Assembly (NCBI GenBank): GCA_964611895.1
Contig: CAZTDN010000019.1
Span: 577 to 64,576 of the forward strand
Source: an uncultured Pseudobdellovibrionaceae bacterium
Lineage (GTDB): Bacteria; Bdellovibrionota; FAC87; UBA2466
DNA: 64,000 bases
Reading direction: 5' to 3'
The position numbers were made by a program, and so were the translations under genes. This document shows, one piece after another, positions 1 to 64,000 of this stretch. The notes beneath the pieces were generated by a model that was not told the DNA's origin, ran no database searches, and worked only from the letters and a program-made list of their open reading frames with translations. How positions within the stretch are numbered: position 1 is the stretch's first letter; each line of letters opens with the position of its first letter.

Positions 1-1
1 C

Positions 2-1729
2 TTCGGCATTCTGGACGCTTCCGACGCAGGGTCCATAGTGAAAGAGCTGCTCAAAGACTTCAACTGCATGGGAAAAACAGCCTTTGATGCCGAGCGGATA
101 CTCTCTCTCCTGAGCCAATGGCGGGAAGAGGGGCGCACCGAGGCCCGTAAAGACGAAGATTATGAAACGGCTGTTGAATGGCTTTTGCCCCGGTACACCA
201 AACGGCTCGAGCACCTGGGTATGGTCGACTTTGACGGGCTGTTGCTGCTGCCTCTCATGTTGATGGAGAAAGACGCCGACATTCGCGCAGAAATTCAAAA
301 ATCTTTTGAACAGGTAATGGTGGACGAGTTTCAAGATACGAATCTGCTTCAAATGCGATTTCTAAAGCACCTCGTACATTCCCATCGTTGCCTGAGCGTG
401 GTGGGGGACGATGATCAGTCTATCTACGGCTGGCGGGGAGCAAGGGTGAGTAATATCTTGGATTTCCCCAAGCTATATAGTCGCTGCAAAGTCGTGCGAC
501 TCGAACGTAACTACCGTTCGACGCCTGCTATATTGGAGTTGGCAAACGCAGTTATTTCCAAGAATACCCAGCGGCACTCCAAAATTCTCAAGCCTGAAAA
601 ACATGGCGGTTCTAATGAACGGCCCGAGGTTTTTGTCTATGAAAATGAAGACGAAGAGGCCGAGTACACCGCTCTCGACGTGCAGCATCTGATCCATTCG
701 GGAACCAAGCGCCGCGATATCGCCATTTTGTACCGTTCCAACAGTCAGGGCGCGATGCTGGAAGCCGAGTTGCGCAAACATCAGATCCCCTACCTACTGA
801 GTGGTGGTACCGCGTTTTTTGATAGGCGCGAAACAAGAGACGTCCTGGCGTATCTTCGGTGCGGTCTAAAACCGAATGAGATTTCTCTGCGGCGAGTGCT
901 GAACGTCCCCCATCGCGGAATTGGGGATGCGACAATCGAAGCCTTGACGGCCCATAGCCGTTCTCATGGGGGTTCCTTTTTGGGGGCTCTACAGAATTGG
1001 CGCCAGGCAGGAGTGGAAGAGCGGCCGGGAAAAGCGATAGAGGGGTTTTTGCAGCTCGCTCAACAGCTGGTGCCAGAGATAATCCGCCCTGACCCGTCGA
1101 CGGGCGGGCAGCGTTTGGTCGCGTGGTTTGAGAAGATTGGCTATCGTGCATTTGTGGAGAAAAACGCACCTAATGCGATGGTTGCTCAAAAGCGCTGGCG
1201 CATTTTGGAGATGTTTTCTGGGATTCTCGACCGATTTCTGGCGACGGGTGGCAACAGCCGGGATTCAATTAAAGATTTTCTGGATGCCATGGAGTTGCGG
1301 GATGCCATGGACGAAAAAAAAGAAGATGAGGATCGTGTGCAGTTGCTGACTCTTCACGCGTGCAAAGGGCTGGAGTTTCCCAATGTGTTCTTGATCGGGG
1401 TGGAGGAAGATCTGATTCCACACAAGGTATTGGGTACGGATATCAGCGAGGAACGCAGGCTGTTTTACGTTGGGGTGACACGTGCGCAGACACGACTGAC
1501 GCTCTCCCGCGCCTGCCGTAGGCGTCGACATGGAAAATGGGCTCCGTGCGCCCCCTCCCGTTTTTTGCTCGAAATACCGCCAAAACTTCTTGTGGAAAAT
1601 GTAGGCCCTCGGCCTGTTCGAGAGAGTCACCGGCGCTCCATGGTGGACCAGCTTTTTCAAAAGCTAGATGCTCTCGATGAAAGAGCTGGCAAATCCTCTC
1701 TAGCAAAGACCGACTTGACCTCTTCCTGA
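2..1729 (+). CDS. UvrD/Rep/PcrA-family ATP-dependent DNA helicase, 5'-truncated by window start (C-terminal ~575 aa present)
   Basis: Frame is open from base 2 with no stop. Carries helicase motif II VMVDEFQDTN, motif III VVGDDDQSIYGWRGA, YRSTPAILELAN, and C-terminal LLTLHACKGLEFPNVFLIGVEEDLIPH plus VGVTRA typical of UvrD family. Confidence 0.85.
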   Translation, partial: FGILDASDAGSIVKELLKDFNCMGKTAFDAERILSLLSQWREEGRTEARKDEDYETAVEWLLPRYTKRLEHLGMVDFDGLLLLPLMLMEKDADIRAEIQKSFEQVMVDEFQDTNLLQMRFLKHLVHSHRCLSVVGDDDQSIYGWRGARVSNILDFPKLYSRCKVVRLERNYRSTPAILELANAVISKNTQRHSKILKPEKHGGSNERPEVFVYENEDEEAEYTALDVQHLIHSGTKRRDIAILYRSNSQGAMLEAELRKHQIPYLLSGGTAFFDRRETRDVLAYLRCGLKPNEISLRRVLNVPHRGIGDATIEALTAHSRSHGGSFLGALQNWRQAGVEERPGKAIEGFLQLAQQLVPEIIRPDPSTGGQRLVAWFEKIGYRAFVEKNAPNAMVAQKRWRILEMFSGILDRFLATGGNSRDSIKDFLDAMELRDAMDEKKEDEDRVQLLTLHACKGLEFPNVFLIGVEEDLIPHKVLGTDISEERRLFYVGVTRAQTRLTLSRACRRRRHGKWAPCAPSRFLLEIPPKLLVENVGPRPVRESHRRSMVDQLFQKLDALDERAGKSSLAKTDLTSS

Positions 1730-1820
1730 ACTCATTTGTTCTCACTAATGGCTTGGCCTGACCCGGTGCGGTGGACGGACTCTACTATTTGTTTTAAGAA
1801 CGAAACATGGGGGTTCGGCT

Positions 1821-2414
1821 ATGGGGATAGTTCGGGTTTTCGTTTTAGGCGCGGTTCTGGGGAGTGCAGCCTTTGGGGCTTGTACAGCACAGCAAAAACG
1901 TACGGTAGAAGCCGATGTTCGCCAGGCGTGTGCCGTGGTCAAGCGCTCGCTATATGTCCTAGAAAACTACGAAGGGTATTTGCGAAAGAACTTCGTCTAT
2001 AGTCTCGCTTTCAAGACCTATTTTGGTAATCAGAGTTTCTATAAAACTCTTTTGAAAAAAAGAATCAAAGCCTGCGAACAGGGCAAGATTTCCTACCAGT
2101 GTGTGGCCGACAACTCGGGCAACTGTGATTCGGAAAATGAGACGGATGCTTACGTATTGCACTACAAACCGTTGATTGGTTGGTACACCGTCCCTGGAAA
2201 TGTGATTCATTACTGCGACCGGTACTTTGCCTCCAATTCCATGCGCCGCCTGGATGATACGGTCCACGAGTTTGGGCGGTTGGAAGGCATTGGAGATGCG
2301 GAGACAGGAACCGATGATATCTACATGTGGGACGGGATCGTGAACCGCACCGGAATGGAACCCGGTTACTCCCAAGCCGTGAGCAGCGGTCACCCCGCAA
2401 TTGCTATTCGGTAA
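1821..2414 (+). CDS. hypothetical Cys-rich secreted protein
   Basis: N-terminal signal-peptide-like MGIVRVFVLGAVLGSAAFGA, multiple Cys, no recognisable catalytic motif. Competes with a less protein-like antisense ORF 1959..2468. Confidence 0.35.
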   Translation: MGIVRVFVLGAVLGSAAFGACTAQQKRTVEADVRQACAVVKRSLYVLENYEGYLRKNFVYSLAFKTYFGNQSFYKTLLKKRIKACEQGKISYQCVADNSGNCDSENETDAYVLHYKPLIGWYTVPGNVIHYCDRYFASNSMRRLDDTVHEFGRLEGIGDAETGTDDIYMWDGIVNRTGMEPGYSQAVSSGHPAIAIR

Positions 2415-3021
2415 TTTTGTCCGAGAGTTCGTTTGAGTCCTGCGGGCGGGGAGGGAACTCTTCAGCAAGCTTCGCGCCGATGTTCTGTATTACCGCGCAC
2501 AGCGCCGTGGCAGAATCTTTGCGTTTGATTCCGTCTACGAGTTTTGCAAGTTCATCATCCCAATACCCGGAAGGCACTCGCGAATGGATGCCTTTGTCCG
2601 CCAGTATTTCAGCGCAATTTTCAAACTCCGAAATGTAGATCAAAACGCCCGTGCGATCTTGTGTCTCGACAATCCCCTCCGCAACAAAACGTGCCAGGGC
2701 CTCCCGATGCACTTTGAATGCCCGTGTTTTGCGCGGCACAAGAAAACGCCGAACCTGCGGGGAAAAAGTTAGGCCTAGTCCAACGGCGAAACCCGCGAGC
2801 TGCCATTCCGCTAAACTAAGCGCCGAAGTGCCCCACTGAGGAAAGAGCCAATGCAATGCAGTGGCGCTTAACATCCCCGTATTGGCTAAGCACCAAGGGA
2901 CCCACGCGTACCCGCCACTCGAGCGCACTACCCGAACGACAATTTCTCCCGAAGTATTTTTTTCGGCGGTCGCGATGGCCTTTTCAATGCGGTCCTTATC
3001 CCCTTTTGAAAGCAAAGACAT
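2404..3021 (-). CDS. TPM-domain-like protein (third gene of lemA operon)
   Basis: ATG at 3019-3021 lies 3 nt after the stop of the upstream TPM gene. IEKAIATAEKNTSGEIVVRVV and GVLIYISEFENCAEILADKG resemble the TPM/DUF477 fold. Confidence 0.5.
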   Translation of the reverse strand: MSLLSKGDKDRIEKAIATAEKNTSGEIVVRVVRSSGGYAWVPWCLANTGMLSATALHWLFPQWGTSALSLAEWQLAGFAVGLGLTFSPQVRRFLVPRKTRAFKVHREALARFVAEGIVETQDRTGVLIYISEFENCAEILADKGIHSRVPSGYWDDELAKLVDGIKRKDSATALCAVIQNIGAKLAEEFPPRPQDSNELSDKITE

Positions 3022-3024
3022 GAT

Positions 3025-3762
3025 CTACCAGCTCGACGAAGAGCCGCCTCCTCCAAAGCTTCCGCCGCCACCACTAAACCCGCCTCCCCCAAAACCGCCT
3101 CCACCCCAGCCTCCGCCCCCGCCTCCGCGTCCCCAATGATCCCAGCCACTGGAGCGAGAGCCCCGCGCGTTTCGGAGTGCCCCATCAAAAAAGATCGCTG
3201 TGCCCGCGATAAAGATAAATAGCAAGATCGGGATCCACACTGGAATGACCTGTTCACGCCCCCGGGCATTTGCAAAATGAAGTTCTCTCCCTGTCTGGAC
3301 CTCAATACCCAGCAGCTGCCCTACAGCCATTACTGCTAGCGATAGCCCGTCTTCGTAGCGTTTTTTCTTAAAGTAGGGAGCGATTCCATCACTCAATATT
3401 CGCCGGGTTTGGACGTCGGTCAGTTCGCCCTCGAGGCCGTATCCGACTTCAAAGCGCATTTTGCGTTCGGCGGGCGCTACAACCAAAAGCAGTCCATTGT
3501 CGCTGCCTTTACGTCCAAGTTTCCACTCCTGCGCCACTGCGATCGAAAACGGCTCAATTTCTTCGCCTTGCAGAGACTCCGCGACCAAAATCGCCATCTG
3601 CACTTTGTGGCTTTGGTTGAGCTGAGCCAAAAGCCCTTCAACGCGGGAACGCTCAGTCGGTTTTAGCAGGGCGGCCGAGTCCACCAGCGGCCCAGACAAT
3701 GGTGGGACCGAAACAGCAATCGCTCCTAAGCAAAGCAATGCAAGCGCGAATGCGAACCTCAA
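3025..3762 (-). CDS. TPM domain protein (YgcG-like) with TM segment and Gly-rich C-terminal tail
   Basis: Signal peptide, DSAALLKPTERSRVEGLLAQLNQSHKVQMAILV, GLLLVVAPAERKMRFEVGYGLEG, a TM helix, then GGGGGGWGGGGFGGGGFSGGGGSFGGGG tail. Classic TPM_phosphatase/YgcG architecture, and overlaps lemA by 4 nt. Confidence 0.65.
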   Translation of the reverse strand: MRFAFALALLCLGAIAVSVPPLSGPLVDSAALLKPTERSRVEGLLAQLNQSHKVQMAILVAESLQGEEIEPFSIAVAQEWKLGRKGSDNGLLLVVAPAERKMRFEVGYGLEGELTDVQTRRILSDGIAPYFKKKRYEDGLSLAVMAVGQLLGIEVQTGRELHFANARGREQVIPVWIPILLFIFIAGTAIFFDGALRNARGSRSSGWDHWGRGGGGGGWGGGGFGGGGFSGGGGSFGGGGSSSSW

Positions 3763-4352
3763 AACTGAACCTTCGGCACGGACTTCGCTTCTTCACCGAT
3801 GGTAAAGTTTGCGCGGGGTTCCAGTTTCAAAATGTACCGCGCTGTTAGGTTGGTCGGAAAAAAGCGGACAGCCTTATTGTATTCCCCCACTTTGTCGATG
3901 TAGCGTTTTCGGGCCACGGTGATCCGGTTTTCCGTGCCCTCTAGCTGCGCCTGAAGATCTCTGAATCCAGTGTTTGCCTGAAGGGTAGGGTACTTCTCCA
4001 CCACGACCATTAGTCGAGAAAGTGCGCTACTCAATCCATCTTGAGCGCGCTGAAACCTACCAAATGCTTCGGGGTTGGAGAGCGCGTTTGCGTCTATTTT
4101 GGTTTGGGTGGCTTCGGCCCGCGCTTTTACCACGGCTTCTAGAGTCTCTTTTTCATGCTTCGCGTAACCTTTTACGGTGGCCACCAGGTTTGGAACCAGG
4201 TCCGTGCGCCGCTGGTATTGGTTTTCGACTTCGGACCAAGACATTTTTACGTCTTCGTCGAGGCCTTGGAGCTGATTGTAACCACAGCTGCTCAAGCTAA
4301 GAATCGTCAGCGGGAGCAGAGCTAAGAGAAAAGTTGGTTTAAATGCCTTCAC
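3759..4352 (-). CDS. lemA: LemA family lipoprotein
   Basis: LemA signature region SWSEVENQYQRRTDLVPNLVATVKGYAKHEKETLEAVVKAR...KYPTLQANTGFRDLQAQLEGTENRITVARKRYIDKVGEYN. Lipobox LSLSSCG. Probable GTG start at 4352 with a GGAG 9 nt upstream; the ORF track ATG is at 4376. Confidence 0.75.
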   Translation of the reverse strand: MKAFKPTFLLALLPLTILSLSSCGYNQLQGLDEDVKMSWSEVENQYQRRTDLVPNLVATVKGYAKHEKETLEAVVKARAEATQTKIDANALSNPEAFGRFQRAQDGLSSALSRLMVVVEKYPTLQANTGFRDLQAQLEGTENRITVARKRYIDKVGEYNKAVRFFPTNLTARYILKLEPRANFTIGEEAKSVPKVQF

Positions 4353-4480
4353 GGTAATTATCTCCAATGGGCACATTCCTGAGGCTGGCTAGCCGGAAGG
4401 TGCCGTAATTTGTCTCTCGTTTTATCGAAAGAACGGCCATGATACTACTGTCGTTTGGGTGGATTTGAAAGGTTGGCTTT

Positions 4481-4488
4481 GGTATAAT
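4481..4488 (+). promoter_or_regulatory. candidate sigma-70 extended -10 (TGgTATAAT) upstream of the Ser/Thr kinase
   Basis: Sequence tttggTATAATgc at 4478-4490, 19 nt upstream of the TTG start. No good -35, so only an extended -10 call. Confidence 0.25.
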
Positions 4489-4506
4489 GCGGCGCATTCG
4501 AACTAA

Positions 4507-6024
4507 TTGGGGGCTGTGGGGTTAGTGAGCGAAGAACAGTTGCATTCTTGCGTTCAGGCAGAAGGGTTCGAACTGCTCTCAGAAGTCGGGCGGGGGGCGT
4601 CGGCCCGTATTCTGCTCGCTCGAGAAATTTCTACGGGCGATAAAGTCTGTCTTAAACTCTTCCATCCCCGGCTTTTTCAAGAAGCCACCAGCCAGGCGCG
4701 CATACGTCGGGAAATGGAGCTCTCTTCGAAGCTTAAACACCCCCATATTCTAGCCGTGCGGCGTTTCGTTTTGGACACACCGTCGCCGTATATGGTGTTG
4801 GACTATGTTCCCGGAAAGAACCTAGAGAAGTTCCAAGCAAGCCTTCCTTATATTTTGCCCGAAGTCGCAGTGCAAATTTCGATACAGATTCTTAAAGCGC
4901 TTGAGTATTCCCATCGCAAAGGGATAGTGCACCGCGATCTTAAACCGGAAAATGTTTTGGTGCGTGAGGATGGCCAAGTGTTTGTTGCGGACTTTGGCTT
5001 AGCGAAGGGCCGCGATCACGCCGCGACAAATCTTTCCAATACTTTGGTGGGGTCAGTAGATTACATGTCTCCCGAGCAGGTAAAAGGAGACTCCGTCGGT
5101 CCGCAATCCGATCTCTTTTCGTTGGGGGCGGTGCTGTATTTCTTGACGACCGGAACTCGTCCGTTTTCGCGCGGCTCGATCGTGGCAACTCTGGAAGCTG
5201 TAAAAAACGCAGCTCCTGAGAGTCCGCTGAAGAGAAACCCGAAAATCAGTAACCGCTTGTCTGCCTTGATTCTTAAAGCGATGGCGCGGGACGTATCGGC
5301 TAGGTTTCAGAGCGCAACTGAAATGCGAACGGCGCTCGAAGGGTACTTAGCTGATACGGGCCTAAGCGAGAATACCTTCAATTTGCATGAGTGGATGGTG
5401 GATCCCTCCGCCGTAACCATGGACGCACTGGGGCGATGCGTGGAAACACTGACCGCTCGCGCGGAAAAGTTACTGGCGCAAAGGGAGTGGGATGCCTTTA
5501 CCGAAGTGCAATCGCACTTGAGTATCAAAGCCCCGGAAAGCGAATCGCTCAGGCGATTATCCACACTTTACCGAAGTACTCGTCGAGCCAAAACTCGTCC
5601 GGTCTTGCGGTGGTCCTTGGTTGCGGTCTGGTTGTTAGTCATTGTGGGAGCAGCTGTTTTTTACTGGCCGAAAAACCCACAACCCCAGAGTCTTCCATCT
5701 CCTGTTGTCGCAAATCCAGCCCCCGTCGAAGTCGCGCCAGCGGTTCCCGCTGAAACCATCATTCCCGATCCTAAACCTGCTCCCCACAAGTCGCCCGCGG
5801 CTGCCAAACTAAAGGCACCTTCCGCGGGTGCCGGGACGGTTTGGTTTCGTCTCCCCCAAGGCACTGAGGTTTATTGGAATGGGTTTCCGGTCGACCCGGA
5901 AAAACCGCTCTATAACCAGAAGTTCGGTTTGCACGATCTTAAAATGATCCGAGAGGGTTTTGATCCAATCACGGCCAAAGTTGAAGTGTCCGCCTCAAGG
6001 CCAACCATTATCAAGGTGAACTAA
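4507..6024 (+). CDS. Ser/Thr protein kinase (Hanks-type) with C-terminal TM helix and Pro-rich extracytoplasmic tail
   Basis: HRDLKPENVLV catalytic loop, DFGLAK, SPEQ. TM segment WSLVAVWLLVIVGAAVFYW followed by PQPQSLPSPVVANPAPVEVAPAVP. Start is TTG at 4507 (GTG 4522 is an alternative). Confidence 0.85.
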   Translation: MGAVGLVSEEQLHSCVQAEGFELLSEVGRGASARILLAREISTGDKVCLKLFHPRLFQEATSQARIRREMELSSKLKHPHILAVRRFVLDTPSPYMVLDYVPGKNLEKFQASLPYILPEVAVQISIQILKALEYSHRKGIVHRDLKPENVLVREDGQVFVADFGLAKGRDHAATNLSNTLVGSVDYMSPEQVKGDSVGPQSDLFSLGAVLYFLTTGTRPFSRGSIVATLEAVKNAAPESPLKRNPKISNRLSALILKAMARDVSARFQSATEMRTALEGYLADTGLSENTFNLHEWMVDPSAVTMDALGRCVETLTARAEKLLAQREWDAFTEVQSHLSIKAPESESLRRLSTLYRSTRRAKTRPVLRWSLVAVWLLVIVGAAVFYWPKNPQPQSLPSPVVANPAPVEVAPAVPAETIIPDPKPAPHKSPAAAKLKAPSAGAGTVWFRLPQGTEVYWNGFPVDPEKPLYNQKFGLHDLKMIREGFDPITAKVEVSASRPTIIKVN

Positions 6025-6026
6025 TC

Positions 6027-7829
6027 ATGATGTATCTCAAACTTTCCAATCAGGCGCCGCTTGGGATCGATAAAGCGGTTTTTACTGTGGGGTGGGGAAG
6101 GGCATTTGACGCTTCACTGGGTGATGGACCCGAGACCCTCTGTTTTTCCATTCAAAAAGAAGGCGAAACCTACCATCTCATTCCGGGCAGCGAACGCCTG
6201 CGCCTTAATGCGCGGATTGTTTCCGGAGTGGAACCTGTGCAGAGTTTGGATCGGATAAGCTGGCGGGAAGAAGCGGCGGTTTTGCTCACCGACATTCAGG
6301 TCGGAGAGACCGGCGAAAAACGAGACACTAGTCTAGAATGTCTGCGCATTTTGGAACAGTTGTCCATCCACTTGGAAAACTCCGAATCTCTGACGGGGGC
6401 GCTTCGCCAAGCGCTGAATGCGATGGCGAACGTAGCGGGAGCGCAGGGCGGAAATCTAGTGTCCGAAGTCGACCCCGGAAGTGGTTGGGAGTTGCTTGCA
6501 AGTTTTGGTTTGTCGTCAGGCGGCACTGCAGAAGAAAATCCCCGCAAGACCTTGCTCAGCCACACGGCGGTAAACGAAGCGATTCGTTCCCGGAAGCCAG
6601 TTTATGTCGAGAGCATCATCGGCCATGACTGGGCTGATCAGGCATCCATCTTAGGGGCCCGCATTTTTTCCCTAGCTTGCCTCCCTCTGGTTGTCGGAGA
6701 GCGTGTCTTTGGGTGTGTGTACTTGTTTACCAGGACGCCAGGAAAATCTATCCATCGGGATTCGCTCGCATCACTTTCCATTTTGGGCACACAGGTTGCC
6801 TTGCTTTTGGCTACCCGAGCTCAGTTGAATCGCGAGCGACAACGCAATCGGGAATTCAAAAACAAGTCGGGCGAAAAGAGCTTTGTGTACAACCGCGCCT
6901 TGGAAAATAGTCCGATGAAAGCTTTGGACCTGCGCATCTCAAAGCTTGCCCCAGCAGATCTAAACTTACTGGTCCTCGGAGAGACGGGTAGCGGCAAAGA
7001 GGTGATTGCTCGAGAACTCCATTTGCGGGGTGTCCGAAACAATGGGCCTTTTGTCGCTGTGAATTGCGGTGCCATTCCGGCAAGCCTGATTGAGTCTACG
7101 TTATTTGGATTTGTGAAAGGCTCCTTTACCGGAGCGACTCGCGATCAGGATGGGAAGTTTGTACAGGCAAACGGGGGGACGTTGTTTCTGGACGAGATTG
7201 GGGATCTCCCTTTGGATCTCCAAGTAAAGCTCTTGCGGGTTTTACAAGAGCGGAGCGTGGAACCGGTGGGCGGTTCCAAAGCAGTGCCAGTAGACTTTAA
7301 ACTGATTGCTGCCACTCACCAGGATTTGGAAGGGCTGGTCAAGAGTGGAAAGTTTCGACAGGATCTTTATTACCGGTTAAATGGCGCGTCTCTAGTGATT
7401 CCCCCTTTGCGTGAACGGACAGGCGATATTTTGCTTTTAGCGGAGTATTTTTTAGGCTTTTCGGGGATGGATCGCCGTTTTTCAATAGATGCAAAGCAGC
7501 GTCTATTACAGCATTCGTGGCCAGGAAATGTTCGGGAGCTGGAGCAAGTCGTTTGTCGGGCTGCAGCGCTTGCTGAGGGGGAGGAAATTTCGCCCGAGGA
7601 CCTGGAAATGGGAGTTTTGGCCACTTCAGGAAACGCCTCCAACTCTTTGGATATGGCCGATCTTCCTTCAGGATTGAGGGAAGCCCAAGAAACATTCACT
7701 CGGGAATTTGTTAGAGCTGCTCTGGAACAAAGTGGTGGCATGCGATCTAAAGCAGCCGCTCGGCTGGGAATTTCAGAGCGCACATTGTACCGCATTCTCT
7801 CCACTGCATCGTCTGACACTGCGATCTGA
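6027..7829 (+). CDS. sigma-54-dependent transcriptional activator with putative FHA-like N-terminus (central domain not classified)
   Basis: AAA+ sigma-54 interaction domain motifs GETGSGKEVIARELH, ESTLFGFVKGSFTGA, GGTLFLDEIGDL, and a C-terminal HTH (AARLGISERTLYRIL). An N-terminal ~90 aa beta-rich module (FTVGWGRAFDASLGD...LNARIVSG) resembles FHA; the segment between it and the AAA+ core is unclassified. Starts 2 nt after the kinase stop. Confidence 0.85.
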   Translation: MMYLKLSNQAPLGIDKAVFTVGWGRAFDASLGDGPETLCFSIQKEGETYHLIPGSERLRLNARIVSGVEPVQSLDRISWREEAAVLLTDIQVGETGEKRDTSLECLRILEQLSIHLENSESLTGALRQALNAMANVAGAQGGNLVSEVDPGSGWELLASFGLSSGGTAEENPRKTLLSHTAVNEAIRSRKPVYVESIIGHDWADQASILGARIFSLACLPLVVGERVFGCVYLFTRTPGKSIHRDSLASLSILGTQVALLLATRAQLNRERQRNREFKNKSGEKSFVYNRALENSPMKALDLRISKLAPADLNLLVLGETGSGKEVIARELHLRGVRNNGPFVAVNCGAIPASLIESTLFGFVKGSFTGATRDQDGKFVQANGGTLFLDEIGDLPLDLQVKLLRVLQERSVEPVGGSKAVPVDFKLIAATHQDLEGLVKSGKFRQDLYYRLNGASLVIPPLRERTGDILLLAEYFLGFSGMDRRFSIDAKQRLLQHSWPGNVRELEQVVCRAAALAEGEEISPEDLEMGVLATSGNASNSLDMADLPSGLREAQETFTREFVRAALEQSGGMRSKAAARLGISERTLYRILSTASSDTAI

Positions 7830-7879
7830 CAGTCCTGGCAGAAAGCGCTTTATTTGCGGAGCGGGGTGCCTGGTATTGC

Positions 7880-7895
7880 TGGCATCGACGTTGCA
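7880..7895 (+). promoter_or_regulatory. sigma-54 (-24/-12) promoter TGGCAT-N5-TTGCA
   Basis: ctGGcatcgacgttGCa has GG at 7881-82 and GC at 7893-94 (exact GG-N10-GC). It sits 50 nt after the sigma-54 activator stop and ~42 nt upstream of ATG 7938. Confidence 0.5.
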
Positions 7896-7937
7896 ATCGT
7901 TTTGTGTACCCAAAGTGGGCAAGAGGAGATTTCGAGT

Positions 7938-8741
7938 ATGAATATGCGGACTATTAGCATGTATTTGACCCTGACTGTTTTGCTATTTGCGATCATGACG
8001 GCTTCGGCTTTTGCGGATACGTACAATTTCTATTTTGATAAGAAAAAGAAAAGCCCGGATAATGCCGAAGCGATCGCTCCTCCACAGGCTGAGAATTCAA
8101 TAGAGGATTCGGCGGACTCTTACTCGAGACCGCTGCCTAAAGAGCCGCAGCCAGTCATCATTAACAACAACATTTCGACCCCGCGATCACCCGAGTATCT
8201 GGAGCCCACACCTAATGTCCCCACGCAAACGAGTGTTTCCTCCTATTCCTCTACGCCGCCGTATTCAGTGGAATCCGAAAAGCGGCTTAAGTGGAGTATC
8301 GGAACGTCCTTTTTGGTATGGGCGGGTCGAGAAAGGGTAGCGGATTTAGCCGATCCCAGCACCTACACAGACATTACCGCGAATCAAATTCTCCAGGGCG
8401 TGGGTGCTGCCGCTGCTGTTTCCCTTGGGTATCGAATACTGCCGGGATTGGGGGTCAGCGGTTATGTCGGAAATGCGAGTCGTGGGAGGGCGTTTGTGGG
8501 CGCTGATGTTGAGTGGTGGCCGCTGCGTTTGGATGTGGGTCGATTTGACCTGCTCGAACTTGCGCTTCTAGGTGGGGCATCCGATACGATTGCGTTTTCT
8601 GGGTACGGCTCTCCCGCTGTCTTGCCTCACTTGGGTACGCGACTGAACTTGAATCTTGGGCCGAGCTTTACACTGACGGCTTCGGTTCGGTTGAACCGCC
8701 AGGCGAGTATTGGTGAATTGGGAGTGGGAATCCATCTCTAA
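7938..8741 (+). CDS. hypothetical secreted/outer-membrane protein (low-complexity N-half, Gly/Ser/aromatic-rich C-half; beta-barrel-like guess)
   Basis: Signal peptide MNMRTISMYLTLTVLLFAIMTASAFA at the internal ATG 7938; the ORF-track start 7854 would overlap the sigma-54 promoter. C-half has alternating hydrophobic pattern, no conserved motif. Confidence 0.45.
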   Translation: MNMRTISMYLTLTVLLFAIMTASAFADTYNFYFDKKKKSPDNAEAIAPPQAENSIEDSADSYSRPLPKEPQPVIINNNISTPRSPEYLEPTPNVPTQTSVSSYSSTPPYSVESEKRLKWSIGTSFLVWAGRERVADLADPSTYTDITANQILQGVGAAAAVSLGYRILPGLGVSGYVGNASRGRAFVGADVEWWPLRLDVGRFDLLELALLGGASDTIAFSGYGSPAVLPHLGTRLNLNLGPSFTLTASVRLNRQASIGELGVGIHL

Positions 8742-8792
8742 TCCTAAATCGGTCCTAACACGAAACGAACAGTCGAGTGCGACAATGGGAGC

Positions 8793-9551
8793 ATGTTCTT
8801 GAGTGACTTCCATGTCCACTCGACGTTTAGCGACGGGAAACTGACGATTTCTCAACTCGTGGATATGTACGGCAGACAGGGGTTTGGAGCGATAGCCATC
8901 ACGGACCATCTGTGCGAAGAACGCACCGTCATCGGAAAAGCCGCCGCCTACATTGGGTGCTCGCTCACCCGGAGCAACTACGCACAGTACCTCTCCACCA
9001 TTCAGCAAGAAGCAGAACGAGCGTGGGAGCTGTATCAAATGGTGGTTCTGCCGGGGTACGAATTGACGAAGAATAGCCTTTCCAATCACCGTTCCGCCCA
9101 TGTCCTTGGACTGGGTGTAACGCAATACCTCCCTGCGGATGGAGATATTGTGGCCCTCGCTCGGCATATTCGTGCGCAAGGAGCGGTGGCGGTTGCAGCG
9201 CACCCCGTCTGGACTCGGGTGGTGGAAAGGCAGACCTATTACCTTTGGGATAGGCGAGATGAGTTAGAGGCAGAGTTTGACGCGTGGGAAGTCGCGAGCG
9301 GTCCTTATTGGTTTGAGGAGGTTGCTGCGACTCGATTGCCGAAGCTTGCGACCTCTGATTTGCACCAACCCAGGCAATTCACTTCTTGGAAAACCGTTTT
9401 GGATTGCGAGAAACACCCCGAAGCGATCTTGGATGCGATTCGCAGACAGGAGGTCAGCTTTCGCTTTTTCCAGGCGCCCGTTTCTTTTTTCAGGGACGTT
9501 GCTGCTGGGGTTGCTTCTAACACTTGGAGATCAGAGGCTAAAACAGCCTAG
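8793..9551 (+). CDS. PHP-domain metal-dependent phosphoesterase
   Basis: N-terminal FLSDFHVHSTFSDGKLTISQLVDMYGRQGFGAIAITDHL is the canonical PHP motif (HxH, D, H). Confidence 0.7.
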   Translation: MFLSDFHVHSTFSDGKLTISQLVDMYGRQGFGAIAITDHLCEERTVIGKAAAYIGCSLTRSNYAQYLSTIQQEAERAWELYQMVVLPGYELTKNSLSNHRSAHVLGLGVTQYLPADGDIVALARHIRAQGAVAVAAHPVWTRVVERQTYYLWDRRDELEAEFDAWEVASGPYWFEEVAATRLPKLATSDLHQPRQFTSWKTVLDCEKHPEAILDAIRRQEVSFRFFQAPVSFFRDVAAGVASNTWRSEAKTA

Positions 9552-9610
9552 TTGGGGCCGCTTTGACACCGGTTGGCCAATAGAAGCGGCTTCTGGCATA
9601 CTCCCGCGCT

Positions 9611-11713
9611 ATGCAAAAGATTCGGCAACTGCCGACGCTACCTTCTTTGCTCGCCCAACCAGGCATGCCCTTGATTCATAGGGATATTAGCTGGCTGCAT
9701 TTCAACGAACGGGTTTTGGACGAAGCTCGCCCATCGAGTGGCAATCCCTTGATTGAACGCGCGAAGTTTCTTGCGATCAGTAGCAGCAATTTAGACGAGT
9801 TTTTTATGATCCGTGTGGCTTCCATGAGCCGCAAACTTCGATCTCAAAACCGGATTTCTAAATGGAGGTCTGCCCATTCTCCACATCTGATAGGAGTGTG
9901 GAATTCGGTTTTGGAAACCGTGGCTAAATTTGGAGTAAAACAAACCGAAGTCTTAGAAATGCTGGTCCCAGAACTCAGGGCCCATGGCATCCATCTAGTG
10001 ACCAGCTCCTTGGACAATGAACTCACCGCAAACCTCGGTCGCGAAGTTTTTGAAACAGAGGTTCTGCCAAAACTAGCTCCGCCGGAGACTTTTGAACTCT
10101 CCAAGCTTTTAACGTTGCCTAACCTGAAGACGGCCGTGATTTTTCCGGACAAGCTGTGGTTTGCGGTGCCCCCGGGTCTGCCCTTCTTGCTCTCCGCTGT
10201 GCGCGGAAATGATAGGTATTATTTTTTCTTAGATGACTTGCTGGAAAGCTTCATGGGGCCCACCTTCGGTTTGCAAGGCAGGGTGGGCCTGGTGCGATTG
10301 ACTCGCGATGCGGACATTTCCGTGGATATCGCCGAAGAAGATCCTGAGTCTTTGCCCGACGTGGTTTTATCCCGACTCCTGTCTCGCGAAAAAGGCGTGC
10401 CGATGCGTCTGCAGTACCGCGGGCATCTCACTGACGATTTGCTTACACAGATGGCGGACGTGCTTAAGCTGCGTCCTCAGCAGGTATTGCCTGCAGCCGG
10501 AAGCTTGGTGCTGCAATCCCTTTGGGCGCTAGTAAAAGAAATGTCCCTGGATCGTGCGTCCGATCCCCAGCTTGTTTACGCTCCCTTGCATGCCCCACTC
10601 CCCGCATTTTTTGGCGATCGCTCCAAGATCTTTGAAAAGCTGAAGTCCCAGGATTACCTGCTTCATCACCCCTACGATCCTTTCGATGCATTTGTGGAGT
10701 TTACGCGCGCTGCAGCAGAGGACCCTCAAGTCGAGATGTTGGAACAGACGATCTATCGGATGGATGATGCCTCTCCCATCGTTGGCGTACTAAAAGAAGC
10801 CGCGTCCCGTGGAAAGAAAGTCCGAGTCATCATTGAGCTGCGTGCGCGATTTGACGAATATAATAATCTGCGCCTGGCGGATGAGTTGCGCAAGGGAGGG
10901 GTTGAAGTCGCCTACGGCTTTGGTGCCCTCAAGCTTCATGCGAAGGTAACCTTGGTCACCCGCAACGAAGGCGGGATTTCTCGACGTTATACCCACCTAT
11001 CCACGGGAAATTACAATGCCACGACAGCACGTCAGTATACCGATCTGGCGGTGCTGACCTCGAACGAGGAAATTGGAAACGATGCGCGCAAATTCCTCGA
11101 TGCTGCATGGGCAGGCAAACTCCCCAGCGCTTTCAAACGTCTGTTATCCGCGCCCACGGGGTTGCACCGCAAGCTTGTCAATTTGATCGAAGGCGAAATT
11201 CAGGCAGCCAAAAATGGCCTCAAGACCCGTATCGTCGCAAAAGTGAATGCTTTGGTGGACGAGAGTGTGATTCAAGCTCTGTATACTGCTTCACAAGCGG
11301 GGGTAAAAATCGATCTAATCGTCCGTGGTGCTTGTTCATTAATACCGGGTGTGCCCGGTCTTAGTGAGAATATTCAGGTCGTCAGTGTGGTAGATCGGTT
11401 CCTGGAACACAGTCGATTGTATTATTTCGAGAGCGCGGGAGTGTTGTATTTGTCGAGTGCTGATTGCATGCCGAGAAATTTTTTTTCGAGGCTGGAGTTA
11501 GCATTCCCAATCTTAGATCCAAAAATTTACCGCTATATTGAGCAAGTGGTGATTCCTGCCTATTTGAGAGACAACTCTAAGGCGCGGGAATTGACGCCTC
11601 AAGGTACTTGGAAAAAGCGCGTACGTCGATCCTCTGCGGAAAAAGCGCGTTCTCAAATGGTTTTTGAGAAGCTGGCGCGGGAGGCCTATCAAGGGACTAC
11701 TCTCGAAAGATGA
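9611..11713 (+). CDS. ppk: polyphosphate kinase 1
   Basis: ISWLHFNERVLDEA N-terminus, two PLD-like HxK motifs (KLHAKVTLV; RFLEHSRLYYFE), and PPK1 length. ATG 9665 (MPLIHRD...) is an alternative start. Confidence 0.9.
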   Translation: MQKIRQLPTLPSLLAQPGMPLIHRDISWLHFNERVLDEARPSSGNPLIERAKFLAISSSNLDEFFMIRVASMSRKLRSQNRISKWRSAHSPHLIGVWNSVLETVAKFGVKQTEVLEMLVPELRAHGIHLVTSSLDNELTANLGREVFETEVLPKLAPPETFELSKLLTLPNLKTAVIFPDKLWFAVPPGLPFLLSAVRGNDRYYFFLDDLLESFMGPTFGLQGRVGLVRLTRDADISVDIAEEDPESLPDVVLSRLLSREKGVPMRLQYRGHLTDDLLTQMADVLKLRPQQVLPAAGSLVLQSLWALVKEMSLDRASDPQLVYAPLHAPLPAFFGDRSKIFEKLKSQDYLLHHPYDPFDAFVEFTRAAAEDPQVEMLEQTIYRMDDASPIVGVLKEAASRGKKVRVIIELRARFDEYNNLRLADELRKGGVEVAYGFGALKLHAKVTLVTRNEGGISRRYTHLSTGNYNATTARQYTDLAVLTSNEEIGNDARKFLDAAWAGKLPSAFKRLLSAPTGLHRKLVNLIEGEIQAAKNGLKTRIVAKVNALVDESVIQALYTASQAGVKIDLIVRGACSLIPGVPGLSENIQVVSVVDRFLEHSRLYYFESAGVLYLSSADCMPRNFFSRLELAFPILDPKIYRYIEQVVIPAYLRDNSKARELTPQGTWKKRVRRSSAEKARSQMVFEKLAREAYQGTTLER

Positions 11714-12189
11714 AAGATCGTATTTTGATTTTAGTTCGACACGCACACCGAGATACCGACAAGGGCCGGGATCGAGACAATGGTCTAAGCGATCGCGGCA
11801 AGGTGCAGGCAAAGTCGGTTGCTCGGTTTTTTTTGGAACGCTTTGATGTTGCAACGCCTGTTCTATTGTCTAGCCCCAAAATTCGCTGTATCGAGACTTT
11901 GCTTCCCCTTAGCGACAAACTTGGAGTCGAGGTACAGGTGGTCGACCTGCTTAAAGAGCAAGCGGGCACTCAGAAAGAGTTTGATCGGCAAATTGAGAAA
12001 TTTTTCCGGTGGTGGAAACAGCGCGCCCCAGAAACAGTGGTGGTATGTTCGCATGGCGATTGGATTCCGCGTTTTGCTAAAAAAGTGTTTGGGTTGGAGA
12101 TAGAATTAAAAAAAGGCGGATGGATGGAGGTAGAAAGCTCTGGCGGGGCGATCCGTCTCCGTTGGCTATTGCAAAAACTACCGCGTTAA
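11710..12189 (+). CDS. histidine phosphatase superfamily protein, SixA-like phosphohistidine phosphatase
   Basis: ILILVRHAHRDTDKG (RHG-type catalytic His), LSDRGKVQA, CSHGDWIP. Size (159 aa) matches SixA. ATG overlaps the ppk stop (ATGA). Confidence 0.65.
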   Translation: MKDRILILVRHAHRDTDKGRDRDNGLSDRGKVQAKSVARFFLERFDVATPVLLSSPKIRCIETLLPLSDKLGVEVQVVDLLKEQAGTQKEFDRQIEKFFRWWKQRAPETVVVCSHGDWIPRFAKKVFGLEIELKKGGWMEVESSGGAIRLRWLLQKLPR

Positions 12190-13698
12190 AGTGATCAGGT
12201 TGCGCCGGAACACTTTCTCAAAAAGCGCCTTTTTTTGTTGAATCTTGAGTAGGGCAAGCTCAGTGGAGTCTCCACGACTCAGCCAAAACCGAACGGTTTT
12301 CGAGCGGATTTCTACACGCTCAGGCTCAACGCGCTTGGGTTTTGCATAGTCGAAACAATCAATCAACCTCAATAGTGCTAGAAGCTTCACAAACGCGGCG
12401 CCCTTGCTCTTGTTCTCCCCACTTTGGAATGGCAGCTTTCCAGTGCCGGACTTTCCATTCGTATGCCAAAAGCAAAGTTCTGCGACAAAATCGGTTTCCC
12501 AAGCCTCCGCTAGCGGAAGTTCCGCGTGTTGAACGATATAGGCGGAATGGGCTTCATATCCAGAGGGAGATACACTTCTCCCGGAGTTTCGAAACATGAC
12601 TGCCAAAGCAAGGTAGGCAAACCACTTGTCATCGAGTTTGTGCAGCGGGCGAAGTTTTCTAAATAGCCGTAGAGAAGCGCCGACGAGCCACCTCAAACGC
12701 GCTGGCTCTTCGCCAAACCGGACCGACTTTTCGAGAAAAGGTTCCAGGTCCCATCGGTCATTTTTCGGAGCGGGTTTGATCATTCTCAGCTGTTGATCCA
12801 AAATCCCATCTCTCAGGGAATATTCCGTTGAAGTGGCCGACTCCGCGCCTAAAGCACGCAAGGTTTCCGCTAAGACTACTGTCCCAGCTAGCATGAGATC
12901 CGCGCGACGGGGATCCATGCCCGGGAGGGACTGAATCTGTTTTATCGTCAATGGGGTCATGGTTCGAATGAGCTTTTCGAGCCATTTGGGAGTAATGTCC
13001 TTGCCCGTGTTTCGATTGCACATGCGATCGAGGGCCCGCGCGGTTCCGCTGGATGCGATGACCGATTTTGTTTTTGGCCAGTCGTTGTTCTTGATCGCTG
13101 TTTTGAGCAGGGTGCGGACATGGCCGCGTAGGTGTTTGACGGCTTCTTTGCCGTCTTCAGGGGGGATGGTTCGTAAAAAGATTTGTTGTAGCCTCGCGAC
13201 CCCAAGGGGGAAACTTTCGCTCACCACGAGCTTGTTGCCGCGGCAAACACTCACTTCGGTGCTGCCTCCCCCGATATCCACTAGTCCAAAAAAACCTTTG
13301 GGAGGTTTTTCGCGGTTTAAAATAGCGTCTGCAATCAAGGTGGCTTCTTCGCGGCCCGAAATGATGTGAACATCCATTCGCAGTGTTTTGCGTATTTTGA
13401 CAATGAGATCTTCAGCGTCGCTTGCATCTCGCAGCGCGCTGGTGGCGAAAGCGATGATTTTTTCTGTTTTTAGTTCTTCGGCGCGCTTTTTGAACGTGGA
13501 CAGGGCTTGCAGGGTGCGTCGGGAGGCCTTGGGGTCTAATTTGCCCGAGATAAAGACATTTTCACCCAACCTAACCATGAGCTTTTCTCGATGCAAGAGG
13601 CGGGTCTTATCTCGAGCGAGGGTTTCATGGACATCAAACCGGACTGAGTTCGTCCCTAAATCAATAATCGCAAAGCGTTTTTTCTTCCATTTTGCCAA
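12178..13698 (-). CDS. ppx: exopolyphosphatase / guanosine pentaphosphate phosphohydrolase (Ppx/GppA family)
   Basis: FAIIDLGTNSVRFDV, VDIGGGSTEV, ASSGTARAL actin-like ATPase motifs of Ppx/GppA. 506 aa. Confidence 0.85.
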   Translation of the reverse strand: MAKWKKKRFAIIDLGTNSVRFDVHETLARDKTRLLHREKLMVRLGENVFISGKLDPKASRRTLQALSTFKKRAEELKTEKIIAFATSALRDASDAEDLIVKIRKTLRMDVHIISGREEATLIADAILNREKPPKGFFGLVDIGGGSTEVSVCRGNKLVVSESFPLGVARLQQIFLRTIPPEDGKEAVKHLRGHVRTLLKTAIKNNDWPKTKSVIASSGTARALDRMCNRNTGKDITPKWLEKLIRTMTPLTIKQIQSLPGMDPRRADLMLAGTVVLAETLRALGAESATSTEYSLRDGILDQQLRMIKPAPKNDRWDLEPFLEKSVRFGEEPARLRWLVGASLRLFRKLRPLHKLDDKWFAYLALAVMFRNSGRSVSPSGYEAHSAYIVQHAELPLAEAWETDFVAELCFWHTNGKSGTGKLPFQSGENKSKGAAFVKLLALLRLIDCFDYAKPKRVEPERVEIRSKTVRFWLSRGDSTELALLKIQQKKALFEKVFRRNLITLTR

Positions 13699-13807
13699 GC
13701 GGCCCCACCCACCCGTTGTAATCTATTTTTAGTTCAAATTAAAATAAAACAAAAAAAGTTTGCGCTCACGCCAGTCCGGTCTGGTAAAAGGAGAGTACGA
13801 CTAATTT

Positions 13808-14710
13808 GTGCGTCCGTTTTGTGTGCCTGTTGTGTGTAAGAGGGACTTCAGATTGAGAAAAGGCCGGCCCAGTCTTAAAAGAGTGATTTCGCAGTACCTG
13901 TCGTATGCCGCTGTGCACAAGTTTCTCAGGTCCTTTCAACCTAAAATCCGTATCCATTTTGAGAAGGGCGGCTTTACGGTAAAAACCGTTGAAGGTTGGA
14001 CAGAGCTTGAACAGGTGCTTCGTCTTCGCCACGAAGTGTTCCACGAAGAGTTTATTGGTCAGCGCCTACCGCTTGGTTTGGATTTTGATCGTTATGATGC
14101 TCAAGGAGATCACCTTGTCATCATCGATCGCGAAGCTGGCAAAATCGTTGGAACCTACCGTTTGATCTGCTCTCGATTTGCTCAGGATTTCTATTCAGCC
14201 TCTGAGTTCCACTTAGACGCATTTTTGCAGCAGGATGGGGTGAAACTGGAATTAAGCCGCGCGTGTATCCACAAAGATTACCGCGATGGGGTTGTGATTT
14301 CGCTGCTCTGGCGCGGATTGGTTCAGTACATCCAACAAAGCCAGGCGGCCTTTTTGTTTGGATGTGCCAGTATTCGAAGTATGGATGTCGCGGAAGTTCA
14401 AACTCTGTATGGCTATCTGGGCGCAAAAGACTTTCTTTCCAACAATTTTGGAATTGGACCCGTTCCAGCGTATCAAATGCCGGGTTGGAGTTCTCCAACT
14501 CCCTCTTCGGTAGGGGATGAGGCAGGCAAACATCTGGTGCCGCCCTTGTTGAATTCCTATCTGCGAGCGGGGGCCAAGGTATACGGAGCGCCCGCACTCG
14601 ACACCGCTTTTCGGTGCGTGGATCTCTTTACCGTGCTGAAAATGGACAAGATAACACCTTTGTTCGAACGGCGTTATCAGACGGGTGAACCCACAAACCC
14701 GCAGTCGTAA
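13808..14710 (+). CDS. GNAT-like N-acyltransferase, OlsB/hemolysin-like family (putative ornithine/amino-acid lipid N-acyltransferase)
   Basis: LRLRHEVFHEEF...GDHLVIIDREAGKIVGTYRLI...LELSRACIHKDYRDGVVISLLWRGL pattern of Acetyltransf_5/OlsB family. True start may be downstream of 13808. Confidence 0.55.
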   Translation: MRPFCVPVVCKRDFRLRKGRPSLKRVISQYLSYAAVHKFLRSFQPKIRIHFEKGGFTVKTVEGWTELEQVLRLRHEVFHEEFIGQRLPLGLDFDRYDAQGDHLVIIDREAGKIVGTYRLICSRFAQDFYSASEFHLDAFLQQDGVKLELSRACIHKDYRDGVVISLLWRGLVQYIQQSQAAFLFGCASIRSMDVAEVQTLYGYLGAKDFLSNNFGIGPVPAYQMPGWSSPTPSSVGDEAGKHLVPPLLNSYLRAGAKVYGAPALDTAFRCVDLFTVLKMDKITPLFERRYQTGEPTNPQS

Positions 14711-14814
14711 TTAAGGAATTATCTTCACAGTTTTTTTCCCTGGCTTGAGTTCGTTAAGCGAATAACGCCACGCACCGATATGTAAATGGTACCGTTGCCA
14801 TAGGAGAGAACCGC

Positions 14815-15849
14815 TTGAAACCAGCCATGATGAGTCGTCTGCCCGAGCTCATTGAGCTGGAGCGCCTTCTCGATGAAATAGGCAACCGATCACGCGTAAA
14901 GGTATTAGGTCAGATTCATCACCAGGAACTTTCTTTTCCGCTCTATTCGGTCGCCATCGGGTCGAGCGATCCGGCCGCACCGACATTGGGCCTGTTTGGT
15001 GGAGTGCATGGACTAGAGCGGATCGGTACTCAAGTCCTTTTGTCGTATCTGCGCACGGTTTCCGAGTTAATGCGTTGGGACCATGCGATCGCCGCATTGC
15101 TAGAAAGATCCAAGCTCGTTTTTTTCCCCTTGGTAAATCCTGGCGGGATGTATTTGCTCTCGCGCGCCAATCCCAATGGGGTGGATCTCATGCGAAATGC
15201 GCCAGTCCACGCGGATAAAATGCCCGCCATGGCATTGTTCGGTGGGCATCGCATTTCTCCCAAGCTCCCTTGGTATCGAGGGCCCGCTGGAGCCCCCATG
15301 GAAGCCGAGGCCGTTGCAATCTGTGAACTTGTGCGGCAGGAGCTATTTCCCTCAAAAGTGTCCATAGCACTTGATGTGCACTCCGGTTTTGGAACCCGGG
15401 ATCGAGTGTGGTTTCCGTATGCTCGCACTCGAAAGCCATTTCCACATGTCACCGAGGTATTTTCGCTCAAGCAGATGTTGGACCGGACCTACCCTAATCA
15501 TGTCTACATAGTGGAACCTCAGTCTAAGCAGTACATGACTCACGGAGATATTTGGGACTATCTCTACGATGAGCAGCGTAAAAACGAAAATAATGGTTTC
15601 TTTCTCCCGCTGACCTTGGAAATGGGTTCGTGGGTTTGGGCTAAAAAGGACCTGCGGCAGATTTTTTCGGTGCTGGGAGCATTCAATCCTATGAAGCCAC
15701 ACCGGTTGCAACGCACGCTCCGAAGGCATTTGTTGTTTTTGGATTTTTTGCACCGCGCGGTTTTGTCGCCTCAAGAATGGGTTTCCCAGGCAAAAGAAAA
15801 AAAAGATCCTCTTCGTCGACGCGCGCTAGAGCTTTGGTATACACCGTAG
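14815..15849 (+). CDS. M14-family zinc carboxypeptidase-like protein (succinylglutamate desuccinylase/aspartoacylase-like, DUF2817-like)
   Basis: GGVHGLERIG (HxxE zinc ligands), LVNPGG, ALDVHSG (third His ligand) arranged as in M14/AstE-AspA enzymes. Confidence 0.5.
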   Translation: MKPAMMSRLPELIELERLLDEIGNRSRVKVLGQIHHQELSFPLYSVAIGSSDPAAPTLGLFGGVHGLERIGTQVLLSYLRTVSELMRWDHAIAALLERSKLVFFPLVNPGGMYLLSRANPNGVDLMRNAPVHADKMPAMALFGGHRISPKLPWYRGPAGAPMEAEAVAICELVRQELFPSKVSIALDVHSGFGTRDRVWFPYARTRKPFPHVTEVFSLKQMLDRTYPNHVYIVEPQSKQYMTHGDIWDYLYDEQRKNENNGFFLPLTLEMGSWVWAKKDLRQIFSVLGAFNPMKPHRLQRTLRRHLLFLDFLHRAVLSPQEWVSQAKEKKDPLRRRALELWYTP

Positions 15850-15855
15850 TGAACC

Positions 15856-16647
15856 ATGAAAAACCAGTCCACAAATTGGGTGTTTCTGCGCGGCCTATCT
15901 CGCGAAGCCGCCCATTGGGCAGAATTTCCCCGACTCTTTGAGGAAAAGTTCCCCGGGGCCAAGGCGATGGCAATAGATTTGCCAGGAAATGGCGAGTTTC
16001 ACGCGCAGAACACGCCCACTTCTTTGATTGGGATTGTGGAGCATGTCCGCGAAACCTGGTCAAAACGCAATCCCACTCCTGGCTCTCCGGTGCATTTGTT
16101 CGGAATGTCGCTGGGGGCCATGGTGAGTTTGCAGTGGATGCAACGTTATCCCGGCGAAATCGCATCAAGCGTCTTGATCAACACCAGCCTGCGGGGGTTC
16201 AGTCCTTTTTATGAAAGGATGTCTCCCAGCGCCTATGGTCTCCTTTTGCGTGTTTTTATCGAGTCAGATACCCGATCCAGGGAAGAGCTGATTTTGCGGT
16301 TGACCAGTCAGAAAAAAGACTGGGACGAGAATGAGCTCCGACAACGGGTAAAGATCCAAGAAAAGCATCCCGTGAGCAAGTGGAACGCAATTCGTCAGAT
16401 TGGAGCGGCGCTTTCTACTGTCGATTCAAACCAGCGCCCACCGCAACCCGTGTTGATTTTAAACAGTTTGGGTGATTTGTTGGTGCATCCCAAATGCTCG
16501 CAGGCCATTGCAAAAGCTTGGAGCGCGCCGATTGAGCGGCATGCCTGGGCGGGGCACGACCTAGTCTTGGACGATCCCCAGTGGACGTTAGAATCGCTGG
16601 CAAAATGGTACGGATATTTAACTAACCAAAACTCAATAGACGAATAA
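15856..16647 (+). CDS. alpha/beta-fold hydrolase
   Basis: Nucleophile elbow GMSLGAM, plus C-terminal WAGHDL region containing a His consistent with a catalytic His. Confidence 0.65.
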   Translation: MKNQSTNWVFLRGLSREAAHWAEFPRLFEEKFPGAKAMAIDLPGNGEFHAQNTPTSLIGIVEHVRETWSKRNPTPGSPVHLFGMSLGAMVSLQWMQRYPGEIASSVLINTSLRGFSPFYERMSPSAYGLLLRVFIESDTRSREELILRLTSQKKDWDENELRQRVKIQEKHPVSKWNAIRQIGAALSTVDSNQRPPQPVLILNSLGDLLVHPKCSQAIAKAWSAPIERHAWAGHDLVLDDPQWTLESLAKWYGYLTNQNSIDE

Positions 16648-16671
16648 ACTCCAATCGCCCAAAATGGGCGC

Positions 16672-18291
16672 ATGGATTTCACCACGCGTCGGCAGTTCTT
16701 GGTCTATCTGGGGATGGGCACCTATTCTTTATTGCGTTCCAGTTCTGGAATGGCTTCGGCGGCATTCCCCTTGGCGCGATCGAAGGCGAGTAATGGTCGA
16801 TTTAAGCCCATTCCCTCTAGCGTAAGTGATGAATTGATTTTGGCTCCCGGGTTTCGTTTCGATCGCATTGCGTCGTACGGGGACTCCCTGGGAAGCTTCG
16901 GGCCCTTTGGGGCTGAGCATTTTGGTTATGACAACGATTTTACTGCGTACTTTCCGATCGACGCACTAAGCGGTGGAAAAAAATCCGACCATGGTTTGCT
17001 CTGGGTCAATCATGAGTTTGTTTCGCCCTTTTTCCTGCATGGGGTTGCGGGGAATGCAGCGCGATCAGTGGATCGAATTCGCCAAGAGCAGCTCGCAGTG
17101 GGAGGGTCTGTGCTCGAGGTAAAAAGGAAGAACGGGAAATGGTCTTCGGTTGTTGGGTCGAGCTTTGCGCGTCGGTTTACGGCGCTTTACCCGCGATTTC
17201 AGGTCACAGGGCCTGCCACCGGGAGATTGGGCGAGCTTTCTGGAACTCTTGCAAACTGTTCTGGGGGGCGGACATTTTGGAATACCGCGCTTTCTGGCGA
17301 AGAAAACTTTCAACTCTTCAACCCTGCTCAGTCCGATAGCCTTAACTGGGCGCAGCATTCCCAGACAAAGATCCAAGAAGAGCACTTTGGGTGGATTGTC
17401 GAAATCGATCCTTTTGGGGAGTTGCCGCCCAAAAAACACACTTCATTGGGAAGGTTCTGTCATGAAAATGCCTCCCTTCGTTTGGGTGAATCGGGGCGGC
17501 TCGCTGTTTATATGGGGGACGATTCGGCGGATCAGTATTTTTATAAATACCTAAGCCGAGAAAAGTATCTGCCTAGCGCCAGTCGAGCCGTTTCCAGTGC
17601 TCTATTGGAGAATGGTGTTTTGTACGTCGCTGATTTTCGAAAAGGGCAGTGGGTACCATTGGATTTGCAGGCAAACCCCGCGCTCAAATCGGCGGGTTTC
17701 AAGTCTCAAGCGGAGGTTTTATTACGAACACGCGACGCAGCCAAAGCTGTCGGCGCAACACCTTTAGATCGCCCTGAAGATTGTGAAGTGCACCCCCGCG
17801 ATGGGAGTGTCTATCTTTCATTGACCAATAATGCGGGGCATGGGGATTTCCACGGAAAAATAATCCGCCTGGTGGAAAAGGACGACAACGCGGAGTCGTT
17901 AGAGTTTCGGTACGAAATTTTTTTGGCGGGAGGACCTCAGTCAGGACTAAGCTGTCCTGATAATCTGGTTTTTGATTCCAAAGGCAATCTTTGGGTGACT
18001 TGCGATGTGCCGGGCTACGCCATCGGGAAGGGTGCCTACAGTCAAGTGGGGAACAACGGGATGTTCATGATCCCCACTTCGGGGCGTTCAATGGGGGACG
18101 CTTTCCAGTTCGCTTCGGGTCCGGTGGGGGCAGAGCTGACCGGGCCAGGGTTTAATGAAAGTCAGGACACTCTCTTTCTTTCGGTCCAGCATCCGGGGGA
18201 GGGCAGCACTGACAGAGCCCATCCTACCAGTCATTGGCCGAGGGGAAAGGATCTTCCCTTGCCTTCAGTGGTCGCGATTACGGGGTTCTAA
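16672..18291 (+). CDS. Tat-secreted PhoX-family (DUF839) phosphatase
   Basis: Twin-arginine signal TRRQFLVYLGMG, then FGPFGAEHFGYDNDFTAY...GLLWVNHEF and a beta-propeller-like C-half, as in PhoX alkaline phosphatases. Sits directly upstream of pstS. Confidence 0.6.
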   Translation: MDFTTRRQFLVYLGMGTYSLLRSSSGMASAAFPLARSKASNGRFKPIPSSVSDELILAPGFRFDRIASYGDSLGSFGPFGAEHFGYDNDFTAYFPIDALSGGKKSDHGLLWVNHEFVSPFFLHGVAGNAARSVDRIRQEQLAVGGSVLEVKRKNGKWSSVVGSSFARRFTALYPRFQVTGPATGRLGELSGTLANCSGGRTFWNTALSGEENFQLFNPAQSDSLNWAQHSQTKIQEEHFGWIVEIDPFGELPPKKHTSLGRFCHENASLRLGESGRLAVYMGDDSADQYFYKYLSREKYLPSASRAVSSALLENGVLYVADFRKGQWVPLDLQANPALKSAGFKSQAEVLLRTRDAAKAVGATPLDRPEDCEVHPRDGSVYLSLTNNAGHGDFHGKIIRLVEKDDNAESLEFRYEIFLAGGPQSGLSCPDNLVFDSKGNLWVTCDVPGYAIGKGAYSQVGNNGMFMIPTSGRSMGDAFQFASGPVGAELTGPGFNESQDTLFLSVQHPGEGSTDRAHPTSHWPRGKDLPLPSVVAITGF

Positions 18292-18352
18292 TCAAAATCT
18301 AACACGACAGGTAGTCCACATTGGGTTAAATCCCAGCACTCGGAGGACCGCT

Positions 18353-19348
18353 ATGCGTATTTTCTTTTGGTTGGGCTTGGTTTCTTTTCCGGCGATGGCG
18401 TCGGCGCTCATTAATGGGGCGGGGGCGAGCTTTCCTTTCCCACTTTACGCAAAATGGTTCTCGGATTACCAAAAACTCCATCCCGACGTGCAGATCAACT
18501 ACCAGTCGATCGGAAGTGGCGGGGGAATTCGCCAGTTCACTCAAAAAACCGTCGATTTTGGAGCAAGTGATGCTCCCATGACAGCCGAACAGATGGCCGA
18601 TGCGAAACAGCCCATCTTGCATATTCCGACGGTATTGGGCGCGGTGGTGCTCACTTATAATCTCCCCGGTTTTACTGGTCCCCTCCATCTTTCGGGCGAA
18701 GTGATTGCTGCCGTATTTCAAGGAAGCATTACCCGATGGAACGATCCCAAAATTCGAAACACCAACCCAAAGGCAAATCTACCGGACATGCCGATTTTGG
18801 TGGTCCACCGGGCAGATGGAAGTGGAACGACCGCAATATTTACGGATTACCTCTCTAAACAAAATGGAATATGGAAGGCAGGCAGTGGCACCGCTGTGAA
18901 ATGGCCCGTTGGGTTAGGTGGCAAAGGGAACGAAGGTGTTGCTGGGCTGGTGAAGCAGACTCCTGGCTCGCTCGGGTATGTGGAGCTGATCTACGCAAAA
19001 AATAATCAGCTCGAGTATGCATCTGTTCGCAACAAAGCCGGGAGTTGGGTGGTGCCGGATTTGGCTTCGGTGAGTGCCGCGGCAAGTGGTGTTGTGGTTC
19101 CTGAGGATTTTCGGGTGTCGATTACCGATCCTGCGGGAAAGAGTGCTTATCCCATCGCTGGGTTTACTTACCTGTTGGTGTGGAAGGACCAGGCTGATGT
19201 CGACAAGGGCAAGAAGCTGGTCGATTTTCTGGGGTGGGCTCTAAAAGACGGGCAAAAGGCAGCTGCATCGCTTCATTATGCTCCACTTCCTCAGGGATTG
19301 GTTGCGAAGATTCAAGCAAAAATTGCTACGATAGCTGTAAAAAAGTAA
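18353..19348 (+). CDS. pstS: phosphate ABC transporter substrate-binding protein
   Basis: GGAGGA RBS at 18343, signal peptide MRIFFWLGLVSFPAMASA, and INGAGASFPFPLYAKW...YQSIGSGGG PstS motifs. The ORF-track start 18155 overlaps phoX. Confidence 0.85.
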   Translation: MRIFFWLGLVSFPAMASALINGAGASFPFPLYAKWFSDYQKLHPDVQINYQSIGSGGGIRQFTQKTVDFGASDAPMTAEQMADAKQPILHIPTVLGAVVLTYNLPGFTGPLHLSGEVIAAVFQGSITRWNDPKIRNTNPKANLPDMPILVVHRADGSGTTAIFTDYLSKQNGIWKAGSGTAVKWPVGLGGKGNEGVAGLVKQTPGSLGYVELIYAKNNQLEYASVRNKAGSWVVPDLASVSAAASGVVVPEDFRVSITDPAGKSAYPIAGFTYLLVWKDQADVDKGKKLVDFLGWALKDGQKAAASLHYAPLPQGLVAKIQAKIATIAVKK

Positions 19349-19448
19349 GTTATTCCAATGTCTTAATTGTGCCTAGACGGTGCCTGGGAACCCTAATGCA
19401 TTCCTAACATTCCGCGGAAGGGAATTTAGGATAAAACCAGTGCGCACT

Positions 19449-20459
19449 ATGAAAGCTGGTACTCTCCAAAGCCCCGCGGCGACGCACCATAGCGGTTGGT
19501 CACTCCCACTTCCGAGTGCTCGCCGTTTTGCGGCCAATCCAGGTCGGCGGGATCGTCACTGGGGCGATCGCTTTTTTTTCTGGCTAATGACTCTTGCAGG
19601 AATGAGCGTTTTTGCTCTGCTTGTCTTGATCGGCGTTTATTTGGCAGTGACCGCCTTGCCCACCGTCGAACAATTCGGCTGGAGCTTTTTAATTCGCAAT
19701 AACTGGGATCCAGTAAACGGCGAATTCGGTGCGTTGGCTTTTGTTTATGGAACCATCGTCTCCTCTCTGGTGGGCATGGTTCTGGCGACTCCTCTCAGTG
19801 TCGGGATTGCCCTGTTTCTGAATGAGCTGGCCCCACGAGCAGTTTCTAAAACTGTGGGTTTCTTGGTCGAGATGCTCGCAGCGATTCCCAGCGTGGTCTA
19901 TGGATTGTGGGGAATTTTTGTTTTAGCTCCGTGGTTACGCACCGACGTCGAGCCGTTCTTGGGAAAATACTTTGGTTTTATTCCGCTGTTTCAAGGAGCG
20001 CCTTACGGAGTGGGCATGATTACCGCCGGTATTATACTGGCGATTATGGTAGTGCCCACCATTTCGTCGCTTTGCCGCGAAGTGTTTCGGGCAATCCCGC
20101 GCTCCAGTCGGGAGGCCGCACTGGCGTTGGGGGCTACTCGGTGGGAGACAATGAGCCTTGCTGTCTTGAAATCTTCCAAAACGGGGATTTTTGGCGCTGT
20201 GATTTTGGGGCTGGGCAGGGCTTTGGGTGAGACCATGGCGGTGACGATGGTCATTGGAAACCGCAATGATATTTCTTTTTCGCTTTTTGACCCAGCCCAA
20301 ACCATGGCCAGTGTCATCGCCAATGAATATGCCGAAGCGACGACTAACCTGCATGTCGCTGCGCTCGCGCAAATTGGACTGACTCTGTTTGCTGTTACTT
20401 TTGTGATAAACGGCATTGCTCGTGTTTTCATTTGGCGAGTAAAAGGCAAGTCGCGATGA
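19449..20459 (+). CDS. pstC: phosphate ABC transporter permease PstC
   Basis: RRDRHWGDRFFFWLMTLAG N-terminus typical of PstC, an EAA-like loop, six TM helices. Start chosen at the internal ATG. Confidence 0.85.
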   Translation: MKAGTLQSPAATHHSGWSLPLPSARRFAANPGRRDRHWGDRFFFWLMTLAGMSVFALLVLIGVYLAVTALPTVEQFGWSFLIRNNWDPVNGEFGALAFVYGTIVSSLVGMVLATPLSVGIALFLNELAPRAVSKTVGFLVEMLAAIPSVVYGLWGIFVLAPWLRTDVEPFLGKYFGFIPLFQGAPYGVGMITAGIILAIMVVPTISSLCREVFRAIPRSSREAALALGATRWETMSLAVLKSSKTGIFGAVILGLGRALGETMAVTMVIGNRNDISFSLFDPAQTMASVIANEYAEATTNLHVAALAQIGLTLFAVTFVINGIARVFIWRVKGKSR

Positions 20460-21331
20460 AGGCTGTCCAGCTACAAGAATACATGAATGAGAGCTATGCG
20501 AAACGTCGCTGGTTCGATCGTTTTATGCGCTTGGTCTTGGTGGGAGCAGCTGTCGTAGCTCTGGCCCCCTTATTTAGCGTCCTCGCTTATGTAGTGAGCA
20601 AAGGGGCTGCGGGACTGAGCTGGGATTTTTTCACGCAGCTTCCTAAACCTGTCGGCGAGGTCGGTGGCGGAATGGCCAATGCACTGGTGGGTACGTGCAT
20701 TTTAGTCGGGCTGGCCGCGCTGATTGGAATTCCCTGGGGAGTAGCAGCGGGAGTGTATCTTTCGGAGTATGGCCGCACTCGCGTTGCCGGAGTGGTGCGG
20801 TTTGGAACAGATATGTTGGCCAGCGTGCCTTCAATCGTTATTGGGCTTTTTGTGTCCGCGCTTTTGGTCATTCCCATGGGCGGTTTTTCTGCACTGGCTG
20901 GAGGGGTAGCGCTGGGGATTATTATGATCCCTACAGTCGCTCGAAGTACTGAAGAAATGCTGCGTTTGGTGCCAACACATATTCGTGAGGCGGGCCTTGC
21001 TTTGGGGTTGCCTCGGTGGAAAGTGATTTTGCGAATTGTCTTGCGAGGGTGTGTCAGCGCGATTACCACCGGCGTCATGCTTGCGATTGCGCGGGTGGCG
21101 GGGGAAACGGCACCACTCCTTTTGACAGTCTTGAATAACCGATTTTGGCACCAAGGCCTTTCACAACCTATCGCTTCTTTACCTGTGCAAATTTATAATT
21201 ACGCGGCCTCCCCATTTGAAGAGTGGCATGCTCAGGCCTGGTCAGGAGCTTTGGTCTTGGTTTTGCTTGTTTTCGCAATGAACATCAGCGCTCGTCTTTT
21301 TTTTAAGACTGATGCAGTAGGACGCGAATGA
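20456..21331 (+). CDS. pstA: phosphate ABC transporter permease PstA
   Basis: ATGA overlap with the pstC stop. TM profile and EAA-like motif ([13 protein letters not shown]). Conserved order pstSCAB. Confidence 0.85.
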
Positions 21332-22107
21332 TGGAAGAAAAATCTACGGTCGAGCCGATTTTAAAGGTCCGTTCTCTCAATGCTTGGTTTGGAGAGAGTC
21401 ATGCGTTGAAAGATATCTCTTTGGATATTCCGCCCAACGCAGTTACCGCGGTCATTGGGCCGTCGGGTTGTGGGAAGTCGACTTTTATTCGTTGTTTGAA
21501 TCGCTTGCACGAAGAGGTCCCGTCTGCCGGCGCCCAGGGTGAGGTCCTGCTGGGGGGGATGAACATCTATGGAGACGGGGTGGATCCCGTCGGTATTCGC
21601 CGCAAAATTGGGATGGTATTTCAAAAGCCCAATCCTTTTCCTTCGCTGAGTATTTTTGACAATGTCGTCGTCGGGTTGAGGTTGGCTGGAATTCGGCGGC
21701 GTACCGTATTGCGCGAGATCGTGGAAAGAAGCTTACGCCAGGCAGCGCTTTGGGATGAGGTCAAAGATAAACTCCATGCGCCTGGGACAAGTTTGTCCGG
21801 AGGACAACAGCAGCGACTTTGCATTGCGCGCGCTCTGGCGGTGGATCCCCCGGTCTTGTTGATGGATGAGCCAACGAGTGCGTTGGATCCCATTGCGACG
21901 GCAAAAATCGAAGAATTGATCCTAGATCTCAAGAAACAGGTTACGATAGTGATCGTGACGCACAACATGCAGCAAGCGGCGCGTATATCGGATCGGACTG
22001 CATTTTTTCTGATGGGAGAGCTGGTAGAGTTTGGGGAAACCTCTACGGTATTTACTGTGCCTAAGGAAGAACGCACAGAGCGTTACATCACCGGGAAGTT
22101 TGGATGA
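21328..22107 (+). CDS. pstB: phosphate ABC transporter ATP-binding protein PstB
   Basis: Walker [10 protein letters not shown], signature [15 protein letters not shown], Walker [12 protein letters not shown]. Confidence 0.9.
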
Positions 22108-22123
22108 GTGAAGGGCTGTCGGC

Positions 22124-22798
22124 ATGAACCAACGACACATTGATGCTGGGTTGAGTAGTTTAAACCAGAAACTCCTTACGATGGCGGGGTTTGTGGAACA
22201 GGCAGTTGAATGTGCAACAGATGCCTGGCGATTTCGCAATATCGCCAAAATTGCGGATGTGTATGCCATCGAGCAAAAGGTGAACAAGGCTCACCTGGAT
22301 GTCGATGCGGCCTGTGTTCAGCTCCTAGCCTTGCAGCAGCCGATGGCTGCCGATCTGCGTTTCATTGTTTCGTGCATCAAGATCAACAACGACCTCGAAC
22401 GTATGGTGGATTTGGCAGTAAACATTGCTAACAACACCGAGTTTTACCTTCAGAACCCGCCTGCCATTCACATTGAAGATCTGTCCCAGATGGCGGACGA
22501 GGTAAGGGTGATGGTGCGTGAAGTCTTGGACGCTTTTGTAAAAACCGATGAACGTTTGGCGCGGCGAGTGCTCAGTCGAGACGATCGGGTCGACGCCTAT
22601 AAACGGAAAATAGTTCAGGATTGCCTGGATGAAATGAAAAAAGACACCAGGGTTACCGAGCAAGGGATGAACCTGATATTTATCGCTAAAAACCTAGAAC
22701 GCATCGGCGATCACGCTACGAACATTTCCGAAGATGTTATTTTCAGTGCTTCTGGTCAGGATATTCGCCATGCCACTGATCAGAAGCCTACCAAGTAA
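22124..22798 (+). CDS. phoU: phosphate signalling complex protein PhoU
   Basis: Two PhoU repeats (DLRFIVSCIKINNDLERMVD; NLIFIAKNLERIGDHATNI), ~224 aa. Confidence 0.85.
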   Translation: MNQRHIDAGLSSLNQKLLTMAGFVEQAVECATDAWRFRNIAKIADVYAIEQKVNKAHLDVDAACVQLLALQQPMAADLRFIVSCIKINNDLERMVDLAVNIANNTEFYLQNPPAIHIEDLSQMADEVRVMVREVLDAFVKTDERLARRVLSRDDRVDAYKRKIVQDCLDEMKKDTRVTEQGMNLIFIAKNLERIGDHATNISEDVIFSASGQDIRHATDQKPTK

Positions 22799-22815
22799 TT
22801 CCGTGTTGAAGAGGA

Positions 22816-23523
22816 GTGGAGATGGGCTCCCAAGTTCTCATTGTTGAAGACGAAAAAGACATCGCTGATTTGATGACCTTGCACCTAAAGCGAGAAGGGC
22901 ATCAAGTAGTGTCGGTCGACAATGGCGAAGAGGCCATACGACTCTTAACCTCATCCTTGTCCCCATCCAGCTCATTTGAGCTGTTGATTTTGGATTGGAT
23001 GTTGCCGGGTTTGTCGGGCCTAGAACTGATAAAAAAGATCCGGACAGAAAAAGGGGCTACGAACGTTCCCGTGTTGATGGTCACAGCGCGTGCGCATACT
23101 TCAGACATTGTTTTAGGGTTGGAAATGGGTGCGGATGATTACCTGACAAAACCCTTTGAGCTTCCAATATTTTTAGCTCGGGTCCGCGCGCTTCTGCGTC
23201 GGGGTAAGGCAGTAACGTCGGCCGAAGAGGTCACTACTTACTCTATGGGTGATCTGCACTTAGACCTCGCTGCGTATCAAGTCACTTGCGGCAAAAAAGA
23301 GCTCCAACTCACGCCAAGCGAGTTCAAACTTCTAGTGGCTTTGGCCAAGAGCCAAGGACGCGTACTCACCCGCGAGCGGCTGATTGACCTGGTGCAAGGA
23401 GAAGGAGTCACAGTCGTAGATCGGGCCATCGACACCCATATTTTTGGACTGAGAAAGAAATTGGGAAAGTGCGCCGACGTCGTCGAAACCATCCGGGGTG
23501 TAGGGTACCGGGTTCGAATTTGA
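22816..23523 (+). CDS. phoB: phosphate regulon response regulator PhoB (OmpR family)
   Basis: Receiver domain (VLIVEDEKDIADL...LILDWMLPGLSGLEL...KPF) plus OmpR-type winged helix (ETIRGVGYRV). Sits immediately after phoU. Confidence 0.85.
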   Translation: MEMGSQVLIVEDEKDIADLMTLHLKREGHQVVSVDNGEEAIRLLTSSLSPSSSFELLILDWMLPGLSGLELIKKIRTEKGATNVPVLMVTARAHTSDIVLGLEMGADDYLTKPFELPIFLARVRALLRRGKAVTSAEEVTTYSMGDLHLDLAAYQVTCGKKELQLTPSEFKLLVALAKSQGRVLTRERLIDLVQGEGVTVVDRAIDTHIFGLRKKLGKCADVVETIRGVGYRVRI

Positions 23524-23558
23524 GTGTGTTAAGATAGGGGCTCTTAACCTTTGTCAGG

Positions 23559-25253
23559 TTGCAGATGCTCCCGGTAGATACTCTAAGAAAAGTTACCCAA
23601 TGCATCGGAACCCTTTGTGGGGTGATTTTAATTTCTACCTGTGGTTCCTCGACTCAGTGCGAGACGATTTCTGGGACTCAGTGGGTCCCTTCGGTTCCGA
23701 GCGCCAGCGCGTCAAACCACAACTCCGGCATCACTGTCACTTCTTCCACGCAAACAAGTGCTGTCCCGATTATCGGAATGGGGCAGGCCGCCCCATCGAG
23801 TGTGGAAGTCAGTTTTACCATCGACATGACCCAAGACTTGGGGGCTCTGGGTTCGATCACTCTCGTGGCTAAGACGAAGGATTACCCCAGCTCCTTGAGC
23901 GGAGGAGCGTTTCCGATGCTCGTATCGCTGCACGACGGGACGAACGAATACATTAATTTGGCGCGGTCGGGCTCGGGAGGAGACTGTGCTCAGAGCGGCT
24001 ACTTTACCTGCAGCGGCGGCAGTTGTTCTGCCAACTCCGCTTGTACCATTAGCTACCCAAGCGCCTACGCCAGTCGAACACACTGGGAACAACATCAAGC
24101 ACCGAATGTATCAGCGGAGGATTCCCCAAGTACCAATACTTTTCCCACCTGTAATTGGTCCGGCGGGACGAATGGATCGGCAACCCGGCCTTCGTGTGCG
24201 TTTAACTCGACTTTTTTTCCGGGGGCGTATTCTCCAGCGCGTTTGCGTTATGGGGTTTCCTATACGGCAAAGTATGTCTTGGTGGCGGATTCTTATTCGA
24301 CCGTCACTTCCAAAACTGCATCCATCGAGCTGACCGTCTATAAACGCCAGACACCGGCGTCCGCTGCCGCCTCGGCAGGGGCCGTCGATCTCAATATTTT
24401 TCTTGTGGGTGATACCAATGTCCAGGCTTCGCGTACGGCTATCGGGCAGAGGAACCTGAACACACTCGTAAACTCCGTCGGGGATTATTACAATCAAGCG
24501 GGCGCAGAGGTGAAACTGGGGAGTGTGAATGCGGTAGAGTGGGCTTGCGCGACCGGGGGAGAGTCTTATTCCGCGCTCAACGTGAGTAGTTTAGGGACGA
24601 TGCTTAAGGACGGAAGCGCATTGGCTCCGAGTGGCACTGAAGGCAAGGCAGTGAATGTTTTTCTGGTGAGCACTATAACGGATGATACCGATTCCACCGC
24701 TTCGGGTTTTACTATCCTGGGATTCGATGGCGCAATCGGAGCTCCGCCCATTAATTCCACGGCGATCAGCGGGCTTACAGTAGCGACCTTTGATAATCTG
24801 GACAGCTTTAACCCAGCTTGTCCGAGCGAAGATTCTCTTTGTGCCGCGAACGAGCAAGACGCGGATTTCCAAGAGCTCGGTATCGTCGTAGGACATGAGA
24901 TTGGGCACTTTTTTGGTTTGAACCATTTGAGCGAATCGACCGGGGATTCGCACGACGGAATTACCGACACCCCAATCTGCCAGCTGCCGGGTGGTTACTC
25001 TTATATCTCACTCAATGTTTGCTTGAATCATGACACTTCCGTTTACCCGGAGACCGGACAGACATGTAATGCGTCTTGTTCTGGCTACAACTCCAGCACG
25101 GGGACGTTTTGTCCCACGAATGCCGCCTGTAGTTTTAATCACCTGATGTGGTGGACGACCAAGAATTTTCACGAGGCTTCGGGTGCCGGCGATGGCAATC
25201 TGATCACAGCAGATACCGGGGTGGTTCTAAATTACAGTCCTTTTGTTCAGTAA
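23559..25253 (+). CDS. secreted Cys-rich metzincin zinc metalloprotease, M43 (pappalysin/cytophagalysin)-like
   Basis: Signal peptide, Ser/Thr/Cys-rich body, and HEIGHFFGLNH (HExxHxxGxxH) followed by DGITDTP, as in M43 metzincins. Confidence 0.55.
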   Translation: MQMLPVDTLRKVTQCIGTLCGVILISTCGSSTQCETISGTQWVPSVPSASASNHNSGITVTSSTQTSAVPIIGMGQAAPSSVEVSFTIDMTQDLGALGSITLVAKTKDYPSSLSGGAFPMLVSLHDGTNEYINLARSGSGGDCAQSGYFTCSGGSCSANSACTISYPSAYASRTHWEQHQAPNVSAEDSPSTNTFPTCNWSGGTNGSATRPSCAFNSTFFPGAYSPARLRYGVSYTAKYVLVADSYSTVTSKTASIELTVYKRQTPASAAASAGAVDLNIFLVGDTNVQASRTAIGQRNLNTLVNSVGDYYNQAGAEVKLGSVNAVEWACATGGESYSALNVSSLGTMLKDGSALAPSGTEGKAVNVFLVSTITDDTDSTASGFTILGFDGAIGAPPINSTAISGLTVATFDNLDSFNPACPSEDSLCAANEQDADFQELGIVVGHEIGHFFGLNHLSESTGDSHDGITDTPICQLPGGYSYISLNVCLNHDTSVYPETGQTCNASCSGYNSSTGTFCPTNAACSFNHLMWWTTKNFHEASGAGDGNLITADTGVVLNYSPFVQ

Positions 25254-25256
25254 GAG

Positions 25257-25835
25257 GTGTGTATGTTTCACAAGATTTTGGGGGTGTTGGCTTTGTGTGG
25301 CCTGGGTGCCTATGCAGATAGTGCCCCATTGAAAGCTAGGCTGGAAGAGGCCTTGCGTCAGCGAAATGTTCCTCGATCGGCACAGTGGTGGACCGAGCAG
25401 GGGGCTGAAGTTCCCGGGCTCTTGGTACAGATTTATCAGGAGAACAAAGGAATTCGCTCCCGTATTTCTGCGATAGAAGCATTGAGGTTTTTTTCAGATG
25501 CAGACACGGCTGTGTTCTTAAAAAAAGAAGCATTGGGTGCGAGCAACTTGTCGGTGAGGCGCTTGGCATTGCGTTCGATAGCGCTTTCGCAAGGGCTGAA
25601 AGAAAAAGCTTTTTTCCAAGAGGTTTTCAAAGATCCCAATCCACAGATTCGTTGCGCTGCCGCGGAAGCATTAATCCAGCTAAAAACAGAAGAGGCGAAC
25701 GCTCTGGTAACTGAATACCTCGCAAACGAAACAGTGCCCTGGATTCATACGCGTCTTGACCCTCCCAAAAGACGCGGGTTGCATCGACAAGCAGTCCGAC
25801 GAGCGACTCCGCCAGGGTTAGATCCACGCATGTAA
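25257..25835 (+). CDS. periplasmic HEAT-repeat (PBS-lyase-like) protein
   Basis: Signal peptide MCMFHKILGVLALCGLGAYA, then several ~30-aa repeats (IRSRISAIEALRFF..., VRRLALRSIALSQ..., DPNPQIRCAAAEALIQL) typical of HEAT/PBS-lyase repeats. Confidence 0.5.
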   Translation: MCMFHKILGVLALCGLGAYADSAPLKARLEEALRQRNVPRSAQWWTEQGAEVPGLLVQIYQENKGIRSRISAIEALRFFSDADTAVFLKKEALGASNLSVRRLALRSIALSQGLKEKAFFQEVFKDPNPQIRCAAAEALIQLKTEEANALVTEYLANETVPWIHTRLDPPKRRGLHRQAVRRATPPGLDPRM

Positions 25836-25878
25836 AGGGTATGACAGGCCTTTGCCCTTGGGGTAGTGTTTAGGTCCG

Positions 25879-27654
25879 ATGGCAGCCGGAACGGTAGCAA
25901 AACTTTTTCCCTGGCGTATTTTTTATCGAGTAGCGCTAGTTCAGTCTCTGCTTATTCTACTGGCTCTAGCGTCATCGGGTCTGGTGGCTCGGCAGTTGCT
26001 AAAACGCCAGTTTGTCCTCGAAATCCAAAGTCGAGTAAATGATGTCTTGTCTCTTGTCCTGCAGAGAGTCCCCGCTTCTCCCAATGCAGATTGGTGCAAA
26101 ACCCAATCCCTACCCAGCTCAATTCGCCTGACCTTGATCCGAAAGGATGGCTCGACGGTTTGTGATTCTAAGTCAGAGCCTCAATCTTTGGGCAACTTGT
26201 CCGATAGGGAAGATTTTCAAGCCGCCCTCAAAACCGCACAGATTGCTTTTGATCGATCTCCTGGTTTGTTGTCGGGGGCGCTTTTGCATCCAGCGAGTGG
26301 GGCGGTTCTACGCGCGGAAATTTCGCTTCTAGAACTGGAGCAAACCCTGCGCGTGTTTGATACGAGCTTTGGAATCGCACTGGCGGTAGTGGCGTCCATT
26401 CTGGGTGGTTTGGCGATTTGGCTTGCAAGGCGTTTGGTGTTCCCTCTGGGGCGTTTGATTCTCAAAACGCAGCGACTTGTCTCTCAACAGCCGGAGATGG
26501 TCTCTCGTGATGATCTGACCAAAGAAGTTTTTGATGAGTGGGCAGACTTGGAGTCCAACATCGATCGCCTCAAGCGAGATCTCGCTGCTAAAACGCAAAG
26601 TCTGTCCATGGAGCAGTTGGAGCTGGACACGATCATGGGCGCTATTTCTGACGCTATTTTGGCGGTGGACCCTGAGGGCAATCTGCTTTTTTATAACAGT
26701 CGTTTTGAAGTGCTTTTTGGTAGTGACGCCTTGCGGAGCCGGAACCTCAAACTGTGGGGGATTTTTCGGGAGCCGGATATCTTGAGCACCTTTGAAGCCG
26801 CGCTAAAACAGGGGAGGGCCGGTGGAACCAAAGCTATCTCCCTAGAACAAAACCAGGGGCCCCGTCGTTTTTTTGCGCTATCGGTGTCACCACTCCGAAA
26901 ACAAGATGGCGCAATCTATGGCGCGCTGGGAATTTTTCACGATGTCACTGAACTAAAGTCAGCAGAACAAATGCGCATTGATTTTGTGGCAAATGTGTCG
27001 CACGAGCTGCGCACTCCGCTCACGGTGATCAAAGGGTACGCAGATACGCTCCTGTTGGATTTCAAAGATAAAAACTCTGATGCACTCGAGTTTTTGAACA
27101 GTATCGCCCGCAATAGCGATCGGCTCATGAATTTAATGAACGACCTGCTGGATCTTTCGTCCTTGGAATCTGACAGCATTATCCAGAAAGACGCTATCAG
27201 TACGGAAGAGATTACCCAGCGAATCGTCAAGCAGTTGCAGGGCGCCTTTGATGCAAAGCAGCAACACATCGAAACCACGTTTGAGGCAAAGACTGTGGTG
27301 GCTGACGCCCAGCGACTAGAGCAGGTTTTGGTCAATTTGTTGAGCAATGCGAATAAATACACTCCGTCCGGTGGCGAGATCCGAGTGAACTGGTTGCCCA
27401 GTGGTAGAGACACATTGCTGCAGGTGGCCGACTCGGGTCCCGGAATTCCGGTGGAGCATCACGGCCGATTGTTCGAGCGGTTTTACCGAGTAGACAAGGC
27501 GCGTTCGCGAGAGCAGGGTGGCACAGGATTGGGGCTCGCGATTGTGAAGCACATTATGCAAAGGCATGAGGGAGCGGTTTGGGTGGAAAGCACTCCGGGC
27601 GCGGGAAGCGCGTTCTTCTGTCGTTTTCCCAAAAGAGAAGTTGAAAAAGTATAG
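25879..27654 (+). CDS. phoR: phosphate regulon sensor histidine kinase PhoR-like (TM, HAMP, PAS, HisKA, HATPase)
   Basis: H-box SHELRTPLT, N-box LLSNANKYT, G-boxes DSGPGIP and GGTGLGLAIV. A PAS-like segment precedes HisKA. Confidence 0.8.
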   Translation: MAAGTVAKLFPWRIFYRVALVQSLLILLALASSGLVARQLLKRQFVLEIQSRVNDVLSLVLQRVPASPNADWCKTQSLPSSIRLTLIRKDGSTVCDSKSEPQSLGNLSDREDFQAALKTAQIAFDRSPGLLSGALLHPASGAVLRAEISLLELEQTLRVFDTSFGIALAVVASILGGLAIWLARRLVFPLGRLILKTQRLVSQQPEMVSRDDLTKEVFDEWADLESNIDRLKRDLAAKTQSLSMEQLELDTIMGAISDAILAVDPEGNLLFYNSRFEVLFGSDALRSRNLKLWGIFREPDILSTFEAALKQGRAGGTKAISLEQNQGPRRFFALSVSPLRKQDGAIYGALGIFHDVTELKSAEQMRIDFVANVSHELRTPLTVIKGYADTLLLDFKDKNSDALEFLNSIARNSDRLMNLMNDLLDLSSLESDSIIQKDAISTEEITQRIVKQLQGAFDAKQQHIETTFEAKTVVADAQRLEQVLVNLLSNANKYTPSGGEIRVNWLPSGRDTLLQVADSGPGIPVEHHGRLFERFYRVDKARSREQGGTGLGLAIVKHIMQRHEGAVWVESTPGAGSAFFCRFPKREVEKV

Positions 27655-27705
27655 CGATTCCGAATAACTTAGTGATGGCGCGGATTTCCAACCTGGGGAT
27701 ACAAC

Positions 27706-28854
27706 ATGGTCAGCTTTCAGCTTACGGAAGAACAAGAATCCTTAAAACAGATGGTGGCCAAGTTTGTACAAAACGAGGTGATTCCCGTTTGTGCAAAGTA
27801 TGATGAGAGTGGGGAGTTCCCTACCGACGTGATCAAAAAAGCCTGGGAACTGGGCATTATGAACATCACGGTGCCCCAAAAGCATGGCGGCATGGGCCTA
27901 GGAGTTTTGGACGACGTTATCATCAACGAAGAAATGGGCGCGGGTTGTCTCGGGATTACGACGAGCATCGCGGTAAATACATTGGCCTTGTACCCCATCC
28001 TTTTGTTCGGTACCGACGATCAAATCAAAGAATTTATCACCCCCTTTCTCGAAGCTCCTCTGCTGGCTTCGTTTTGTCTCACGGAGCCGGGTGCGGGCTC
28101 GGATGCCGGGTCCTTATCCACAACAGCTCGCGACGAGGGGAGTCATTATGTGATCAATGGTTCCAAGATGTGGATCACGAATGCTGGGCACGCCTCGCTC
28201 TTTTCTGTGTTTTGCACCGTCGACAAGGGCTTGAAGCAAAAAGGAATCATTTGTCTCGCGGTACCAGCGAACACTCCCGGTATCCATTTGGGTAAGGCGG
28301 AGAACAAGCTCGGGCAACGCGCTTCGGATACGCGTGCGATCACTTTCGAAAATGTGAAAGTGCCCAAGAAAAATCTGATTGGAAAGGTCGGTGAAGGATT
28401 CAAGGTTGCGCTGCGGACGTTGGATCGGACACGCCCACCTATCGCCGCGGGCGCTGTGGGAGCAGCTCGTGCCGCTTTGCACCATTCGATCCGTTACGCC
28501 AAAGAGCGCAAGCAGTTCAATCAGCCCATTGCAAACTTCCAGGCAATTCAGTTCATGCTCGCAGACATGGCCACTAAAGTCGAAGCAGGCCGTGCGCTCT
28601 GTTACCGGGCTTCCTCCTTACTGGATGCGGGGCGAGAAGAAGAAGCAAACCTAGCTTCTTCGCATGCAAAACGTTTTTCAGCAGACATGGCCATGGAGGT
28701 TGCCACCGATGCCGTTCAGATTTTTGGTGGGTATGGCTACACTAAAGAGTATCCGGTCGAAAAAATCATGCGCGACGTTAAGCTCGTGCAGATTTACGAA
28801 GGGACCTCGCAAATTCAGCGTGTGGTGATAGCGCGGCATCTTTTGAAGGATTAG
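27706..28854 (+). CDS. acyl-CoA dehydrogenase (short/medium-chain type)
   Basis: FCLTEPGAGSDAG, YKMWITNAG-like GSKMWITNAG, C-terminal IYEGTSQIQRVVIARHLL. 382 aa. Confidence 0.85.
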   Translation: MVSFQLTEEQESLKQMVAKFVQNEVIPVCAKYDESGEFPTDVIKKAWELGIMNITVPQKHGGMGLGVLDDVIINEEMGAGCLGITTSIAVNTLALYPILLFGTDDQIKEFITPFLEAPLLASFCLTEPGAGSDAGSLSTTARDEGSHYVINGSKMWITNAGHASLFSVFCTVDKGLKQKGIICLAVPANTPGIHLGKAENKLGQRASDTRAITFENVKVPKKNLIGKVGEGFKVALRTLDRTRPPIAAGAVGAARAALHHSIRYAKERKQFNQPIANFQAIQFMLADMATKVEAGRALCYRASSLLDAGREEEANLASSHAKRFSADMAMEVATDAVQIFGGYGYTKEYPVEKIMRDVKLVQIYEGTSQIQRVVIARHLLKD

Positions 28855-28863
28855 GAGGCATTC

Positions 28864-29640
28864 ATGAATCTATTTGTGCTTTTGAAGCAAGTTCCCGATA
28901 CCGAGACCAAAATCCGAATCACGGGCGACGCCAACGGAATTGAGCAGTCGGATATTAAATGGATTTTGAATCCTTATGACGAATTCGCCATCGAAGAAGC
29001 CATCAAGACTCGGGAGAAGTTTAAAGAAGGCTCTGTCACTGTGGTAAGTGCCGGCCCCGATCGAGTGGTTGAGGCTTTGAGAACGGCTGTGGCCATGGGA
29101 GCGGATAACGCAATTCATGTTAAAACGGATGGTGTGGGAGACTCCTTCCTCATCGCTCGTGCCCTGGCAGAAGTTTGCAAGAAAGAAAACGCCAGCTTGG
29201 TGTTTACCGGAAAACAGGCCATTGACGACGATCAGGCCGCCCTTTTTGGGTACGTCGCTGAATTCCTCGATATGCCATCGGTTTCTGTTGTCGTGAAGCT
29301 CGATATTGCGGCTGACAAGAAATCTTTTCGAGCGGAGCGCGAGGTGGAAGGGGGGACCAAACATTTGATCGACGGTCCTTTGCCTGCGGTGATTGCAGTT
29401 AACAAGGGCATCAATAGCCCTCGTTACGCGAGTTTGCCTGGCATCATGAAGGCGAAGAAAAAAGAAATCAAAGCATACGCGTTAGCGGATCTGGGCTTGG
29501 GCTCTGAATCGCCTCGGACCAAAGATTTAGCCTATGCGTTGCCACCCGAACGAAAAGCAGGGATCAAGATCGCGGGCGATGCTGCGGCTCAGGCCAAAGA
29601 ACTCGTCCGTCTATTGCGGGAAGAAGCTAAAGTCATCTAA
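28864..29640 (+). CDS. etfB: electron transfer flavoprotein beta subunit
   Basis: MNLFVLLKQVPDTETKIRI...LNPYDEFAIEEAIK canonical EtfB N-terminus. Directly follows the acyl-CoA dehydrogenase. Confidence 0.85.
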   Translation: MNLFVLLKQVPDTETKIRITGDANGIEQSDIKWILNPYDEFAIEEAIKTREKFKEGSVTVVSAGPDRVVEALRTAVAMGADNAIHVKTDGVGDSFLIARALAEVCKKENASLVFTGKQAIDDDQAALFGYVAEFLDMPSVSVVVKLDIAADKKSFRAEREVEGGTKHLIDGPLPAVIAVNKGINSPRYASLPGIMKAKKKEIKAYALADLGLGSESPRTKDLAYALPPERKAGIKIAGDAAAQAKELVRLLREEAKVI

Positions 29641-29650
29641 GGAGAATCGC

Positions 29651-30619
29651 ATGGCAGCCGAAGTCGCTCTTATTGGAGAAGTAAAAGACGGACAGGTGAA
29701 ACGAGTTACCTATGAGATTTTAGGTGAATGCGTTCGCCAGGGGCTCGACCCTGTTGTGCTTTTAGTCGGAAACGGTCTGCCAGAGAGCGTGAAGGGGGAG
29801 TTAGGTCAGCATGGAGCCACTAAAGTCGTATTTCTTGAGCACGCCGATCTTGCTCAGTATTCGACCGAGGGCTATGCAAACGCGATCCATGCGTACCTAT
29901 CCGCTAAGCCTCCCGCGGCGGTGATTACCGGAGCGACGTCGCAGGGGAAAGACTTTTTACCAAGACTTGCCGCAAAGTTTGCCGTGGGCATGGCTGCTGA
30001 CTGCACCGAATTCAAAGTCGACGGCGCTGCTTTTTCGATTCGTCGACCGGTTTACGCGGGCAAGTGTTCCAAGGCAGTGCAGTTTTTGAAGGCCCCGGCC
30101 GTTTTCTCGGTTCGGCCCAATGTGTTGGCGGTTCAGTCCGCGGGAAAAACCGCCACCATCGAAAAAGCAGCTGCGAACCCAGGAAAAATTCGGGCCAAAA
30201 TCGCCGAAGTCAAAGCCTCAGCAGCCAAGAAAGTCGAGCTGACCGAAGCGGATGTGATTATTTCCGGTGGCCGTTCGTTGAAGAATTCAGACAACTTCAA
30301 AATCTTGTTTGAGTGTGCTGACACCATCGGCGCTGCGGTGGGAGCGAGCCGCGCCGCGGTGGACGCTGGGTATGCTTCGCACGATATGCAAGTGGGTCAG
30401 ACGGGGAAAACCGTCAGTCCGAAGCTTTATGTGGCGTGCGGAATTTCTGGGGCGATTCAGCATTTGGCAGGCATGCGCACTTCAAAAGTCATCGTAGCCA
30501 TCAATAAAGATCCCGAGGCGCCTATTTTTTCAAAAGCGGACTATGGGATTGTGGGTGATCTCTTCGAAGTGGTCCCTGCGCTCACCCAAGAGCTCAAAGC
30601 GCTTAAATCCAAGTCCTAA
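29651..30619 (+). CDS. etfA: electron transfer flavoprotein alpha subunit
   Basis: RBS GGAGAA then ATG 29651 (MAAEVALIGEV). FAD-binding C-terminal half ADVIISGGRSLKNSDNF...PKLYVACGISGAIQHLAGM. Confidence 0.85.
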   Translation: MAAEVALIGEVKDGQVKRVTYEILGECVRQGLDPVVLLVGNGLPESVKGELGQHGATKVVFLEHADLAQYSTEGYANAIHAYLSAKPPAAVITGATSQGKDFLPRLAAKFAVGMAADCTEFKVDGAAFSIRRPVYAGKCSKAVQFLKAPAVFSVRPNVLAVQSAGKTATIEKAAANPGKIRAKIAEVKASAAKKVELTEADVIISGGRSLKNSDNFKILFECADTIGAAVGASRAAVDAGYASHDMQVGQTGKTVSPKLYVACGISGAIQHLAGMRTSKVIVAINKDPEAPIFSKADYGIVGDLFEVVPALTQELKALKSKS

Positions 30620-30621
30620 CC

Positions 30622-31908
30622 ATGTCTGCCACCTCGTTGGAATGGTTTGCCACGGCATTTTTCGCCTTGGCGATAGTGCACACGTTTTCGACTTCTGCTT
30701 TGCGTGGACTGGGTAACCGCTTTGCGCAGGGCTCGGTGGCTGAGAACTTCTTTCATTTTCTAGGAGAAGTAGAAGCCGTCTTTGGCACTTGGGCGGCCGC
30801 CCTTTTTATCGCGATGACTTTTTATAGCGGCTATCCCAGTGCGGTCCATTACCTCGAAACCCTCGATTTCACCGAACCGCTCTTCGTTTTTGTGATTATG
30901 GCGGTTGCCGCCACTAAGCCAGTATTGCAATTGGCGAGGGCTTGCATTCAAAGTATCGCGCGGTGGTTCCCCTTGAAAGAAGAAGCTTCTTATGTATTCG
31001 CCGCGTTGGTGGTAGGGCCGTTGTTGGGGAGTTTTATCACCGAGCCCGCTGCAATGACGGTTACAGCGATTTTATTAAAAGAACGGCTTTTTGATGTTCC
31101 AAAGATTTCGAAACGAGTAAAATATTTCGCACTGGGTGTTTTGTTTGTGAATGTTTCCATCGGCGGAGTGTTGACTCCGTACGCCGCGCCCCCGGTTTTG
31201 ATGGTGGCCAAGGCATGGGGTTGGGATTTTCCTTTCATGCTTCAGCATTTTGGATGGAAGGCGGCGTTGGCAGTTTGTTGTAATGCGGCTTTGTTAGTGG
31301 CCTATGCAGGAAGACAGCTACGCGAGTCCGGCCCGGTTGCCAAAGCCAGCAAAGGATTGCGGGTGCCGGGATGGGTGGTGTTGGTGCATGTCGGCGTGCT
31401 TGCTGGGGTGGTTTTGAATGCGCATCACCCCGTCGTTTTTTTTGGTGTGTTTTTGTTTTTTTTGGCCTTTGTAGAAGTGACGAGCGAATTTCAGTTCTCG
31501 TTGAAGCTTAAGGAGAGTTTGCTCGTCGGGTGTTTTTTGGCGGGCCTGGTGGTTTTGGGTGGGATGCAGGCTTGGTGGCTCCAGCCGCTTTTGTCGTCGT
31601 TATCTGAGCCGGCTTTGTTTTTGGGAAGCACGGCGCTGACCGCGGTGACGGATAATGCAGCGCTTACTTTTTTGGGCGCGCAGGTGCAGGGGCTTTCTGA
31701 GTCGATGAAGTATGCGTTGGTTGCAGGAGCAGTGGCGGGCGGTGGTCTGACCGTTATCGCCAACGCACCTAATCCAGCAGGTTATTCCATTTTGCAAAAA
31801 AGTTTCGGGCGCAGTGGGGTGAATCCGATTGGGCTTTTGTTGGGAGCGGCAGTTCCAACGCTGGTAGTTGTTTTATGTTTTTGGTTTTTGCCGCACTTTT
31901 CAAATTGA
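30622..31908 (+). CDS. polytopic inner-membrane protein of unknown function (possibly putative Na+/H+ antiporter-like family)
   Basis: ~11 predicted hydrophobic helices, no soluble domain. Family assignment is a recollection and not verifiable here. Confidence 0.45.
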   Translation: MSATSLEWFATAFFALAIVHTFSTSALRGLGNRFAQGSVAENFFHFLGEVEAVFGTWAAALFIAMTFYSGYPSAVHYLETLDFTEPLFVFVIMAVAATKPVLQLARACIQSIARWFPLKEEASYVFAALVVGPLLGSFITEPAAMTVTAILLKERLFDVPKISKRVKYFALGVLFVNVSIGGVLTPYAAPPVLMVAKAWGWDFPFMLQHFGWKAALAVCCNAALLVAYAGRQLRESGPVAKASKGLRVPGWVVLVHVGVLAGVVLNAHHPVVFFGVFLFFLAFVEVTSEFQFSLKLKESLLVGCFLAGLVVLGGMQAWWLQPLLSSLSEPALFLGSTALTAVTDNAALTFLGAQVQGLSESMKYALVAGAVAGGGLTVIANAPNPAGYSILQKSFGRSGVNPIGLLLGAAVPTLVVVLCFWFLPHFSN

Positions 31909-31972
31909 CTGATCTCTTCATGTGCTCGAATATTAGGCACAAATTTAACTTCTGTGAGTTGAAAGCGAATTC

Positions 31973-32641
31973 ATGTCGCAGCTCTTTGATCGCAGCGCGA
32001 ATACTCTAGCATTGGTAATCATCGCCGTCGTTGGCATCACGGGCGCGGTGGGCGTAGGACTTTTATACGCCTTCCAAAGTTCCTCCTACGTCACGGAAGT
32101 GGATACCTACAAACAACAACCGGTGCCATTTAGTCACCAGCATCATGTCGGTGGATTGGGGATCGATTGCCGCTACTGCCACACTTCTGTGGAAGTTTCG
32201 GGCAATGCGGGTATCCCGCCCGTCGCCACTTGCATGAATTGTCACAAGATGCTCTGGGCGGACCAGCCGATGCTCAAACCCATTCGGGATGCCTTCAAAG
32301 GTGGGGCACCTATCGAATGGAACCGAGTGCACAAGCTTCCTGAGTTTGTCTATTTCAATCACAGCGCGCACGTGAACAAAGGTGTCGGTTGTGTTTCTTG
32401 TCACGGCCGCGTCGATAAAATGCCTCTGATGGCGAAGGCCAATACGCTTTACATGAAGTGGTGTTTGGATTGCCACCGCAACCCTGGTCCGAATCTTCGT
32501 CCGGTCAGCCAGATCACCAACATGGATTGGCATCCGGATGAAGCGTGGAAAAACATGAACAAGCTGGAACACCATGGCATTCGGGAAAAACACCGATTCC
32601 AAGTGGATCAGCTCACCAACTGCTCGGTGTGTCATCGATGA
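31973..32641 (+). CDS. actA: alternative complex III subunit ActA (pentaheme cytochrome c)
   Basis: N-terminal TM anchor and five CxxCH motifs (CRYCH, CMNCH, CVSCH, CLDCH, CSVCH). First gene of the act operon. Confidence 0.8.
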   Translation: MSQLFDRSANTLALVIIAVVGITGAVGVGLLYAFQSSSYVTEVDTYKQQPVPFSHQHHVGGLGIDCRYCHTSVEVSGNAGIPPVATCMNCHKMLWADQPMLKPIRDAFKGGAPIEWNRVHKLPEFVYFNHSAHVNKGVGCVSCHGRVDKMPLMAKANTLYMKWCLDCHRNPGPNLRPVSQITNMDWHPDEAWKNMNKLEHHGIREKHRFQVDQLTNCSVCHR

Positions 32642-35562
32642 GTGATATCAAAAATAAGATGTGGCGCAGTCTCGAGGAACGCACTGACGGTCCTAAGGCC
32701 AACGAGCGTTTTAACCCTTTTAATAACGATTTCTTGAGTCGCCGCGAGTTCATGGAGTGGACGAGCGGGATGGTGGCTGTATTAGGCGCCACCGCGTGCA
32801 CGCGGATGCCGGATCAGAAAATGATCCCATATACGAAACAACCCGAGCGCGTGATTCCGGGGCAGCCTTTGTTTTTTGCTACTTCGATGGCGCTTAACGG
32901 TCGCGCAATTGGATTGTTGGTCGAAAGCCATATGGGGCGCCCCACGAAGATTGAGGGTAATCCCGAGCACCCTGCGAGCTTGGGTACCTCGGACGCTTAC
33001 GCCCAAGCGTCGGTTCTCTCTCTTTATGATCCCGATCGTTCCCAAACGTTTTCTGCACAGGGTGATCTGGTTTATTGGAATAACTTCGTATCGAAGCTTT
33101 CGGCAATCGTATCGGGCCATGCAGCGGCTGGGGGCGAAGGGTTGCGTCTGCTGACCGAAACTGTGGTTTCTCCCACTTTGGCGGCGCAGATCCAGGAGCT
33201 TTTGCGAAAGTACCCACAAGCTCAGTGGCACCAGTATGAACCCGTGAATAGAGATGGTGAGCGGGAAGGGGCCTTGTTGGCCTTTGGTGAAGACGTCACC
33301 GCAGTATTTGATTTTGCTAAAGCGAAAACAGTAGTTTCTCTGGATAGTGATTTTCTTTCTGATCCAGCGTGTCCTCGGTACGCCAAAGATTTTGCTCTGG
33401 GGCGGCGGCCCGGCTCGGGTTGGATGAACCGCCTGTTTGCGGTAGAGCCTTCTCCCACAATTACGGGTGCGAAGGCGGATCATAAACTGGTTGCACGCGC
33501 TTCGGAGATTGAGGCGATCGCGGGTGCGCTGGCGGCAAGCTGTGGAGTGAGTGTTTCTGGGGTTCCGTCGCTCTCGGCGGAGAAAACCAAATGGGTCAAA
33601 GCAGCAGCCGAAGACCTAAAGGCCAATAGCGGAAGCTCGATTGTCGTGGCTGGCCGCTGGCAATCGCCTTTAGTGCATGCATTGGCGGCAGCTATCAACG
33701 TTCAACTCAAGAACGTAGGGCAAACGGTAAAATTCACGGCCCCGGTAGAGTTCAGCCCTGTAAACCAGACCGAATCGATTCAAAAGCTTGCGGCAGACAT
33801 GAATGCTGGCAAAGTAACGAGCTTGGTCATTTTGGGGGGGAACCCCGTATACAATGCTCCCGCAGGAACGCATTTTGAAACGGGCTTGGCTAAAGTCAAA
33901 AATCGCGTGCATTGCGGTCTCTATGTCGACGAAACCGGCTCGCTTTGCAATTACCACATTCCTGAAGCGCACTACCTCGAACAGTGGAGTGATGCGCGAG
34001 CATACGATGGCACGGCGGGCATCACGCAGCCTTTAATTGCTCCGCTGTTTGGCGGCAAGTCGCATCACGAAGTCGTGTCGGCGCTCTTGGGTCAAACGAC
34101 GAGTGACTACGATTCTGTGCGCGCTCATTGGAAGGCGAAGGCTTCTGGAGATTTTGAGAAGTTCTGGACCGGTGCATTGAACGATGGGTTTGTAAGCGGT
34201 ACCGCTTCGGCCTCGAAGAACGTCTCCCTTCGTTCTCCATCCAGTTGGGCGACCGTTTCGTCGGTCCCTTCAGAGGAAAAAGTCGAAGTCGTCTTTCGTC
34301 CGGATTCTTCTGTTTTTGACGGGCGCTTTTCCAATAGTGGTTGGCTACAGGAGTTGGCAAAGCCCATATCTAAGCTTGTCTGGGACAATGCAGCCTATAT
34401 TAGCGCGGGCACCGCGGCTAAGTGGAATGTCAAGAATGGACGCATGGTGCGCTTTACGATGGGAGAGCTCTCTGTAGACCTGCCTGTTTGGATCCTGCCG
34501 GGGCACGCTGCAAACAGTGTGACCTTGCCGTTGGGTTATGGTCGTAAAAAAGCCGGCAAGCTCGGGAGTCAGATCGGATTCGATGTTTATCCCTTGCGCA
34601 AGAACGGCGCCTGGCAGTTGGTGGGTGCAGATACGCAAGTTTTGGCGGGGTCTTATACTTTAACGAGTACCCAGGACCACCATAGTATGGAGAATCGTCC
34701 TATCGTTCGGACGACCTCCTTCGAGAATCACCAGCACCACCCACATTGGGCGCATCTTCATGAACACGTTCCTTCTGCTCTTGAAGGAAAGGACCTCGGT
34801 ACTGCTGGGGGCGAAATGGCTCCCGTGGCTCCAGCGGATTATCAGTGGGGAATGGCCATCAATCTAAGTGCGTGCACTGGTTGCAACGCCTGTGTGGTTG
34901 CTTGCCAATCGGAAAACAACATCCCTGTCGTCGGCAAAGAGGAAGTCGCTCGCGGTCGAGAAATGTCGTGGATCCGAATGGACCGGTATTACGAAGGGGA
35001 TTTGGAGAATCCGCAGACGCACTTTCAGCCGGTTGCCTGTGTGCAGTGCGAAACAGCCCCTTGCGAAATTGTTTGTCCTGTCGGAGCGACTGTGCACGAT
35101 AACGAGGGTTTGAACAATATGGTCTACAACCGATGTGTTGGGACGAAGTATTGTTCGAATAACTGCCCGTACAAGGCTCGGCGCTTTAACTTTTATGAAT
35201 ACACAAAGACCATCACGCCGACGGTAAAGATGGTGCAGAACCCCAATGTGACCGTGCGTAACCGAGGGGTGATGGAGAAGTGCACTTATTGCGTTCAGCG
35301 CATTAGCAGTGCTCGAATCACGGCAAAGAATGAAGGGCGCAAGATCCGAGACGGCGAGGTGCGCACTGCTTGCCAATCCGCTTGTCCCAGTCAGGCGATT
35401 TTCTTTGGAAACATTTCTGATCCCGAAAGCCTGGTATCAAAGATTAAAGCAGAACCTCAGAATTATGGTTTGCTTGAGGAATTGAACACCAAACCTCGTA
35501 CGACATACCTGGGGAAGGTCACTAACCCAGCTCCCTCACTGAAGGCGGAGAAACCAGCATGA
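32638..35562 (+). CDS. actB: alternative complex III subunit ActB (Tat-signal molybdopterin-oxidoreductase-like domain fused to 4Fe-4S ferredoxin domain)
   Basis: ATGA overlap with the actA stop. Tat signal SRREFMEWTSGMVAVLGATA, CISM-like body, C-terminal Cys clusters (CTGCNACVVACQSEN; CVQCETAPCEIVCP; CVGTKYCSNNCP; CTYCVQRI). Confidence 0.85.
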   Translation: MSDIKNKMWRSLEERTDGPKANERFNPFNNDFLSRREFMEWTSGMVAVLGATACTRMPDQKMIPYTKQPERVIPGQPLFFATSMALNGRAIGLLVESHMGRPTKIEGNPEHPASLGTSDAYAQASVLSLYDPDRSQTFSAQGDLVYWNNFVSKLSAIVSGHAAAGGEGLRLLTETVVSPTLAAQIQELLRKYPQAQWHQYEPVNRDGEREGALLAFGEDVTAVFDFAKAKTVVSLDSDFLSDPACPRYAKDFALGRRPGSGWMNRLFAVEPSPTITGAKADHKLVARASEIEAIAGALAASCGVSVSGVPSLSAEKTKWVKAAAEDLKANSGSSIVVAGRWQSPLVHALAAAINVQLKNVGQTVKFTAPVEFSPVNQTESIQKLAADMNAGKVTSLVILGGNPVYNAPAGTHFETGLAKVKNRVHCGLYVDETGSLCNYHIPEAHYLEQWSDARAYDGTAGITQPLIAPLFGGKSHHEVVSALLGQTTSDYDSVRAHWKAKASGDFEKFWTGALNDGFVSGTASASKNVSLRSPSSWATVSSVPSEEKVEVVFRPDSSVFDGRFSNSGWLQELAKPISKLVWDNAAYISAGTAAKWNVKNGRMVRFTMGELSVDLPVWILPGHAANSVTLPLGYGRKKAGKLGSQIGFDVYPLRKNGAWQLVGADTQVLAGSYTLTSTQDHHSMENRPIVRTTSFENHQHHPHWAHLHEHVPSALEGKDLGTAGGEMAPVAPADYQWGMAINLSACTGCNACVVACQSENNIPVVGKEEVARGREMSWIRMDRYYEGDLENPQTHFQPVACVQCETAPCEIVCPVGATVHDNEGLNNMVYNRCVGTKYCSNNCPYKARRFNFYEYTKTITPTVKMVQNPNVTVRNRGVMEKCTYCVQRISSARITAKNEGRKIRDGEVRTACQSACPSQAIFFGNISDPESLVSKIKAEPQNYGLLEELNTKPRTTYLGKVTNPAPSLKAEKPA

Positions 35563-36938
35563 GTAAGACAACCCTCTCTCCAGAACCGGTATTGGGTGGC
35601 GAGTACGGATACGGTTCCGTAACGGACAAGATCAACAATATCGTTGTCCGGGAGAAGATCCGGCCGGGTTGGATTTTGGGGTTCGGGCTTGGGTTTACTT
35701 TCCTGATGATGCTTTTGTTCACCATTGGGATGCTCTTTAAATACTGCGTCGGGATTTGGGGGATTAATATCCCGGTGGGTTGGGGTTTCGATATCATCAA
35801 CTTTGTTTGGTGGATCGGGATTGGTCACGCGGGAACTTTGATTTCCGCGATTTTGCTTTTGTTCCGGCAAGACTGGCGGACCTCCATTAACCGTTTTGCA
35901 GAGGCAATGACTCTGTTTGCGGTAGCTTGCGCAGCTTTGTTTCCAATCATGCACATGGGGCGGCCCGAAGTGGGCGCTTATTGGGTCCTGCCTTACCCAA
36001 ATGTCATGGGTATTTGGCCCCAGTTTCGCAGTCCCCTCATGTGGGACGTTTTTGCGATTTCGACTTACGGTTTGGTCTCGTTGCTCTTCTGGTTGGTAGG
36101 GCTATTACCCGATTTCGCGGCCCTGCGCGATCATTCTCCCCACAAATGGCAACGCCAGATTTACGGGATTCTATCTTTGGGTTGGAGAGGGTCCGCCGTC
36201 CACTGGGACCGGTATGAGACGATCTATCTGATCTTGGCAGGTCTAGCGACGCCACTCGTGCTTTCGGTACATACGATCGTTAGCTTCGACTTCTCCGTGG
36301 GGATAGTTCCAGGCTGGCATACGACGATTTTCCCACCCTATTTCGTCGCGGGAGCGATTTATTCCGGGTTTGCGATGGTGCTCACTTTGATGATCCCCAC
36401 TCGGCATTTTTTCGGTTTGCAGGATTTCATTACTCTCCGTCATTTGAACAACATGGCCAAAGTGATGCTTCTCACCGGCCTTATTGTTGCTTACGGGTAT
36501 TTTATTGAGGGTTTTATTGGTTGGTACAGCGGCAGCGAGTACGAGAAATACATGCTGCTCAACCGGTTTGTGGGGCCTTATAAGTACCTCTACTACGCCC
36601 TACTTGCCTGCAATGTTTTCATTCCGCAATTGCTCTGGTTCCGGAGCTTGCGCAGAAACATCCCGCTGCTTTTTGTGATGTCTCTCATCGTCAACACGGG
36701 AATGTGGCTAGAGCGGTTTGTCATCATCGTCGTGAGCCTATCGGCGGATTTCCTGCCGGGGGCTTGGGGGATGTACTACCCGCATGCCTTCGACTGGACC
36801 ATGTATCTTGGCACCATCGGGCTTTTCTTTTCGCTACTGTTTATCTTCATCCGTGTATTGCCGATGATCTCGGTTTTCGAGATGCGAGTGCTCATTACAG
36901 AAGAAGATCACAAGAAAAAAGGAATCCACCATGGATAA
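35559..36938 (+). CDS. actC: alternative complex III subunit ActC (NrfD/PsrC-like quinol-interacting membrane subunit)
   Basis: ~10 TM helices, NrfD-like profile. ATGA overlap with actB. Confidence 0.8.
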   Translation: MSKTTLSPEPVLGGEYGYGSVTDKINNIVVREKIRPGWILGFGLGFTFLMMLLFTIGMLFKYCVGIWGINIPVGWGFDIINFVWWIGIGHAGTLISAILLLFRQDWRTSINRFAEAMTLFAVACAALFPIMHMGRPEVGAYWVLPYPNVMGIWPQFRSPLMWDVFAISTYGLVSLLFWLVGLLPDFAALRDHSPHKWQRQIYGILSLGWRGSAVHWDRYETIYLILAGLATPLVLSVHTIVSFDFSVGIVPGWHTTIFPPYFVAGAIYSGFAMVLTLMIPTRHFFGLQDFITLRHLNNMAKVMLLTGLIVAYGYFIEGFIGWYSGSEYEKYMLLNRFVGPYKYLYYALLACNVFIPQLLWFRSLRRNIPLLFVMSLIVNTGMWLERFVIIVVSLSADFLPGAWGMYYPHAFDWTMYLGTIGLFFSLLFIFIRVLPMISVFEMRVLITEEDHKKKGIHHG

Positions 36939-37476
36939 GGTTCAAGAACCAAAAATCTATGGCCTTATCGCCGAGTTTGATTCAGTAGAGACGTTACTGC
37001 ATGCGGCCGAAAAGACACGCGACGCGGGGTATTCCAGCACGGATGCGTACTCTCCTTTTCCGGTAGAAGGAATCATGGAGGCTCTGGGTAAACGGCATTC
37101 TCGGATTGCGTATCTGATCTTCTGTTTCGGGCTGACTGGCTGTGCCCTGGCGTTTGGGATGATGTTTTATACGAATGTCTGGGATTACCCGATCAATGTT
37201 GGTGGGCGGCCATTGTTAAGCTGGCCAATGTATCTTCCAATTATGTTTGAATTGACGGTACTGCTTTCGGCCTTTTCGGCAGTGTTCGGGATGATTGCTC
37301 TAAACGGGCTCCCCAAACATTATCATCCGCTGTTCAATGTCCCTGAGTTTCTCAAAGCTTCAAGAGACACTTTTTTTATTGCCATTGAGTCGACGGATCC
37401 CAAGTTTGATTTGTCAAAAACCAAAGACTTCTTACAGAGTTTGCATCCGAGAGGCGTCCATGAAGTGCAGCCGTAG
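36931..37476 (+). CDS. actD: alternative complex III subunit ActD
   Basis: Position in the operon; ~180 aa with a soluble N-part and two C-terminal TM helices, as described for ActD. Confidence 0.6.
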   Translation: MDKVQEPKIYGLIAEFDSVETLLHAAEKTRDAGYSSTDAYSPFPVEGIMEALGKRHSRIAYLIFCFGLTGCALAFGMMFYTNVWDYPINVGGRPLLSWPMYLPIMFELTVLLSAFSAVFGMIALNGLPKHYHPLFNVPEFLKASRDTFFIAIESTDPKFDLSKTKDFLQSLHPRGVHEVQP

Positions 37477-38038
37477 TGCAGTCGCCGTTCTTTTGCTCAC
37501 CACCTTGGCTTTGGTAGGGTGCGAGCGCCGGCAGGCCATGTACAAACAGCCCAAGTTTAAACCTTATCAAGAGAACGACTTTTTCGAAGACAAGCGTTCG
37601 GCTCGGCCTTTAGTTGAGGGGACAGTTCCTCGAGGGGTGATAGACGATCATCTCAACAAGGGGATTGTCGATGGCAAGCCAGTTTCGGATTTTCCGTTCC
37701 CCATCACTCGAAAAGAAATGGATCGGGGAATGGATCGTTACAATATCTACTGTGCACCTTGCCACAGTCGAACCGGAGACGGATGGGGAATGGTCGCTCA
37801 GCGTGGGATCAAACGCCCTCCCTCTTTTCACGAGGCCCGCTTGAAGGCCGCCCCAGTTAGCCATTTCTTCAATGTGGTTAGCAACGGCATCGGGATGATG
37901 TCTGGGTATTCGGCTCAGATATCTCCCGCCGATCGGTGGGCGATCATCGCATACGTGCGAGCCCTTCAACAGAGTCAAGATGCGCGTTTGGCAGACGTTC
38001 CAGAATCTGAGCGCGCTCAGATGGAGGCAGGCAAATGA
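37460..38038 (+). CDS. actE: alternative complex III subunit ActE (monoheme cytochrome c lipoprotein)
   Basis: Internal ATG 37460 gives lipoprotein signal MKCSRSAVAVLLLTTLALVGC. Single CAPCH heme site plus distal Met region (GIGMMSGY). Confidence 0.7.
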   Translation: MKCSRSAVAVLLLTTLALVGCERRQAMYKQPKFKPYQENDFFEDKRSARPLVEGTVPRGVIDDHLNKGIVDGKPVSDFPFPITRKEMDRGMDRYNIYCAPCHSRTGDGWGMVAQRGIKRPPSFHEARLKAAPVSHFFNVVSNGIGMMSGYSAQISPADRWAIIAYVRALQQSQDARLADVPESERAQMEAGK

Positions 38039-47753: not shown

Positions 47754-48656
47754 ATGCCTCGCTACCTTGTGACCGGCGCCGCGGGTTTTATCGGCTCCAA
47801 TCTCGCCCTCCACCTCGAAGCTCTGGGGCATGAAGTGGTGGCTCTGGACTCTTTGAAAACCGGTAGCTCGGATAACTTGCGGGGGTTTCGCGGGCGGTTT
47901 CTTCGGGCAGATCTTACGCAGATTTCGATGGTCGAAGGGCAGTGGGACGGTGTTTTTCACCAGGGCGATATTACCGATCCCCGTCATCCCGATGATGCTC
48001 AAGTGCTCCGGTGCAATCGGTTAGGTTTTGAAGCCGTGCTGAATACCGCGAAGCAGAGTGGCTGCCGCTTGGTTTACGCCTCTACGGCAGGACTTTATGG
48101 CAATGGCCCAGTGCCGATGCGTGAAGATCAGCCGCAGCAGTTGATCACTGCCTATGGCCGTTCCAAATCCGAGATGGATGTGTTGGGACAGCAAAGTGCC
48201 ACCGCACATACGCCGGTGGTGGGATTGCGGTATTTCAATGTGTATGGCCCGAGGGAGGCGGCCAAGGGACGAGCCGCATCCATGGTATGGCATTTGTTTC
48301 GTCAGATGCAAAGCGGTGAAGCTCCTCGATTGTTCGAGTGGGGGGAACAGGTACGAGATTTTGTTTATGTCAAAGATGTAGTGACCGCAAACATGTGCGC
48401 GTTGCGAGCTCCTAGCGGAGTTTACAATGTCGGCACAGGTTTGGGATCGACGTTCAACCAGCTAGTAGAGGCGTTGAATTTGGCACTGAAAACAGACTTT
48501 CAGGCCCAGTACTTTCCCATGCCCTACGACCCGCATTCCTACCAAGGAAATACCGTCGCAGACACTCGCAAGGCGGAGTCGGTGCTCGGGTTTAAGGCGA
48601 GCTGGGATTTGGTCCGTGGCGTGGGGGACTACGTGGAGTGGCTGAAGCAGCAATGA
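47754..48656 (+). CDS. hldD: ADP-L-glycero-D-manno-heptose 6-epimerase
   Basis: Rossmann GAAGFIGSN. Long identity-like stretch to HldD: YASTAGLYG..., GLRYFNVYGPRE..KG.AS, GE.PRLFE...RDFVYVKDV. 300 aa from internal ATG 47754. Confidence 0.85.
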   Translation: MPRYLVTGAAGFIGSNLALHLEALGHEVVALDSLKTGSSDNLRGFRGRFLRADLTQISMVEGQWDGVFHQGDITDPRHPDDAQVLRCNRLGFEAVLNTAKQSGCRLVYASTAGLYGNGPVPMREDQPQQLITAYGRSKSEMDVLGQQSATAHTPVVGLRYFNVYGPREAAKGRAASMVWHLFRQMQSGEAPRLFEWGEQVRDFVYVKDVVTANMCALRAPSGVYNVGTGLGSTFNQLVEALNLALKTDFQAQYFPMPYDPHSYQGNTVADTRKAESVLGFKASWDLVRGVGDYVEWLKQQ

Positions 48657-49177
48657 AAAAGCTATTGGCGATGGCGGTAGTTTGCCTTGGGGCATTTGCC
48701 TGGGCGTTTCCTTCTATTCACGGGGAGGATCTTGTTTCTGGAAAAAACGTCGATTGGAAGTCGGGCGAAAAGGTCTCGGTGCTGGTGTTTCTGTCAGATC
48801 ACTGCCCTTGTTCGATTGCGCATCAGCCGGCGCTCGAAAAATTGGCTAAAGAATATGGTGAATTTTCGTTTCTTGGGATCGTATCGAATGCGCACGATTT
48901 GCGTGCGGCGCGATCGCATTTTAGCAAAACCAAACTGCCTTTTCCGGTGATTGCGGAGCCGGGGCATGATTGGGCAGATGCTCTGGGGGCGTTGAACACT
49001 CCCCACGTGTTTGTGGTTCGGGGAGACGCGGTTTTGTACCGCGGGTCTATCGACAATTCTCGAGACGCCGTCACGGCGGATCAGCACTTTTTATCAGCAG
49101 CTTTGGAAGACTTGCGTCAGGGGCGCGCCATTCGAGTGAATGAGTCGCGGCCTTTGGGCTGTGCCATCAGAAGGTGA
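48653..49177 (+). CDS. secreted thioredoxin-fold protein (redoxin/AhpC-TSA-like) with CPC motif
   Basis: Signal peptide MKKLLAMAVVCLGAFAWA. VLVFLSDHCPCS at the position of the redoxin active site. ATG overlaps the hldD stop. Confidence 0.45.
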   Translation: MKKLLAMAVVCLGAFAWAFPSIHGEDLVSGKNVDWKSGEKVSVLVFLSDHCPCSIAHQPALEKLAKEYGEFSFLGIVSNAHDLRAARSHFSKTKLPFPVIAEPGHDWADALGALNTPHVFVVRGDAVLYRGSIDNSRDAVTADQHFLSAALEDLRQGRAIRVNESRPLGCAIRR

Positions 49178-49632
49178 GGTCGATCATGAAGGGGTGTCTT
49201 AAAGCGAAGGGTTTTGTTCTTTTTGCGATTGCTTGTGGATTGGCGTCCTGTGGGAGGGAACCCGTAGAGGTGTTCGATTCCGTCGATAGAGTGGCTGCCA
49301 GTTGCGATTTGGAGTTCCCCAAAGCCGGGCTTTGTGCCGAAGTGAAATGGACCAAACCACCCACTGCTGACGAGCCCAATGGTTTTACGGTGCGTTTTTG
49401 GGAAAAAGCTAAAGGTTCACCCACAGGGCCTTTTGTGGAGCCAGCAAGCGCGCCGAGTTCTTTTCTCATCATGACTTGCTGCAAGACGCCCACGCGTTGC
49501 CCTCTGAAAAAGTCTCGTGCAGGGGAGTACGAAGCTTCGGGAATTACACTCGCGTCGGGGAAGAAATATTGGCAGTACGTCGTGGTGGGCTCCGAAAAAG
49601 TGAAGCTCGCTGGGGAAGTGAGCGTGAAGTGA
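49174..49632 (+). CDS. hypothetical lipoprotein
   Basis: Lipobox LASCG after a hydrophobic leader. No known domain. Confidence 0.45.
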   Translation: MRSIMKGCLKAKGFVLFAIACGLASCGREPVEVFDSVDRVAASCDLEFPKAGLCAEVKWTKPPTADEPNGFTVRFWEKAKGSPTGPFVEPASAPSSFLIMTCCKTPTRCPLKKSRAGEYEASGITLASGKKYWQYVVVGSEKVKLAGEVSVK

Positions 49633-50543
49633 AGCCGCGGGGGTTTGTTGTCGCTCTGCTACTGGGGGCTGCGGCGCGGTTTACTTGGGCCGCTGCTTGT
49701 TGTGGGGGGAACAACCTGGTCCCTTCTTTGATTTCTGGAGATCAGCGCACTCAAGTCACGGCGACCACCGCCTATTCCCGCGTTTTGGGTGAGGTCCCCA
49801 TCGAGGGAGCCACGCAGTGGCGTGACGAGGCAGACGTGGAGTCGCGGTCGTCCATGCGCCTGGATGCGGCGACACTTCTCTCGGATCGGTGGCAGGTGGG
49901 ATTGAGCCTGCCGGTAGTGCGGCGTTTTCGTGAACGCAATGGCGTGCAGGCACAAGCGATGGGAGTCGGCGATGTGGCGGTCCACCTTGGCTATGAAGTG
50001 TTGCCCCAGTGGACTTATTCGCCGTGGAAACCGAAGGGATGGCTGTTTGCTAGTTTGACGGCACCCACCGGCGTGGCTCCGGAAAATTCAACCGCCCTGT
50101 ATCAGATTGACTCCCTGGGACGCGGGTACTGGAATGTTGCTCTGGGCGGGATGCTTTTGAAAACCTGGGCCGACTGGGACGTTTTGTTTCTGGCGCAGGT
50201 GAATCAATCCTTTGCCAAGATCCTTACCAGCGATGCAGGCGACTTTATCCTTCGCCCTGGACTGGGCGGTTCTGCGGCTCTGGGCATTGGATGGAGCCGG
50301 GATGCTTTGCGCATTGGAGTGAACGGGAGTGTATTGTATGAAGGTGCTGTCGCTACCCAAGGTTTGGTAGATGAAGTGGGAACACGCCAGATTTCATTTC
50401 CGCTGAGTTTGCAGGTTTCCTATTTGATCTCTGACGCGTGGTCGTTGGGCGCTTTGTATTCGGACAACGGCTGGTTTGGTCCACAAAACGTGACTCTGAA
50501 TCAGTCGATTAGTTTGGTGGTGCAGACGCGTTGGGATCGGTAG
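49629..50543 (+). CDS. hypothetical secreted/outer-membrane protein
   Basis: GTG start overlapping the upstream stop. Signal peptide VKPRGFVVALLLGAAARFTWAAA. Alternating amphipathic beta-like C-half. Confidence 0.4.
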   Translation: MKPRGFVVALLLGAAARFTWAAACCGGNNLVPSLISGDQRTQVTATTAYSRVLGEVPIEGATQWRDEADVESRSSMRLDAATLLSDRWQVGLSLPVVRRFRERNGVQAQAMGVGDVAVHLGYEVLPQWTYSPWKPKGWLFASLTAPTGVAPENSTALYQIDSLGRGYWNVALGGMLLKTWADWDVLFLAQVNQSFAKILTSDAGDFILRPGLGGSAALGIGWSRDALRIGVNGSVLYEGAVATQGLVDEVGTRQISFPLSLQVSYLISDAWSLGALYSDNGWFGPQNVTLNQSISLVVQTRWDR

Positions 50544-51363
50544 GGGGCTGAGGCAGCGCGGAACGTTTAGGCGGTTTGGTCAGGCCTTTGAGACCCGTCA
50601 TCAGGAAAAAGTACTCTATGGAATCCCTAGCAATCCAGGTGGCTCCCATCCGATTCAAATGGGTTTGATTTGCTTCGGGGTGCAGCCGGTAATAGGTAAT
50701 GAGCGCGCCATCAGAACGGCGCACTATCGCTAGTTCACCGGTGTGGGGATTGAGTTTGTAATCCAAGACGGTTTCCGCCCCGGCATTGGCTCCGTCTTTT
50801 GCGGGCCGAGTCACCACGATGCACGCGGGGTCACTGTTCGAGGAAAACGCGACAGCTGCTTTTTCATAAGCCGCCAGAGCCTCTTCTAGAAGCGCGCTTT
50901 TTTCGGCGATGGTTTTGGCGTTGGCCATGGCTTTGCGGAACGGGATTTCGATTTCTGGGTAGTCGCCCCCCGACCCGGGGAGGTGGGCGAGTAGTTCTGC
51001 GGTGTACTTTTTTGTACCTTTACGGTGCTCGATTTGGGCCACTCCCAACACGTGCTTGATAAAGTGTTGAATCCGAGTGAGTTCTGAAAAACCATCGGTG
51101 GGGATCTGCTTAGAGCGGGGCATTCCGGGGACGGACCCGTTGCCCATTGGAATCGGTCTGCTGAGATTTTCCAGTATGTCGCTCCAGGTGACTTGTTTGC
51201 CGGATTCTAAGTCTGCTGCAACGACGCGATCTAGGGGGACCGTGACCAGGGTGCGAGGGTTGGTCTTGGGGTTAAGCCAGCCAAACAAGCAATGGCTCCA
51301 GTCAAACATCGCGTGGGCTGGCGAGTAGATCAGAAATACGGCTAAAAACAGGGGCTTGCGCAT
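50509..51363 (-). CDS. hypothetical secreted protein
   Basis: Signal peptide MRKPLFLAVFLIYSPAHA from internal ATG 51363. Helical Ala/Glu-rich middle. No motif recognised. Confidence 0.4.
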   Translation of the reverse strand: MRKPLFLAVFLIYSPAHAMFDWSHCLFGWLNPKTNPRTLVTVPLDRVVAADLESGKQVTWSDILENLSRPIPMGNGSVPGMPRSKQIPTDGFSELTRIQHFIKHVLGVAQIEHRKGTKKYTAELLAHLPGSGGDYPEIEIPFRKAMANAKTIAEKSALLEEALAAYEKAAVAFSSNSDPACIVVTRPAKDGANAGAETVLDYKLNPHTGELAIVRRSDGALITYYRLHPEANQTHLNRMGATWIARDSIEYFFLMTGLKGLTKPPKRSALPQPPTDPNASAPPN

Positions 51364-51475
51364 ACGCTTTAGGCTCTCCGGCGGGGATTTGTCCATTATA
51401 GCGCAAATCACGGGGTTTCATTGATCCAGGCTTCGAAACCTGCTAAAAGTCCCTTCTTTTAGAGGGGTTATCAGA

Positions 51476-52828
51476 GTGAAATTGCGGCTGCTTGTTTTGT
51501 TTCAAATTGTCTGTGTCGCTTGGAACAGTTTTGCCGAGAAACCGATTGTCGATGGGCCAGCGACACGGGTGCATTTCCTGCTGGTGGCGGACATCGAGGC
51601 GACCAACATTGGAAAGAGCACCGTACGCGACGTCGAAAGATTTGAGTCCCTGATCCGAGGCTACTTTGAAGATGAAAACCATCCCGAGCGGCGCAGCCAG
51701 TTCACTCTGACCAAAATGGGGTTCAGCGGCACCGTTTCCCCCCAGGATGTGATTGCTTATTACAAAGCGGTACAAATGGTTTCTAGCGTGAACGAAGCCA
51801 TTGTTTTTTATTACTCGGGCCATGGCGATTCGAATGCGCGGGGTGGGCAAAACTTTACCATGAGTGGAGGGGTATTGCCTCGGCCCGACTTTCGATTGGC
51901 TCTGGAAGGTTTGGGGGTGAAATCGCTCATCATTTTATCGGATGCGTGTAGCCCCGAATCGCGAGAGACGTTGGCCCGAACCCAGCCAAAGTCGTTTACC
52001 GGAGACTATTTAAATCGAAAAGCACCGGCGATGGCCTTGAGTGAAGAACAGCAGTTTATTTTTCATGATCTCTTTGTGCGGGGACAGGGGACGGTAGATA
52101 TAAACTCTTCGAGTTATGGGGAATATTCCTGGTCGAGCGAAAATTTGGGTGGCCTGTTTACCAGGAGATTATTTGATCTGATTTTGAATAGTGAGCTGGA
52201 GAAGTTGGATTCGAATAGCGATGAGTTTCTTTCTTGGGAGGAGTTTTTCCCGAGGCTGAAAAGAGACGTGTCGGATTATTTTCAAACGATGAAAGAGTCT
52301 GCGCCGGATGATGCGCCGATCAAGGAGTCTAAAGCTCAGACTCCCTATGCATTTACCTATCCAAGCTACCGCGATTTAGCTGGTTCGGTAGCAGGCAGTC
52401 CTCTGCAACCGGGGGTCTTGCAGCTGGTTAGCTATTCGCAGGCCTATGACTACCGTGTTTCGGGGTTTACGGGGCATTTGGTCATGTTTCAGCTTGTGAC
52501 GAGTCAGCCGGTTGCCAAGATAGAAGCTTTGGATGTGGCGATCCGATTCCGTCAGCAGGACGGCACTTTTTTGCCTAGTACAGCCGTGTCGCCCGCTTTC
52601 AAAGCTGTAGATGGAACGGTGGCGGCTTACGCTACCATTGTGATACTGGGCAAAAACTTCAACCGGGGCACGTTTTTCGTTCCCAACCTGGCAATTTTTC
52701 CCAATCCATTGCCGAACGGGACCCAAGTCACGCTCACCCCCGTTCTGCAGATTTTCACTCGGGGGCCACTGCGCCTGATCGCGCAGCACGATTTGCGAGA
52801 CATCGTCTTTGTTCAAAATGATCCGTAG
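51476..52828 (+). CDS. secreted caspase-like (peptidase C14) protein with EF-hand-like Ca-binding loop and C-terminal beta-rich domain
   Basis: Signal peptide. Caspase His-Cys dyad in correct order and spacing (IVFYYSGHGDS...LIILSDACSPE). DSNSDEFLSWEE matches EF-hand loop positions 1, 3, 5, 12. Confidence 0.6.
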   Translation: MKLRLLVLFQIVCVAWNSFAEKPIVDGPATRVHFLLVADIEATNIGKSTVRDVERFESLIRGYFEDENHPERRSQFTLTKMGFSGTVSPQDVIAYYKAVQMVSSVNEAIVFYYSGHGDSNARGGQNFTMSGGVLPRPDFRLALEGLGVKSLIILSDACSPESRETLARTQPKSFTGDYLNRKAPAMALSEEQQFIFHDLFVRGQGTVDINSSSYGEYSWSSENLGGLFTRRLFDLILNSELEKLDSNSDEFLSWEEFFPRLKRDVSDYFQTMKESAPDDAPIKESKAQTPYAFTYPSYRDLAGSVAGSPLQPGVLQLVSYSQAYDYRVSGFTGHLVMFQLVTSQPVAKIEALDVAIRFRQQDGTFLPSTAVSPAFKAVDGTVAAYATIVILGKNFNRGTFFVPNLAIFPNPLPNGTQVTLTPVLQIFTRGPLRLIAQHDLRDIVFVQNDP

Positions 52829-52877
52829 ACGTGGCAAAGCGGCCTGTGGTAACCGTCTGACTTGATTCCGTTTATGG

Positions 52878-52953
52878 GCGGGCGTAGCTCAGTTGGTAGA
52901 GCATCAGCTTCCCAAGCTGAGGGCCGAGGGTTCGAACCCCTTCGCCCGCTCCA
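52878..52953 (+). tRNA. tRNA-Gly (anticodon CCC), 76 nt with encoded CCA
   Basis: Hand-folded cloverleaf. Acceptor GCGGGCG/CGCCCGC, D-arm GCTC-AGTTGGTA-GAGC, anticodon stem TCAGC/GCTGA with loop TTCCCAA, T-arm GAGGG-TTCGAAC-CCCTT, discriminator T, CCA. Confidence 0.9.
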
Positions 52954-53019
52954 AAGTCATTTGCCGTTCTTTAGAAACATGCTAATACCCCCCCCTCGCG
53001 AACTCACTGAGGGAAAGCC

Positions 53020-54279
53020 ATGCGAAATCTGTTCTTTGGTCTCATAACGACGGTGGTTTTGAGTAGCTGCAATACACGGCTAATTTTGCAGGGGGCCGGG
53101 GCGCCATCCTCAGGAGAGAGGTTGCCCGGCAAATACGCCCCCGCTACGCCCGATACAGAAGAAAATACAGATCCACTCAAGCTTGTTTCGATTTATATGT
53201 CGGGATGGTCGGCTTGCGGTCTAACTCCGGAAAAGCGGACCTACTGCTGGGGAGCGCGTCCTCCAGGGTGGCGAGACGCGGGCTACGATCTACCTCCTTA
53301 TGTCCTCGCAAGTGAGTGGCGATTTGAGTCCTTGGCCAGTACCGGCGATGCTGCTTGCGGCCTAGACATGAACGGCAAGGCCTTTTGCTGGGGAGAAAAC
53401 GAATTCGGAGCACTGGGAATTGGTAAGATAGGCAGAGAGTATAGCTCTCTCTCCCCCAAAGAAGTCAGTGGAGGGCTGCTTTTTTCGACGATAAAGGGAA
53501 GCGGCAGTCACTTTTGTGGGCTCACTCTAAATGACCAAACAGCCTACTGTTGGGGTGCTAACACTGACGGCCGCCTCGGTGTAGGCGATGAACTACCTCG
53601 TGGAACCCCCACCGCCGTCGCAGGAGGAATGCGTTTCAAAACCCTCGATGCTGGTACTTTTACTTGTGGAATAGCTTTTGATGATCGGCTTTATTGTTGG
53701 GGAAATACGGCCTACATTACTGTTCGATTTGGTTCGTTGGCTTCTGAGTATATAAGCAACGTTCCAATGTTGTTTGAAATGCCAGAGAGGCTAGTCTCTA
53801 TATCCGTGGGAAGTGCTAGCGCGTGTGGATTGACCGAGGAAGGTAAAGCCTATTGCTGGGGATATGGGGTGCACGGTCAACTCGGGTCAGGTATTAATGA
53901 CGTGACCAAGATTCCTCAGCCTGTAAGCGGGGGTTTGCGTTTCTCAGACATTCAACTCGGCAGCTATGCAAGCTGGGGCCTCACTTTGGACGGAAAAGTT
54001 TATCTCTGGGGAATGAATATACTCGGCGACCTCAACCCGGCCATGAGTGCGAATGAAATTACGAATGTACCTATTGAGGTTCCGACCGCGCTGCGGTTCT
54101 CTCGTATTTCGGGAGATGCAGCTGGAGTGTGCGGCCTTGAGAAGGACACCGGTTTGCTCTATTGCTGGGGCAATAGCTATGACTCAAAGCTATTTGTTAA
54201 GCAAGCAGCGGCACCTGGCAGTCAAGTAGGAACGCACGTTCCGACGCTGGTTCGCATTCGAAAAGAACTTTTGAATTAA
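53020..54279 (+). CDS. RCC1-repeat (beta-propeller) lipoprotein
   Basis: Lipobox VLSSCN. Six or more repeats of the CGLTxxGxxYCWGxNxxGxLG pattern (e.g. CGLTPEKRTYCWGA; CGLDMNGKAFCWGENEFGALGIG; CGLTLNDQTAYCWGANTDGRLGVGD; CGLTEEGKAYCWGYGVHGQLGSG). Confidence 0.7.
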   Translation: MRNLFFGLITTVVLSSCNTRLILQGAGAPSSGERLPGKYAPATPDTEENTDPLKLVSIYMSGWSACGLTPEKRTYCWGARPPGWRDAGYDLPPYVLASEWRFESLASTGDAACGLDMNGKAFCWGENEFGALGIGKIGREYSSLSPKEVSGGLLFSTIKGSGSHFCGLTLNDQTAYCWGANTDGRLGVGDELPRGTPTAVAGGMRFKTLDAGTFTCGIAFDDRLYCWGNTAYITVRFGSLASEYISNVPMLFEMPERLVSISVGSASACGLTEEGKAYCWGYGVHGQLGSGINDVTKIPQPVSGGLRFSDIQLGSYASWGLTLDGKVYLWGMNILGDLNPAMSANEITNVPIEVPTALRFSRISGDAAGVCGLEKDTGLLYCWGNSYDSKLFVKQAAAPGSQVGTHVPTLVRIRKELLN

Positions 54280-54295
54280 AGCCGCTCGCGATACC

Positions 54296-54775
54296 TCAAG
54301 CCGCTTTTTGAACGAGATCGATGACTTTGCCCTTGAGCGAAGCTTTCGCTTTTACAAATGCGTTAGCGATGTAGTCCAACTCCTCCTTGGTAAAGGCTTT
54401 TTTCATTTTGGGAAACATTTCCATCTCTTCTTCTTTTACATGATGCTCGACGATCTCTCTCAAGGTGGTAATTCGTGCGATAAACTCATGGGCCTCTGTG
54501 GGGGTTGCGTCGAGCTTGCTCAGTAAAAACTTGATCAATGAGTGTTCCTCCGTACCTTCGTAGCCAATTTCCAGAGTGCGTTCGGTGACCCTGAGGGAAG
54601 GGTAGAGTGCTTTTTCTTCTGCTTCGGCATGATGCGTGAGTTCGGTGCGGAGCGCATTGTAAAGGCGCTCTCGAGTCTGAGTAGACTTTTCAGTAGTTCT
54701 TTCTATCCGGGTGAAGAGCTCACCTACTTTTCTATGATCTGTTTTAATCAAATTGAAAATATTTTCATTCTTCAT
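54296..54775 (-). CDS. hemerythrin-like (HHE cation-binding) domain protein
   Basis: DHRKVGELF...HHAEAEEKALYP...EHH..EE..MFP pattern of His/Glu ligands of hemerythrin-like domains. 159 aa. Confidence 0.7.
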   Translation of the reverse strand: MKNENIFNLIKTDHRKVGELFTRIERTTEKSTQTRERLYNALRTELTHHAEAEEKALYPSLRVTERTLEIGYEGTEEHSLIKFLLSKLDATPTEAHEFIARITTLREIVEHHVKEEEMEMFPKMKKAFTKEELDYIANAFVKAKASLKGKVIDLVQKAA

Positions 54776-55025
54776 GGGGTTCTCCTTTTACCTACGAAAA
54801 AGTAGTACGAGCAAAACGACAACTAAGATCAAACTTGCGCTGGGGTAGTAACCGTATTGCCAGGCTGAGGAATAGGGCCACACGGGTAACAGGCCGATCA
54901 CTAATAGAACTAACAAAACCAGAAGTATTGTATGCACCCTGTCCCTCCTTTGTTATTCACCTCATAAGCAACTCGCGTGCCGACCACTCCTAGGCTTGAA
55001 GGCCTAGAATCTGTTGCGCATTGAA

Positions 55026-55715
55026 TCAGTGAGCTGCGTGAGGATAAGAGAAGCTGTGCGCATTTGGGCCCAGATCTAACAGGGTTTCCACTTCAAAGCG
55101 GAGTGTGGTTTGCTTTGGAAACTGGAACTCGGATCGGCGTAACCCGCGCTCGATCAGCAGCGTTTGGACGTTACGGTAGGGATGGTTCAACCAGGCAAGC
55201 CTCTTTTCCAGGCTCTGCGGCAAAAAAGTTTCAAAGTCAGCTTGAGGTTGAGTGGGCATTTCCGTTGCAGCGAATTGGAGCTCGTTTCGCACCGTACTGA
55301 ACGGGTACTCCTCTACTCGAGAGGATAAACCCGCCTCCACGGGATTGCGGAACACGTACTTATATGCGTGCGAGTAATAGATACCGTACGTGATCAGCGA
55401 CCAGTGGTACCTGGCTCCGAAAATCCGATTGATTCGTCCGGAAACGCGACCGATTTCCTTGCTTACTTCCCTGAGAAAGTAGTTCATGCACTCTCCCAAA
55501 TCCGCCTCGGGAGTCGATGCGATTAAGTGAAAGTGATTCGACATCAAGACAAAGGAGTGGATGTTCCAGCCGTAGCGATTGCGTACGATTTCGAGTATTT
55601 CTTTGAAGATTCTCCAAACGACATCGGTTGGTAAATAGAATGGCTCGCGGTTATTGCAGCGGGCAGTGACATGATAGGGAAACTGTTTTGTTCGATACAA
55701 GGGTTTTCTTGGCAT
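55026..55715 (-). CDS. REP-associated tyrosine transposase (RAYT) / IS200-like Y1 transposase family protein
   Basis: HuH motif SNHFHLIAS and catalytic-Tyr region YKYVFRNPVEAGL (Y..Y..NPV characteristic of RAYTs/COG1943). Flanked by REP-like palindromes. Confidence 0.75.
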   Translation of the reverse strand: MPRKPLYRTKQFPYHVTARCNNREPFYLPTDVVWRIFKEILEIVRNRYGWNIHSFVLMSNHFHLIASTPEADLGECMNYFLREVSKEIGRVSGRINRIFGARYHWSLITYGIYYSHAYKYVFRNPVEAGLSSRVEEYPFSTVRNELQFAATEMPTQPQADFETFLPQSLEKRLAWLNHPYRNVQTLLIERGLRRSEFQFPKQTTLRFEVETLLDLGPNAHSFSYPHAAH

Positions 55716-55752
55716 ATGCGGTCTTTAGCAGAAGCCATGCCAACTCGAGGTA

Positions 55753-55796
55753 GGTACGCGGTACCTTTTCAACAAAAGGTACCGCGTACCGGATTA
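55753..55796. repeat. REP-like perfect hairpin (17-bp arms GGTACGCGGTACCTTTT / AAAAGGTACCGCGTACC, 4-nt loop) followed by CGGAT
   Basis: Read directly: ggtacgcggtacctttt caac aaaaggtaccgcgtacc at 55753-55790, 38 nt upstream of the RAYT start codon. Confidence 0.65.
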
Positions 55797-56216
55797 AAAG
55801 GATGCTCGGCAGGCGTTGAATAGCCGATCGTCTACTAGGTACTGTGTTTTGTAATAGGCCGCCCAATACTGGTTTAGGTTGGCCAGGTAGTTTTTGTAGC
55901 TGGCGTCCTTACGCTGTTTCAGCGGGGCGATCTGGCAGTCGAGCTTTGCCCATCCGGTAGCAAAGTTTTGATAAATCGCATTGCTCGTAATCCAGAGCTC
56001 TAGGTATCGGCCTTGGTCGGCTGGCTGAAAAACATGGATGCCTTCACTAAATTGATAAACAGCCAGGTATTGAGTCGAGTCGCCATGCACTTGTAACGGA
56101 ATAGCGATGTGTGAACCGTCGACATAGTAGGTGAGTCCATTGAGGGTTGCCGGCGCCCACTGGGCCGAAGCAAGGGTGGTCAAGGCGGCAAAAGCCAAAG
56201 TGAAAAGTCTTTTCAT
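55794..56216 (-). CDS. small secreted protein bracketed by REP elements
   Basis: Signal peptide MKRLFTLAFAALTTLASA from internal ATG 56216. ~140 aa, Tyr/Trp-rich. No homology recognised. Confidence 0.45.
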   Translation of the reverse strand: MKRLFTLAFAALTTLASAQWAPATLNGLTYYVDGSHIAIPLQVHGDSTQYLAVYQFSEGIHVFQPADQGRYLELWITSNAIYQNFATGWAKLDCQIAPLKQRKDASYKNYLANLNQYWAAYYKTQYLVDDRLFNACRASF

Positions 56217-56372
56217 TTTCGTTTCTCCTGGTGAATAAATCGGTGGGTTGCCACCGCGGTACACCGGCACCTTGTGCAACGTCGATGCCAAGTCTCAAGG
56301 GCAGAAAGCGCAGCCAAAACCCCGGAGAATCCTTAGTTTTGTATCAAAGCTGAGATAGTCGTTCTCAAAAAA

Positions 56373-56445
56373 GGTACGCGCTACCTTTTCAAGAAAGGTA
56401 CGCGCTACCTTTTTCACGAAAGTAACCGCGTACCGGATAACGCGG
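56373..56445. repeat. REP-like cluster: two direct copies of AAAGGTACGCGCTACCTTTT plus an inverted partial copy GTAACCGCGTACCGGATAACGCGG
   Basis: 56373-56389 and 56397-56414 are near-identical units (each a small hairpin). 56422-56445 shares GCGTACCGGAT with the 55778-55796 copy. Confidence 0.55.
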
Positions 56446-56524
56446 AGCGGTCGAGTTAAGCGTCGGAAATGCCGATGTTTTAGAGCTGGGGTTCTCCCCC
56501 ACTTTAAAACGCTGAGGAGATTTC

Positions 56525-57940
56525 ATGCGCTTGCTTTGTGTAGTTTTTGGAGTGTTGTCGGCTTCGCTCGCTTTGGCCAAGAGTAACTGCCACTTTGAAC
56601 GGCTATTGCCCGCAGCACCTGTGGCGCCTCCAAAACCCGTCACTCCCCCTAAACCCAAACCCGCACCCATGCCCTCTCCCGCTCCAGCGCAACCCGATCC
56701 CGGACGGCGTCTGCCCGATCGGTTTCCCGATCGCCCGGTGAAGCCCACAACCGATCCCCAAAACATCAACCCGTTTGGTCTGTACAAAGACAAAAGCAAT
56801 GCACGTTTTTTGGGGCAAGTCCCAGAGCCCGTTAGAGAAAACTGGTCGCGGAGCTTCGAGGAAGAGCGCACCCGCTTGCAAGCAGAAGCAGCAAAGCTGG
56901 GCGTAACCGACCCTTCGCAGCTAATGCCCAAACTCTTTCAAAATAAATATAAACTCCTCGAAATCGAAGAAAAGCATCGGCCGGAAATCGAAAAACTGCT
57001 CCGCCGAATGGCGTCAGAAGTCTATGGGGAGGACGCCACGCAGTTCTTAGAAATCCGGATCAGCAATCAGCTCCCCGCATGGCCAGAAATTGAAAAAGCA
57101 CCCGCTTCTAGCCGCCTGGGGCAGTGGTTTGCGCAGCTCAAGAAGCGGTTTTCTCGAAAGGGCAGGCAGCAGATACTATCCCAAAAACAAGACATCGAGT
57201 TTCTGAAATACCGTCGAGAGCTGTACAACATGCTCTCCCAAGCGCACGGCTACTACGGTGTGAAACGTTTTTACTCAATGTACGAAAAAGAACTGCGCGC
57301 GCTCGATCCCGAACTCCCCGAACTGCTTCGCAACGACCTTACCCTTGCCATGTATGGTAATAGCCTCATGATCCAGGGCATGCCACAGGGGCATGTCCCG
57401 CGGTTTAAGAACCGGCAAGCGATGGAAGGCATGGTGCATGGCCGCAATATCACCGAGGTGGCGGCCGAGAGAAAACAAGACGAAGACGGCTCAACCTATC
57501 TCCAAATGGGCCATCGCCGTGGAACGGCGGTAGGGCACAACTCCCACGATGCAGCCCACGAAACGGCAAAGGCCGGGTTCAAGCTCGCCACCGCCTCAGA
57601 AGCTGTTGTGCGCTCCACATTGACCGCTACAGAGCGAAAAGTTCTCGATGAGGCGACCAATACCCCTCTTGCCGAAATTCGTCAGGGAGTCTTTGGGCCT
57701 TATCTCGACGTCACCTTGAGAAAATCCATTCGTGCGTTGGTGCATCCGAATAACAGCGCGCAGCAGCTCACGGATGCGCAATACCTCACTGTAATCGACC
57801 GCGTTTTTAGTGAGTTGCCGCCAGCTCAGTTTAATTTGTTTATTGAAAAAGCAGCGGATCCGGGTTTTGCCGCAAGTCCGGAAGCCGTGGCGGAATTGCG
57901 CAATACACTCGGAGATTTTGATCTGTTTCCAAAGCCATGA
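56525..57940 (+). CDS. secreted Pro-rich protein of unknown function, translationally coupled to the giant ORF
   Basis: Signal peptide MRLLCVVFGVLSASLALA, then PPKPVTPPKPKPAPMPSPAPAQPDP linker and a ~380-aa helical domain. Stop TGA overlaps ATG 57937 (ATGA). Confidence 0.55.
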   Translation: MRLLCVVFGVLSASLALAKSNCHFERLLPAAPVAPPKPVTPPKPKPAPMPSPAPAQPDPGRRLPDRFPDRPVKPTTDPQNINPFGLYKDKSNARFLGQVPEPVRENWSRSFEEERTRLQAEAAKLGVTDPSQLMPKLFQNKYKLLEIEEKHRPEIEKLLRRMASEVYGEDATQFLEIRISNQLPAWPEIEKAPASSRLGQWFAQLKKRFSRKGRQQILSQKQDIEFLKYRRELYNMLSQAHGYYGVKRFYSMYEKELRALDPELPELLRNDLTLAMYGNSLMIQGMPQGHVPRFKNRQAMEGMVHGRNITEVAAERKQDEDGSTYLQMGHRRGTAVGHNSHDAAHETAKAGFKLATASEAVVRSTLTATERKVLDEATNTPLAEIRQGVFGPYLDVTLRKSIRALVHPNNSAQQLTDAQYLTVIDRVFSELPPAQFNLFIEKAADPGFAASPEAVAELRNTLGDFDLFPKP

Positions 57941-60900
57941 TTCGACTGATTTACATTTTGCTCCTCATTGCCTGTGGGACACTTGTGGTGTCTTCGCGCG
58001 CAGAGAACGAAGCTAGGCCCCCCGAAGGGGACCGCGATCCCGTGATCCGATTTCCTCAGTGGATGGAAGATGGCGAGGTGTTATTGCCCGAGGAAGAAAC
58101 CGATGCCTGGAAGCCTAAAAAGTATTTCCGTCGGTCTCCTCTGCTGGGAACGTCCGCCACGGAGGAGCTCTACAACATCGATCGCATCATCCAAAGAGAC
58201 TTTGAGGCACAGGACCTAGAGAAACACTGGATAGAGAACTATACAAAAGTGGCCGACGTCGCTAAACCGCCGGTGCGGGTAAACATGGCCAACGTCGGCG
58301 GGACAGTGTTTTTAGAAAACATATTGGCGTCTGAAAACCAAAAGGCTCGCCGATTTGACTCTATTCGATTCGCGGAAAGGCACCTTGAGGACATTTTGAA
58401 TGCTCTCACCAAGCCTGGCGATCCGCCTATTTCAGTCATTTTTGGAAACGGTTTCCGATCTCGAAAAATAGAAACCAAGGTTGATCTGCTCCGTGGTGGC
58501 GTGATCGAAATCGAGCCTGGGGCATTGGTCGACACCAAGAATTTGAGTGAACTCGCCGCGCTTTTTGCAACGGAAATCGCAAAAATCAAACCTGAGTTTG
58601 AGGCAAAGCACGTGGATATGTTGCGCGATTTGGATGTACCGAAGGATGTGCTTGCTAGCGAGTATATTCGAAAGCGAATTGAAGGCATGGGCAAGGGCGG
58701 GAGTGAAGAGATCCTGAACGAGAAACGCAAGCTGCTCGATGCGTATCGTCTGGCCTTGCAACAAGAACACTACGCCTTGCGCAAGGAAAACACCGACGTC
58801 AAAAGGCTAATGTCCGAAACAGGATTCAAAATAGATGTCGATGGAGTAACGGAACTGCGCGTGCGCCAGGCAGTAGACGCAGTCGATCGTCTCACCGGAA
58901 GTCCAGATGGAACGGGGAGTGAAGGGGGATTCGATCCCTGGGGAATCGTTGGCCCCAAACGCAGTCGTTCAGAAATAGAACTGCTCGGAGCCAATCCAAA
59001 GGGCCGTATCCGCAGTGCTCTTGAGCTGATCTTTGGGCGCGCTTCCGCCCAGAACACTCCTCAAAAAAGAAGCACGCAGGCGATGGAACTCGAGTTTGTG
59101 GAAAAGTACGTGCTCTGGCTAGAGAACCGAGAGCAGGGCAACTTTGCTCGCCTCAAACACCGCGGACAACCCCTCGATCCCAGTCACGACGCCATCCGTG
59201 CAAACGCGCGCTTTGCTCAAAAATTTTACTTCGGTCCGGAGATGCAGGACATCGCCTTAATCGGGGGGATTGGGGTTATTGCCTTGGGTGGCTACATCAA
59301 GGGCGTTGATGTCTTGAGTAGTATTGGCACGGGCGTATCAACCACGTGGGATACGGGAAAAATGGGTGCGTGGAATCTGTGGAGCTATATTTCCAGTTTT
59401 TTTACTTCGTCCAACCCAGGTCCAGCCCCGGTCGAACAACCTCGAGGTCCCGGTTTTCTGGATCGAATAGGGCAGTGGATCTCCAATGTCGGCGAATGGT
59501 TTGGGGGACTGTGGCCCAAGGGCGAGCCCAGTACTTCGAAGTGGGCTTGGAAAGATTATCTTCCCCCCATGCCGGAGTGGGTTGGCGAAATGGCCACATG
59601 GACAGGCAAAACCGCGTACTACCCCTTGGGCGTGATCGAGAGCCAAGTCCTATCGCCACTGGCGGAGTTTGCGACTCGACAGGGATGGCCCGGTGTGGCA
59701 GCGGTGGGGGCAGTGGCAGCTGCGTACGCTCTAGAGCGGTTGGTGGCAGCGCCCATCCAAACGCGTTCTGCCCGTTTTTTTCATCGTTACCGTATAAACC
59801 TGCAGGAGCAAGCGCACCTATTTAACCGACTGCGAAAAGTCGTCAATGCGGGGCCGCCTTCGGTAGAGGACATCGCCGATCTCGCCAAACATCAAAACCT
59901 CGCGACGGAATTCATCGAAGCCGGAAACGGGGATAAGTACGAGTTCCTGCGCAATCGCCTCGTGTATATGGTGCTTTTTGGAAAAAACGCCGCTTGGCAC
60001 CAGTATGCCAGCAAAAAGCGAGAGTATGTTTCAAATTTATACAACCAGCTTATCGAGGCAGTCGAAACGGAACTCAAAAACCAAACCGGAAAAGATCGCG
60101 TTCCCGCCCGCAAAGTCAAAAAACTCGCCCGCCAGATACTGGCGGAGGACTATATCGACCGCGGTTCCAATACCCCGGTGTCAGGGGCACAGCAGCTCCA
60201 GGGTATAGAGGGCCATGCTCAGAAGACCCAAAAACTCTTGTACTTTATGTTTGGAGCATTGGCTCAGAGAGCCGCGGAGACCAATACGACGCTCTTGCTC
60301 CGGCTCATCGACACCAAACTCTCAGAGCCGGGGCTCACCTCCGCTGATAAGAGTGCGTTGCGTGAGCAGTTATTGGCGTTGAGTTCTCTGCCACATTTGC
60401 GCAAACAAGTGCAATCTAAGTACATCGCTATTTGGCGCAAGCATTTTCCTCAAGACGTGTTGGGCACCGTGCATTCCGCCCGGCAGCTCCTCGAGCTGCA
60501 TAATGGCAAGGCTGTCCCCGAATTTGTGTTGCGATTACGGGCGCGGGAGCTTGCTACCGAAAAACTCCCCCCAGCGGAACTGGCCGAAGTGTTGCGCGCC
60601 TTGGTCGCCATGCGGATGCATACCGATGCCGCACGATTCTTGTACAAGCACCTTCCCGAAGTCGCTGCTTATAGCCACGACGCTCAAGTCCCACCAGAGC
60701 TCAGGGCAGCGACGCGCAAGAGCATTGCCACTCTTTTGGCTCAATGGCGGTCGAATTACGAAGAAAAACTTTTTCCGATCAAAGAGGCTGGAAAACGGAA
60801 TTTCTTCAAGATCGCTCTGCTTTTGCGAGCAGCCTATCTCTCGGATCCCAAAACTCGCTTTGCCTTCGGAACCCACCTGCGTGAAGCGGTAGACACGGCG

Positions 60901-63900
60901 ACTCTTTCTGCGTCGGACCTCGCTTTGAAGTGGTACTCCAAGCGCATCAACCGCACGGAGCTCGATCCGAGCAAAGATGCCGTGGAACAAATCGAGACCC
61001 TGCACCGAGAACACGATGTGGAAAGCCGTTTCCTTGCCGAGCTGTTTCTTTCGAACTTGGAAAAAAATCCAGAGATCTTACCCAACAAAACAGCAGTGTT
61101 TCGAGTCCTGGGCAGCGAACAGCCTTGGCATAATCTCAAATCCGTGGCGCAACAAAGTGGGGCTCCGTGGGAAGCAAAGCTCTTCCAGCGGTATTCCGAT
61201 CTCTCCAAAAAGTACCCGTCCTATAACTACAACCCCGGCCATTCCGAAAAAGTGCAGCGTCTTTTGCTCCGGCGTTTTGAGCAACTCGCTCCCACCGCAG
61301 AGTTGAGCGAAAGGCTTTTGTTGTGGCGCATGATGGCCGGTCGAGGGCCGACCGGAGTGACCGATGCTTACATGGAGAAGCTCGTATCGGAAATGACTCC
61401 GGCTGAGGCGAGTGGGATCTCGCTCAAGGCTCTGGAGAATGGGTGGATTTGGGATCCTCAGATTCGTTCGACGCTCTACAAAAAGTACGCGGAGCCGCGC
61501 CTGGGTCCACAAACTTTGGTAGAGGTCGATCGCGAGCAGTGGAAAAAAACTGCACAACAGCTCCAATCTCACAAGGCAGAACTGCCGTCGATAGAATCCG
61601 CCGAAGCAAAGCAGGAAAAGCTCGGAGAGATTTTGGCTACTTTCGATTCCATGGAGTTTGATGTTCCCAGCGAAAAATCCCGTTTTCGTGCGGAGGTGGA
61701 GGCACAGCTTCTCAAGCCAGATGAGGTCGATTTCGGCAAGGTGATTGAGCCCTTCAAAAAAGGCGGGCACTTTATGGATGCGCGCAACGCAGTTATCCAA
61801 GCCGAGCTGGAAAAGATTTCGGGATACTTTCCGGAGTCGGGCTACGCGGCGGCACACTTGTTTGATTGGGTGAGCCACCGTCTCCAAACGCGGGAGAGCG
61901 AAGCGCGCGGGGTTAAAGATCGTTTTGTCTCTCGAAACACTGAGGAAAAAGATCTCGGGTTTTCGGTGGTGAACGAAATCATCGAAGAAGCCAGTGGTTG
62001 GGATCCAGTAGACAAATGGAAACTGATTCGTTGGTTGCGAGGCGCTGCTGGGCCACCTGAAATCATCGTGAAGAAAATGCGCCGCATGGGGCCCGAGACG
62101 GTGCGGCGTCTGTACAGCACTTTGCCCACGCTCGTGCGCAGCACGTTTATCAGCACCTTGCTCGGAGCCCCCAAAACAGGGTTGCTAGAGAACAGTGGGA
62201 AAAATCTCTACTACGAACAGGTTCTCAACGAGATCATGCCCCGTGGAGAAAAAGCGGCCAATATCGCCAATGATCTGCTGGAGAGTTTTTTGGTCGCCAT
62301 GGAAAGAGTCTCCAATCCCGCAAAACGCCGCGCGGTTCTGTCGTACTTGCTCGCGCACCCAGTGGAGCAATCCGATACGGGAACCGTACTGAAAAACCTT
62401 CTCGAGTCCTATGGAGTTCCCGGGATTAAGCTCGGGCAAACCATGGCCGCGGGAGATTTTCTACCGGAGCATATCCGCAGCAAGCTTGCCGACCTGCACG
62501 ATCGGGCCAAGGAGCCTTATCGTCATGAAATTTTTGAACGATTGAAAGAGACTCTAAAAACCGAACATATCGAGCCACTATTTGTGGTGGAGGATCTGCG
62601 CGGATCGGCGTCGATGAAGTACACCGTCTCTGTCCTAGACGGAGAAGGGAAGCGTCATGCTATCCAGATCAAGCGCGAAGAGGCCGAAGCAGCGCTGCTG
62701 CGCAACTTCGAAGAGCTGCGCATTGTGGTGGACGAGCTTATCAAGAAGTCACCCCAGCTGTATTCCTTTCTCAAGGGCATGGTGCGGGCGACACGGGATG
62801 CGATCCGGCGTGAGTTGAGTCTGGTGCGAGAGGGACAGAAGGCGGATCTGGCCAAGGCTGAGTACTTAAAGCTTCCCCTCAAAGACAATGTCCTGGTCGA
62901 AGTTTCCCAAACCACTCCACTCATTGAAAAAGTTGCAAACGATCCGGCTGCTTTGTACCAGTTGCGAAGCTCGGAGTTTTCGGAAGGTCGAAGTATCAAT
63001 GCATTCCCGCCCTCGGTGCAAGCGCAGATGGCCGAGTTTGTCCTCACAGCCGAATCGGAAATTCTCTTCCCGCAGGACGGTCGATCCACGCACGCGGATC
63101 CCGATCGTCATCCGGGAAACATCCTCTGGGCCGTGGAAGACCAGGGAAAAGAGCTCTTGTACCGTTTTCAGCCCATCGACTGGGGGCAGCAGTTCCAGTT
63201 GACCGAAGCCGATCGAAACCGGGTGGTAGAACTCGTAGCGTTCTCGCAGATTTTTGAGAATGTCGGTGCGGAGCCCGCTCTTGTGGACCGGCTCATCGCG
63301 TTTGTGGGGATCGAGCCGAGCCAGCAGGCGGCCTTGCGCAAAGCGCTGAGCGGGTACTTTCCCAATACAAACGCAAAGCCTCGCTCGATGCTAGGCCCGT
63401 ATTACTTTCTCTTGTCGGCGCTAGAAGGGGCGGGGATGCGGTCGAATATGCTCAACTATGATCTGATCAACGGGATCTTTCGTCTGCAAGCCTACGAGAG
63501 CAAGACGCAGAATAAGAACTACCGATCTCCGAAGAAAGTGTTTACCGATCGGGTGATGAAACGGGTGAGTCAATTAGTCGACGCGACGGGCCCCAAAATG
63601 AGCCGCATTCGGTATGCATTGAACAATTCCAATCCGACCAAGTGGAAAGTCGCCCTACGCAATCAGGGCTTGCACGCCCAGGGCAAGCTCTCCGTAGATA
63701 AGTTTCTGGCCGAAATGGGAGTCTCCTCAGCCACGCGCGACCGCGCGTTGGCGGGCGTGAAACCGGAGCGGGTGGAAGCGTTGTCCACTGCCGAGGGCCT
63801 GACGCACTGGTTGGGCGAAGTGTCCACCAACCCCAAACTCCGCGCTTCTGATCGTGCGCTCATTGGGCGGTGGCTAGCGCACCCTCGGATGGAGTCGGTG

Positions 63901-64000
63901 CAACGCAATCTCCCTCTGCTCACAGCCGAAGATGTGCGTGCGGTCATGAACTCCTCTCAAGTGCTCTCTGAGATTAGCCAAGCCAAGGAAAAGACGCGTT
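57937..64000 (+). CDS. giant ORF (>2021 aa, 3'-truncated by window end): lipoprotein-like signal, ~1450-aa unknown helical region, then ABC1/UbiB-type atypical protein-kinase-like domain
   Basis: Codon-by-codon read from ATG 57937 in frame 1 finds no stop to base 64000. N-terminus MIRLIYILLLIACGTLVV. Kinase-like motifs GVPGIKLGQTMAAGDFLPEHIRSKLADLHDRAKEPY, KRHAIQIKREE, HADPDRHPGNILW near nt 62400-63350. No competing ORF >270 aa on either strand. Confidence 0.75.
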   Translation, partial: MIRLIYILLLIACGTLVVSSRAENEARPPEGDRDPVIRFPQWMEDGEVLLPEEETDAWKPKKYFRRSPLLGTSATEELYNIDRIIQRDFEAQDLEKHWIENYTKVADVAKPPVRVNMANVGGTVFLENILASENQKARRFDSIRFAERHLEDILNALTKPGDPPISVIFGNGFRSRKIETKVDLLRGGVIEIEPGALVDTKNLSELAALFATEIAKIKPEFEAKHVDMLRDLDVPKDVLASEYIRKRIEGMGKGGSEEILNEKRKLLDAYRLALQQEHYALRKENTDVKRLMSETGFKIDVDGVTELRVRQAVDAVDRLTGSPDGTGSEGGFDPWGIVGPKRSRSEIELLGANPKGRIRSALELIFGRASAQNTPQKRSTQAMELEFVEKYVLWLENREQGNFARLKHRGQPLDPSHDAIRANARFAQKFYFGPEMQDIALIGGIGVIALGGYIKGVDVLSSIGTGVSTTWDTGKMGAWNLWSYISSFFTSSNPGPAPVEQPRGPGFLDRIGQWISNVGEWFGGLWPKGEPSTSKWAWKDYLPPMPEWVGEMATWTGKTAYYPLGVIESQVLSPLAEFATRQGWPGVAAVGAVAAAYALERLVAAPIQTRSARFFHRYRINLQEQAHLFNRLRKVVNAGPPSVEDIADLAKHQNLATEFIEAGNGDKYEFLRNRLVYMVLFGKNAAWHQYASKKREYVSNLYNQLIEAVETELKNQTGKDRVPARKVKKLARQILAEDYIDRGSNTPVSGAQQLQGIEGHAQKTQKLLYFMFGALAQRAAETNTTLLLRLIDTKLSEPGLTSADKSALREQLLALSSLPHLRKQVQSKYIAIWRKHFPQDVLGTVHSARQLLELHNGKAVPEFVLRLRARELATEKLPPAELAEVLRALVAMRMHTDAARFLYKHLPEVAAYSHDAQVPPELRAATRKSIATLLAQWRSNYEEKLFPIKEAGKRNFFKIALLLRAAYLSDPKTRFAFGTHLREAVDTATLSASDLALKWYSKRINRTELDPSKDAVEQIETLHREHDVESRFLAELFLSNLEKNPEILPNKTAVFRVLGSEQPWHNLKSVAQQSGAPWEAKLFQRYSDLSKKYPSYNYNPGHSEKVQRLLLRRFEQLAPTAELSERLLLWRMMAGRGPTGVTDAYMEKLVSEMTPAEASGISLKALENGWIWDPQIRSTLYKKYAEPRLGPQTLVEVDREQWKKTAQQLQSHKAELPSIESAEAKQEKLGEILATFDSMEFDVPSEKSRFRAEVEAQLLKPDEVDFGKVIEPFKKGGHFMDARNAVIQAELEKISGYFPESGYAAAHLFDWVSHRLQTRESEARGVKDRFVSRNTEEKDLGFSVVNEIIEEASGWDPVDKWKLIRWLRGAAGPPEIIVKKMRRMGPETVRRLYSTLPTLVRSTFISTLLGAPKTGLLENSGKNLYYEQVLNEIMPRGEKAANIANDLLESFLVAMERVSNPAKRRAVLSYLLAHPVEQSDTGTVLKNLLESYGVPGIKLGQTMAAGDFLPEHIRSKLADLHDRAKEPYRHEIFERLKETLKTEHIEPLFVVEDLRGSASMKYTVSVLDGEGKRHAIQIKREEAEAALLRNFEELRIVVDELIKKSPQLYSFLKGMVRATRDAIRRELSLVREGQKADLAKAEYLKLPLKDNVLVEVSQTTPLIEKVANDPAALYQLRSSEFSEGRSINAFPPSVQAQMAEFVLTAESEILFPQDGRSTHADPDRHPGNILWAVEDQGKELLYRFQPIDWGQQFQLTEADRNRVVELVAFSQIFENVGAEPALVDRLIAFVGIEPSQQAALRKALSGYFPNTNAKPRSMLGPYYFLLSALEGAGMRSNMLNYDLINGIFRLQAYESKTQNKNYRSPKKVFTDRVMKRVSQLVDATGPKMSRIRYALNNSNPTKWKVALRNQGLHAQGKLSVDKFLAEMGVSSATRDRALAGVKPERVEALSTAEGLTHWLGEVSTNPKLRASDRALIGRWLAHPRMESVQRNLPLLTAEDVRAVMNSSQVLSEISQAKEKTR

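Follow-up and report, generated by a model that had tools for sequence, protein, structure and literature searches.

In Myxococcus xanthus, sigma-54 activators in which an N-terminal sensory FHA domain replaces the receiver were reportedly described by Jelsbak, Givskov and Kaiser in 2005, who are said to have proposed that Ser/Thr kinases are connected to sigma-54 transcription through them. Myxococcus has large numbers of both kinases and activators, and these are not encoded side by side, so that it is difficult to tell which belong to each other. In the PknH-EmbR system of Mycobacterium tuberculosis, the FHA domain of EmbR, a sigma-70 activator of SARP/OmpR type, is C-terminal and competent for phosphothreonine (pThr). 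Binding by the FHA domain of KIF13B is phospho-independent. The FHA domains of EssC and YukB, which lack the pThr residues, bind a kinase-fold domain without phosphorylation (PMC4925161; PMC9600267). The FHA-GGDEF protein DgcB of Bdellovibrio bacteriovorus, which binds its own phosphorylated tail, has the canonical consensus pocket (S75, R76, T96 and H78; PMC6733907).

The locus described here lies in a stretch of 64,000 nucleotides of DNA from an uncultured Pseudobdellovibrionaceae bacterium, the whole of which was analysed and is called the window below. A Hanks-type Ser/Thr kinase gene, a sigma-54 activator gene, a candidate enhancer (UAS), a sigma-54 promoter and a target gene are all found within 4.3 kb (Table 1). 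In our reading, to which we assign a probability of about 55%, they would constitute a self-contained, lineage-specific cassette in which the signal runs from the kinase through an activator with an FHA fold and a GAF domain to sigma-54, the FHA fold acting as a phospho-independent coupling module. Three features had been missed by the original prediction, which was made from the letters of the window: the GAF middle domain of the activator, a possibly PEGA-like periplasmic domain of the kinase, and the candidate enhancer between activator stop and promoter.

Table 1. Positions of the features of the kinase-activator locus in the window
Feature	Position	Strand	Basis or remark
Possible promoter of the kinase-activator operon, extended -10 type, TGGTATAAT	4480..4488	+	inferred by sequence inspection only
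Hanks-type Ser/Thr kinase gene	4507..6024	+	505 aa from TTG 4507; possible alternative start GTG 4525
Pkinase domain of kinase	4570-5310	+	Pkinase PF00069 profile
Helical juxtamembrane region of kinase, conserved	about 5314-5586	+	
Sole transmembrane helix of kinase	5611..5667 (residues 369-387)	+	Kyte-Doolittle
Pro-rich linker of kinase, periplasmic	5668-5832	+	follows transmembrane helix
Beta-rich C-terminal domain of kinase, possibly PEGA-like, periplasmic	5833..6021 (residues 443-505)	+	orthologue conservation
Sigma-54 enhancer-binding protein (EBP) gene, 600 aa	6027..7829	+	Pfam domains, AAA+ motifs
FHA-fold domain of activator (residues 1-92), without a recognisable phosphothreonine pocket	6027..6302	+	
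GAF domain of activator	6384-6809	+	Pfam
AAA+ domain of activator	6906-7391	+	Pfam
AAA lid of activator	7410-7637	+	Pfam
HTH of activator	7701-7793	+	Pfam HTH_8
Candidate enhancer (UAS) CTGACAGTCCTGGCAG, palindrome CTGACAG-N2-CTGKCAG	7826..7841	+	conserved in relatives
Sigma-54 promoter TGGCATCGACGTTGCA (-24 TGGCAT / -12 TTGCA)	7880..7895	+	zero-mismatch match
RBS AAGAGGAGA of target gene	7921-7929	+	
Target gene, secreted 267-aa 'TYNFYF' protein	7938..8741	+	family HMM, conserved position

The kinase gene and its coupling to the activator gene

The kinase product was subjected to a profile search, in which residues 22-268 matched Pkinase (PF00069) with E=1.8e-49 and 168.9 bits (cut-off 31.7). 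All catalytic motifs are present (GRGASA at 28, K50, E69, HRDLKPEN(VLV) at 142, DFG(LAK) at 162 and SPE at 188). Among 12 kinase orthologues, the VAIK Lys (K50) is kept in at least 90%, and the alphaC Glu (E69), HRD, DFG and, within the APE motif (SPE in the window), the P-E pair are invariant; judged by these motifs, the kinase is catalytically intact. A single hydrophobic segment, at residues 366-387, exceeds 1.6 on the Kyte-Doolittle scale (maximum 2.25), with a basic stretch on its N-terminal, cytoplasmic side and a Pro-rich stretch after it, and a hydrophobic segment occupies the equivalent position in all 12 orthologues, which bears out the predicted Hanks kinase with a transmembrane helix and a Pro-rich tail. 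The C-terminal domain is likewise kept in 12/12 orthologues, G459, G474, H476, I488, P499 and I502 being invariant. Eight of the 12 give matches to PEGA (PF08308), all weak (best E=0.0054), and the C-terminus of the window kinase gives no Pfam match to this family.

The exact 505-aa product is absent from the protein collection, and the annotated start of the kinase may thus differ. Upstream of the gene, the promoter scan found no sigma-54-like site, and the consensus promoter scan made no call at the possible extended -10 element due to its poor -35 element. Neither the kinase nor the activator has a paralogue elsewhere in the 64-kb window.

The activator had been said to begin two nucleotides after the kinase stop, and this is exact: the TAA at 6022-6024 is followed by 'TC' and the ATG at 6027. 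The two genes are translationally coupled. When co-occurrence in relatives was checked, a kinase gene was found immediately upstream of the activator gene in all 13 relatives that have upstream sequence, the gap being between -4 and +7 nt in 13 of 14 pairs (window counted), and these kinases are 36-63% identical to the window kinase over their full length. L017, a more distant relative with a Pfam-detectable FHA domain, GAF and EBP core, has a Pkinase gene two genes upstream. The relatives are MAGs only, from Bdellovibrionota/Oligoflexia except one labelled Pseudomonadota and two with the old label 'Deltaproteobacteria'. An exhaustive representative search gave 1038 hits and yielded an activator family with some 30 or more cluster representatives, within which the pairing is a fixed cassette; to call it uncommon, as the original prediction did, does not hold within its own lineage. 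The flanking genes LemA/TPM (upstream) and PHP/PPK1 (downstream) were rejected as cassette members, as they are conserved in the two closest relatives only.

The activator and its FHA-fold domain

That the second gene encodes a 600-aa sigma-54 activator with an AAA+ core was confirmed by a match to Sigma54_activat (PF00158; E=7e-65, 218 bits, residues 294-455) and by the Walker A motif GETGSGKE at 318, a GSFTGA loop at 365 and the Walker B motif DEIG at 389. The GSFTGA variant is common to four members of the activator family, and 31 have GAFTGA. A Fis-type HTH (HTH_8, E=2e-8) forms the C-terminus. The central region, which the prediction had left unclassified, was identified by profile as a GAF domain at residues 120-261 (GAF_2: E=3e-13, 50.4 bits, cut-off 28.6; GAF: 28.2 bits, cut-off 22.4), and 53 of the 59 members of the wider activator family have such a match.

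The N-terminal module is an FHA fold, an eleven-strand beta-sandwich, so that the FHA-like N-terminus of the original prediction stands as regards the fold; the profile check against Pfam FHA (PF00498) gave no match for the window protein even at E<=10. Weak matches to Pfam FHA occur in 4 of 37 close family members (best 0.0019), and 3 of the 37 match Yop-YscD_cpl. The more distant FHA-GAF-EBP relatives do match Pfam FHA (15/59 of the wider family). The nearest structural neighbours of the domain include EmbR, DgcB, FhaA and GarA. When the N-terminal family profile was run against PDB sequences, the best hit was the FHA domain of EssC (5fwh, E=4e-7), followed by that of YukB (9qks, E=3e-5); the FHA domain of KIF13B is also among the nearest sequence relatives with structures.

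To assign the pocket positions, 37 family members were mapped onto GarA, with the reference pocket taken from PMC6733907. The position of the canonical Arg (GarA Arg81) is occupied by Trp at 23 in the window, and Arg is found there in 2/37 members. The loop with GarA Ser95 is one residue shorter in the family and has no Ser column. The position of GarA His98 corresponds to residue 39, where Cys or Leu stands and His is found in 1/37 members. The window protein has W23, E36, C39 and E56 at the canonical pocket positions. The Ser/Thr-x-Asn loop between beta6 and beta7 (GarA N117) is replaced by a P-G-x-x-K turn that is two residues shorter and has neither Ser/Thr nor Asn. As far as can be read from the sequence, the domain is thus devoid of every canonical residue that holds phosphothreonine, and the claim that it reads phospho-Thr is not upheld. 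Loss of the canonical residues is not proof that phosphopeptide binding is lost. In the window protein, R25 lies two residues downstream of the canonical Arg position, and R76 and W79 are conserved in the family near the peptide-binding face of the fold.

These data bear on the possibility that the domain is a working pThr reader, which would activate the AAA+ core upon binding pThr, either of the autophosphorylated kinase itself or of one of its substrates. Such a reader would be in keeping with the unambiguous FHA fold and with true pThr readers (EmbR, DgcB, FhaA, GarA) among the structural neighbours, as well as with the Thr residues in the activation loop of the adjacent kinase, the weak or real Pfam FHA matches in parts of the close and wider family, and the canonical G-R kept in two members. 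However, the window domain has no such match, and the residues that contact the phosphate (Arg, Ser, His and the Ser/Thr-x-Asn of the loop) are all absent, in part by deletion, and unconserved across the family. Among sequence relatives of known structure, the closest are EssC and YukB, which are pThr-blind (PMC4925161, PMC9600267), together with the KIF13B FHA domain. We consider a working reader improbable.

In the GAF domain, E195, H200, C218 and S178 are invariant, which suggests a putative ligand or metal site, and the domain is probably a second input. One could go further and propose that a GAF-sensed ligand mainly controls the activator, as in NifA, NorR or FhlA, with the FHA domain used for self-association or for an unrelated partner, and that the co-transcribed kinase has other substrates or serves the envelope process of the target. 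The good GAF scores, the invariant residues and the degenerate FHA pocket would agree with this, and regulation of GAF-EBPs without kinases is well established. Gene coupling argues against it: adjacency is near-absolute in relatives down to about 35% identity, stop and start codons overlapping or nearly touching, as is typical of partners that interact physically. Moreover, no family member lacks the FHA fold, and the known partners of this domain class are kinases or kinase folds. A conserved cytoplasmic juxtamembrane region of ~90 aa, found specifically in this kinase family, could offer a surface for docking. Control mainly by a GAF ligand thus appears rather unlikely, if less so than a working pThr reader.

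Candidate enhancer, promoter and target gene

The gene downstream of the activator had been predicted to depend on sigma-54, and both the promoter in front of it and the conservation of the target in relatives speak for this. The promoter pattern alone is not above chance, with 8 sites in 64 kb against 6.7 expected (at most one mismatch). An equivalent promoter is found between activator and target gene in L002, L003, L005, L006, L009, L010, L011 and L015. In L007, L008 and L013 the target follows the activator directly, and since there is no space for a promoter it is simply co-transcribed with the activator.

The candidate enhancer overlaps the TGA stop codon of the activator and lies 53 nt before the -24 element; its CTGACAG palindrome occurs once in the window. 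The motif is found 53-88 nt upstream of a sigma-54 promoter in L002, L003, L006, L008, L009, L010, L011 (two copies) and L015 (two copies), and 142 nt upstream in L016, and degenerate copies are present in L005, L007 and L017. Overall, the palindrome appears 12 times at equivalent places, compared with about 0.17 expected by chance in 183 kb. Enhancer and promoter go together with the target gene where another gene intervenes (L005), and in L011, L007 and L008 a second target is preceded by the pair as well. At 53-88 nt, the distance to the -24 element is rather short. Many EBPs use two or more enhancer sites; most loci here have one copy only. An identical second sigma-54 16-mer at 56275-56290 was rejected as part of the same regulon, given the different repeats upstream of it (AAGGTA-N5-TACCTT) and the single CTGACAG palindrome in the window.

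The frequency of the promoter pattern raises the question of whether the three genes are merely neighbours through descent, with no signalling link, and promoter and palindrome chance matches. Furthermore, the relatives are all of one phylum, and shared ancestry inflates apparent conservation. Descent alone is hard to reconcile with flanking genes whose conservation ends at the two closest relatives when the cassette itself is kept down to about 35% identity, or with the palindrome, which is far in excess of expectation and moves with the promoter when gene order changes. We therefore hold this explanation to be very improbable.

The target protein has a signal peptide (…ASAFA followed by D) and, in its N-terminal part, a DTYNFYFDKKKK motif; a Pro/Ser/Thr linker of low complexity leads to a C-terminal region of ~130 aa, which, judging from the sequence pattern, probably has an outer-membrane beta-barrel-like ending. 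A homologue was detected by family HMM directly after the activator in 11 relatives, and the family follows the activator in 12 of the 13 relatives with downstream sequence; the truncated copy in L002 shows DTYNFFFDK. Searches of Pfam, NCBIfam and PDB sequences with the target protein gave no match, and its database relatives are all annotated 'hypothetical protein'.

Proposed mechanism and comparison with known systems

The steps proposed here for the phospho-independent cassette are all inferred from gene order, conservation of cis elements and fold. Because every canonical pThr-holding residue is gone, the FHA fold would most likely be a phosphorylation-independent docking or receiver module for the cognate kinase, comparable to the FHA domains of EssC/YukB with the pseudokinase EssB/YukC. 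In this way the activator would be recruited to the membrane kinase. The kinase might then phosphorylate the N-terminal regulatory region of the activator, in which T/S41, S178, T180, S207, S215 and T235 are conserved Ser/Thr candidates and T237 is a further possible site, and this may change repression or assembly of the AAA+ ring, resulting in either activation or inhibition. The GAF domain would supply its second input, probably a small-molecule or redox signal. The activator is expected to bind the candidate palindrome at or just past its own stop codon and to remodel sigma-54 RNA polymerase from there, at the promoter some 55 nt downstream; transcription would be predicted to begin at about 7907, roughly 12 nt past 7895. 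The secreted, probably outer-membrane 'TYNFYF' protein would thereby be switched on, and in relatives small lipoproteins may be switched on as well. A more specific version can be put forward tentatively, and we rate it as less probable than the general reading: the cassette could be a Ser/Thr-kinase analogue of a two-component system, in which a pThr-blind FHA domain, docked constitutively on its cognate Hanks kinase, serves as the phospho-acceptor or presents it, gating of the response falls to the GAF domain, and the output is an undescribed outer-membrane family of predatory or Bdellovibrio-like bacteria.

As the cassette is compact and kept together across the phylum, each arrow can be tested with few constructs, making it a small system for the study of kinase control of sigma-54 genes. 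A pocket-less FHA fold next to an active-type kinase also bears on how often FHA domains are phospho-independent kinase-binding modules. Both the 'TYNFYF' family and the lipoproteins that accompany it are components of the envelope of Bdellovibrio-like bacteria that are as yet uncharacterised.

Among the known systems, NifA, NorR and FhlA share the GAF-AAA+-HTH_8 core of the activator but have neither an FHA fold nor a partner Ser/Thr kinase; the activator matches the NCBIfam equivalogs only partially and below their cut-offs (NorR 309.8 vs 476; NifA 301.5 vs 528.85). DgcB differs in its output, which is c-di-GMP synthesis, and has no adjoining kinase gene. Unlike EmbR, the activator of the cassette is a sigma-54 AAA+ protein, and its pocket-less FHA fold is N-terminal. 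EssC and YukB resemble it in having an FHA fold without pThr residues, which in type VIIb secretion binds EssB/YukC, of Hanks-kinase fold, without phosphorylation; there, however, the partner is an inactive pseudokinase in a secretion machine, whereas the cassette has a kinase with the full set of catalytic residues, and transcription as its output. The FHA-EBPs of M. xanthus have the same order of N-terminal FHA, sigma-54 AAA+ and HTH, a likeness at the level of fold architecture. They differ in that the cassette, from Bdellovibrionota rather than Myxococcota, has an FHA fold without the pThr pocket, has a GAF domain inserted between FHA and AAA+, and encodes the cognate kinase, enhancer, promoter and target in cis. 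The cassette is thus best read as a new variant that extends the FHA-activator idea from Myxococcus, with a degenerate FHA domain and a dedicated kinase.

The kinase-activator gene pair

Both open reading frames of the original prediction were confirmed at their positions. The kinase matches Pkinase in Pfam over residues 22-268 (E=1.8e-49) and has the catalytic motifs GRGASA, K50, E69, HRDLKPEN, DFG and SPE. Because these are invariant or nearly so across 12 orthologues, the protein is predicted to be an active kinase and not a pseudokinase. The ~90-aa cytoplasmic stretch between kinase domain and membrane is conserved and particular to this kinase family. A single hydrophobic segment (residues 366-387), with a basic stretch N-terminal to it, is followed by a Pro-rich linker and a conserved beta-rich domain of ~60 aa, which has no Pfam match in the window copy and weak PEGA matches in 8 of 12 orthologues. 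The start is ambiguous (TTG 4507, GTG 4516 or GTG 4525); agreement among the orthologue alignments sets in near 'VSEE', the position of GTG 4525. Whereas the protein collection contained the activator and the target protein, it had no entry identical to the 505-aa kinase product. Transcription of the operon probably starts from an extended -10 element of sigma-70 type located 5' of it, and a scan for sigma-54 sites upstream of the operon yielded none.

Features of the window discussed in the text
Feature	Coordinates	Strand	Remarks
LemA - TPM - TPM operon	2404-4376	-	divergent from kinase
Possible extended -10 element	4480-4488		TGGTATAAT
Kinase ORF	4507-6024	+	505 aa from TTG; alternative start GTG 4525
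Activator ORF	6027-7829	+	600-aa sigma-54 activator
GAF domain of activator	6384-6809	+	GAF_2
Candidate enhancer palindrome	7826-7841		overlaps activator TGA stop; single occurrence in 64-kb window
Sigma-54 promoter	7880-7895	+	perfect consensus match
Target gene	7938-8741	+	secreted 'TYNFYF' protein
PHP-domain phosphoesterase	8793-9551	+
Polyphosphate kinase PPK1	9611-11713	+
Peptidase_C14 (caspase-like)	51476-52828
RCC1-repeat protein	53020-54279
Hemerythrin	54296-54775	-
IS200/Y1-transposase-like ORF	55026-55715	-
Degenerate palindrome copies	55727-55792		two, with weaker sigma-54-like site
140-aa signal-peptide protein	55794-56216	-
Second sigma-54 promoter	56275-56290	-	perfect; same 16-mer, TGGCATCGACGTTGCA, as at 7880
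Tandem palindromes	56371-56411		two of AAGGTACGCGCTACCTT

A genome scan with an alignment of the activator N-terminus and GAF domain gave 15 loci, and one more was obtained by protein look-up. Of the 15 scan loci, two still bear the outdated label 'Deltaproteobacteria' and one is labelled Pseudomonadota; the other twelve are MAGs under the labels Bdellovibrionota, Pseudobdellovibrionaceae, Bacteriovoracaceae or Oligoflexia. A full-length kinase orthologue (36-63% identity, juxtamembrane and periplasmic parts included) lies directly 5' of the activator in all 13 loci that have upstream sequence, which bears out the expected co-occurrence of the two genes in relatives. Thirteen of the 14 pairs have the activator start -4 to +7 nt from the kinase stop, and the remaining pair has it 35 nt away; in the window, the stop codon TAA (6022-6024) is followed by 'TC' and the activator ATG. 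The gene order is fixed and, as read from the sequences, translationally coupled. Mere gene neighbourhood is an unlikely rival explanation: of the flanking genes, neither LemA and TPM on the upstream side nor PHP and PPK1 on the downstream side are shared beyond the two closest relatives, which argues against simple synteny. In L017, a more distant, Pfam-FHA-positive locus, a Pkinase gene is found two genes upstream of the activator.

The LemA - TPM - TPM operon was ruled out as a member of the cassette, being kept only in the loci of the two closest relatives, L002 and L003. The PHP and PPK1 genes follow the target at short gaps, and read-through from the sigma-54 promoter may reach them in the window genome; their downstream position is conserved in L003 only, with insertions there.

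Domains of the activator and the phosphothreonine pocket

The activator has Pfam matches to Sigma54_activat (E=7e-65), the AAA lid and HTH_8, with Walker A GETGSGKE, a GSFTGA loop and Walker B DEIG, and scores below every equivalog cut-off of NCBIfam. An exhaustive profile search delivered a family with 33 cluster representatives below the threshold of E<=1e-30; the majority are ~600 aa long and share the N-terminus, GAF and AAA+ layout. The central region that the original prediction had left unclassified is a GAF domain (GAF_2, E=3e-13, residues 120-261). E195, H200 and C218 are invariant in the family, and the complete family-wide invariant set, which also includes G199, S178-x-T180, S207 and S215, is unusual; it could bind a metal or a ligand, have a redox role, or consist of phospho-acceptor residues. 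A ligand-driven activator to which the kinase is unrelated could make use of such a site; this less likely alternative has to be weighed against the near-constant adjacency of the kinase gene. Conserved Ser/Thr residues in the N-terminal half are T/S41, S178, T180, S207, S215, T235 and T237.

The proposed FHA domain was not recovered by Pfam, the check suggested with the original prediction, since residues 1-121 had no match even at E<=10, but the fold was established by other means. A profile (A3) built from 37 family N-terminal domains matched 27 PDB sequences, of which 26 are FHA domains, with EssC (E=4e-7), KIF13B (5e-6) and YukB (3e-5) at the top. Four of the 37 close relatives reach Pfam FHA and three Yop-YscD_cpl; among remoter FHA-GAF-activator relatives in the same alignment, the numbers are 15/59 and 17/59.

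An FHA fold would suit a canonical phosphothreonine (pThr) reader, as originally proposed. When the family profile is mapped onto GarA, however, the canonical pocket residues are missing. The GarA sequence used reproduces the published R81/S95/H98/N117 numbering, and it equals PDB chain 2kfu_A in length and in its score of 16.7 bits. Arg81 (the R of G-R) corresponds to position 23, which is Trp in the window and S, T, V, G or E in the family (Arg in 2/37), and His98 to position 39, which is Cys in the window, Leu in 18/37 and His in 1/37. Ser95 falls inside a GarA insertion and has no matching column in the shorter family loop. The 'G-S-L-N-G-T' loop with N117 is replaced by a P-G-x-x-K turn two residues shorter, and the conserved Asn61 of the family aligns to the second, structural 'V-N-G' turn, not to N117. 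The family has its own conserved set instead (T20, D28, F40-T/S41, P53-G54, C74-D75-R76-I-x-W79). None of the pocket positions of the DgcB consensus (S75, R76, T96, H78; PMC6733907) is retained either. By these alignments the pThr pocket is degenerate. EssC and YukB, the closest sequence relatives with structures, likewise have FHA domains without the pThr residues (PMC4925161), and these bind the YukC/EssB pseudokinase domain without phosphorylation (PMC9600267).

Candidate enhancer, promoter and target gene

The sigma-54 promoter is followed by the ribosome binding site AAGAGGAGA and the target ATG. An equivalent promoter between activator and next gene is present in seven relatives (L002, L003, L006, L009, L010, L011, L015), and in L005 it lies 3' of an inserted unrelated gene. 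Target proteins share a signal peptide and, at the start of the mature chain, A/D-TYNF(Y/F)F(D/N); a low-complexity linker leads to a C-terminal region of ~130 aa with a final alternating hydrophobic pattern and a terminal F, L or I. A seven-member HMM found a homologue directly 3' of the activator in L003, L005-L011, L013, L015 and L016, and a second paralogue in some loci; the truncated L002 copy reads DTYNFFFDK, and L012 alone lacks a target-family gene. Neither Pfam nor the PDB sequences gave a match to the family, and its database relatives are all annotated 'hypothetical protein'. In L007, L008 and L013 the target is probably co-transcribed with the activator, because it starts within a few nt of the activator stop codon.

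In several loci CAGAnnTGGCAG directly follows the activator stop codon. TGACAR-N3-TGKCAS, a motif with the extended consensus CTGACAG-N2-CTGKCAG, was counted 11 times in 183 kb of retrieved loci, with about 0.17 expected (L002, L003, L006, L008, L009, L010, L011 (x2), L015 (x2) and L016), always 53-88 nt on the 5' side of a sigma-54 -24 element except in L016 (142 nt). A coding artefact was ruled out by several copies: the palindrome lies 32-81 nt beyond the activator stop codon in L006 and L009, a degenerate copy stands 65 nt upstream of the relocated promoter in L005, second copies with second sigma-54 promoters precede more secreted-protein genes in L011, L007 and L008, and the distant L017 has CGACAGAAATGTCCG 68 nt upstream of a TGGCACGTTTGCTGCT promoter. 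We infer that the palindrome is a candidate binding site of the activator; the arrangement of putative enhancer, promoter and target is conserved. Two of the extra genes, in L011 and L007, encode small lipoproteins that are homologous to each other (30% identity, E=7e-20).

These second units span L011 6016-6629, L007 10643-11222 and L008 10380-11685, the L008 gene encoding a longer lipoprotein; the window has no homologue. In L017, no gene is called in the 1.6 kb after the activator (7731-9341), although a site resembling the palindrome (7848) is followed there by a sigma-54 promoter of good quality (7916); an unannotated target may lie there. The window's second perfect promoter drives the 140-aa protein, which has no Pfam match. 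The tandem palindromes upstream of it are unlike the cassette palindrome, no activator gene adjoins, and the degenerate copies precede the transposase-like ORF. The Peptidase_C14, RCC1 and hemerythrin genes (51476-54775) encode 'eukaryote-like' domain proteins unrelated to the cassette.

Proposed mechanism and comparison with known systems

We propose that the periplasmic kinase domain would sense an envelope signal and that, much as in YukB-YukC, the FHA fold would tie activator and kinase together in a phosphorylation-independent manner. Conserved Ser/Thr residues in the N-terminal, regulatory half of the activator would be phosphorylated by the kinase, with the GAF domain as a second input, and the AAA+ ring would assemble on the palindrome and then open the sigma-54 promoter. 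Control by the kinase could be activating or inhibitory.

The idea that sigma-54 activators with an FHA domain connect Ser/Thr kinases with transcription is known from M. xanthus, where it was reportedly put forward by Jelsbak in 2005. PknH-EmbR, cited in PMC6213207, is a further kinase and FHA-regulator pair. The cassette is therefore no surprise in principle, but it was not described in any paper that the literature searches turned up. Its moderate interest is that of a compact test system. Unlike these known systems, it combines a pocket-less FHA fold with an added GAF domain, and it is conserved in Bdellovibrionota and fully cis-encoded, with an identifiable candidate enhancer and target.

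Follow-up and report, generated by a model that had tools for sequence, protein, structure and literature searches.

A putative sigma-54 promoter between the gene of an enhancer-binding protein and that of a predicted outer-membrane barrel protein in Bdellovibrionota

Transcription from sigma-54 promoters starts about 12 nt beyond the GC of the -12 element, and it needs RpoN and the ATPase of an enhancer-binding protein (EBP). In classical sigma-54 units located beside their activator gene, such as pspF-pspA, NtrC-glnAp2 and NorR-norV, a GG-N10-GC arrangement within TGGCAY-N5-TTGCW is paired with a palindromic upstream activating site (UAS) and followed by a short 5' UTR, and the gene beside the target encodes an AAA+ EBP whose loop is of the GAFTGA type and whose helix-turn-helix (HTH) is of the Fis type. 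The locus described here lies in a 64-kb window, i.e., the whole stretch of DNA that was analysed, and resembles the classical units in its promoter motif, its adjacent EBP gene, its candidate palindromic UAS and its predicted short 5' UTR. The classical distance of a UAS is -80 to -150; the candidate enhancer found here is nearer (centre about -72) and, unlike in the classical units, shares bases with the activator's stop codon. In the activator, the L1 loop reads GSFTGA instead of GAFTGA, and the likely input is a Hanks-type kinase and not a histidine kinase. In Myxococcus xanthus, EBPs carrying an FHA domain have reportedly been proposed to be controlled by Ser/Thr kinases, a view attributed to Jelsbak, Givskov and Kaiser in 2005. 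With these proteins the locus shares an N-terminal FHA-like domain that is fused with a sigma-54 AAA+ module plus HTH, the genetic link to a eukaryotic-like kinase and the origin from a former 'deltaproteobacterial' predator lineage. Unlike in M. xanthus, the likeness to FHA is detectable by a family profile only (E ~1e-3) and the GR and SxxH motifs are not conserved; moreover, a GAF domain is placed between the FHA-like and AAA+ domains, and the kinase carries a periplasmic PEGA domain. We consider it probable that the locus combines a functional sigma-54 promoter, the adjacent EBP with its enhancer, and an outer-membrane barrel protein as output. Its features are as follows:

4480-4488, forward strand: extended -10, sigma-70-like element TGGTATAAT before the kinase-EBP operon (consensus match only)
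4507-6024, forward strand: Hanks-type Ser/Thr protein kinase (Pkinase E=1.8e-49, domain aa 22-268)
6027-7829, forward strand: bacterial EBP with FHA-like N-domain, GAF, AAA+, AAA lid and HTH_8
7812-7818, forward strand: upstream TCTGACA copy within the EBP gene, 13 nt ahead of the next one
7826-7841, forward strand: candidate enhancer (UAS) CTGACAGTCCTGGCAG, imperfect palindrome CTGACAG-TC-CTGGCAG over the EBP stop TGA 7827-7829
7880-7895, forward strand: putative sigma-54 (-24/-12) promoter TGGCATCGACGTTGCA, read as TGGCAT-CGACG-TTGCA, with GG 7881-82 and GC 7893-94
7905-7907, forward strand: transcription start predicted from standard sigma-54 geometry, about 12 nt past the C in the GC of the -12 element
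7921-7929, forward strand: Shine-Dalgarno sequence AAGAGGAGA, 8 nt before ATG 7938
7938-8741, forward strand: target gene, 267 aa, with signal peptide 1-26 (cleaved between AFA and D), linker and C-terminal barrel 119-266

A preliminary description of this DNA had placed a canonical sigma-54 promoter directly behind the activator gene, and its motif coordinates, the N10 spacing and the distances of 50 nt and about 42 nt to the neighbouring genes proved exact on re-reading the sequence. The GG and GC dinucleotides are spaced by exactly 10 nt, and the single deviation from the TGGCAC-N5-TTGCW consensus is a C to T exchange at position 6. The motif is intergenic and in sense orientation; it begins 50 nt past the activator stop, and ATG 7938 follows 42 nt after its last base. 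Transcription from the predicted start would give a 5' UTR of about 32 nt. Between the activator stop and ATG 7938 (7830-7937) no sigma-70-like promoter was found. The pattern TGGCAY-N5-TTGCW occurs twice in the window versus 0.17 expected matches, and a single one of 100 shuffles reached two. The second match is an identical 16-mer at 56275-56290 on the reverse strand, which likewise stands before a signal-peptide gene, encoding a 140-aa orphan protein. On their own, these window statistics are only suggestive. A search of the six-frame translation of the 64-kb window for the RpoN box gave no match; the intact EBP of the locus implies, as we infer, that RpoN is encoded in the genome, and the cultured Bdellovibrio bacteriovorus HD100 of the same phylum has an RpoN-like sigma factor, bd0843 (PMC3464611).

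We regard the conservation in orthologous loci as the decisive support for the putative promoter. The comparison covered orthologous loci from Bdellovibrionota metagenome-assembled genomes (MAGs) and from metagenome contigs, about 90 kb of related loci altogether. Apart from the window, nine independent related loci possess an intergenic region at this place, and each of the nine has a -24/-12 element 13-43 nt before the start codon of the orthologous gene; the ortholog proteins share just 24-37% identity. TGGCA and TTGC are essentially invariant across the loci and the spacers all differ, following the pattern TGGCA-N6-(T/C)TGC-W, as seen in the promoters before the orthologs:

L001: TGGCATCACCGTTGCA
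L002/L003: TGGCAAGACCCTTGCA
L004/L008: TGGCATCGCCGTTGCA
L006: TGGCACTGTGGTTGCA
L007: TGGCATTTTTCTTGCA
L010: TGGCACCTGGGTTGCA
L011: TGGCAAAAGAGTTGCA
L012: TGGCACCGAGACTGCA

The element was kept before all of these orthologs though the remaining intergenic DNA has diverged, and the invariance of TGGCA and TTGC across ten loci with diverged spacers and flanks shows purifying selection on the promoter itself. This agrees with the earlier proposal, and the motif at 7880-7895 is very probably a real sigma-54 promoter, judged from its sequence and conservation. Two further -24/-12 promoters were found in L002 and L009. In L002, the second promoter is accompanied by the same upstream element and would drive a gene for a lipoprotein on the far side of the kinase-EBP pair, and in L009 a promoter with the upstream element would drive a similar lipoprotein gene. 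The gene order kinase-EBP-target is kept in L001, L002, L006 and L009, and in L011 and L012 the target is preceded by the 3' end of an EBP-like gene. The adjacency is not universal: L004/L008, L007 and L010 carry the target without an adjoining EBP gene. All such loci seen so far come from MAGs of the Bdellovibrionota type or from metagenome contigs without assignment.

An enhancer had been expected within the 3' end of gene 6027-7829. A conserved element is present at the end of this gene, but its position (7812-7841) is across the stop codon and not deep within the coding sequence. The centre of the candidate UAS is located about 72 nt upstream of the predicted transcription start, and the site lies about 53 nt upstream of the -24 element. 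Its core TGACARNNNTGKC (TGACAR-N3-TGKC) has a single match in the 64-kb window, at 7827. In the roughly 90 kb of related loci the core pattern has 12 matches, all 12 of which are found 52-76 nt upstream of a -24/-12 element, with distances that cluster at 52-56, 66-67 and 76 nt, i.e., about one helical turn apart. The core lies on the other strand in L010, L009 and L007, in keeping with an enhancer that acts in either orientation. The shorter pattern YTGACAR/YTGTCAR is found between -45 and -70 in all 11 promoter regions versus a background of 0.023 per 90 nt. The upstream-element pattern was defined post hoc on the very sequences scored with it, and L004/L008 match it with one mismatch only (TGACAGACGCGTC). 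The EBP gene ends in TGA followed by CA(G/A)-N3-TGGCAG in all six loci in which it precedes the target, and these shared gene ends point to selection on the DNA and not on the protein. To our knowledge, TGACAR-N3-TGKC matches no described activator site. The extra TCTGACA copy at 7812-7818 has counterparts at the same spacing in L001 (GGTGACA), L006 (AGTGACA) and L002 (AGTGACT) and is possibly an additional enhancer half-site; alternatively, its conservation could reflect a conserved Asp codon.

Other candidates in this region were dropped. The search for inverted repeats in 7600-7880 that the preliminary description had proposed yielded just two weak pairs at 7716-7779, which lie inside the HTH-coding region and have no independent support. 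The likeness of CTGACAGTCCTGGCA (7826-7840) to CTGGTATTGCTGGCA (7870-7884) was taken as a coincidence, as it is not kept in L001 or L002, and TGGCAG at 7836-7841 was rejected as a second -24 element, since no ortholog has a TTGC at the correct spacing. The other copies of TCTGACAG in the window (27169 on the forward strand and 48791 on the reverse strand) are inside coding sequences with no promoter motif downstream. Inspection by eye revealed no IHF-like site.

The activator gene encodes an FHA-like N-domain (about aa 1-100), a GAF domain (120-261), a sigma-54-interaction AAA+ domain (294-455; Sigma54_activat PF00158, E=7e-65) and an HTH_8 (559-589; E=2e-8 in Pfam). Walker A (GETGSGKE, 318-325) and Walker B (LFLDEIG, 386-392) motifs are present, and the L1 loop GSFTGA (365-370) is an Ala-to-Ser variant of GAFTGA in which F and T are kept; it is the sole GAFTGA-type motif in the window. 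No NCBIfam equivalog reached its cut-off for this protein. The N-domain had been called FHA, an assignment that is weakly supported: it stands at the level of profile likeness to the FHA domains of EssC/YukB and KIF13B (E ~1e-3), but it is not borne out by Pfam or by the GR and SxxH motifs. Pfam gave no FHA match to the N-terminus of the window EBP even at E<=5, a match in one of six EBP orthologs (E=0.16), and none at E<=0.01 among seven related EBPs scanned, and a word-based homolog search with the N-terminus returned one protein only. When a profile of 19 sequences was compared with the PDB, the best scores were those of YukB/EssC (7e-4), KIF13B (9e-4), Dun1 (0.014), KIF1B (0.017), EssC (0.017) and Slr1951 (0.049). 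Eight of the 17 PDB matches listed at E<=10, including all of the top seven, are chains that we take to contain an FHA domain. An AlphaFold model built from the single N-domain sequence has a pLDDT of 33. Invariant in the family are G22, D28, F40, N61 and D75; the position aligned with the arginine of the Dun1 GR motif is variable (Trp in the window EBP), SxxH is replaced by (I/L)xF(T/S), and of the phosphothreonine-binding residues Asn alone is kept. In this it is like the non-canonical FHA domains of the type VII secretion ATPase EssC/YukB and of the kinesin-3 proteins KIF13B and KIF1B, which are among its best profile matches, with marginal scores (22 bits), and do not have the standard phosphothreonine-binding residues; unlike them, it is part of a transcription activator. 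FHA domains of EssC are not known to bind phosphothreonine.

The kinase gene stops 2 nt before the EBP start. Beyond the kinase domain, the protein contains a predicted transmembrane helix at aa 367-387 (hydrophobic stretch LRWSLVAVWLLVIVGAAVFYW, judged by eye), a Pro-rich linker and a C-terminal extracytoplasmic PEGA domain. PEGA was matched in the C-termini of five of five orthologous kinases with E values between 2.4e-4 and 0.09, and the best match alone passes the Pfam cut-off (E=2.4e-4, 21.4 bits vs 20.8); the copy of the window kinase itself scored E=0.09. The extended -10 element at 4480-4488 suggests that the kinase-EBP pair may have its own sigma-54-independent, sigma-70-type promoter. 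An Rfam scan of the 64-kb window detected only a tRNA.

The mechanical gene call begins the target at TTG 7854 and would read across the promoter motif. A start at ATG 7938, as preferred in the preliminary description, is favoured by the Shine-Dalgarno sequence at 7921-7929, by a signal peptide that ends in AFA before DTYNF, by the five-member alignment and by the database copy (P0001), which is the 267-aa form. A GGAGG-type Shine-Dalgarno sequence is found at the same place in L001, L002, L006, L011 and L012. The signal peptide MNMRTISMYLTLTVLLFAIMTASAFA is followed by D, and the mature N-terminus DTYNFYFDKKKK (residues 27-38) is invariant in the alignment. The linker is disordered and rich in Pro, Ser and Glu, with P(V/I)IINNN at 72-78. 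The AlphaFold model, a fold prediction built on an alignment of five sequences, shows eight strands in 119-266 with pLDDT of 82-93 in most 10-residue blocks of the barrel and dips in the loops. Its top Foldseek matches in the PDB are the transmembrane domain of OmpA, OmpX, Ail, NspA, OmpW and OprF (E 1e-5 to 1e-3, target-normalised TM-score 0.44-0.77). Like these small barrels (for OprF, its N-domain), the target has a Sec signal peptide and a predicted set of eight antiparallel strands. Unlike them, it belongs to no sequence family, its barrel is C-terminal, following an extension of some 90 aa that carries the invariant motifs DTYNFYFDKKKK and P(I/V)IINNN, and it ends in Leu (five of five aligned members) instead of the usual Phe or Trp, so that a C-terminal aromatic beta-signal is missing. 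No Pfam or NCBIfam family matched, and the family has only five members among 5.8 billion protein clusters. The signal peptide and the predicted barrel support the earlier notion of a secreted or outer-membrane product, and the target is predicted to be a lineage-specific outer-membrane protein in which an N-terminal periplasmic extension precedes an eight-stranded barrel. Terminators were found neither after the target nor in L001 or L006, and the genes that follow the target are PHP and ppk1.

In the circuit that we propose, the sigma-54 (RpoN) promoter at 7880-7895 would start transcription near 7906 into gene 7938-8741, and the closed complex would most likely be opened by the EBP encoded directly upstream (6027-7829), whose Fis-type HTH may bind the palindrome at 7826-7841 and the TCTGACA copy at 7812. 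Its ATPase would presumably be gated by the N-terminal FHA-like and GAF domains, with the translationally adjacent membrane Ser/Thr kinase (4507-6024) and its periplasmic PEGA domain as the likely input, and the kinase-EBP pair would be transcribed from its own sigma-70-type promoter at 4480-4488. The motif, its conservation, the paired upstream element and the domain contents are read from sequence and the barrel fold is computed; sigma-54 dependence, the start site, binding of the EBP to the upstream element and signalling from kinase to EBP are what these features lead us to expect. That 7938-8741 is the direct target of the adjacent kinase/EBP module, as had been suggested, is inferred from the gene order in L001, L002, L006 and L009, from the EBP-like 3' ends in L011 and L012 and from the conserved element paired with the promoter. 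The weakest link is the step from kinase to EBP because the FHA-like domain is without the canonical phosphothreonine-binding residues. A more far-reaching reading, which we regard as doubtful, would see in the locus the output of an undescribed envelope-signalling pathway, in which the PEGA kinase acts on the GAF-containing EBP via a degenerate FHA-like domain with no phosphothreonine binding, by a mechanism different from canonical pThr-FHA recognition, and hence through the stop-overlapping enhancer on an unusual barrel protein, whose DTYNFYFDKKKK peptide might be a ligand or sorting signal that feeds back on the kinase.

The promoter could be genuine and yet be activated by a different EBP encoded elsewhere, TGACAR-N3-TGKC being the site of that protein or of another regulator and the adjacency a matter of gene order. 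This would fit L004/L008, L007 and L010, which keep promoter and upstream element without an adjoining EBP gene, and the identical promoter at 56275-56290 (reverse strand), where TGACAR-N3-TGKC is absent, so that at least one other activator is probably encoded in the genome. We nevertheless judge it unlikely, as bEBPs commonly regulate adjacent genes, the element overlaps the EBP stop codon in six of six loci with the EBP gene before the target, two element-bearing promoters flank the kinase-EBP pair in L002, and the 64-kb window contains a single EBP gene.

Alternatively, read-through from the kinase-EBP operon could be the main source of target transcripts, which would make the -24/-12 element a minor, conditional or vestigial internal promoter. 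Read-through could contribute, since no intrinsic terminator or terminator-like structure was found between the EBP gene and the target (7829-7938); the kinase gene is preceded by a good extended -10 element, and in L009 a gap of 13 nt separates the EBP gene from the target homolog, which has its own Shine-Dalgarno sequence and no -24/-12 element. As the principal mode of expression it is quite improbable given the invariance of TGGCA and TTGC amid diverged spacers and flanks in ten loci, and given that the promoter is kept where no EBP operon is located upstream (L004/L008, L007 and L010). That the motif is a chance match without promoter function is very hard to believe: the window shows no enrichment of the one-mismatch consensus (4 matches vs 2.5 expected, the one at 25985 lying within a coding sequence), but just 0.17 matches to the exact pattern would be expected per window, and the motif is intergenic, correctly oriented, 42 nt from a start codon and kept at this position in nine further independent loci. 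We therefore retain the adjacent EBP acting on a sigma-54 promoter as the preferred explanation.

General concepts are unchanged by this locus, as sigma-54 promoters beside their activators and EBPs linked to Ser/Thr kinases are already known, and its design is solid but ordinary and of the textbook type. With this analysis, the target gene has a corrected start codon and a rare and unannotated protein family has a predicted fold. If confirmed, the locus would represent a compact module of sensor kinase, EBP, enhancer, sigma-54 promoter and a single output gene in a little-studied, mostly uncultured lineage related to bacterial predators, and the candidate EBP-binding motif TGACAR-N3-TGKC could be used to predict the regulon of the activator in related genomes.

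The motif TGGCATCGACGTTGCA upstream of the gene of a predicted barrel protein (the target) is very probably a functional sigma-54 promoter for 7938-8741, as judged from its sequence and its conservation in related loci (L001-L012).

Features of the kinase-activator-target region in the window
4480-4488 (+), extended -10 element TGGTATAAT: perfect -10 hexamer with extended TG; the annotated start of the kinase gene lies ~20 nt further on
4507-6024 (+), Hanks-type Ser/Thr kinase (Pkinase, E=1.8e-49)
6027-7829 (+), bacterial enhancer-binding protein (EBP): GAF, Sigma54_activat (E=7e-65), AAA lid, HTH_8
7812-7818 (+), extra TCTGACA copy, 13 nt upstream of the palindrome
7826-7841 (+), imperfect 16-bp palindrome CTGACAG-TC-CTGGCAG, candidate upstream activating sequence (UAS) from conservation
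7880-7895 (+), sigma-54 promoter motif TGGCATCGACGTTGCA, read directly from the sequence
7921-7929 (+), Shine-Dalgarno (SD) sequence AAGAGGAGA, preceding ATG 7938
7938-8741 (+), target gene, 267-aa product, start ATG 7938
8793-9551, PHP-domain phosphoesterase, downstream of the target
9611-11713, ppk1, downstream of the target
11710-12189, histidine phosphatase, downstream of the target
12178-13698 (-), ppx, convergent

In the motif, GG (7881-82) and GC (7893-94) are separated by exactly 10 bases, and it lies 50 nt downstream of the EBP stop codon (TGA 7827-7829) and 42 nt before ATG 7938; the reading frame of a mechanically derived long ORF starting at TTG 7854 runs across it. These positions, as given for motif, spacing, stop, ATG and long ORF in the preliminary description, were all correct on re-reading of the sequence. 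Neither a sigma-70-like promoter nor a terminator-like hairpin was found between the EBP stop and ATG 7938. The consensus TGGCAY-N5-TTGCW occurs twice in the window versus 0.17 expected, and since the one-mismatch consensus shows no enrichment (4 matches versus 2.5 expected), the statistics within the window alone are only suggestive.

Contigs with family members were taken from GTDB genomes and metagenomes, the GTDB records being Bdellovibrionota or Pseudobdellovibrionaceae MAGs plus one labelled 'Deltaproteobacteria'. A -24/-12 element is located 13-43 nt before the ortholog start codon in every locus for which this DNA was available, except L009.

The -24/-12 elements upstream of the orthologs
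L001, TGGCATCACCGTTGCA
L002/L003, TGGCAAGACCCTTGCA
L004/L008, TGGCATCGCCGTTGCA
L006, TGGCACTGTGGTTGCA
L007, TGGCATTTTTCTTGCA
L010, TGGCACCTGGGTTGCA
L011, TGGCAAAAGAGTTGCA
L012, TGGCACCGAGACTGCA

All of these elements share TGGCA, and all but one share TTGC (CTGC in the remaining one). The spacers all differ, the flanking intergenic DNA aligns poorly and the target orthologs share just 24-37% protein identity. Because the -24/-12 footprint was kept while spacers, flanks and proteins diverged, we consider a chance origin of the motif at 7880-7895 to be ruled out by the comparison, which upholds the sigma-54 promoter proposed earlier. The sole architectural exception is L009, in which the homolog follows the EBP gene by 13 nt without a promoter in between, and the element TGGCAAGAGAATTGCT is found just downstream of the homolog, 5' of a 144-aa lipoprotein gene.

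The target protein matches no Pfam or NCBIfam family, and its family has only 5 members among 5.8 billion protein clusters. These include an identical 267-aa protein, so that the public annotation also starts at ATG 7938; together with the family alignment this agrees with the start assigned earlier. The 5-member alignment is composed of a variable signal peptide, an invariant A-DTYNF(Y/F)F at the predicted cleavage site (which in the window falls between AFA and D), a low-complexity linker with P(I/V)(I/V)I(N/H)N and a conserved C-terminal domain with Leu as final residue. AlphaFold, run with this small alignment, predicts eight strands at residues 119-266 (10-residue pLDDT blocks mostly 82-93 with dips in loops; linker disordered; mean pLDDT 67), and Foldseek against the PDB returned the OmpA transmembrane domain, OmpX, Ail, NspA, OmpW and the OprF N-domain (E 1e-5 to 1e-3). 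Signal peptide, predicted barrel and these matches fit the 'secreted/outer-membrane' product first suggested. As the number of strands is eight, both ends of the modelled barrel should face the periplasm, and the ~90-residue extension with the invariant motif is thus probably periplasmic.

The predicted activator carries Walker A (GETGSGKE), Walker B (LFLDEIG) and an L1 loop (GSFTGA); no other GAFTGA-type motif occurs in the window, and no NCBIfam equivalog matched the protein at its cut-off. Only 2 nt separate its gene from the kinase stop, and, going by the extended -10 element, a sigma-70-type promoter of their own probably serves both genes. The kinase contains one hydrophobic helix (residues 367-387, by eye) and a C-terminal extracytoplasmic domain that matched PEGA in 5/5 orthologs tested (E 2.4e-4 to 0.09).

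Besides the promoter, the sole conserved non-coding block begins at the EBP stop codon. A UAS had been expected within the last part of the EBP gene: a conserved element does lie near there, but the block begins only at the stop codon. In 6/6 loci the gene ends with TGA followed by CA(G/A)-N3-TGGCAG, and promoters without an adjoining EBP gene are also preceded by a similar element.

Sequences at the EBP stop
Window, TCTGACAGTCCTGGCAG
L001, TCTGACAGACCTGGCAG
L006, TCTGACAGATCTGGCAG
L002, TCTGACAAAAATGGCAG
L011, CCTGACAGAATTGGCAG
L012, TCTGACAATAATGGCAG

Upstream elements of further promoters
L007, TGTCATCTGACAACTCTGTCTGACATTTCTGTCA
L009, TCAGACAGGGCTGTCAGTCCTGTCTGACA
L010, TGACAGTCTTGGC, opposite strand
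L004/L008, TGTCCGACAACTCTGACAGACGCGTC
L002, second promoter, TCTGACAAACCTGTCCGACAA

The core TGACARNNNTGKC has one match in the 64-kb window (7827-7839; 0.49 expected) and 12 in ~90 kb of related loci. In every one of these 12 cases a -24/-12 element follows 52-76 nt downstream, and the core is absent from the rest of those loci. The pattern was derived from the same sequences on which it was scored, and L004/L008 fit only with one mismatch. Start-to-start distances to the promoter fall at 52-56 (7 cases), 66-67 (3 independent cases) and 76 (1 case), in steps of about one helical turn; such spacing and the occurrence on either strand are what would be expected of an enhancer having to face its promoter. 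Part of the 7812 copy could have been kept because it encodes a conserved Asp. The candidate pattern is best checked independently in L010, where a strict, inverted TGACAG-N3-TGGC lies at the same 53-nt distance as in the window, without a neighbouring EBP gene. Activation of the promoter by the adjacent EBP via 7826-7841 appears fairly likely. In two relatives the candidate enhancer and a -24/-12 element also occur as a unit (L002 277-358 and L009 6831-6922) 5' of a small lipoprotein gene (151 and 144 aa; alike by eye, without BLAST match to each other), and because of this the predicted EBP regulon in some genomes extends beyond the barrel gene. The window was found to encode no homolog of either lipoprotein.

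The preliminary description had called the activator an FHA-EBP. Pfam detected no FHA in the N-terminus of the window's EBP, even at E<=5, and in orthologs only 1/6 at E=0.16; an exhaustive phmmer search gave 18 hits, and the 7 related EBPs scanned showed GAF, AAA+ and HTH, with no FHA at E<=0.01. An N-domain profile built from 19 sequences and run against PDB sequences matched YukB/EssC (E 7e-4), KIF13B (E 9e-4), Dun1 (E 0.014), KIF1B (E 0.017), EssC (E 0.017) and Slr1951 (E 0.049); the top 7 matches, each of marginal score, are what we take to be FHA-containing chains. The family invariants are G22, D28, F40, N61 and D75. In canonical FHA domains the Arg of GR and the Ser/His of SxxH bind phosphothreonine, and these residues are not conserved here. 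The N-domain is thus probably a divergent FHA fold without canonical phosphothreonine recognition. For this reason the model is most tentative at the step from kinase to EBP, which is based on their conserved, translationally coupled gene adjacency, and the chances that the kinase controls the EBP seem evenly balanced.

The order kinase-EBP-target is retained in L001, L002, L006 and L009. The target of L011 and L012 is preceded by the 3' end of an EBP-like gene, a methyltransferase-like gene takes the place of the EBP gene in L004/L008 and L010, and L007 has no adjoining EBP-like gene. A second, shorter barrel paralog follows the first at L001 8890-9552, L006 6834-7490 and L005 681-1358, with ETYNFFF or EYNFYF after the signal peptide; the window has a single barrel copy, with 51 nt between target and PHP gene. 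The polyphosphate cluster (PHP, ppk1, histidine phosphatase, ppx) spans 8793-13698. As no terminator was found between target and PHP/ppk1, co-transcription of the target with both genes is possible; of the loci compared, just L001 and L006, the closest relatives, retain the order target-PHP-ppk1.

Elsewhere in the window, a second TGGCATCGACGTTGCA, identical including the spacer, lies at 56275-56290 (-), and ATG 56216 (-) follows it after 58 nt. This ATG opens the gene 55794-56216 (-), whose product is a 140-aa signal-peptide protein, an orphan matching only itself among 5.8 billion clusters. TGACAR-N3-TGKC was not found upstream of this copy, and for this reason an activator other than the EBP of 6027-7829 is likely. 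GTGTACC follows both copies by ~8-10 nt, which may be coincidence. A third sigma-54 promoter may be present at 54967-54982 (-), where CGGCACGCGAGTTGCT keeps GG-N10-GC ~30 nt upstream of an SD and GTG; the small ORF behind it (~50 aa) is very hydrophobic (MHTILLVLLVLLVIGLLPVWPYSSAWQYGYYPSAS...) and DUF3309-like by eye. REP-like palindromes, AAAAGGTA(C/G)CGCGTACC, occur in 4 copies versus 0.03 expected, on either side of the 140-aa gene (55753-55790, 56373-56413) and adjoining a Y1_Tnp (IS200-like, RAYT-type) transposase gene at 55026-55715 (-); the element is also present in the metagenome locus L010, just upstream of the candidate enhancer and the promoter there. The only Rfam match in the window is a tRNA gene at 52878-52950 (+) (RF00005, 72 bits).

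In the proposed mechanism, a sigma-70-type promoter of its own would drive the kinase-EBP operon, the kinase would sense a periplasmic or envelope cue through its PEGA domain and the EBP possibly a small molecule through its GAF domain, and these inputs would lift the inhibition of the AAA+ ring. The EBP at 7812-7841 would then touch E-sigma54 in the closed complex at 7880-7895, ATP hydrolysis would open the promoter with transcription starting near 7906, and a 32-nt leader with a strong SD would allow translation of the outer-membrane barrel protein from ATG 7938. Taken as one statement, promoter, EBP activation and kinase control are judged quite likely.

The locus would represent a standard sigma-54 promoter/enhancer unit adjoining its activator. 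It resembles the Myxococcus xanthus FHA-EBPs, reportedly described by Jelsbak et al. in 2005, in being linked to a eukaryotic-like kinase and in having an FHA-type domain. For B. bacteriovorus HD100 an RpoN-like factor, bd0843, was reported (PMC3464611); Bdellovibrio goes unmentioned in a survey of sigma-54 regulons from 2025 (PMC12316311). New are the locus itself, the candidate enhancer motif overlapping the stop codon of its activator, the degenerate FHA-like domain and the barrel family, which lacks annotation and shares an invariant N-terminal peptide, all of which stay within known principles.

Follow-up and report, generated by a model that had tools for sequence, protein, structure and literature searches.

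Organization of the phosphate gene cluster

The window, that is, the whole stretch of 64,000 nucleotides analysed here, carries a phosphate gene cluster on its + strand. The upstream member phoX (16672–18291) encodes an alkaline phosphatase PhoX (Pfam PF05787, E 2e-99), and its position is unchanged in related loci L001, L018, L042, L044 and L045. It is followed by pstS (18353–19348; PBP_like_2, E 7.6e-41), whose start was set at the Met preceding the signal peptide, by ORFs for pstC, pstA and pstB (19449–22107) with orthologues in related loci at E 1e-116 to 1e-190, and by phoU (22124–22798), which scores 198.4 bits against TIGR02135, above the cut-off of 130.25. The cluster with PhoX also holds a conserved M14 carboxypeptidase/alpha-beta hydrolase array.

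The pst genes and phoU lie immediately 5′ of a phoB-type response regulator gene (22816–23523, probable start ATG 22822) with Response_reg and Trans_reg_C domains; TIGR02154 PhoB is the top of its 100 NCBIfam matches, at 218.6 bits, under the cut-off of 296.2. The phoR-type histidine kinase gene (25879–27654) begins 2355 nt after the phoB stop. Its product has PAS, HisKA and HATPase_c domains, an H-box SHELRTPLT, two TM segments and a periplasmic domain of ~125 aa (residues ~39–162), and its top NCBIfam matches are PnpS (330.7, cut-off 400) and phoR_proteo (295.4, cut-off 334.2). Two genes occupy the interval: one for a lipoprotein metzincin (23559–25253; 562/564 aa), with a start that is probably ATG 23565 because the database copy, P0001, has 562 aa, and one for a periplasmic, signal-peptide HEAT-repeat protein (25257–25835; 190/192 aa; HEAT_2 38.2 bits, cut-off 27.7), with a probable start at ATG 25263, preceded by AAGAGGTG. 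The gaps are ~41 nt between phoB and the metzincin gene (23524–23564, the left insert border), 9 nt between the metzincin and HEAT genes, and 43 nt between the HEAT gene and phoR (25836–25878, the right insert border). The initial annotation had described phoB, after pstSCAB-phoU, as split from phoR by these two genes, with all four co-directional and separated by short gaps. The ORF list confirmed their coordinates, strand and order, and domain and family matches upheld the identities of PhoB and PhoR.

A metzincin cassette with a HEAT-repeat partner

The metzincin consists of a lipoprotein signal, an N-terminal beta-rich domain of ~240 aa and unknown family, and a C-terminal Cys-rich catalytic domain (residues ~275–564) with HEIGHFFGLNH at residues 446–456 and DTP at 470–472. 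Across 48 metzincin sequences, H446, E447, H450, G453, H456, D470, T471 and M530 are invariant or nearly so. The HExxHxxGxxH motif as a whole is invariant, and the third His (H456) and a downstream Met (M530), whose absence would have spoken against a metzincin, are invariant in all 48 homologues. This motif set points to a catalytically competent enzyme, from which we infer protease activity. For an AF2 model (pLDDT 88.7, pTM 0.90), the best Foldseek matches in the PDB were ADAM33, ADAMTS-5 and snake-venom metalloproteinases (E 1.6e-4, probability 1.0, target TM 0.5–0.58), and the predicted fold is adamalysin-like. A PDB profile search returned ADAM8, mirolysin and ulilysin at E about 1e-3. 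Pfam scores stayed under the cut-offs for both PF05572 (M43; 16.5 versus 23) and Reprolysin_5 (16.7 versus 27), so that of the original label “M43-like” the metzincin assignment stands and the M43 part is sub-threshold. The description of the protein as secreted needs a similar correction: it has an export signal, but one of the lipoprotein type (…ILISTC28-GSS), with Cys28 conserved in at least 90% of sequences, and by this signal the metzincin is predicted to be lipid-anchored, not freely secreted. About 118 full-length homologues were found, and all those with a source name are from Bdellovibrionota.

The HEAT protein, with a signal peptide ending ...GAYA|DS, has a homologue encoded directly 3′ of the metzincin gene in 13 of 14 genome loci and in all six full-length metagenome loci; the pairing extends through L015–L022. 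The sole exception among readable full-length loci is L013, where no HEAT gene was detected downstream of the metzincin gene. Across loci, the two genes are a few nt apart or overlap, and the pairing recurs beside three distant relatives that have the catalytic domain only (L030, L032 and L037). In two distant lineages, the partners are fused into one protein (P0211/P0367 and P0229), in which a signal peptide is followed by a HEAT-partner domain and then a metzincin domain with HExGHWLGLFH; the HEAT-partner profile matches the N-termini of these fusions at E 1e-15 to 1e-16. Here the HEAT domain comes first, whereas in the two-gene loci the metzincin gene does, so the fusions are not read-through artefacts. 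The metzincin and HEAT genes are a self-contained, autonomous cassette spread across Bdellovibrionota, and gene linkage and fusions together suggest that the two proteins interact physically. Outside the clade described below, the cassette has 56–1000 nt of upstream intergenic DNA and its contexts are unrelated to phosphate, including ileS (L015), sdh (L016) and fol genes (L020–L022).

The phoB–phoR junction in related genomes

The cassette lies between phoB and phoR in four close genomes only: this one, L001, L018 (accompanied by L019, a second contig ending inside the metzincin gene) and L044. Their PhoR proteins are 78.6–94.6% identical. In L042 (PhoR 72–74% identical), phoB and phoR are adjacent, 54 nt apart, in otherwise the same synteny, and in L045 (74–77%) an unrelated two-gene insert occupies the same junction. 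Throughout L040–L043, the phoR orthologue directly follows phoB, overlapping it or 54–57 nt downstream. Two genomes have both loci readable on one contig (L040 with L015, and L041 with L016); these show a 4-nt phoB–phoR overlap, and their cassette lies at a distance from phoBR of hundreds of kb to >1 Mb. The insertion is kept in some relatives only, and the idea that it is a feature of the phoBR unit was not borne out, as the cassette is far from phoBR in most genomes. Given a phylum-wide cassette that enters the pho operon in one small clade only, the phoBR split is a local gene-order variant, not a new phosphate-signalling component.

Synonymous sites are saturated between the window and L001 or L044, with a metzincin dN of 0.27–0.29, and the HEAT dN/dS is 0.12 (L001 versus L044). 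Cassette GC and GC3 agree with those of neighbouring genes, and no flanking repeats or insertion scars were seen at the insert borders. The L018 junction holds extra cargo beyond the cassette, and the L018 metzincin gene has an in-frame, premature TAG, a hint that this genome can do without the cassette.

Candidate Pho boxes and junction signals

A Pho-box-like motif upstream of pstS is conserved in relatives. Only two sites in the 64-kb window exceed 13 bits in a position weight matrix (PWM) search, both on the + strand: TCTAATCAAAATCTAACACGAC upstream of pstS (18287–18308; 23.5 bits) and CCTAATGCATTCCTAACATTCC upstream of pstC (19392–19413; 24.9 bits, the window maximum). The PWM also matched loci left out of its construction (L040, 25.0; L041, 16.0), and a Pho-box pattern search gave 5 matches versus 0.84 expected. 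Conservation of these direct repeats predicts a Pho-box function. The mechanical pstC ORF has a 5′ extension that contains the second candidate, so the real pstC start is probably ATG 19449. No Pho-box-like site precedes the cassette, the best PWM score being 6.5 across 22700–25900, and 16 of 17 cassette upstream regions also have none. The exception, L021/L022, has such a site 582 nt upstream of the cassette, in AT-rich DNA beside a tRNA-like stretch.

Terminators or promoters between the genes would have counted against one transcript, and none convincing was found at either insert border in the window. RNA structure was not significant at the left (z −0.82) or the right junction (z +0.48), and neither had a terminator call, or a promoter call in a scan for sigma-70-like consensus sites, from which Bdellovibrionota promoters may differ. 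With no hairpin, terminator or promoter-like site at these junctions, a single transcript across phoB, the metzincin and HEAT genes, and phoR is plausible. In L018, phoB runs straight into a perfect 29-bp hairpin with UUUU behind it (dG −44 kcal/mol, z −10.9), suggesting that, at least there, the cassette and phoR may be transcribed separately.

Origin and expression of the insert

The explanation that we consider probable is that a module of the metzincin zinc protease and a co-evolving HEAT partner was relocated and is passively co-transcribed with phoBR in a small clade. In the ancestor shared by this genome, L001, L018 and L044, the module would have moved from another place in the genome to the 3′ end of the pstSCAB-phoU-phoBR operon, entering what was a short spacer between phoB and phoR, and purifying selection would have preserved it there since. 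In the window, it would have lost any long upstream region, with only the 41-nt and 43-nt flanking gaps left. Such short gaps, lacking terminator, promoter-like or Pho-box-like signals, make read-through transcription most likely; this would start at the Pho-box-bearing pst promoters and include the module together with phoB and phoR. Co-transcription and Pho control, as suggested by this arrangement, would make the module phosphate-starvation-inducible by position. Phosphate-starvation-induced extracellular proteolysis, as initially proposed, is possible only as such a clade-specific effect, given that no Pho-box-like site precedes the cassette; the protein itself is predicted to be lipid-anchored. 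Rather than PhoR, the HEAT protein most likely has the protease as its direct target, serving it as chaperone, latency factor or substrate adaptor.

A tentative alternative, which we rate as unlikely without dismissing it, is that the cassette was selected at this site because a phosphate-starvation-induced cell-surface protease aids scavenging. The enzyme might, for example, break down (phospho)proteins of prey or of the environment, making their phosphate available to PhoX and PstSCAB. Retention of the arrangement in four lineages with saturated synonymous sites would fit, as would the clustering with PhoX and the M14 carboxypeptidase/alpha-beta hydrolase array and the terminator-free window junctions. 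However, phosphate genes are not found near the cassette outside the clade, nearly all cassette upstream regions lack a Pho-box-like site, and the L018 copy has a premature stop; moreover, that the junction carries other, unrelated cargo in L045 and additional cargo in L018 suggests that the site is permissive, not that this particular cargo was selected for. A little more doubtful is a neutral location in which the cassette arrived with, or has since evolved, its own promoter outside Pho control, with phoR expressed from an internal promoter. The upstream intergenic DNA seen elsewhere, where the cassette behaves as its own unit, the terminator-like hairpin in L018, and the lack of a Pho-box-like site nearby are consistent with this. 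In the window, though, the upstream gap of ~41 nt has no promoter-like site, so any cassette promoter would need to sit within the phoB coding sequence, and phoR needs expression, being translationally coupled or closely linked to phoB in relatives.

The initial annotation also suggested a periplasmic modulator of PhoR, and by analogy with accessories of other two-component operons the lipoprotein protease, the HEAT protein or both could act on the PhoR periplasmic domain. Both intervening proteins are extracytoplasmic and that domain is sizeable; its identity is 52–58% among insert-bearing genomes versus 35–38% against sister genomes, a sharper drop than in other regions. This drop is not specific, since the domain is the most variable part of PhoR and the fastest-evolving in every comparison. 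Most genomes show no linkage of the cassette to phoBR, among them the two with both loci on one contig; PhoR has the same architecture, periplasmic domain included, in genomes with the cassette at another site or with an empty junction; and the fusion partner of the HEAT domain is the protease rather than a kinase. An autonomous cassette, sister sites that are empty or hold another insert, and the missing Pho box leave a dedicated PhoR accessory highly improbable. A chimeric contig produced by assembly or binning can be discounted almost entirely. While the window and all relatives are metagenome-derived, the same order appears in independent NCBI, ENA, JGI and Logan assemblies (window, L001, L018/L019 and L044), divergence between the insert-bearing assemblies is in line with that of flanking genes, and composition is uniform across the region.

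Comparison with known systems

The cluster has the same gene content and order as canonical pstSCAB-phoU-phoBR operons up to phoB. The direct repeat upstream of the pst genes has an 11-bp periodicity and is similar in architecture to the E. coli Pho box. The cluster differs in the 2355 nt and two unrelated genes between phoB and phoR, in PhoB and PhoR scores below NCBIfam equivalog cut-offs, and in a PhoR with a ~125-aa periplasmic domain. Extracytoplasmic proteins are encoded within response regulator–histidine kinase operons in MtrAB-LpqB, CseABC and WalRK-YycHI, and the cassette likewise places extracytoplasmic products inside a two-component operon. Accessories of the LpqB, CseA and YycHI type are known to co-occur with their kinase across genomes, whereas the cassette does not co-occur with the kinase locus.

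In structure, the C-terminal half of the metzincin model is matched best by adamalysin/ADAM-type metzincins (MEROPS M12B; ADAM33 1r55, ADAMTS-5 3hy9 and BaP1 1nd1), with about 200 aligned residues at E 1.6e-4 to 1e-3. These enzymes share HExxHxxGxxH and a Cys-rich, disulfide-stabilised character with this metzincin, but sequence identity is only 12–16% and the reprolysin Pfam models are sub-threshold. Adamalysins typically have Asp after the third His, where this metzincin has Leu and its family consensus Pro; its Met follows that His at a distance of 74 residues. Its lipoprotein anchor, of bacterial type, and its unrelated beta-rich domain at the N-terminus further set it apart from M12B enzymes.

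At the level of sequence, the active site and the “DTP” segment after it are matched best in the PDB by unicellular pappalysins (MEROPS M43B: ulilysin, mirolysin, leptolysin and cytophagalysin). These are metzincins that, like this protein, combine an extended zinc motif with a Met-turn (PMC6949598). The matches to mirolysin (E 0.0014) and ulilysin (E 0.0016) cover only about 40–70 residues; several family members are named “M43 family zinc metalloprotease” by NCBI. Besides its sub-threshold PF05572 score, this metzincin differs in its large domain at the N-terminus, in its conserved HEAT partner and in showing no demonstrated short cysteine-switch pro-segment. To our knowledge, neither such a domain nor a HEAT partner has been described for pappalysins.

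For the pairing itself, a parallel is offered by the potempin–KLIKK operons of Tannerella forsythia, where a protease gene adjoins that of a small extracytoplasmic controlling partner and lipoprotein anchoring is involved (PMC9890683). In those operons, the potempin genes precede the peptidase genes and lipoprotein anchoring falls to the inhibitor (PMC9890683), whereas here the partner is downstream, the HEAT protein has a soluble-type signal peptide and the protease is the lipoprotein. The likeness is one of arrangement, not of shown homology, and by analogy the potempin–KLIKK pair may serve as a model for the HEAT protein acting as a latency or protection factor.

Gene order and identity of phoB and phoR

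The plus strand of the window carries an unbroken run of co-directional genes from a GNAT gene to a multihaem cytochrome gene, as judged by ORF calls and by Pfam and NCBIfam matches. A GNAT/FeeM-like acyltransferase (13808-14710), an M14 carboxypeptidase (14815-15849), an alpha/beta hydrolase (15856-16647) and PhoX (16672-18291) precede pstS (18353-19348), pstC, pstA and pstB (to 22107) and phoU (22124-22798; TIGR02135 above cut-off). These are followed by an OmpR-type regulator with PhoB as its best NCBIfam match (22816-23523), a 564-aa HExxH protein, the metzincin (23559-25253), a 192-aa HEAT_2 protein (25257-25835), and a PAS-HisKA-HATPase kinase that best matches PnpS and PhoR (25879-27654). 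Genes for acyl-CoA dehydrogenase, ETF-beta and ETF-alpha (27706-30619) lie between phoR and a gene for an Na_H_antiport_3 protein, after which comes the multihaem cytochrome. The phoB–metzincin–HEAT–phoR order and the gene descriptions of the initial annotation are correct. The starts of the two intervening genes could be fixed because the lengths of their database entries, P0001 and P0121, are 562 and 190 aa; with likely ATG starts, the phoB/metzincin, metzincin/HEAT and HEAT/phoR gaps are about 41, 9 and 43 nt.

PhoB scores 218.6 bits against the TIGR02154 equivalog model, short of the cut-off of 296.2, yet this is its best match among 100 response-regulator families. The kinase is likewise below the cut-offs of phoR_proteo (TIGR02966; 295.4 versus 334.2) and PnpS (NF046044; 330.7 versus 400), which are its top two NCBIfam matches. 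Identification of a PhoB/PhoR two-component system is supported by gene context: pstSCAB-phoU lies directly upstream, and in four loci fetched from relatives' assemblies (L040-L043) the orthologues overlap or lie 54-57 nt apart.

Several features of the wider region were also noted. Cumulative GC skew climbs almost monotonically over positions 1-64000, all genes annotated in the window (13.8-32.6 kb) are on the plus strand, and there is one tRNA, at 52878-52950. The GNAT/FeeM–M14–hydrolase array followed by PhoX (13808-18291) is kept upstream of pstS in relatives; it is complete in L042 and lacks PhoX in L043, while the L018 locus opens inside the M14 gene, so that any GNAT gene there would fall outside readable DNA.

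A lipoprotein metzincin of no established family

Evidence that the HExxH protein is a genuine metzincin came from an alignment of 48 homologues, in which H446, E447, H450, the third His (H456), D470, T471 and M530 show no variation and conservation is at least 90% for G453 and Cys28. The loss of the third His or the Met, which would have refuted the initial annotation, is thus not seen. The motif HEIGHFFGLNH spans residues 446-456, and an AF2 model predicts a helix at 435-451. Members of the metzincin clan have a conserved methionine, the Met-turn, downstream of the zinc motif (PMC6949598). M530 sits in a conserved C-x-F-N-H/Y-x-M-W-W motif and, by its sequence context, would provide this Met-turn; the distance from the third His is 74 residues, longer than that in mirolysin (His234 to Met284). 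The AF2 model (pLDDT 88.7, pTM 0.90) divides into a beta-rich N-terminal domain (~30-270) and a C-terminal domain of the alpha/beta type. All 12 Foldseek matches of the C-terminal domain at E ≤ 0.001 were catalytic domains of ADAM, ADAMTS or snake-venom metalloproteinases (probability 1.0), consistent with a metzincin catalytic fold for the modelled domain.

The M43-like label in the initial annotation did not survive HMM classification. The protein scores 16.5 bits against Peptidase M43 (PF05572; cut-off 23), over residues 439-473 only. Some homologues carry a precomputed PF05572 match, which places the family at the edge of that model. M43 pappalysins have an N-terminal pro-segment that is short and bears a Cys-Gly cysteine switch, and an Asp at the base of S1' that is conserved (PMC6949598). 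The sole N-terminal Cys-Gly of the window metzincin (C28-G29) is the lipobox cysteine. The Pfam models for adamalysins/reprolysins (M12B; Reprolysin_2-5) likewise do not reach their cut-offs, with Reprolysin_5 at 16.7 bits versus 27. Adamalysins typically have an Asp directly after the third zinc-binding His (HExxHxxGxxHD). This Asp is absent here; Leu occupies position 457, where the family consensus has Pro (HExGHYLGLNHPSE). The nearest solved proteins by sequence, ADAM8, mirolysin and ulilysin, match only at E ~1e-3 and around the active site, and distant catalytic-domain relatives also fall below the Pfam M43 and Reprolysin thresholds. The metzincin lies between M43 and M12B and belongs to no established family.

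About 118 full-length homologues were found, with 34-70% identity, and every one with a source name is from the Bdellovibrionota (Bdellovibrionia, Oligoflexia, Bacteriovoracia). In an exhaustive profile search, about 85 representative clusters matched at full length; past E ~1e-30, matches are confined to the catalytic domain, which is found in a variety of architectures.

Most N-termini in the family have a hydrophobic stretch closing in [GAS]-C, a lipoprotein signal. The strict lipobox [LVI][ASTVIGL][GAS]C is present in 21 of the 48 aligned proteins. Of the remaining 27, 17 fit a relaxed lipobox, including the window protein (ILISTC/GSS), and 10 fit neither pattern, although some of these still have xGC at the end of the hydrophobic stretch and two have a truncated N-terminus. 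Members contain 13-21 cysteines. The pattern match and the conservation of Cys28 mark the metzincin, at the level of sequence, as a bacterial lipoprotein. The “secreted protease” of the initial annotation does have a signal peptide, but one of the lipoprotein type, and the protein is predicted to be lipid-anchored, not freely secreted.

A HEAT-repeat partner for the protease

The window HEAT protein matches PF13646 (HEAT_2) over residues 89-162, with 38.2 bits versus a cut-off of 27.7. Wherever a fetched locus could be read downstream of a full-length metzincin, the next gene encodes a signal-peptide HEAT protein; the sole exception is L013 (7812-14368), where no HEAT partner gene is detectable after the metzincin. 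The partners share a conserved core (…RHPxDTxxWWRSLGPxAPxVI…) and occur in a short form of ~190-215 aa, found in the window clade, and a long form of ~320-360 aa (L004-L006, L008-L011, L014, L016, L023-L025 and L028), which has a ~130-aa C-terminal extension (…SSSEDRLNPE..GxWxGxW…) without a Pfam family match. The same pairing is found beside three distant relatives that share the catalytic domain only (L030, L032 and L037).

Additional evidence for a partnership came from gene fusions. A word-based homologue search with the window HEAT protein returned only itself. A profile built from 28 partners, taken from ORFs downstream of the metzincin in the fetched loci, matches metzincins P0211/P0367 and P0229 at their N-termini (E 1e-15 to 1e-16), and BLASTP aligns 127 residues of the window HEAT protein with P0211 (28% identity, E 3e-7). 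The HEAT domain of these fusions lies ahead of the catalytic domain, which is the usual place of metzincin pro-domains; from this position we infer that the HEAT protein may serve as a chaperone, latency or adaptor factor of the protease. It evolves much faster than the metzincin, with 37-38% identity between the window and L001/L044 versus 67-69%. The HEAT protein is most likely a partner of the protease, not of PhoR. A literature search for Bdellovibrionota metalloproteases and HEAT proteins returned nothing relevant.

Probable capture of the cassette into the phoB–phoR spacer

The window, L001, L018 and L044 are the only genomes in which the two-gene cassette lies between phoB and phoR (L019, whose contig stops inside the metzincin gene, was counted with L018); they share 78.6-94.6% PhoR identity. 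Outside this clade, the neighbours of the cassette are unrelated to phosphate, and include ileS (L015), succinate dehydrogenase (L016) and folate genes (L020-L022). The next relative without the insert, L042 (PhoR identity 72-74%), has the same synteny as the window from the GNAT gene to the cytochromes, with a phoB–phoR gap of 54 nt. The gap is 57 nt in L043 (64%), and phoB and phoR overlap by 4 nt in L040 and L041. L040 shares a contig with cassette locus L015, about 1.8 Mb away, and L041 with cassette locus L016, about 0.19 Mb away. The insertion is thus kept in L001, L018 and L044, but is absent or replaced in L040-L043 and L045. Linkage of the cassette to phoBR is absent in all loci outside the one clade, which argues against a kinase accessory.

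L045 (PhoR identity 74-77%) has a different insert at the phoB–phoR junction (L045:6291-9000), with genes for a 331-aa protein without a family and a 302-aa protein with weak similarity to HNH endonucleases (E 0.013). Inverted repeats of GTCATTGCGAGG/CCTCGCAATGAC, which resemble MITE or REP elements, are abundant in the DNA on either side of it. Because this sister genome holds different cargo there, the data suggest that the phoB–phoR spacer is a recurrent insertion site. In L018 (8335-10700), phoB is followed by a perfect hairpin of 29 bp with a U-tract (dG -44 kcal/mol, z -10.9), and an extra 140-aa signal-peptide ORF lies ahead of the metzincin. The L018 metzincin gene has an in-frame TAG at 10471 instead of a Tyr codon, beyond which the frame remains conserved (FNYLMWW…); the gene may have become a pseudogene recently, or the stop may be polymorphic. 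A search with PADLOC defence-system models yielded no meaningful match to the metzincin, the HEAT protein or the extra genes of L045 and L018. On the other side of phoR, Na_H_antiport_3 follows directly in L042 and L045, versus the acyl-CoA dehydrogenase/ETF genes in the window, and L018 and L044 have other cargo (a methyltransferase and a DUF7932 protein), so that the phoR-distal junction varies as well.

The composition of the cassette is native, with GC3 of 0.57 and 0.48 versus 0.52-0.59 for its neighbours. Between the window and its relatives dS is saturated, leaving no usable dN/dS, and metzincin dN is low. Taken together, these data indicate that the arrangement is old and maintained. 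No insertion scars were found when both borders of the cassette were searched for direct or inverted repeats, and the phoR-proximal spacers are too diverged in alignment to place the insertion point. The simplest history would be a single relocation of the cassette into a permissive phoB–phoR spacer at the base of the small clade. A phylum-wide lipoprotein-metzincin/HEAT module has probably been captured into this spacer in one clade.

Transcription and Pho control

Promoters and terminators between the genes were looked for by a scan for sigma-70-like consensus sites, from which Bdellovibrionota promoters may differ, and by folding compared with shuffles. Promoter-like and terminator-like sites were fewer than in shuffled sequence, with none at the cassette junctions; a terminator-like call at 23610, near the metzincin start, is weak and lies within the signal-peptide coding region. 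The phoB–metzincin and HEAT–phoR junctions are no more stably folded than shuffles are (z -0.82 and +0.48), and Rfam gave no RNA family in the region. With such signal-free junctions, it is plausible that phoB, metzincin, HEAT and phoR share one transcript. Of the operon proposed initially, co-directional and probably co-transcribed genes stand, but not a functional unit with phoBR, since the cassette is unlinked outside one clade.

A direct repeat with an 11-bp period and the consensus CCTAACGAATTTCTAACACGAC lies upstream of pstS and pstC and is common to all close relatives. In the window, these candidate Pho boxes (18287-18308 for pstS and 19392-19413 for pstC) score 23.5 and 24.9 bits with a weight matrix built from 12 sites. 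They are the only sites found over the 64-kb window, where the next best score is 12.2; the best anywhere between phoU and phoR is 6.5. The matrix also picks up sites close to the pst genes in L040 (25.0) and L041 (16.0), both left out of its construction, which makes the repeat a credible Pho-box candidate. Being seen also at pst promoters of distant Bdellovibrionota, it offers a testable candidate for the phylum. The mechanical ORF of window pstC opens at GTG 19380, and the candidate box falls within that extension (19380-19448); the true start is probably ATG 19449, giving ~336 aa (332-341 aa are called in relatives). PhoX, with a 24-nt gap to the hydrolase gene, has no Pho-box-like site of its own.

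Cassettes at non-Pho loci have no matrix site within 450 nt upstream, bar the ambiguous L021/L022, and general membership of the Pho regulon was rejected by the matrix for 16 of 17 such loci. The one non-Pho locus with a Pho-box-like site (L021:8419-8440, equivalent to L022:5726) has it 582 nt upstream of the cassette, at 20.6 bits, within an AT-rich stretch ~1 kb long whose start resembles, by eye, the 3' part of a minus-strand tRNA. This site could have arisen by chance. Nothing relevant on Bdellovibrio phoB/phoR turned up in a literature search. Since the window cassette has no PhoB-type site, any Pho control would occur via read-through, and the most likely effect of capture would be passive Pho-dependent expression of the cassette.

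Implications for phosphate signalling

A more ambitious model would have the captured module recruited into phosphate signalling in this clade, with proteolysis tuning the Pho response. The metzincin would be made together with PhoR, with the HEAT protein guiding or restraining it, and would process either the sensor domain that PhoR exposes to the periplasm or a Pst/PhoX component located there. PhoR has two TM segments either side of a periplasmic domain of ~125 aa, so a periplasmic input is physically possible. This domain is the fastest-evolving part of PhoR in every comparison, and is also present where the cassette is elsewhere or the phoB–phoR junction is empty; comparison of PhoR sequences gives no specific support for the modulator role suggested initially. 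To our knowledge, proteolytic input of this kind is not known for PhoR, and we regard the signalling model as very improbable. The best explanation is a relocated module that is passively co-transcribed with phoBR.

Because the location of the cassette in the Pho operon is a lineage-specific rearrangement, the understanding of phosphate sensing is unchanged. The four insert-bearing genomes, together with “empty” and “differently filled” sister sites, provide a natural experiment on regulatory capture, which can show the outcome of dropping a housekeeping envelope module between a response regulator and its kinase. The analysis also defines an uncharacterised module found across the Bdellovibrionota, a lipoprotein metzincin with a novel N-terminal domain and a HEAT-repeat partner that can be called obligate. 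Linkage in about 30 loci backs the pairing, as do its recurrence in distant relatives and the two independent fusions. We know of no description of a helical-repeat protein coupled to a metzincin. What is new relative to known systems is the unassigned metzincin family with its HEAT partner; the layout of the pho operon is unusual but local.

Follow-up and report, generated by a model that had tools for sequence, protein, structure and literature searches.

Whether a protease of the caspase fold can work outside the cytoplasm with an EF-hand-type loop built into its catalytic core is the question raised by one gene in a 64,000-nucleotide stretch of DNA (hereafter the window) from an uncultured Pseudobdellovibrionaceae bacterium. 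Caspase-fold proteases are usually treated as intracellular death or signalling enzymes, and calcium control in metacaspases is exerted through an aspartate cluster. The initial annotation had described the product as a secreted, metacaspase-like protein carrying an EF-hand-like loop and a beta-rich C-terminus. The reading that we hold to be moderately probable is that of an exported, Sec-dependent C14 peptidase, probably specific for Arg/Lys, which is stabilised or switched on by Ca2+ through an EF loop between core helices alpha4 and alpha5.

The open reading frame is a real gene. It begins with GTG, encodes 450 amino acids plus a stop codon and forms a complete CDS, and a protein identical to the 450-aa product is contained in NCBI assembly GCA_013565695.1.

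51476..52828, plus strand: CDS of the predicted exported cysteine peptidase of the caspase fold (C14), in which an EF-hand-type loop is embedded and a beta-sandwich forms the C-terminal domain (ORF list)
51462..51467, plus strand: Shine-Dalgarno-like GAGGGG, 8 nt 5' of the GTG start (direct sequence reading)

An exhaustive full-database search recovered 878 relatives at E<=1e-3, each a cluster at 50% identity, so that this number is a lower bound on the size of the clade. Residue counts given below are taken from the best 152 of these 878 relatives, Pfam counts from 38, and the export count from 134 full-length sequences. A word-indexed homologue search returned only 2-6 relatives, all named 'hypothetical protein'; the family is visible only by exhaustive search. 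Members that could be placed taxonomically belong mostly to Planctomycetota, with a single Pseudobdellovibrionaceae genome among them. Across the family the C-terminal domains vary, comprising beta-sandwiches, PDZ domains and ricin lectins. Surveys of bacterial C14 proteins (PMC6426788, PMC3501461) treat the EF-hand merely as an additional motif and describe no family-wide EF loop between core helices in an exported clade. In the literature searched, the coverage of which is incomplete, nothing was found on an EF-hand built into a caspase fold, which is absence of evidence only.

Several lines of evidence place the protein within family C14. Pfam PF00656 (Peptidase_C14) matches aa 104-271 with 23.5 bits against a curated gathering cut-off of 21.4 (E=5.1e-5), which upholds the C14 assignment made initially, and the same model is matched by 33 of 38 relatives, with a best E of 1e-11. 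A search of NCBIfam gave nothing significant and a single-protein sequence search of the PDB gave no match, while profile searches against solved C14 structures were individually weak (E 0.02-0.1), these marginal matches serving only for checks of residue register. The AF2 model has pLDDT >90 over aa 30-295 and runs through beta1, alpha1, beta2, alpha2, beta3, a three-stranded mini-sheet, alpha3, beta4, a linker and beta5, followed by alpha4, the EF loop, alpha5 and beta6 (aa 291-294). A six-stranded sheet of the caspase/paracaspase type, five strands parallel and one antiparallel, accompanied by five helices, is thereby predicted, in a computed model and not an experimental structure, with its elements in the expected order, which is that of the caspase topology described in PMC4357240. 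Among solved structures, the best Foldseek matches in the PDB are MALT1 (4.7e-9), GSU0716 (3.5e-7) and caspase-7 (5.7e-7), joined by caspase-3 and caspase-8. The original 'metacaspase-like' label is imprecise, since the predicted topology lacks the two extra strands that are a metacaspase feature (PMC4357240). Taken together, profile and model indicate that the protein is most likely a caspase-fold cysteine endopeptidase, belonging to clan CD, family C14.

51560..52363, plus strand: predicted caspase/hemoglobinase-fold catalytic domain, aa 29-296, beta1 to beta6 (Pfam PF00656, AF2, Foldseek)
51821..51823, plus strand: codon of the putative catalytic His116, motif YSGHG, end of beta3 (conservation, alignment to the GHG of MALT1 and metacaspase-1)
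51947..51949, plus strand: codon of the putative catalytic Cys158, motif SDAC, end of beta4 (conservation, alignment to MALT1 LLDMC)
51950..52066, plus strand: variable, Arg/Lys-rich beta4-beta5 linker, aa 159-197, proposed counterpart of the caspase inter-subunit loop (low pLDDT, length variation)
52106..52153, plus strand: predicted substrate-groove loop, aa 211-226, SSSYGEYSWSSENLGG, equivalent of caspase 'SWR...GSWF' (family profile alignment)
52337..52345, plus strand: Q288-T-P290 motif leading into beta6, proposed counterpart of caspase 'KQIP' (Gln in 142/152 relatives, Pro in 140/152)

The two segments that had been proposed to carry the His/Cys dyad, IVFYYSGHGDS (aa 109-119, nt 51800-51832) and LIILSDACSPE (aa 151-161, nt 51926-51958), lie where the fold would require them, with H116 directly after strand 107-114 and C158 after strand 150-156 of the AF2 model. 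In profile alignments to solved structures, the family segment 'lfyYsGHGa' aligns with MALT1 'LLYYAGHGYE' and 'vvlltDcCs' with MALT1 'NVFLLDMCRK', the His motif being aligned with metacaspase-1 'FFHYSGHGG' as well; His116 and Cys158 coincide with the catalytic residues in these alignments, in agreement with the original proposal. His116 is kept in 145 of the 152 relatives and the Gly that follows it in 151, and Cys158 is kept in 147.

Residues expected to shape the substrate pocket are likewise conserved. Asp156, two residues N-terminal to Cys158, is Asp in 137/152 relatives, its aligned counterpart in MALT1 being the Asp of LLDMC, and position 52 is Asp in 109/152 and Asn in 18/152. These two residues, Asp156 and Asp52, are predicted to be the acidic residues found at the S1-pocket positions of metacaspases and MALT1, and cleavage after Arg or Lys is therefore predicted as the probable P1 specificity. 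This prediction could be altered by Arg136, which stands at the start of alpha3 and is nearly invariant (148/152). The family 'SW...GGxF' segment aligns with the caspase-3 p12 segment 'YYSWRNSKDGSWFIQSL' / 'SWR..GSWF', and conservation in the groove-loop region extends to Trp219 (101/152), Gly225 (147/152) and Phe228 (149/152). The linker between beta4 and beta5 falls below pLDDT 50 at aa 172-179, ranges from 21 to 130 aa among relatives (median 28) and is a possible site of autoprocessing.

The feature that sets this family apart lies between the fourth and fifth core helices.

52154..52300, plus strand: predicted helix-loop-helix, aa 227-275, formed by core helices alpha4 (227-244) and alpha5 (254-275) (DSSP of the AF2 model)
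52208..52243, plus strand: EF-hand-type 12-residue loop, aa 245-256, DSNSDEFLSWEE, putative Ca2+ site (sequence, family counts)

DSSP assigns helix to residues 227-238, 241-244 and 254-275 of the AF2 model, with pLDDT of about 92-97. With the entering helix running up to 244 and the exiting helix beginning at loop position 10 (residue 254), the geometry resembles that of EF-hands; in the model the loop forms the turn between alpha4 and alpha5 and is not an appended domain. The EF site is distant from the catalytic centre, and a purely structural role fits equally well. The EF-hand-like loop reported initially is confirmed as DSNSDEFLSWEE and is conserved at the homologous site in most relatives. 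Its ligand positions are occupied by D245 (position 1), N247 (3), D249 (5), S253 (9) and E256 (12), with L252 at the hydrophobic position 8; position 6 is E250 in place of the usual EF-hand Gly, which is found in 100/152 relatives. Across the 152 relatives, position 1 is D in 118, position 3 N/D in 112, position 5 D/N in 133, position 8 V/L/I in 141, position 10 W in all 152 and position 12 E/D in 135. The canonical Ca2+ ligand set is kept in 106/152, meaning that about 70% of these relatives, in a family that has diverged strongly, to about 30% identity, conserve all five ligand positions. The other 46 relatives lack at least one ligand and retain the dyad, and calcium is therefore not indispensable to the fold.

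Statistical and profile-based measures of the motif are graded. With position 6 left free, the EF-type pattern arises in 0.42% of 100,000 shuffles of the protein and matches nowhere else in window ORFs >=100 aa. Under the PROSITE-type EF pattern, whose allowed set at position 6 excludes Glu, the query fits 12 of 13 positions, and the pattern occurs at the homologous place in 84/152 relatives. The query helix-loop-helix scores 13.0 bits with Pfam EF-hand_1 (E=0.08, below the cut-off of 25.4), and none of the tested relatives exceeds 19.6 bits with that model; at E<0.01, EF-hand_5 and EF-hand_1 match 5 and 4 of 38 relatives, respectively, with E down to 4e-4. EF-hands are normally paired, whereas the pattern scan of the query found one EF-type loop and no pair. 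When DNA was scanned for patterns encoding the EF loop, 120 loci came up, only about 8 of which encode family members, the remaining loci belonging to unrelated EF-hand proteins. Sequence and model thus suggest that aa 245-256 form a single canonical-type EF-hand loop and a putative Ca2+ site. The combination of an exported caspase fold with an embedded EF loop is a family trait.

Both ends of the protein bear on where such an enzyme would act.

51476..51535, plus strand: predicted Sec signal peptide, aa 1-20, (M/V)KLRLLVLFQIVCVAWNSFA, cleavage after SFA (basic n-region, 12-residue hydrophobic core, small residues at -3/-1, by inspection)
52418..52816, plus strand: predicted C-terminal Ig-like beta-sandwich, aa 315-447 (AF2, fold search)

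By inspection alone, the N-terminus MKLRLLVLFQIVCVAWNSFA, followed by EKP, resolves into an n-region with K2/R4, an h-region from L5 to W16 and a c-region S18-F-A20 ahead of E21, with Ser at -3, Ala at -1 and no lipobox. The signal peptide noted originally is plausible on these grounds and is a family trait, as a hydrophobic N-terminal segment precedes beta1 in 128 of 134 full-length relatives (~95%). The peptidase is most likely periplasmic or extracellular. At the other end, the C-terminal 155 aa are modelled as all-beta, AF2 on alignment A4 giving a mean pLDDT of 79, a pTM of 0.76 and eight strands, so that the beta-rich character first noticed over the last ~150 aa reappears as a modelled beta-sandwich. 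A fold search of the PDB with this domain returned only generic Ig-like beta-sandwiches of unrelated proteins (best E=5e-3), Pfam contains no match to it, and jackhmmer found no significant relative of the query C-terminus among family C-termini. A weak profile link connects it to the C-termini of relatives P0005, P0008, P0010, P0012, P0014 and P0053 (13.3 bits, a score reached in 0/2000 shuffles). The modelled sandwich is probably a targeting or binding module.

The favoured mechanism follows the topology of the fold. Cytoplasmic Ca2+ is low, and outside the cytoplasm the ion is plentiful. In caspase topology, alpha4 would begin at the groove loop with S218-W219 and alpha5 would end at the second groove loop before beta6, placing the metal site at the far end of the alpha4/alpha5 helical hairpin. 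Binding of Ca2+ might lock this hairpin and thereby order both groove loops, which would give an enzyme that reaches stability and activity only once exported. The C-terminal domain, swapped in relatives for other beta-domains, PDZ or lectin, probably anchors the protease to its substrates or to the envelope.

It is rather unlikely, yet still worth serious weight, that the same exported C14 peptidase uses its EF-hand purely as a structural Ca2+ site, which would confer extracellular stability against unfolding and proteolysis without any switch. Single EF-hands of the Slt35 kind in exported bacterial proteins would be in keeping with such a role, as would the relatives (about 30%) whose ligands are degraded while dyad and loop length are kept. 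The loop also lies away from the active site, where the alpha4/alpha5 hairpin ends (AF2 topology, PMC4357240), and stabilisation is the role described for the gingipain Ca2+ sites (PMC4357240). The conservation of five ligand positions in about 70% of relatives despite about 30% identity, however, suggests more than incidental stabilisation, and, because alpha4 and alpha5 are continuous with both groove loops, stabilisation and activation may be inseparable. That the query loop is instead a decayed, non-binding EF-hand remnant in a Ca2+-independent enzyme, the motif being a trace of an ancestral family site, seems improbable. E250 does replace the Gly of 100/152 relatives and lies outside the PROSITE-type set, the Pfam EF-hand score is only 13 bits, and ligands have clearly been lost in other lineages; the query is nevertheless canonical at all side-chain ligand positions (1, 3, 5, 9 and 12) and at hydrophobic position 8, about one third of relatives lack Gly6 yet have the ligands, and the helix-loop-helix geometry is kept in the AF2 model with pLDDT of about 92.

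Very little weight falls on a further alternative, in which the protein is a non-catalytic caspase-fold scaffold (a pseudo-peptidase) or a cytoplasmic death or defence orthocaspase whose hydrophobic segment serves as a membrane anchor. Pseudo-orthocaspases do occur in bacteria (PMC6426788), and N-terminal helices of prokaryotic homologues have been read as either transmembrane segments or signal peptides (PMC3501461). The His/Cys dyad is intact in the query and in about 95% of relatives, however, the c-region, SFA before E, fits signal peptidase I, and the domains fused to relatives are of PDZ and lectin types. Genomic context points the same way, with no PADLOC defence-system match for the caspase-fold gene or its neighbours and no conserved gene neighbourhood or partner genes across 8 family loci and the window. 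The gene lies, as originally reported, upstream of a tRNA-Gly (anticodon CCC, 52878-52953) and near an RCC1-repeat lipoprotein gene (53020-54279). The window holds no paralogue of it and shows no synteny with the Pseudobdellovibrionaceae family loci. A tRNA-linked island was considered and rejected, as the 3' end of the tRNA-Gly was found only once; a sigma-70 scan gave no promoter-like site. The earlier suggestion of a predator's weapon against prey envelopes finds no support, given that relatives are mostly Planctomycetota and that the neighbourhood is not conserved.

The interest of the locus lies in a whole exported family with an EF-type helix-loop-helix inside its predicted core, in a hairpin that would be linked directly to the two substrate-holding loops. 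Should Ca2+ turn out to switch or stabilise the enzyme, the arrangement would represent an independent way to silence a dangerous protease until export, and it would offer both a simple, mutable model of allosteric control in the caspase fold and an entry to abundant, unstudied envelope proteases of Planctomycetota and relatives. The design is common to hundreds of uncharacterised proteins, which calcium may stabilise or activate outside the cytoplasm. A bolder proposal, put forward tentatively as a possibility below even confidence, concerns an exported clade of at least 878 clusters (50% identity), mainly in Planctomycetota and also in Bdellovibrionota: its alpha4/alpha5 EF-hand would act as a compartment sensor, leaving the enzyme inactive or disordered at cytoplasmic Ca2+ and active after export, by a switch unrelated to the metacaspase Asp cluster, and the clade would be the closest bacterial counterpart of paracaspases because of its six-stranded sheet, Asp-x-Cys pocket and trailing Ig-like domain.

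Paracaspases have been reported absent from prokaryotes in surveys, and the MALT1 paracaspase (PDB 8v4x, 3uo8, 4i1p, 3v4o) is the best structural match to the query (Foldseek E=4.7e-9) as well as the best profile-to-sequence match spanning both catalytic motifs, at a marginal similarity of E about 0.03. MALT1 and the query have in common the six-stranded caspase-type sheet, the Asp two residues before the catalytic Cys, and an Ig-like beta-sandwich right after the catalytic domain, which in the query is predicted and has its best PDB matches among unrelated proteins (best E=5e-3). Unlike MALT1 and other paracaspases, the query has neither a death domain nor N-terminal Ig1/Ig2 domains, only a signal peptide preceding its catalytic domain; MALT1 is cytosolic, whereas the query bears an export signal and adds the EF loop between alpha4 and alpha5.

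Metacaspases (TbMCA2, Yca1, AtMC4; C14B) share with the query the YSGHG and D-x-C dyad motifs and acidic S1-pocket positions. Ca2+ dependence is a metacaspase hallmark, and their sheet is eight-stranded, two additional strands being inserted after beta4 and before beta5 (PMC4357240). In the query, by contrast, AF2 predicts no such strands at 156-205, where only a disordered linker and one helix are found. The metacaspase Ca2+ site is a cluster of four conserved p20 Asp residues (TbMCA2 D173/D189/D190/D220), whereas the putative site of the query is the alpha4/alpha5 EF-hand; no acidic cluster was seen by eye after the query GHG (GDSNARGGQNF), a region in which the metacaspase profile alignments cover the His motif only. 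Metacaspases are also intracellular, unlike the query with its export signal.

Bacterial orthocaspases and C14 homologues (MaOC1; Geobacter GSU0716, PDB 3bij) are, like the query, prokaryotic C14 proteins with variable extra domains. MaOC1 is cytoplasmic and has been reported to be Ca2+-independent, and GSU0716 is among the top fold matches to the query (E=3.5e-7). N-terminal helices or signal peptides have been noted in some prokaryotic caspase homologues (PMC3501461), and 7 archaeal orthocaspases have been recorded as carrying an 'EF-hand motif' (PMC6426788).

Dependence on Ca2+, by way of other types of site, is common among clan CD peptidases, and gingipain R (C25, clan CD) is exported, Arg-specific and Ca2+-stabilised, with an Ig-superfamily domain after its catalytic domain (PMC4357240). 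Gingipain R thus resembles the query as an exported clan CD peptidase with an Ig-type domain C-terminal to the catalytic domain, but it belongs to another family, its catalytic domain is larger, with ten strands, and it carries a prodomain; none of its three Ca2+ sites is an EF-hand or lies where the loop of the query does. Among the relatives, Peptidase_C25 gave a weak match in one only. 'Single-handed' EF-hands are known in exported bacterial proteins such as the periplasmic lytic transglycosylase Slt35, which resembles the query in carrying one helix-loop-helix Ca2+ site, putative in the query, inside a periplasmic enzyme that is not of the EF-hand fold, and differs from it in host fold and enzyme class.

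The open reading frame at 51476-52828 (+ strand) was confirmed as a 450-aa coding sequence with a GTG start and a Shine-Dalgarno sequence, GAGGGG, 8 nt upstream, and an identical protein is recorded in NCBI assembly GCA_013565695.1. All peptides quoted in the initial annotation were found in it, namely IVFYYSGHGDS (aa 109-119), LIILSDACSPE (aa 151-161), and DSNSDEFLSWEE (aa 245-256). The product is, with little doubt, an exported caspase-fold cysteine peptidase. Pfam Peptidase_C14 matches aa 104-271 at 23.5 bits against a curated cut-off of 21.4 (E=5.1e-5); NCBIfam and a single-sequence PDB search returned nothing, and a word-indexed protein search found only two relatives. When 1.84 billion cluster representatives were searched exhaustively, 878 relatives were recovered at E<=1e-3 and 270 at E<=1e-10, with alignments spanning approximately aa 20-300 of the query in all, and 33 of 38 aligned family members match Peptidase_C14 (best E=1e-11). 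The AlphaFold2 model built on the family alignment has pLDDT >90 for aa 30-295.

Elements predicted by AlphaFold2 (aa)
31-38, beta1
46-64, alpha1
76-81, beta2
89-98, alpha2
107-114, beta3
116-135, small three-stranded sheet
136-144, alpha3
150-156, beta4, then a partly disordered linker
205-210, beta5
227-244, alpha4
254-275, alpha5
291-294, beta6

This predicted fold matches the caspase topology of McLuskey and Mottram (PMC4357240), in which the main sheet has six strands, a mini-sheet separates beta3 from alpha3, and His and Cys lie at the C-terminal tips of beta3 and beta4, respectively. The eight-stranded metacaspase form was ruled out because the model passes from beta4 to beta5 with no additional strand. 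Foldseek comparison with the PDB returned MALT1 paracaspase (4.7e-9), Geobacter GSU0716 (3.5e-7), and also caspases-7, -3, and -8. In a Planctomycetia relative (L063), the linker from the catalytic Cys to beta5 is expanded to ~130 aa.

Profile-to-PDB sequence alignments, each weak (E 0.02-0.1) yet setting the residue register, place the family motif 'lfyYsGHGa' on MALT1 'LLYYAGHGYE' and metacaspase-1 'FFHYSGHGG', 'vvlltDcCs' on MALT1 'NVFLLDMCRK', and 'GefsWgdseeGGlFTraL' on caspase-3 p12 'GYYSWRNSKDGSWFIQSL'. Since the His motif aligns with the catalytic positions of MALT1 and metacaspase-1, the Cys motif with that of MALT1, and the C14 profile matches, the proposed dyad withstood the test.

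Residues kept among the 152 best relatives
His116, 145
Gly117, 151
Cys158, 147
Asp156, 137
Asp52, 109, plus 18 Asn
Gln288 and Pro290 (caspase 'QxP' before beta6), 142 and 140

In the alignment, Asp156 falls on the Asp of MALT1 'DMC', and Asp52 and Asp156 match by motif the TbMCA2 S1 residues Asp95 and Asp211 (PMC4357240), pointing to Arg/Lys specificity at P1, a suggestion tempered by the near-invariant and unexplained Arg136 at the start of alpha3 (148/152).

The EF-hand-like loop proposed initially, D-S-N-S-D-E-F-L-S-W-E-E, is likewise present, with oxygen ligands at positions 1, 3, 5, 9, and 12, Leu at 8, and a single deviation from the classical loop, Glu instead of Gly at 6. It fits 12 of 13 positions of a PROSITE-style EF pattern; with position 6 free, 0.42% of 100,000 shuffled versions of the protein contain the pattern, which has no second occurrence among window ORFs of at least 100 aa. 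The loop is a trait of the family, the full ligand set being found in 106 of 152 sequences (103 with an intact dyad) and the strict pattern at the homologous place in 84.

Loop positions conserved in the 152 family sequences
1, D, 118
3, N/D, 112
5, D/N, 133
6, G, 100
8, V/L/I, 141
10, W, 152
12, E/D, 135

Pfam EF-hand_5 and EF-hand_1 match 5 and 4 of 38 members at E<0.01, while isolated helix-loop-helix segments (13 bits, E=0.08, for the query; 19.6 bits, E=6e-4, for one relative) all score below the curated EF-hand cut-off of 25.4 bits. Members that have lost ligands retain the loop length and Trp, so the scaffold is ancestral and the ligands dispensable in some lineages. Trp at position 10 is not unique to this family, as DxNxDGxVxWxEF also occurs in many unrelated proteins among the DNA-pattern matches (L002-L121), from Polaribacter, Stenotrophomonas, Roseomonas/Falsiroseomonas, and marine archaea.

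As in genuine EF-hands, the exiting helix of the model starts at loop position 10 (aa 254); the entering helix runs to aa 244. Rather than forming an appended domain, the loop stands in place of the short turn that joins alpha4 to alpha5 in the caspase core; in caspase-3 this turn is '...LKQYADKLE', where the profile alignment stops on family 'LD'. According to the published topology, with beta6 antiparallel (PMC4357240), alpha4 would begin at the groove loop carrying S218-W219 and alpha5 would end at the loop before beta6, placing the putative metal site at the hairpin tip opposite the groove loops.

By inspection, the claimed signal peptide, MKLRLLVLFQIVCVAWNSFA followed by EKP after the predicted cleavage point, shows a basic n-region and a hydrophobic core of 12 residues, with Ser at -3, Ala at -1, and no lipobox. 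By a crude hydropathy test, 128 of 134 full-length relatives have a hydrophobic segment within the 17-60 residues preceding beta1. Beyond beta6 family members differ, with at least four classes of C-terminal domain (44, 24, 15, and 5 members); the relatives with PDZ matches belong to the class of 24. Ricin-lectin or WD40 domains occur in single relatives, and in the protein of locus L083 the catalytic domain is followed by two PDZ-like repeats. The C-terminal 155 aa of the query have no Pfam match and show a weak relationship to the class of five (13.3 bits, a score that none of 2000 shuffles attained). Modeled on an alignment with that class, they form an eight-stranded beta-sandwich (pLDDT 79, pTM 0.76), in agreement with the beta-rich C-terminus first described, and their PDB matches are limited to generic Ig-like sandwiches (best E=5e-3).

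A DNA-pattern scan for the EF loop, covering one genome per species and sampling the family with a bias toward the pattern used, yielded 120 loci, of which ~8 encode family members (Planctomycetales, Isosphaeraceae, Pirellulaceae, Planctomycetia, Planctomycetota, and Lacipirellulaceae), with a weak match in Gemmatales. One member, with 30.6% identity to the query, lies in a Pseudobdellovibrionaceae MAG, and two paralogues stand in tandem in a MAG of Lacipirellulaceae (L067, 3-2030). No neighboring gene common to the family loci and the window, no paralogue in the window, and no PADLOC match was found. The tRNA-Gly and RCC1-repeat lipoprotein reported as neighbors are indeed there.

Features around the caspase gene
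49174-49632, unmatched ORF, LASC lipobox
49476-50543, unmatched ORF
50509-51411 (-), unmatched ORF
52376-52837, antisense ORF overlapping the query gene
52878-52953, tRNA-Gly(CCC), downstream
53020-54279, RCC1-repeat (beta-propeller) protein directly after the tRNA, LSSC lipobox, Pfam RCC1 E=5e-28
55026-55715 (-), 229-aa protein, IS200-like Pfam Y1_Tnp domain (E=4e-7), ~2 kb from the tRNA
55794-56291 (-), unmatched ORF
56525-57940, unmatched ORF

The ORFs within 49174-51411 and 55794-57940, without Pfam, NCBIfam, or PADLOC matches and several with N-terminal signal or lipoprotein features, look like a patch of lineage-specific envelope proteins. Among the fetched loci, only L097 (Dehalococcoidia MAG) encodes a protein similar to the RCC1-repeat protein (~30% identity). 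The Y1_Tnp protein is possibly a REP-associated tyrosine transposase; neither repeats nor island borders were detected, nor a duplicated tRNA-Gly end in the window, where the tRNA was the sole RNA found by Rfam. Window genes further include those of an ACIII-like complex, cytochrome oxidase, sigma-54, and the phosphate regulon.

Other genes, with a phosphate/polyphosphate neighborhood at 9611-27654 and an alternative-complex-III-like operon within 32545-43071
9611-11713, Ppk1
12178-13698 (-), Ppx/GppA
13808-14710, GNAT/FeeM-like N-acyl amino acid synthase homologue (Acetyltransf_5 E=4e-26, weak Autoinducer synthase match)
16672-18291, PhoX alkaline phosphatase
25879-27654, PhoR/PnpS-like histidine kinase
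32545-35562, fused molybdopterin-like/Fe-S subunit, 1005 aa (ACIII-like operon)
35559-36938, DsrP/ActC-like membrane subunit (ACIII-like operon)
41452-43071, cytochrome c oxidase subunit I, after the operon
43999-45909 (-), 636-aa protein with a mid-protein DnaJ (J) domain (aa 356-409, two matched stretches) and no other recognized domain

Taken as a whole, the reading that we moderately favor is that the protein is exported and probably cleaves after Arg/Lys, that the alpha4/alpha5 hairpin would bind one Ca2+, which would order and activate the protease after export, and that the C-terminal sandwich may serve in targeting. Activation is preferred because the two EF helices carry both loops of the substrate groove and because Ca2+ levels are much higher outside the cytoplasm than within it; a purely stabilizing site is conceivable but unlikely. 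In this particular protein, Glu at position 6 could instead mark a decayed, non-binding loop, which seems improbable beside a loop otherwise matching the classical one. With the dyad and the signal peptide as described, a pseudo-enzyme or a membrane-anchored cytoplasmic orthocaspase is very improbable. The idea of a predatory weapon was neither supported nor contradicted.

A survey of prokaryotic caspase homologues mentions possible signal peptides (PMC3501461), and seven archaeal orthocaspases have been listed as carrying an additional 'EF-hand motif', with no prokaryotic paracaspases reported (PMC6426788). Our literature search, of incomplete coverage, found no account of this exported clade or of an EF-hand forming part of the caspase core. 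In clan CD, Ca2+ dependence is common through other kinds of site, as in clostripain, metacaspases, gingipains, and separase (PMC4357240). The combination of signal peptide, caspase domain, and Ig-like domain recalls the caspase-Ig3 unit of MALT1 and the catalytic-IgSF arrangement of gingipains, the likeness of the sandwich being taken as one of architecture in both cases.
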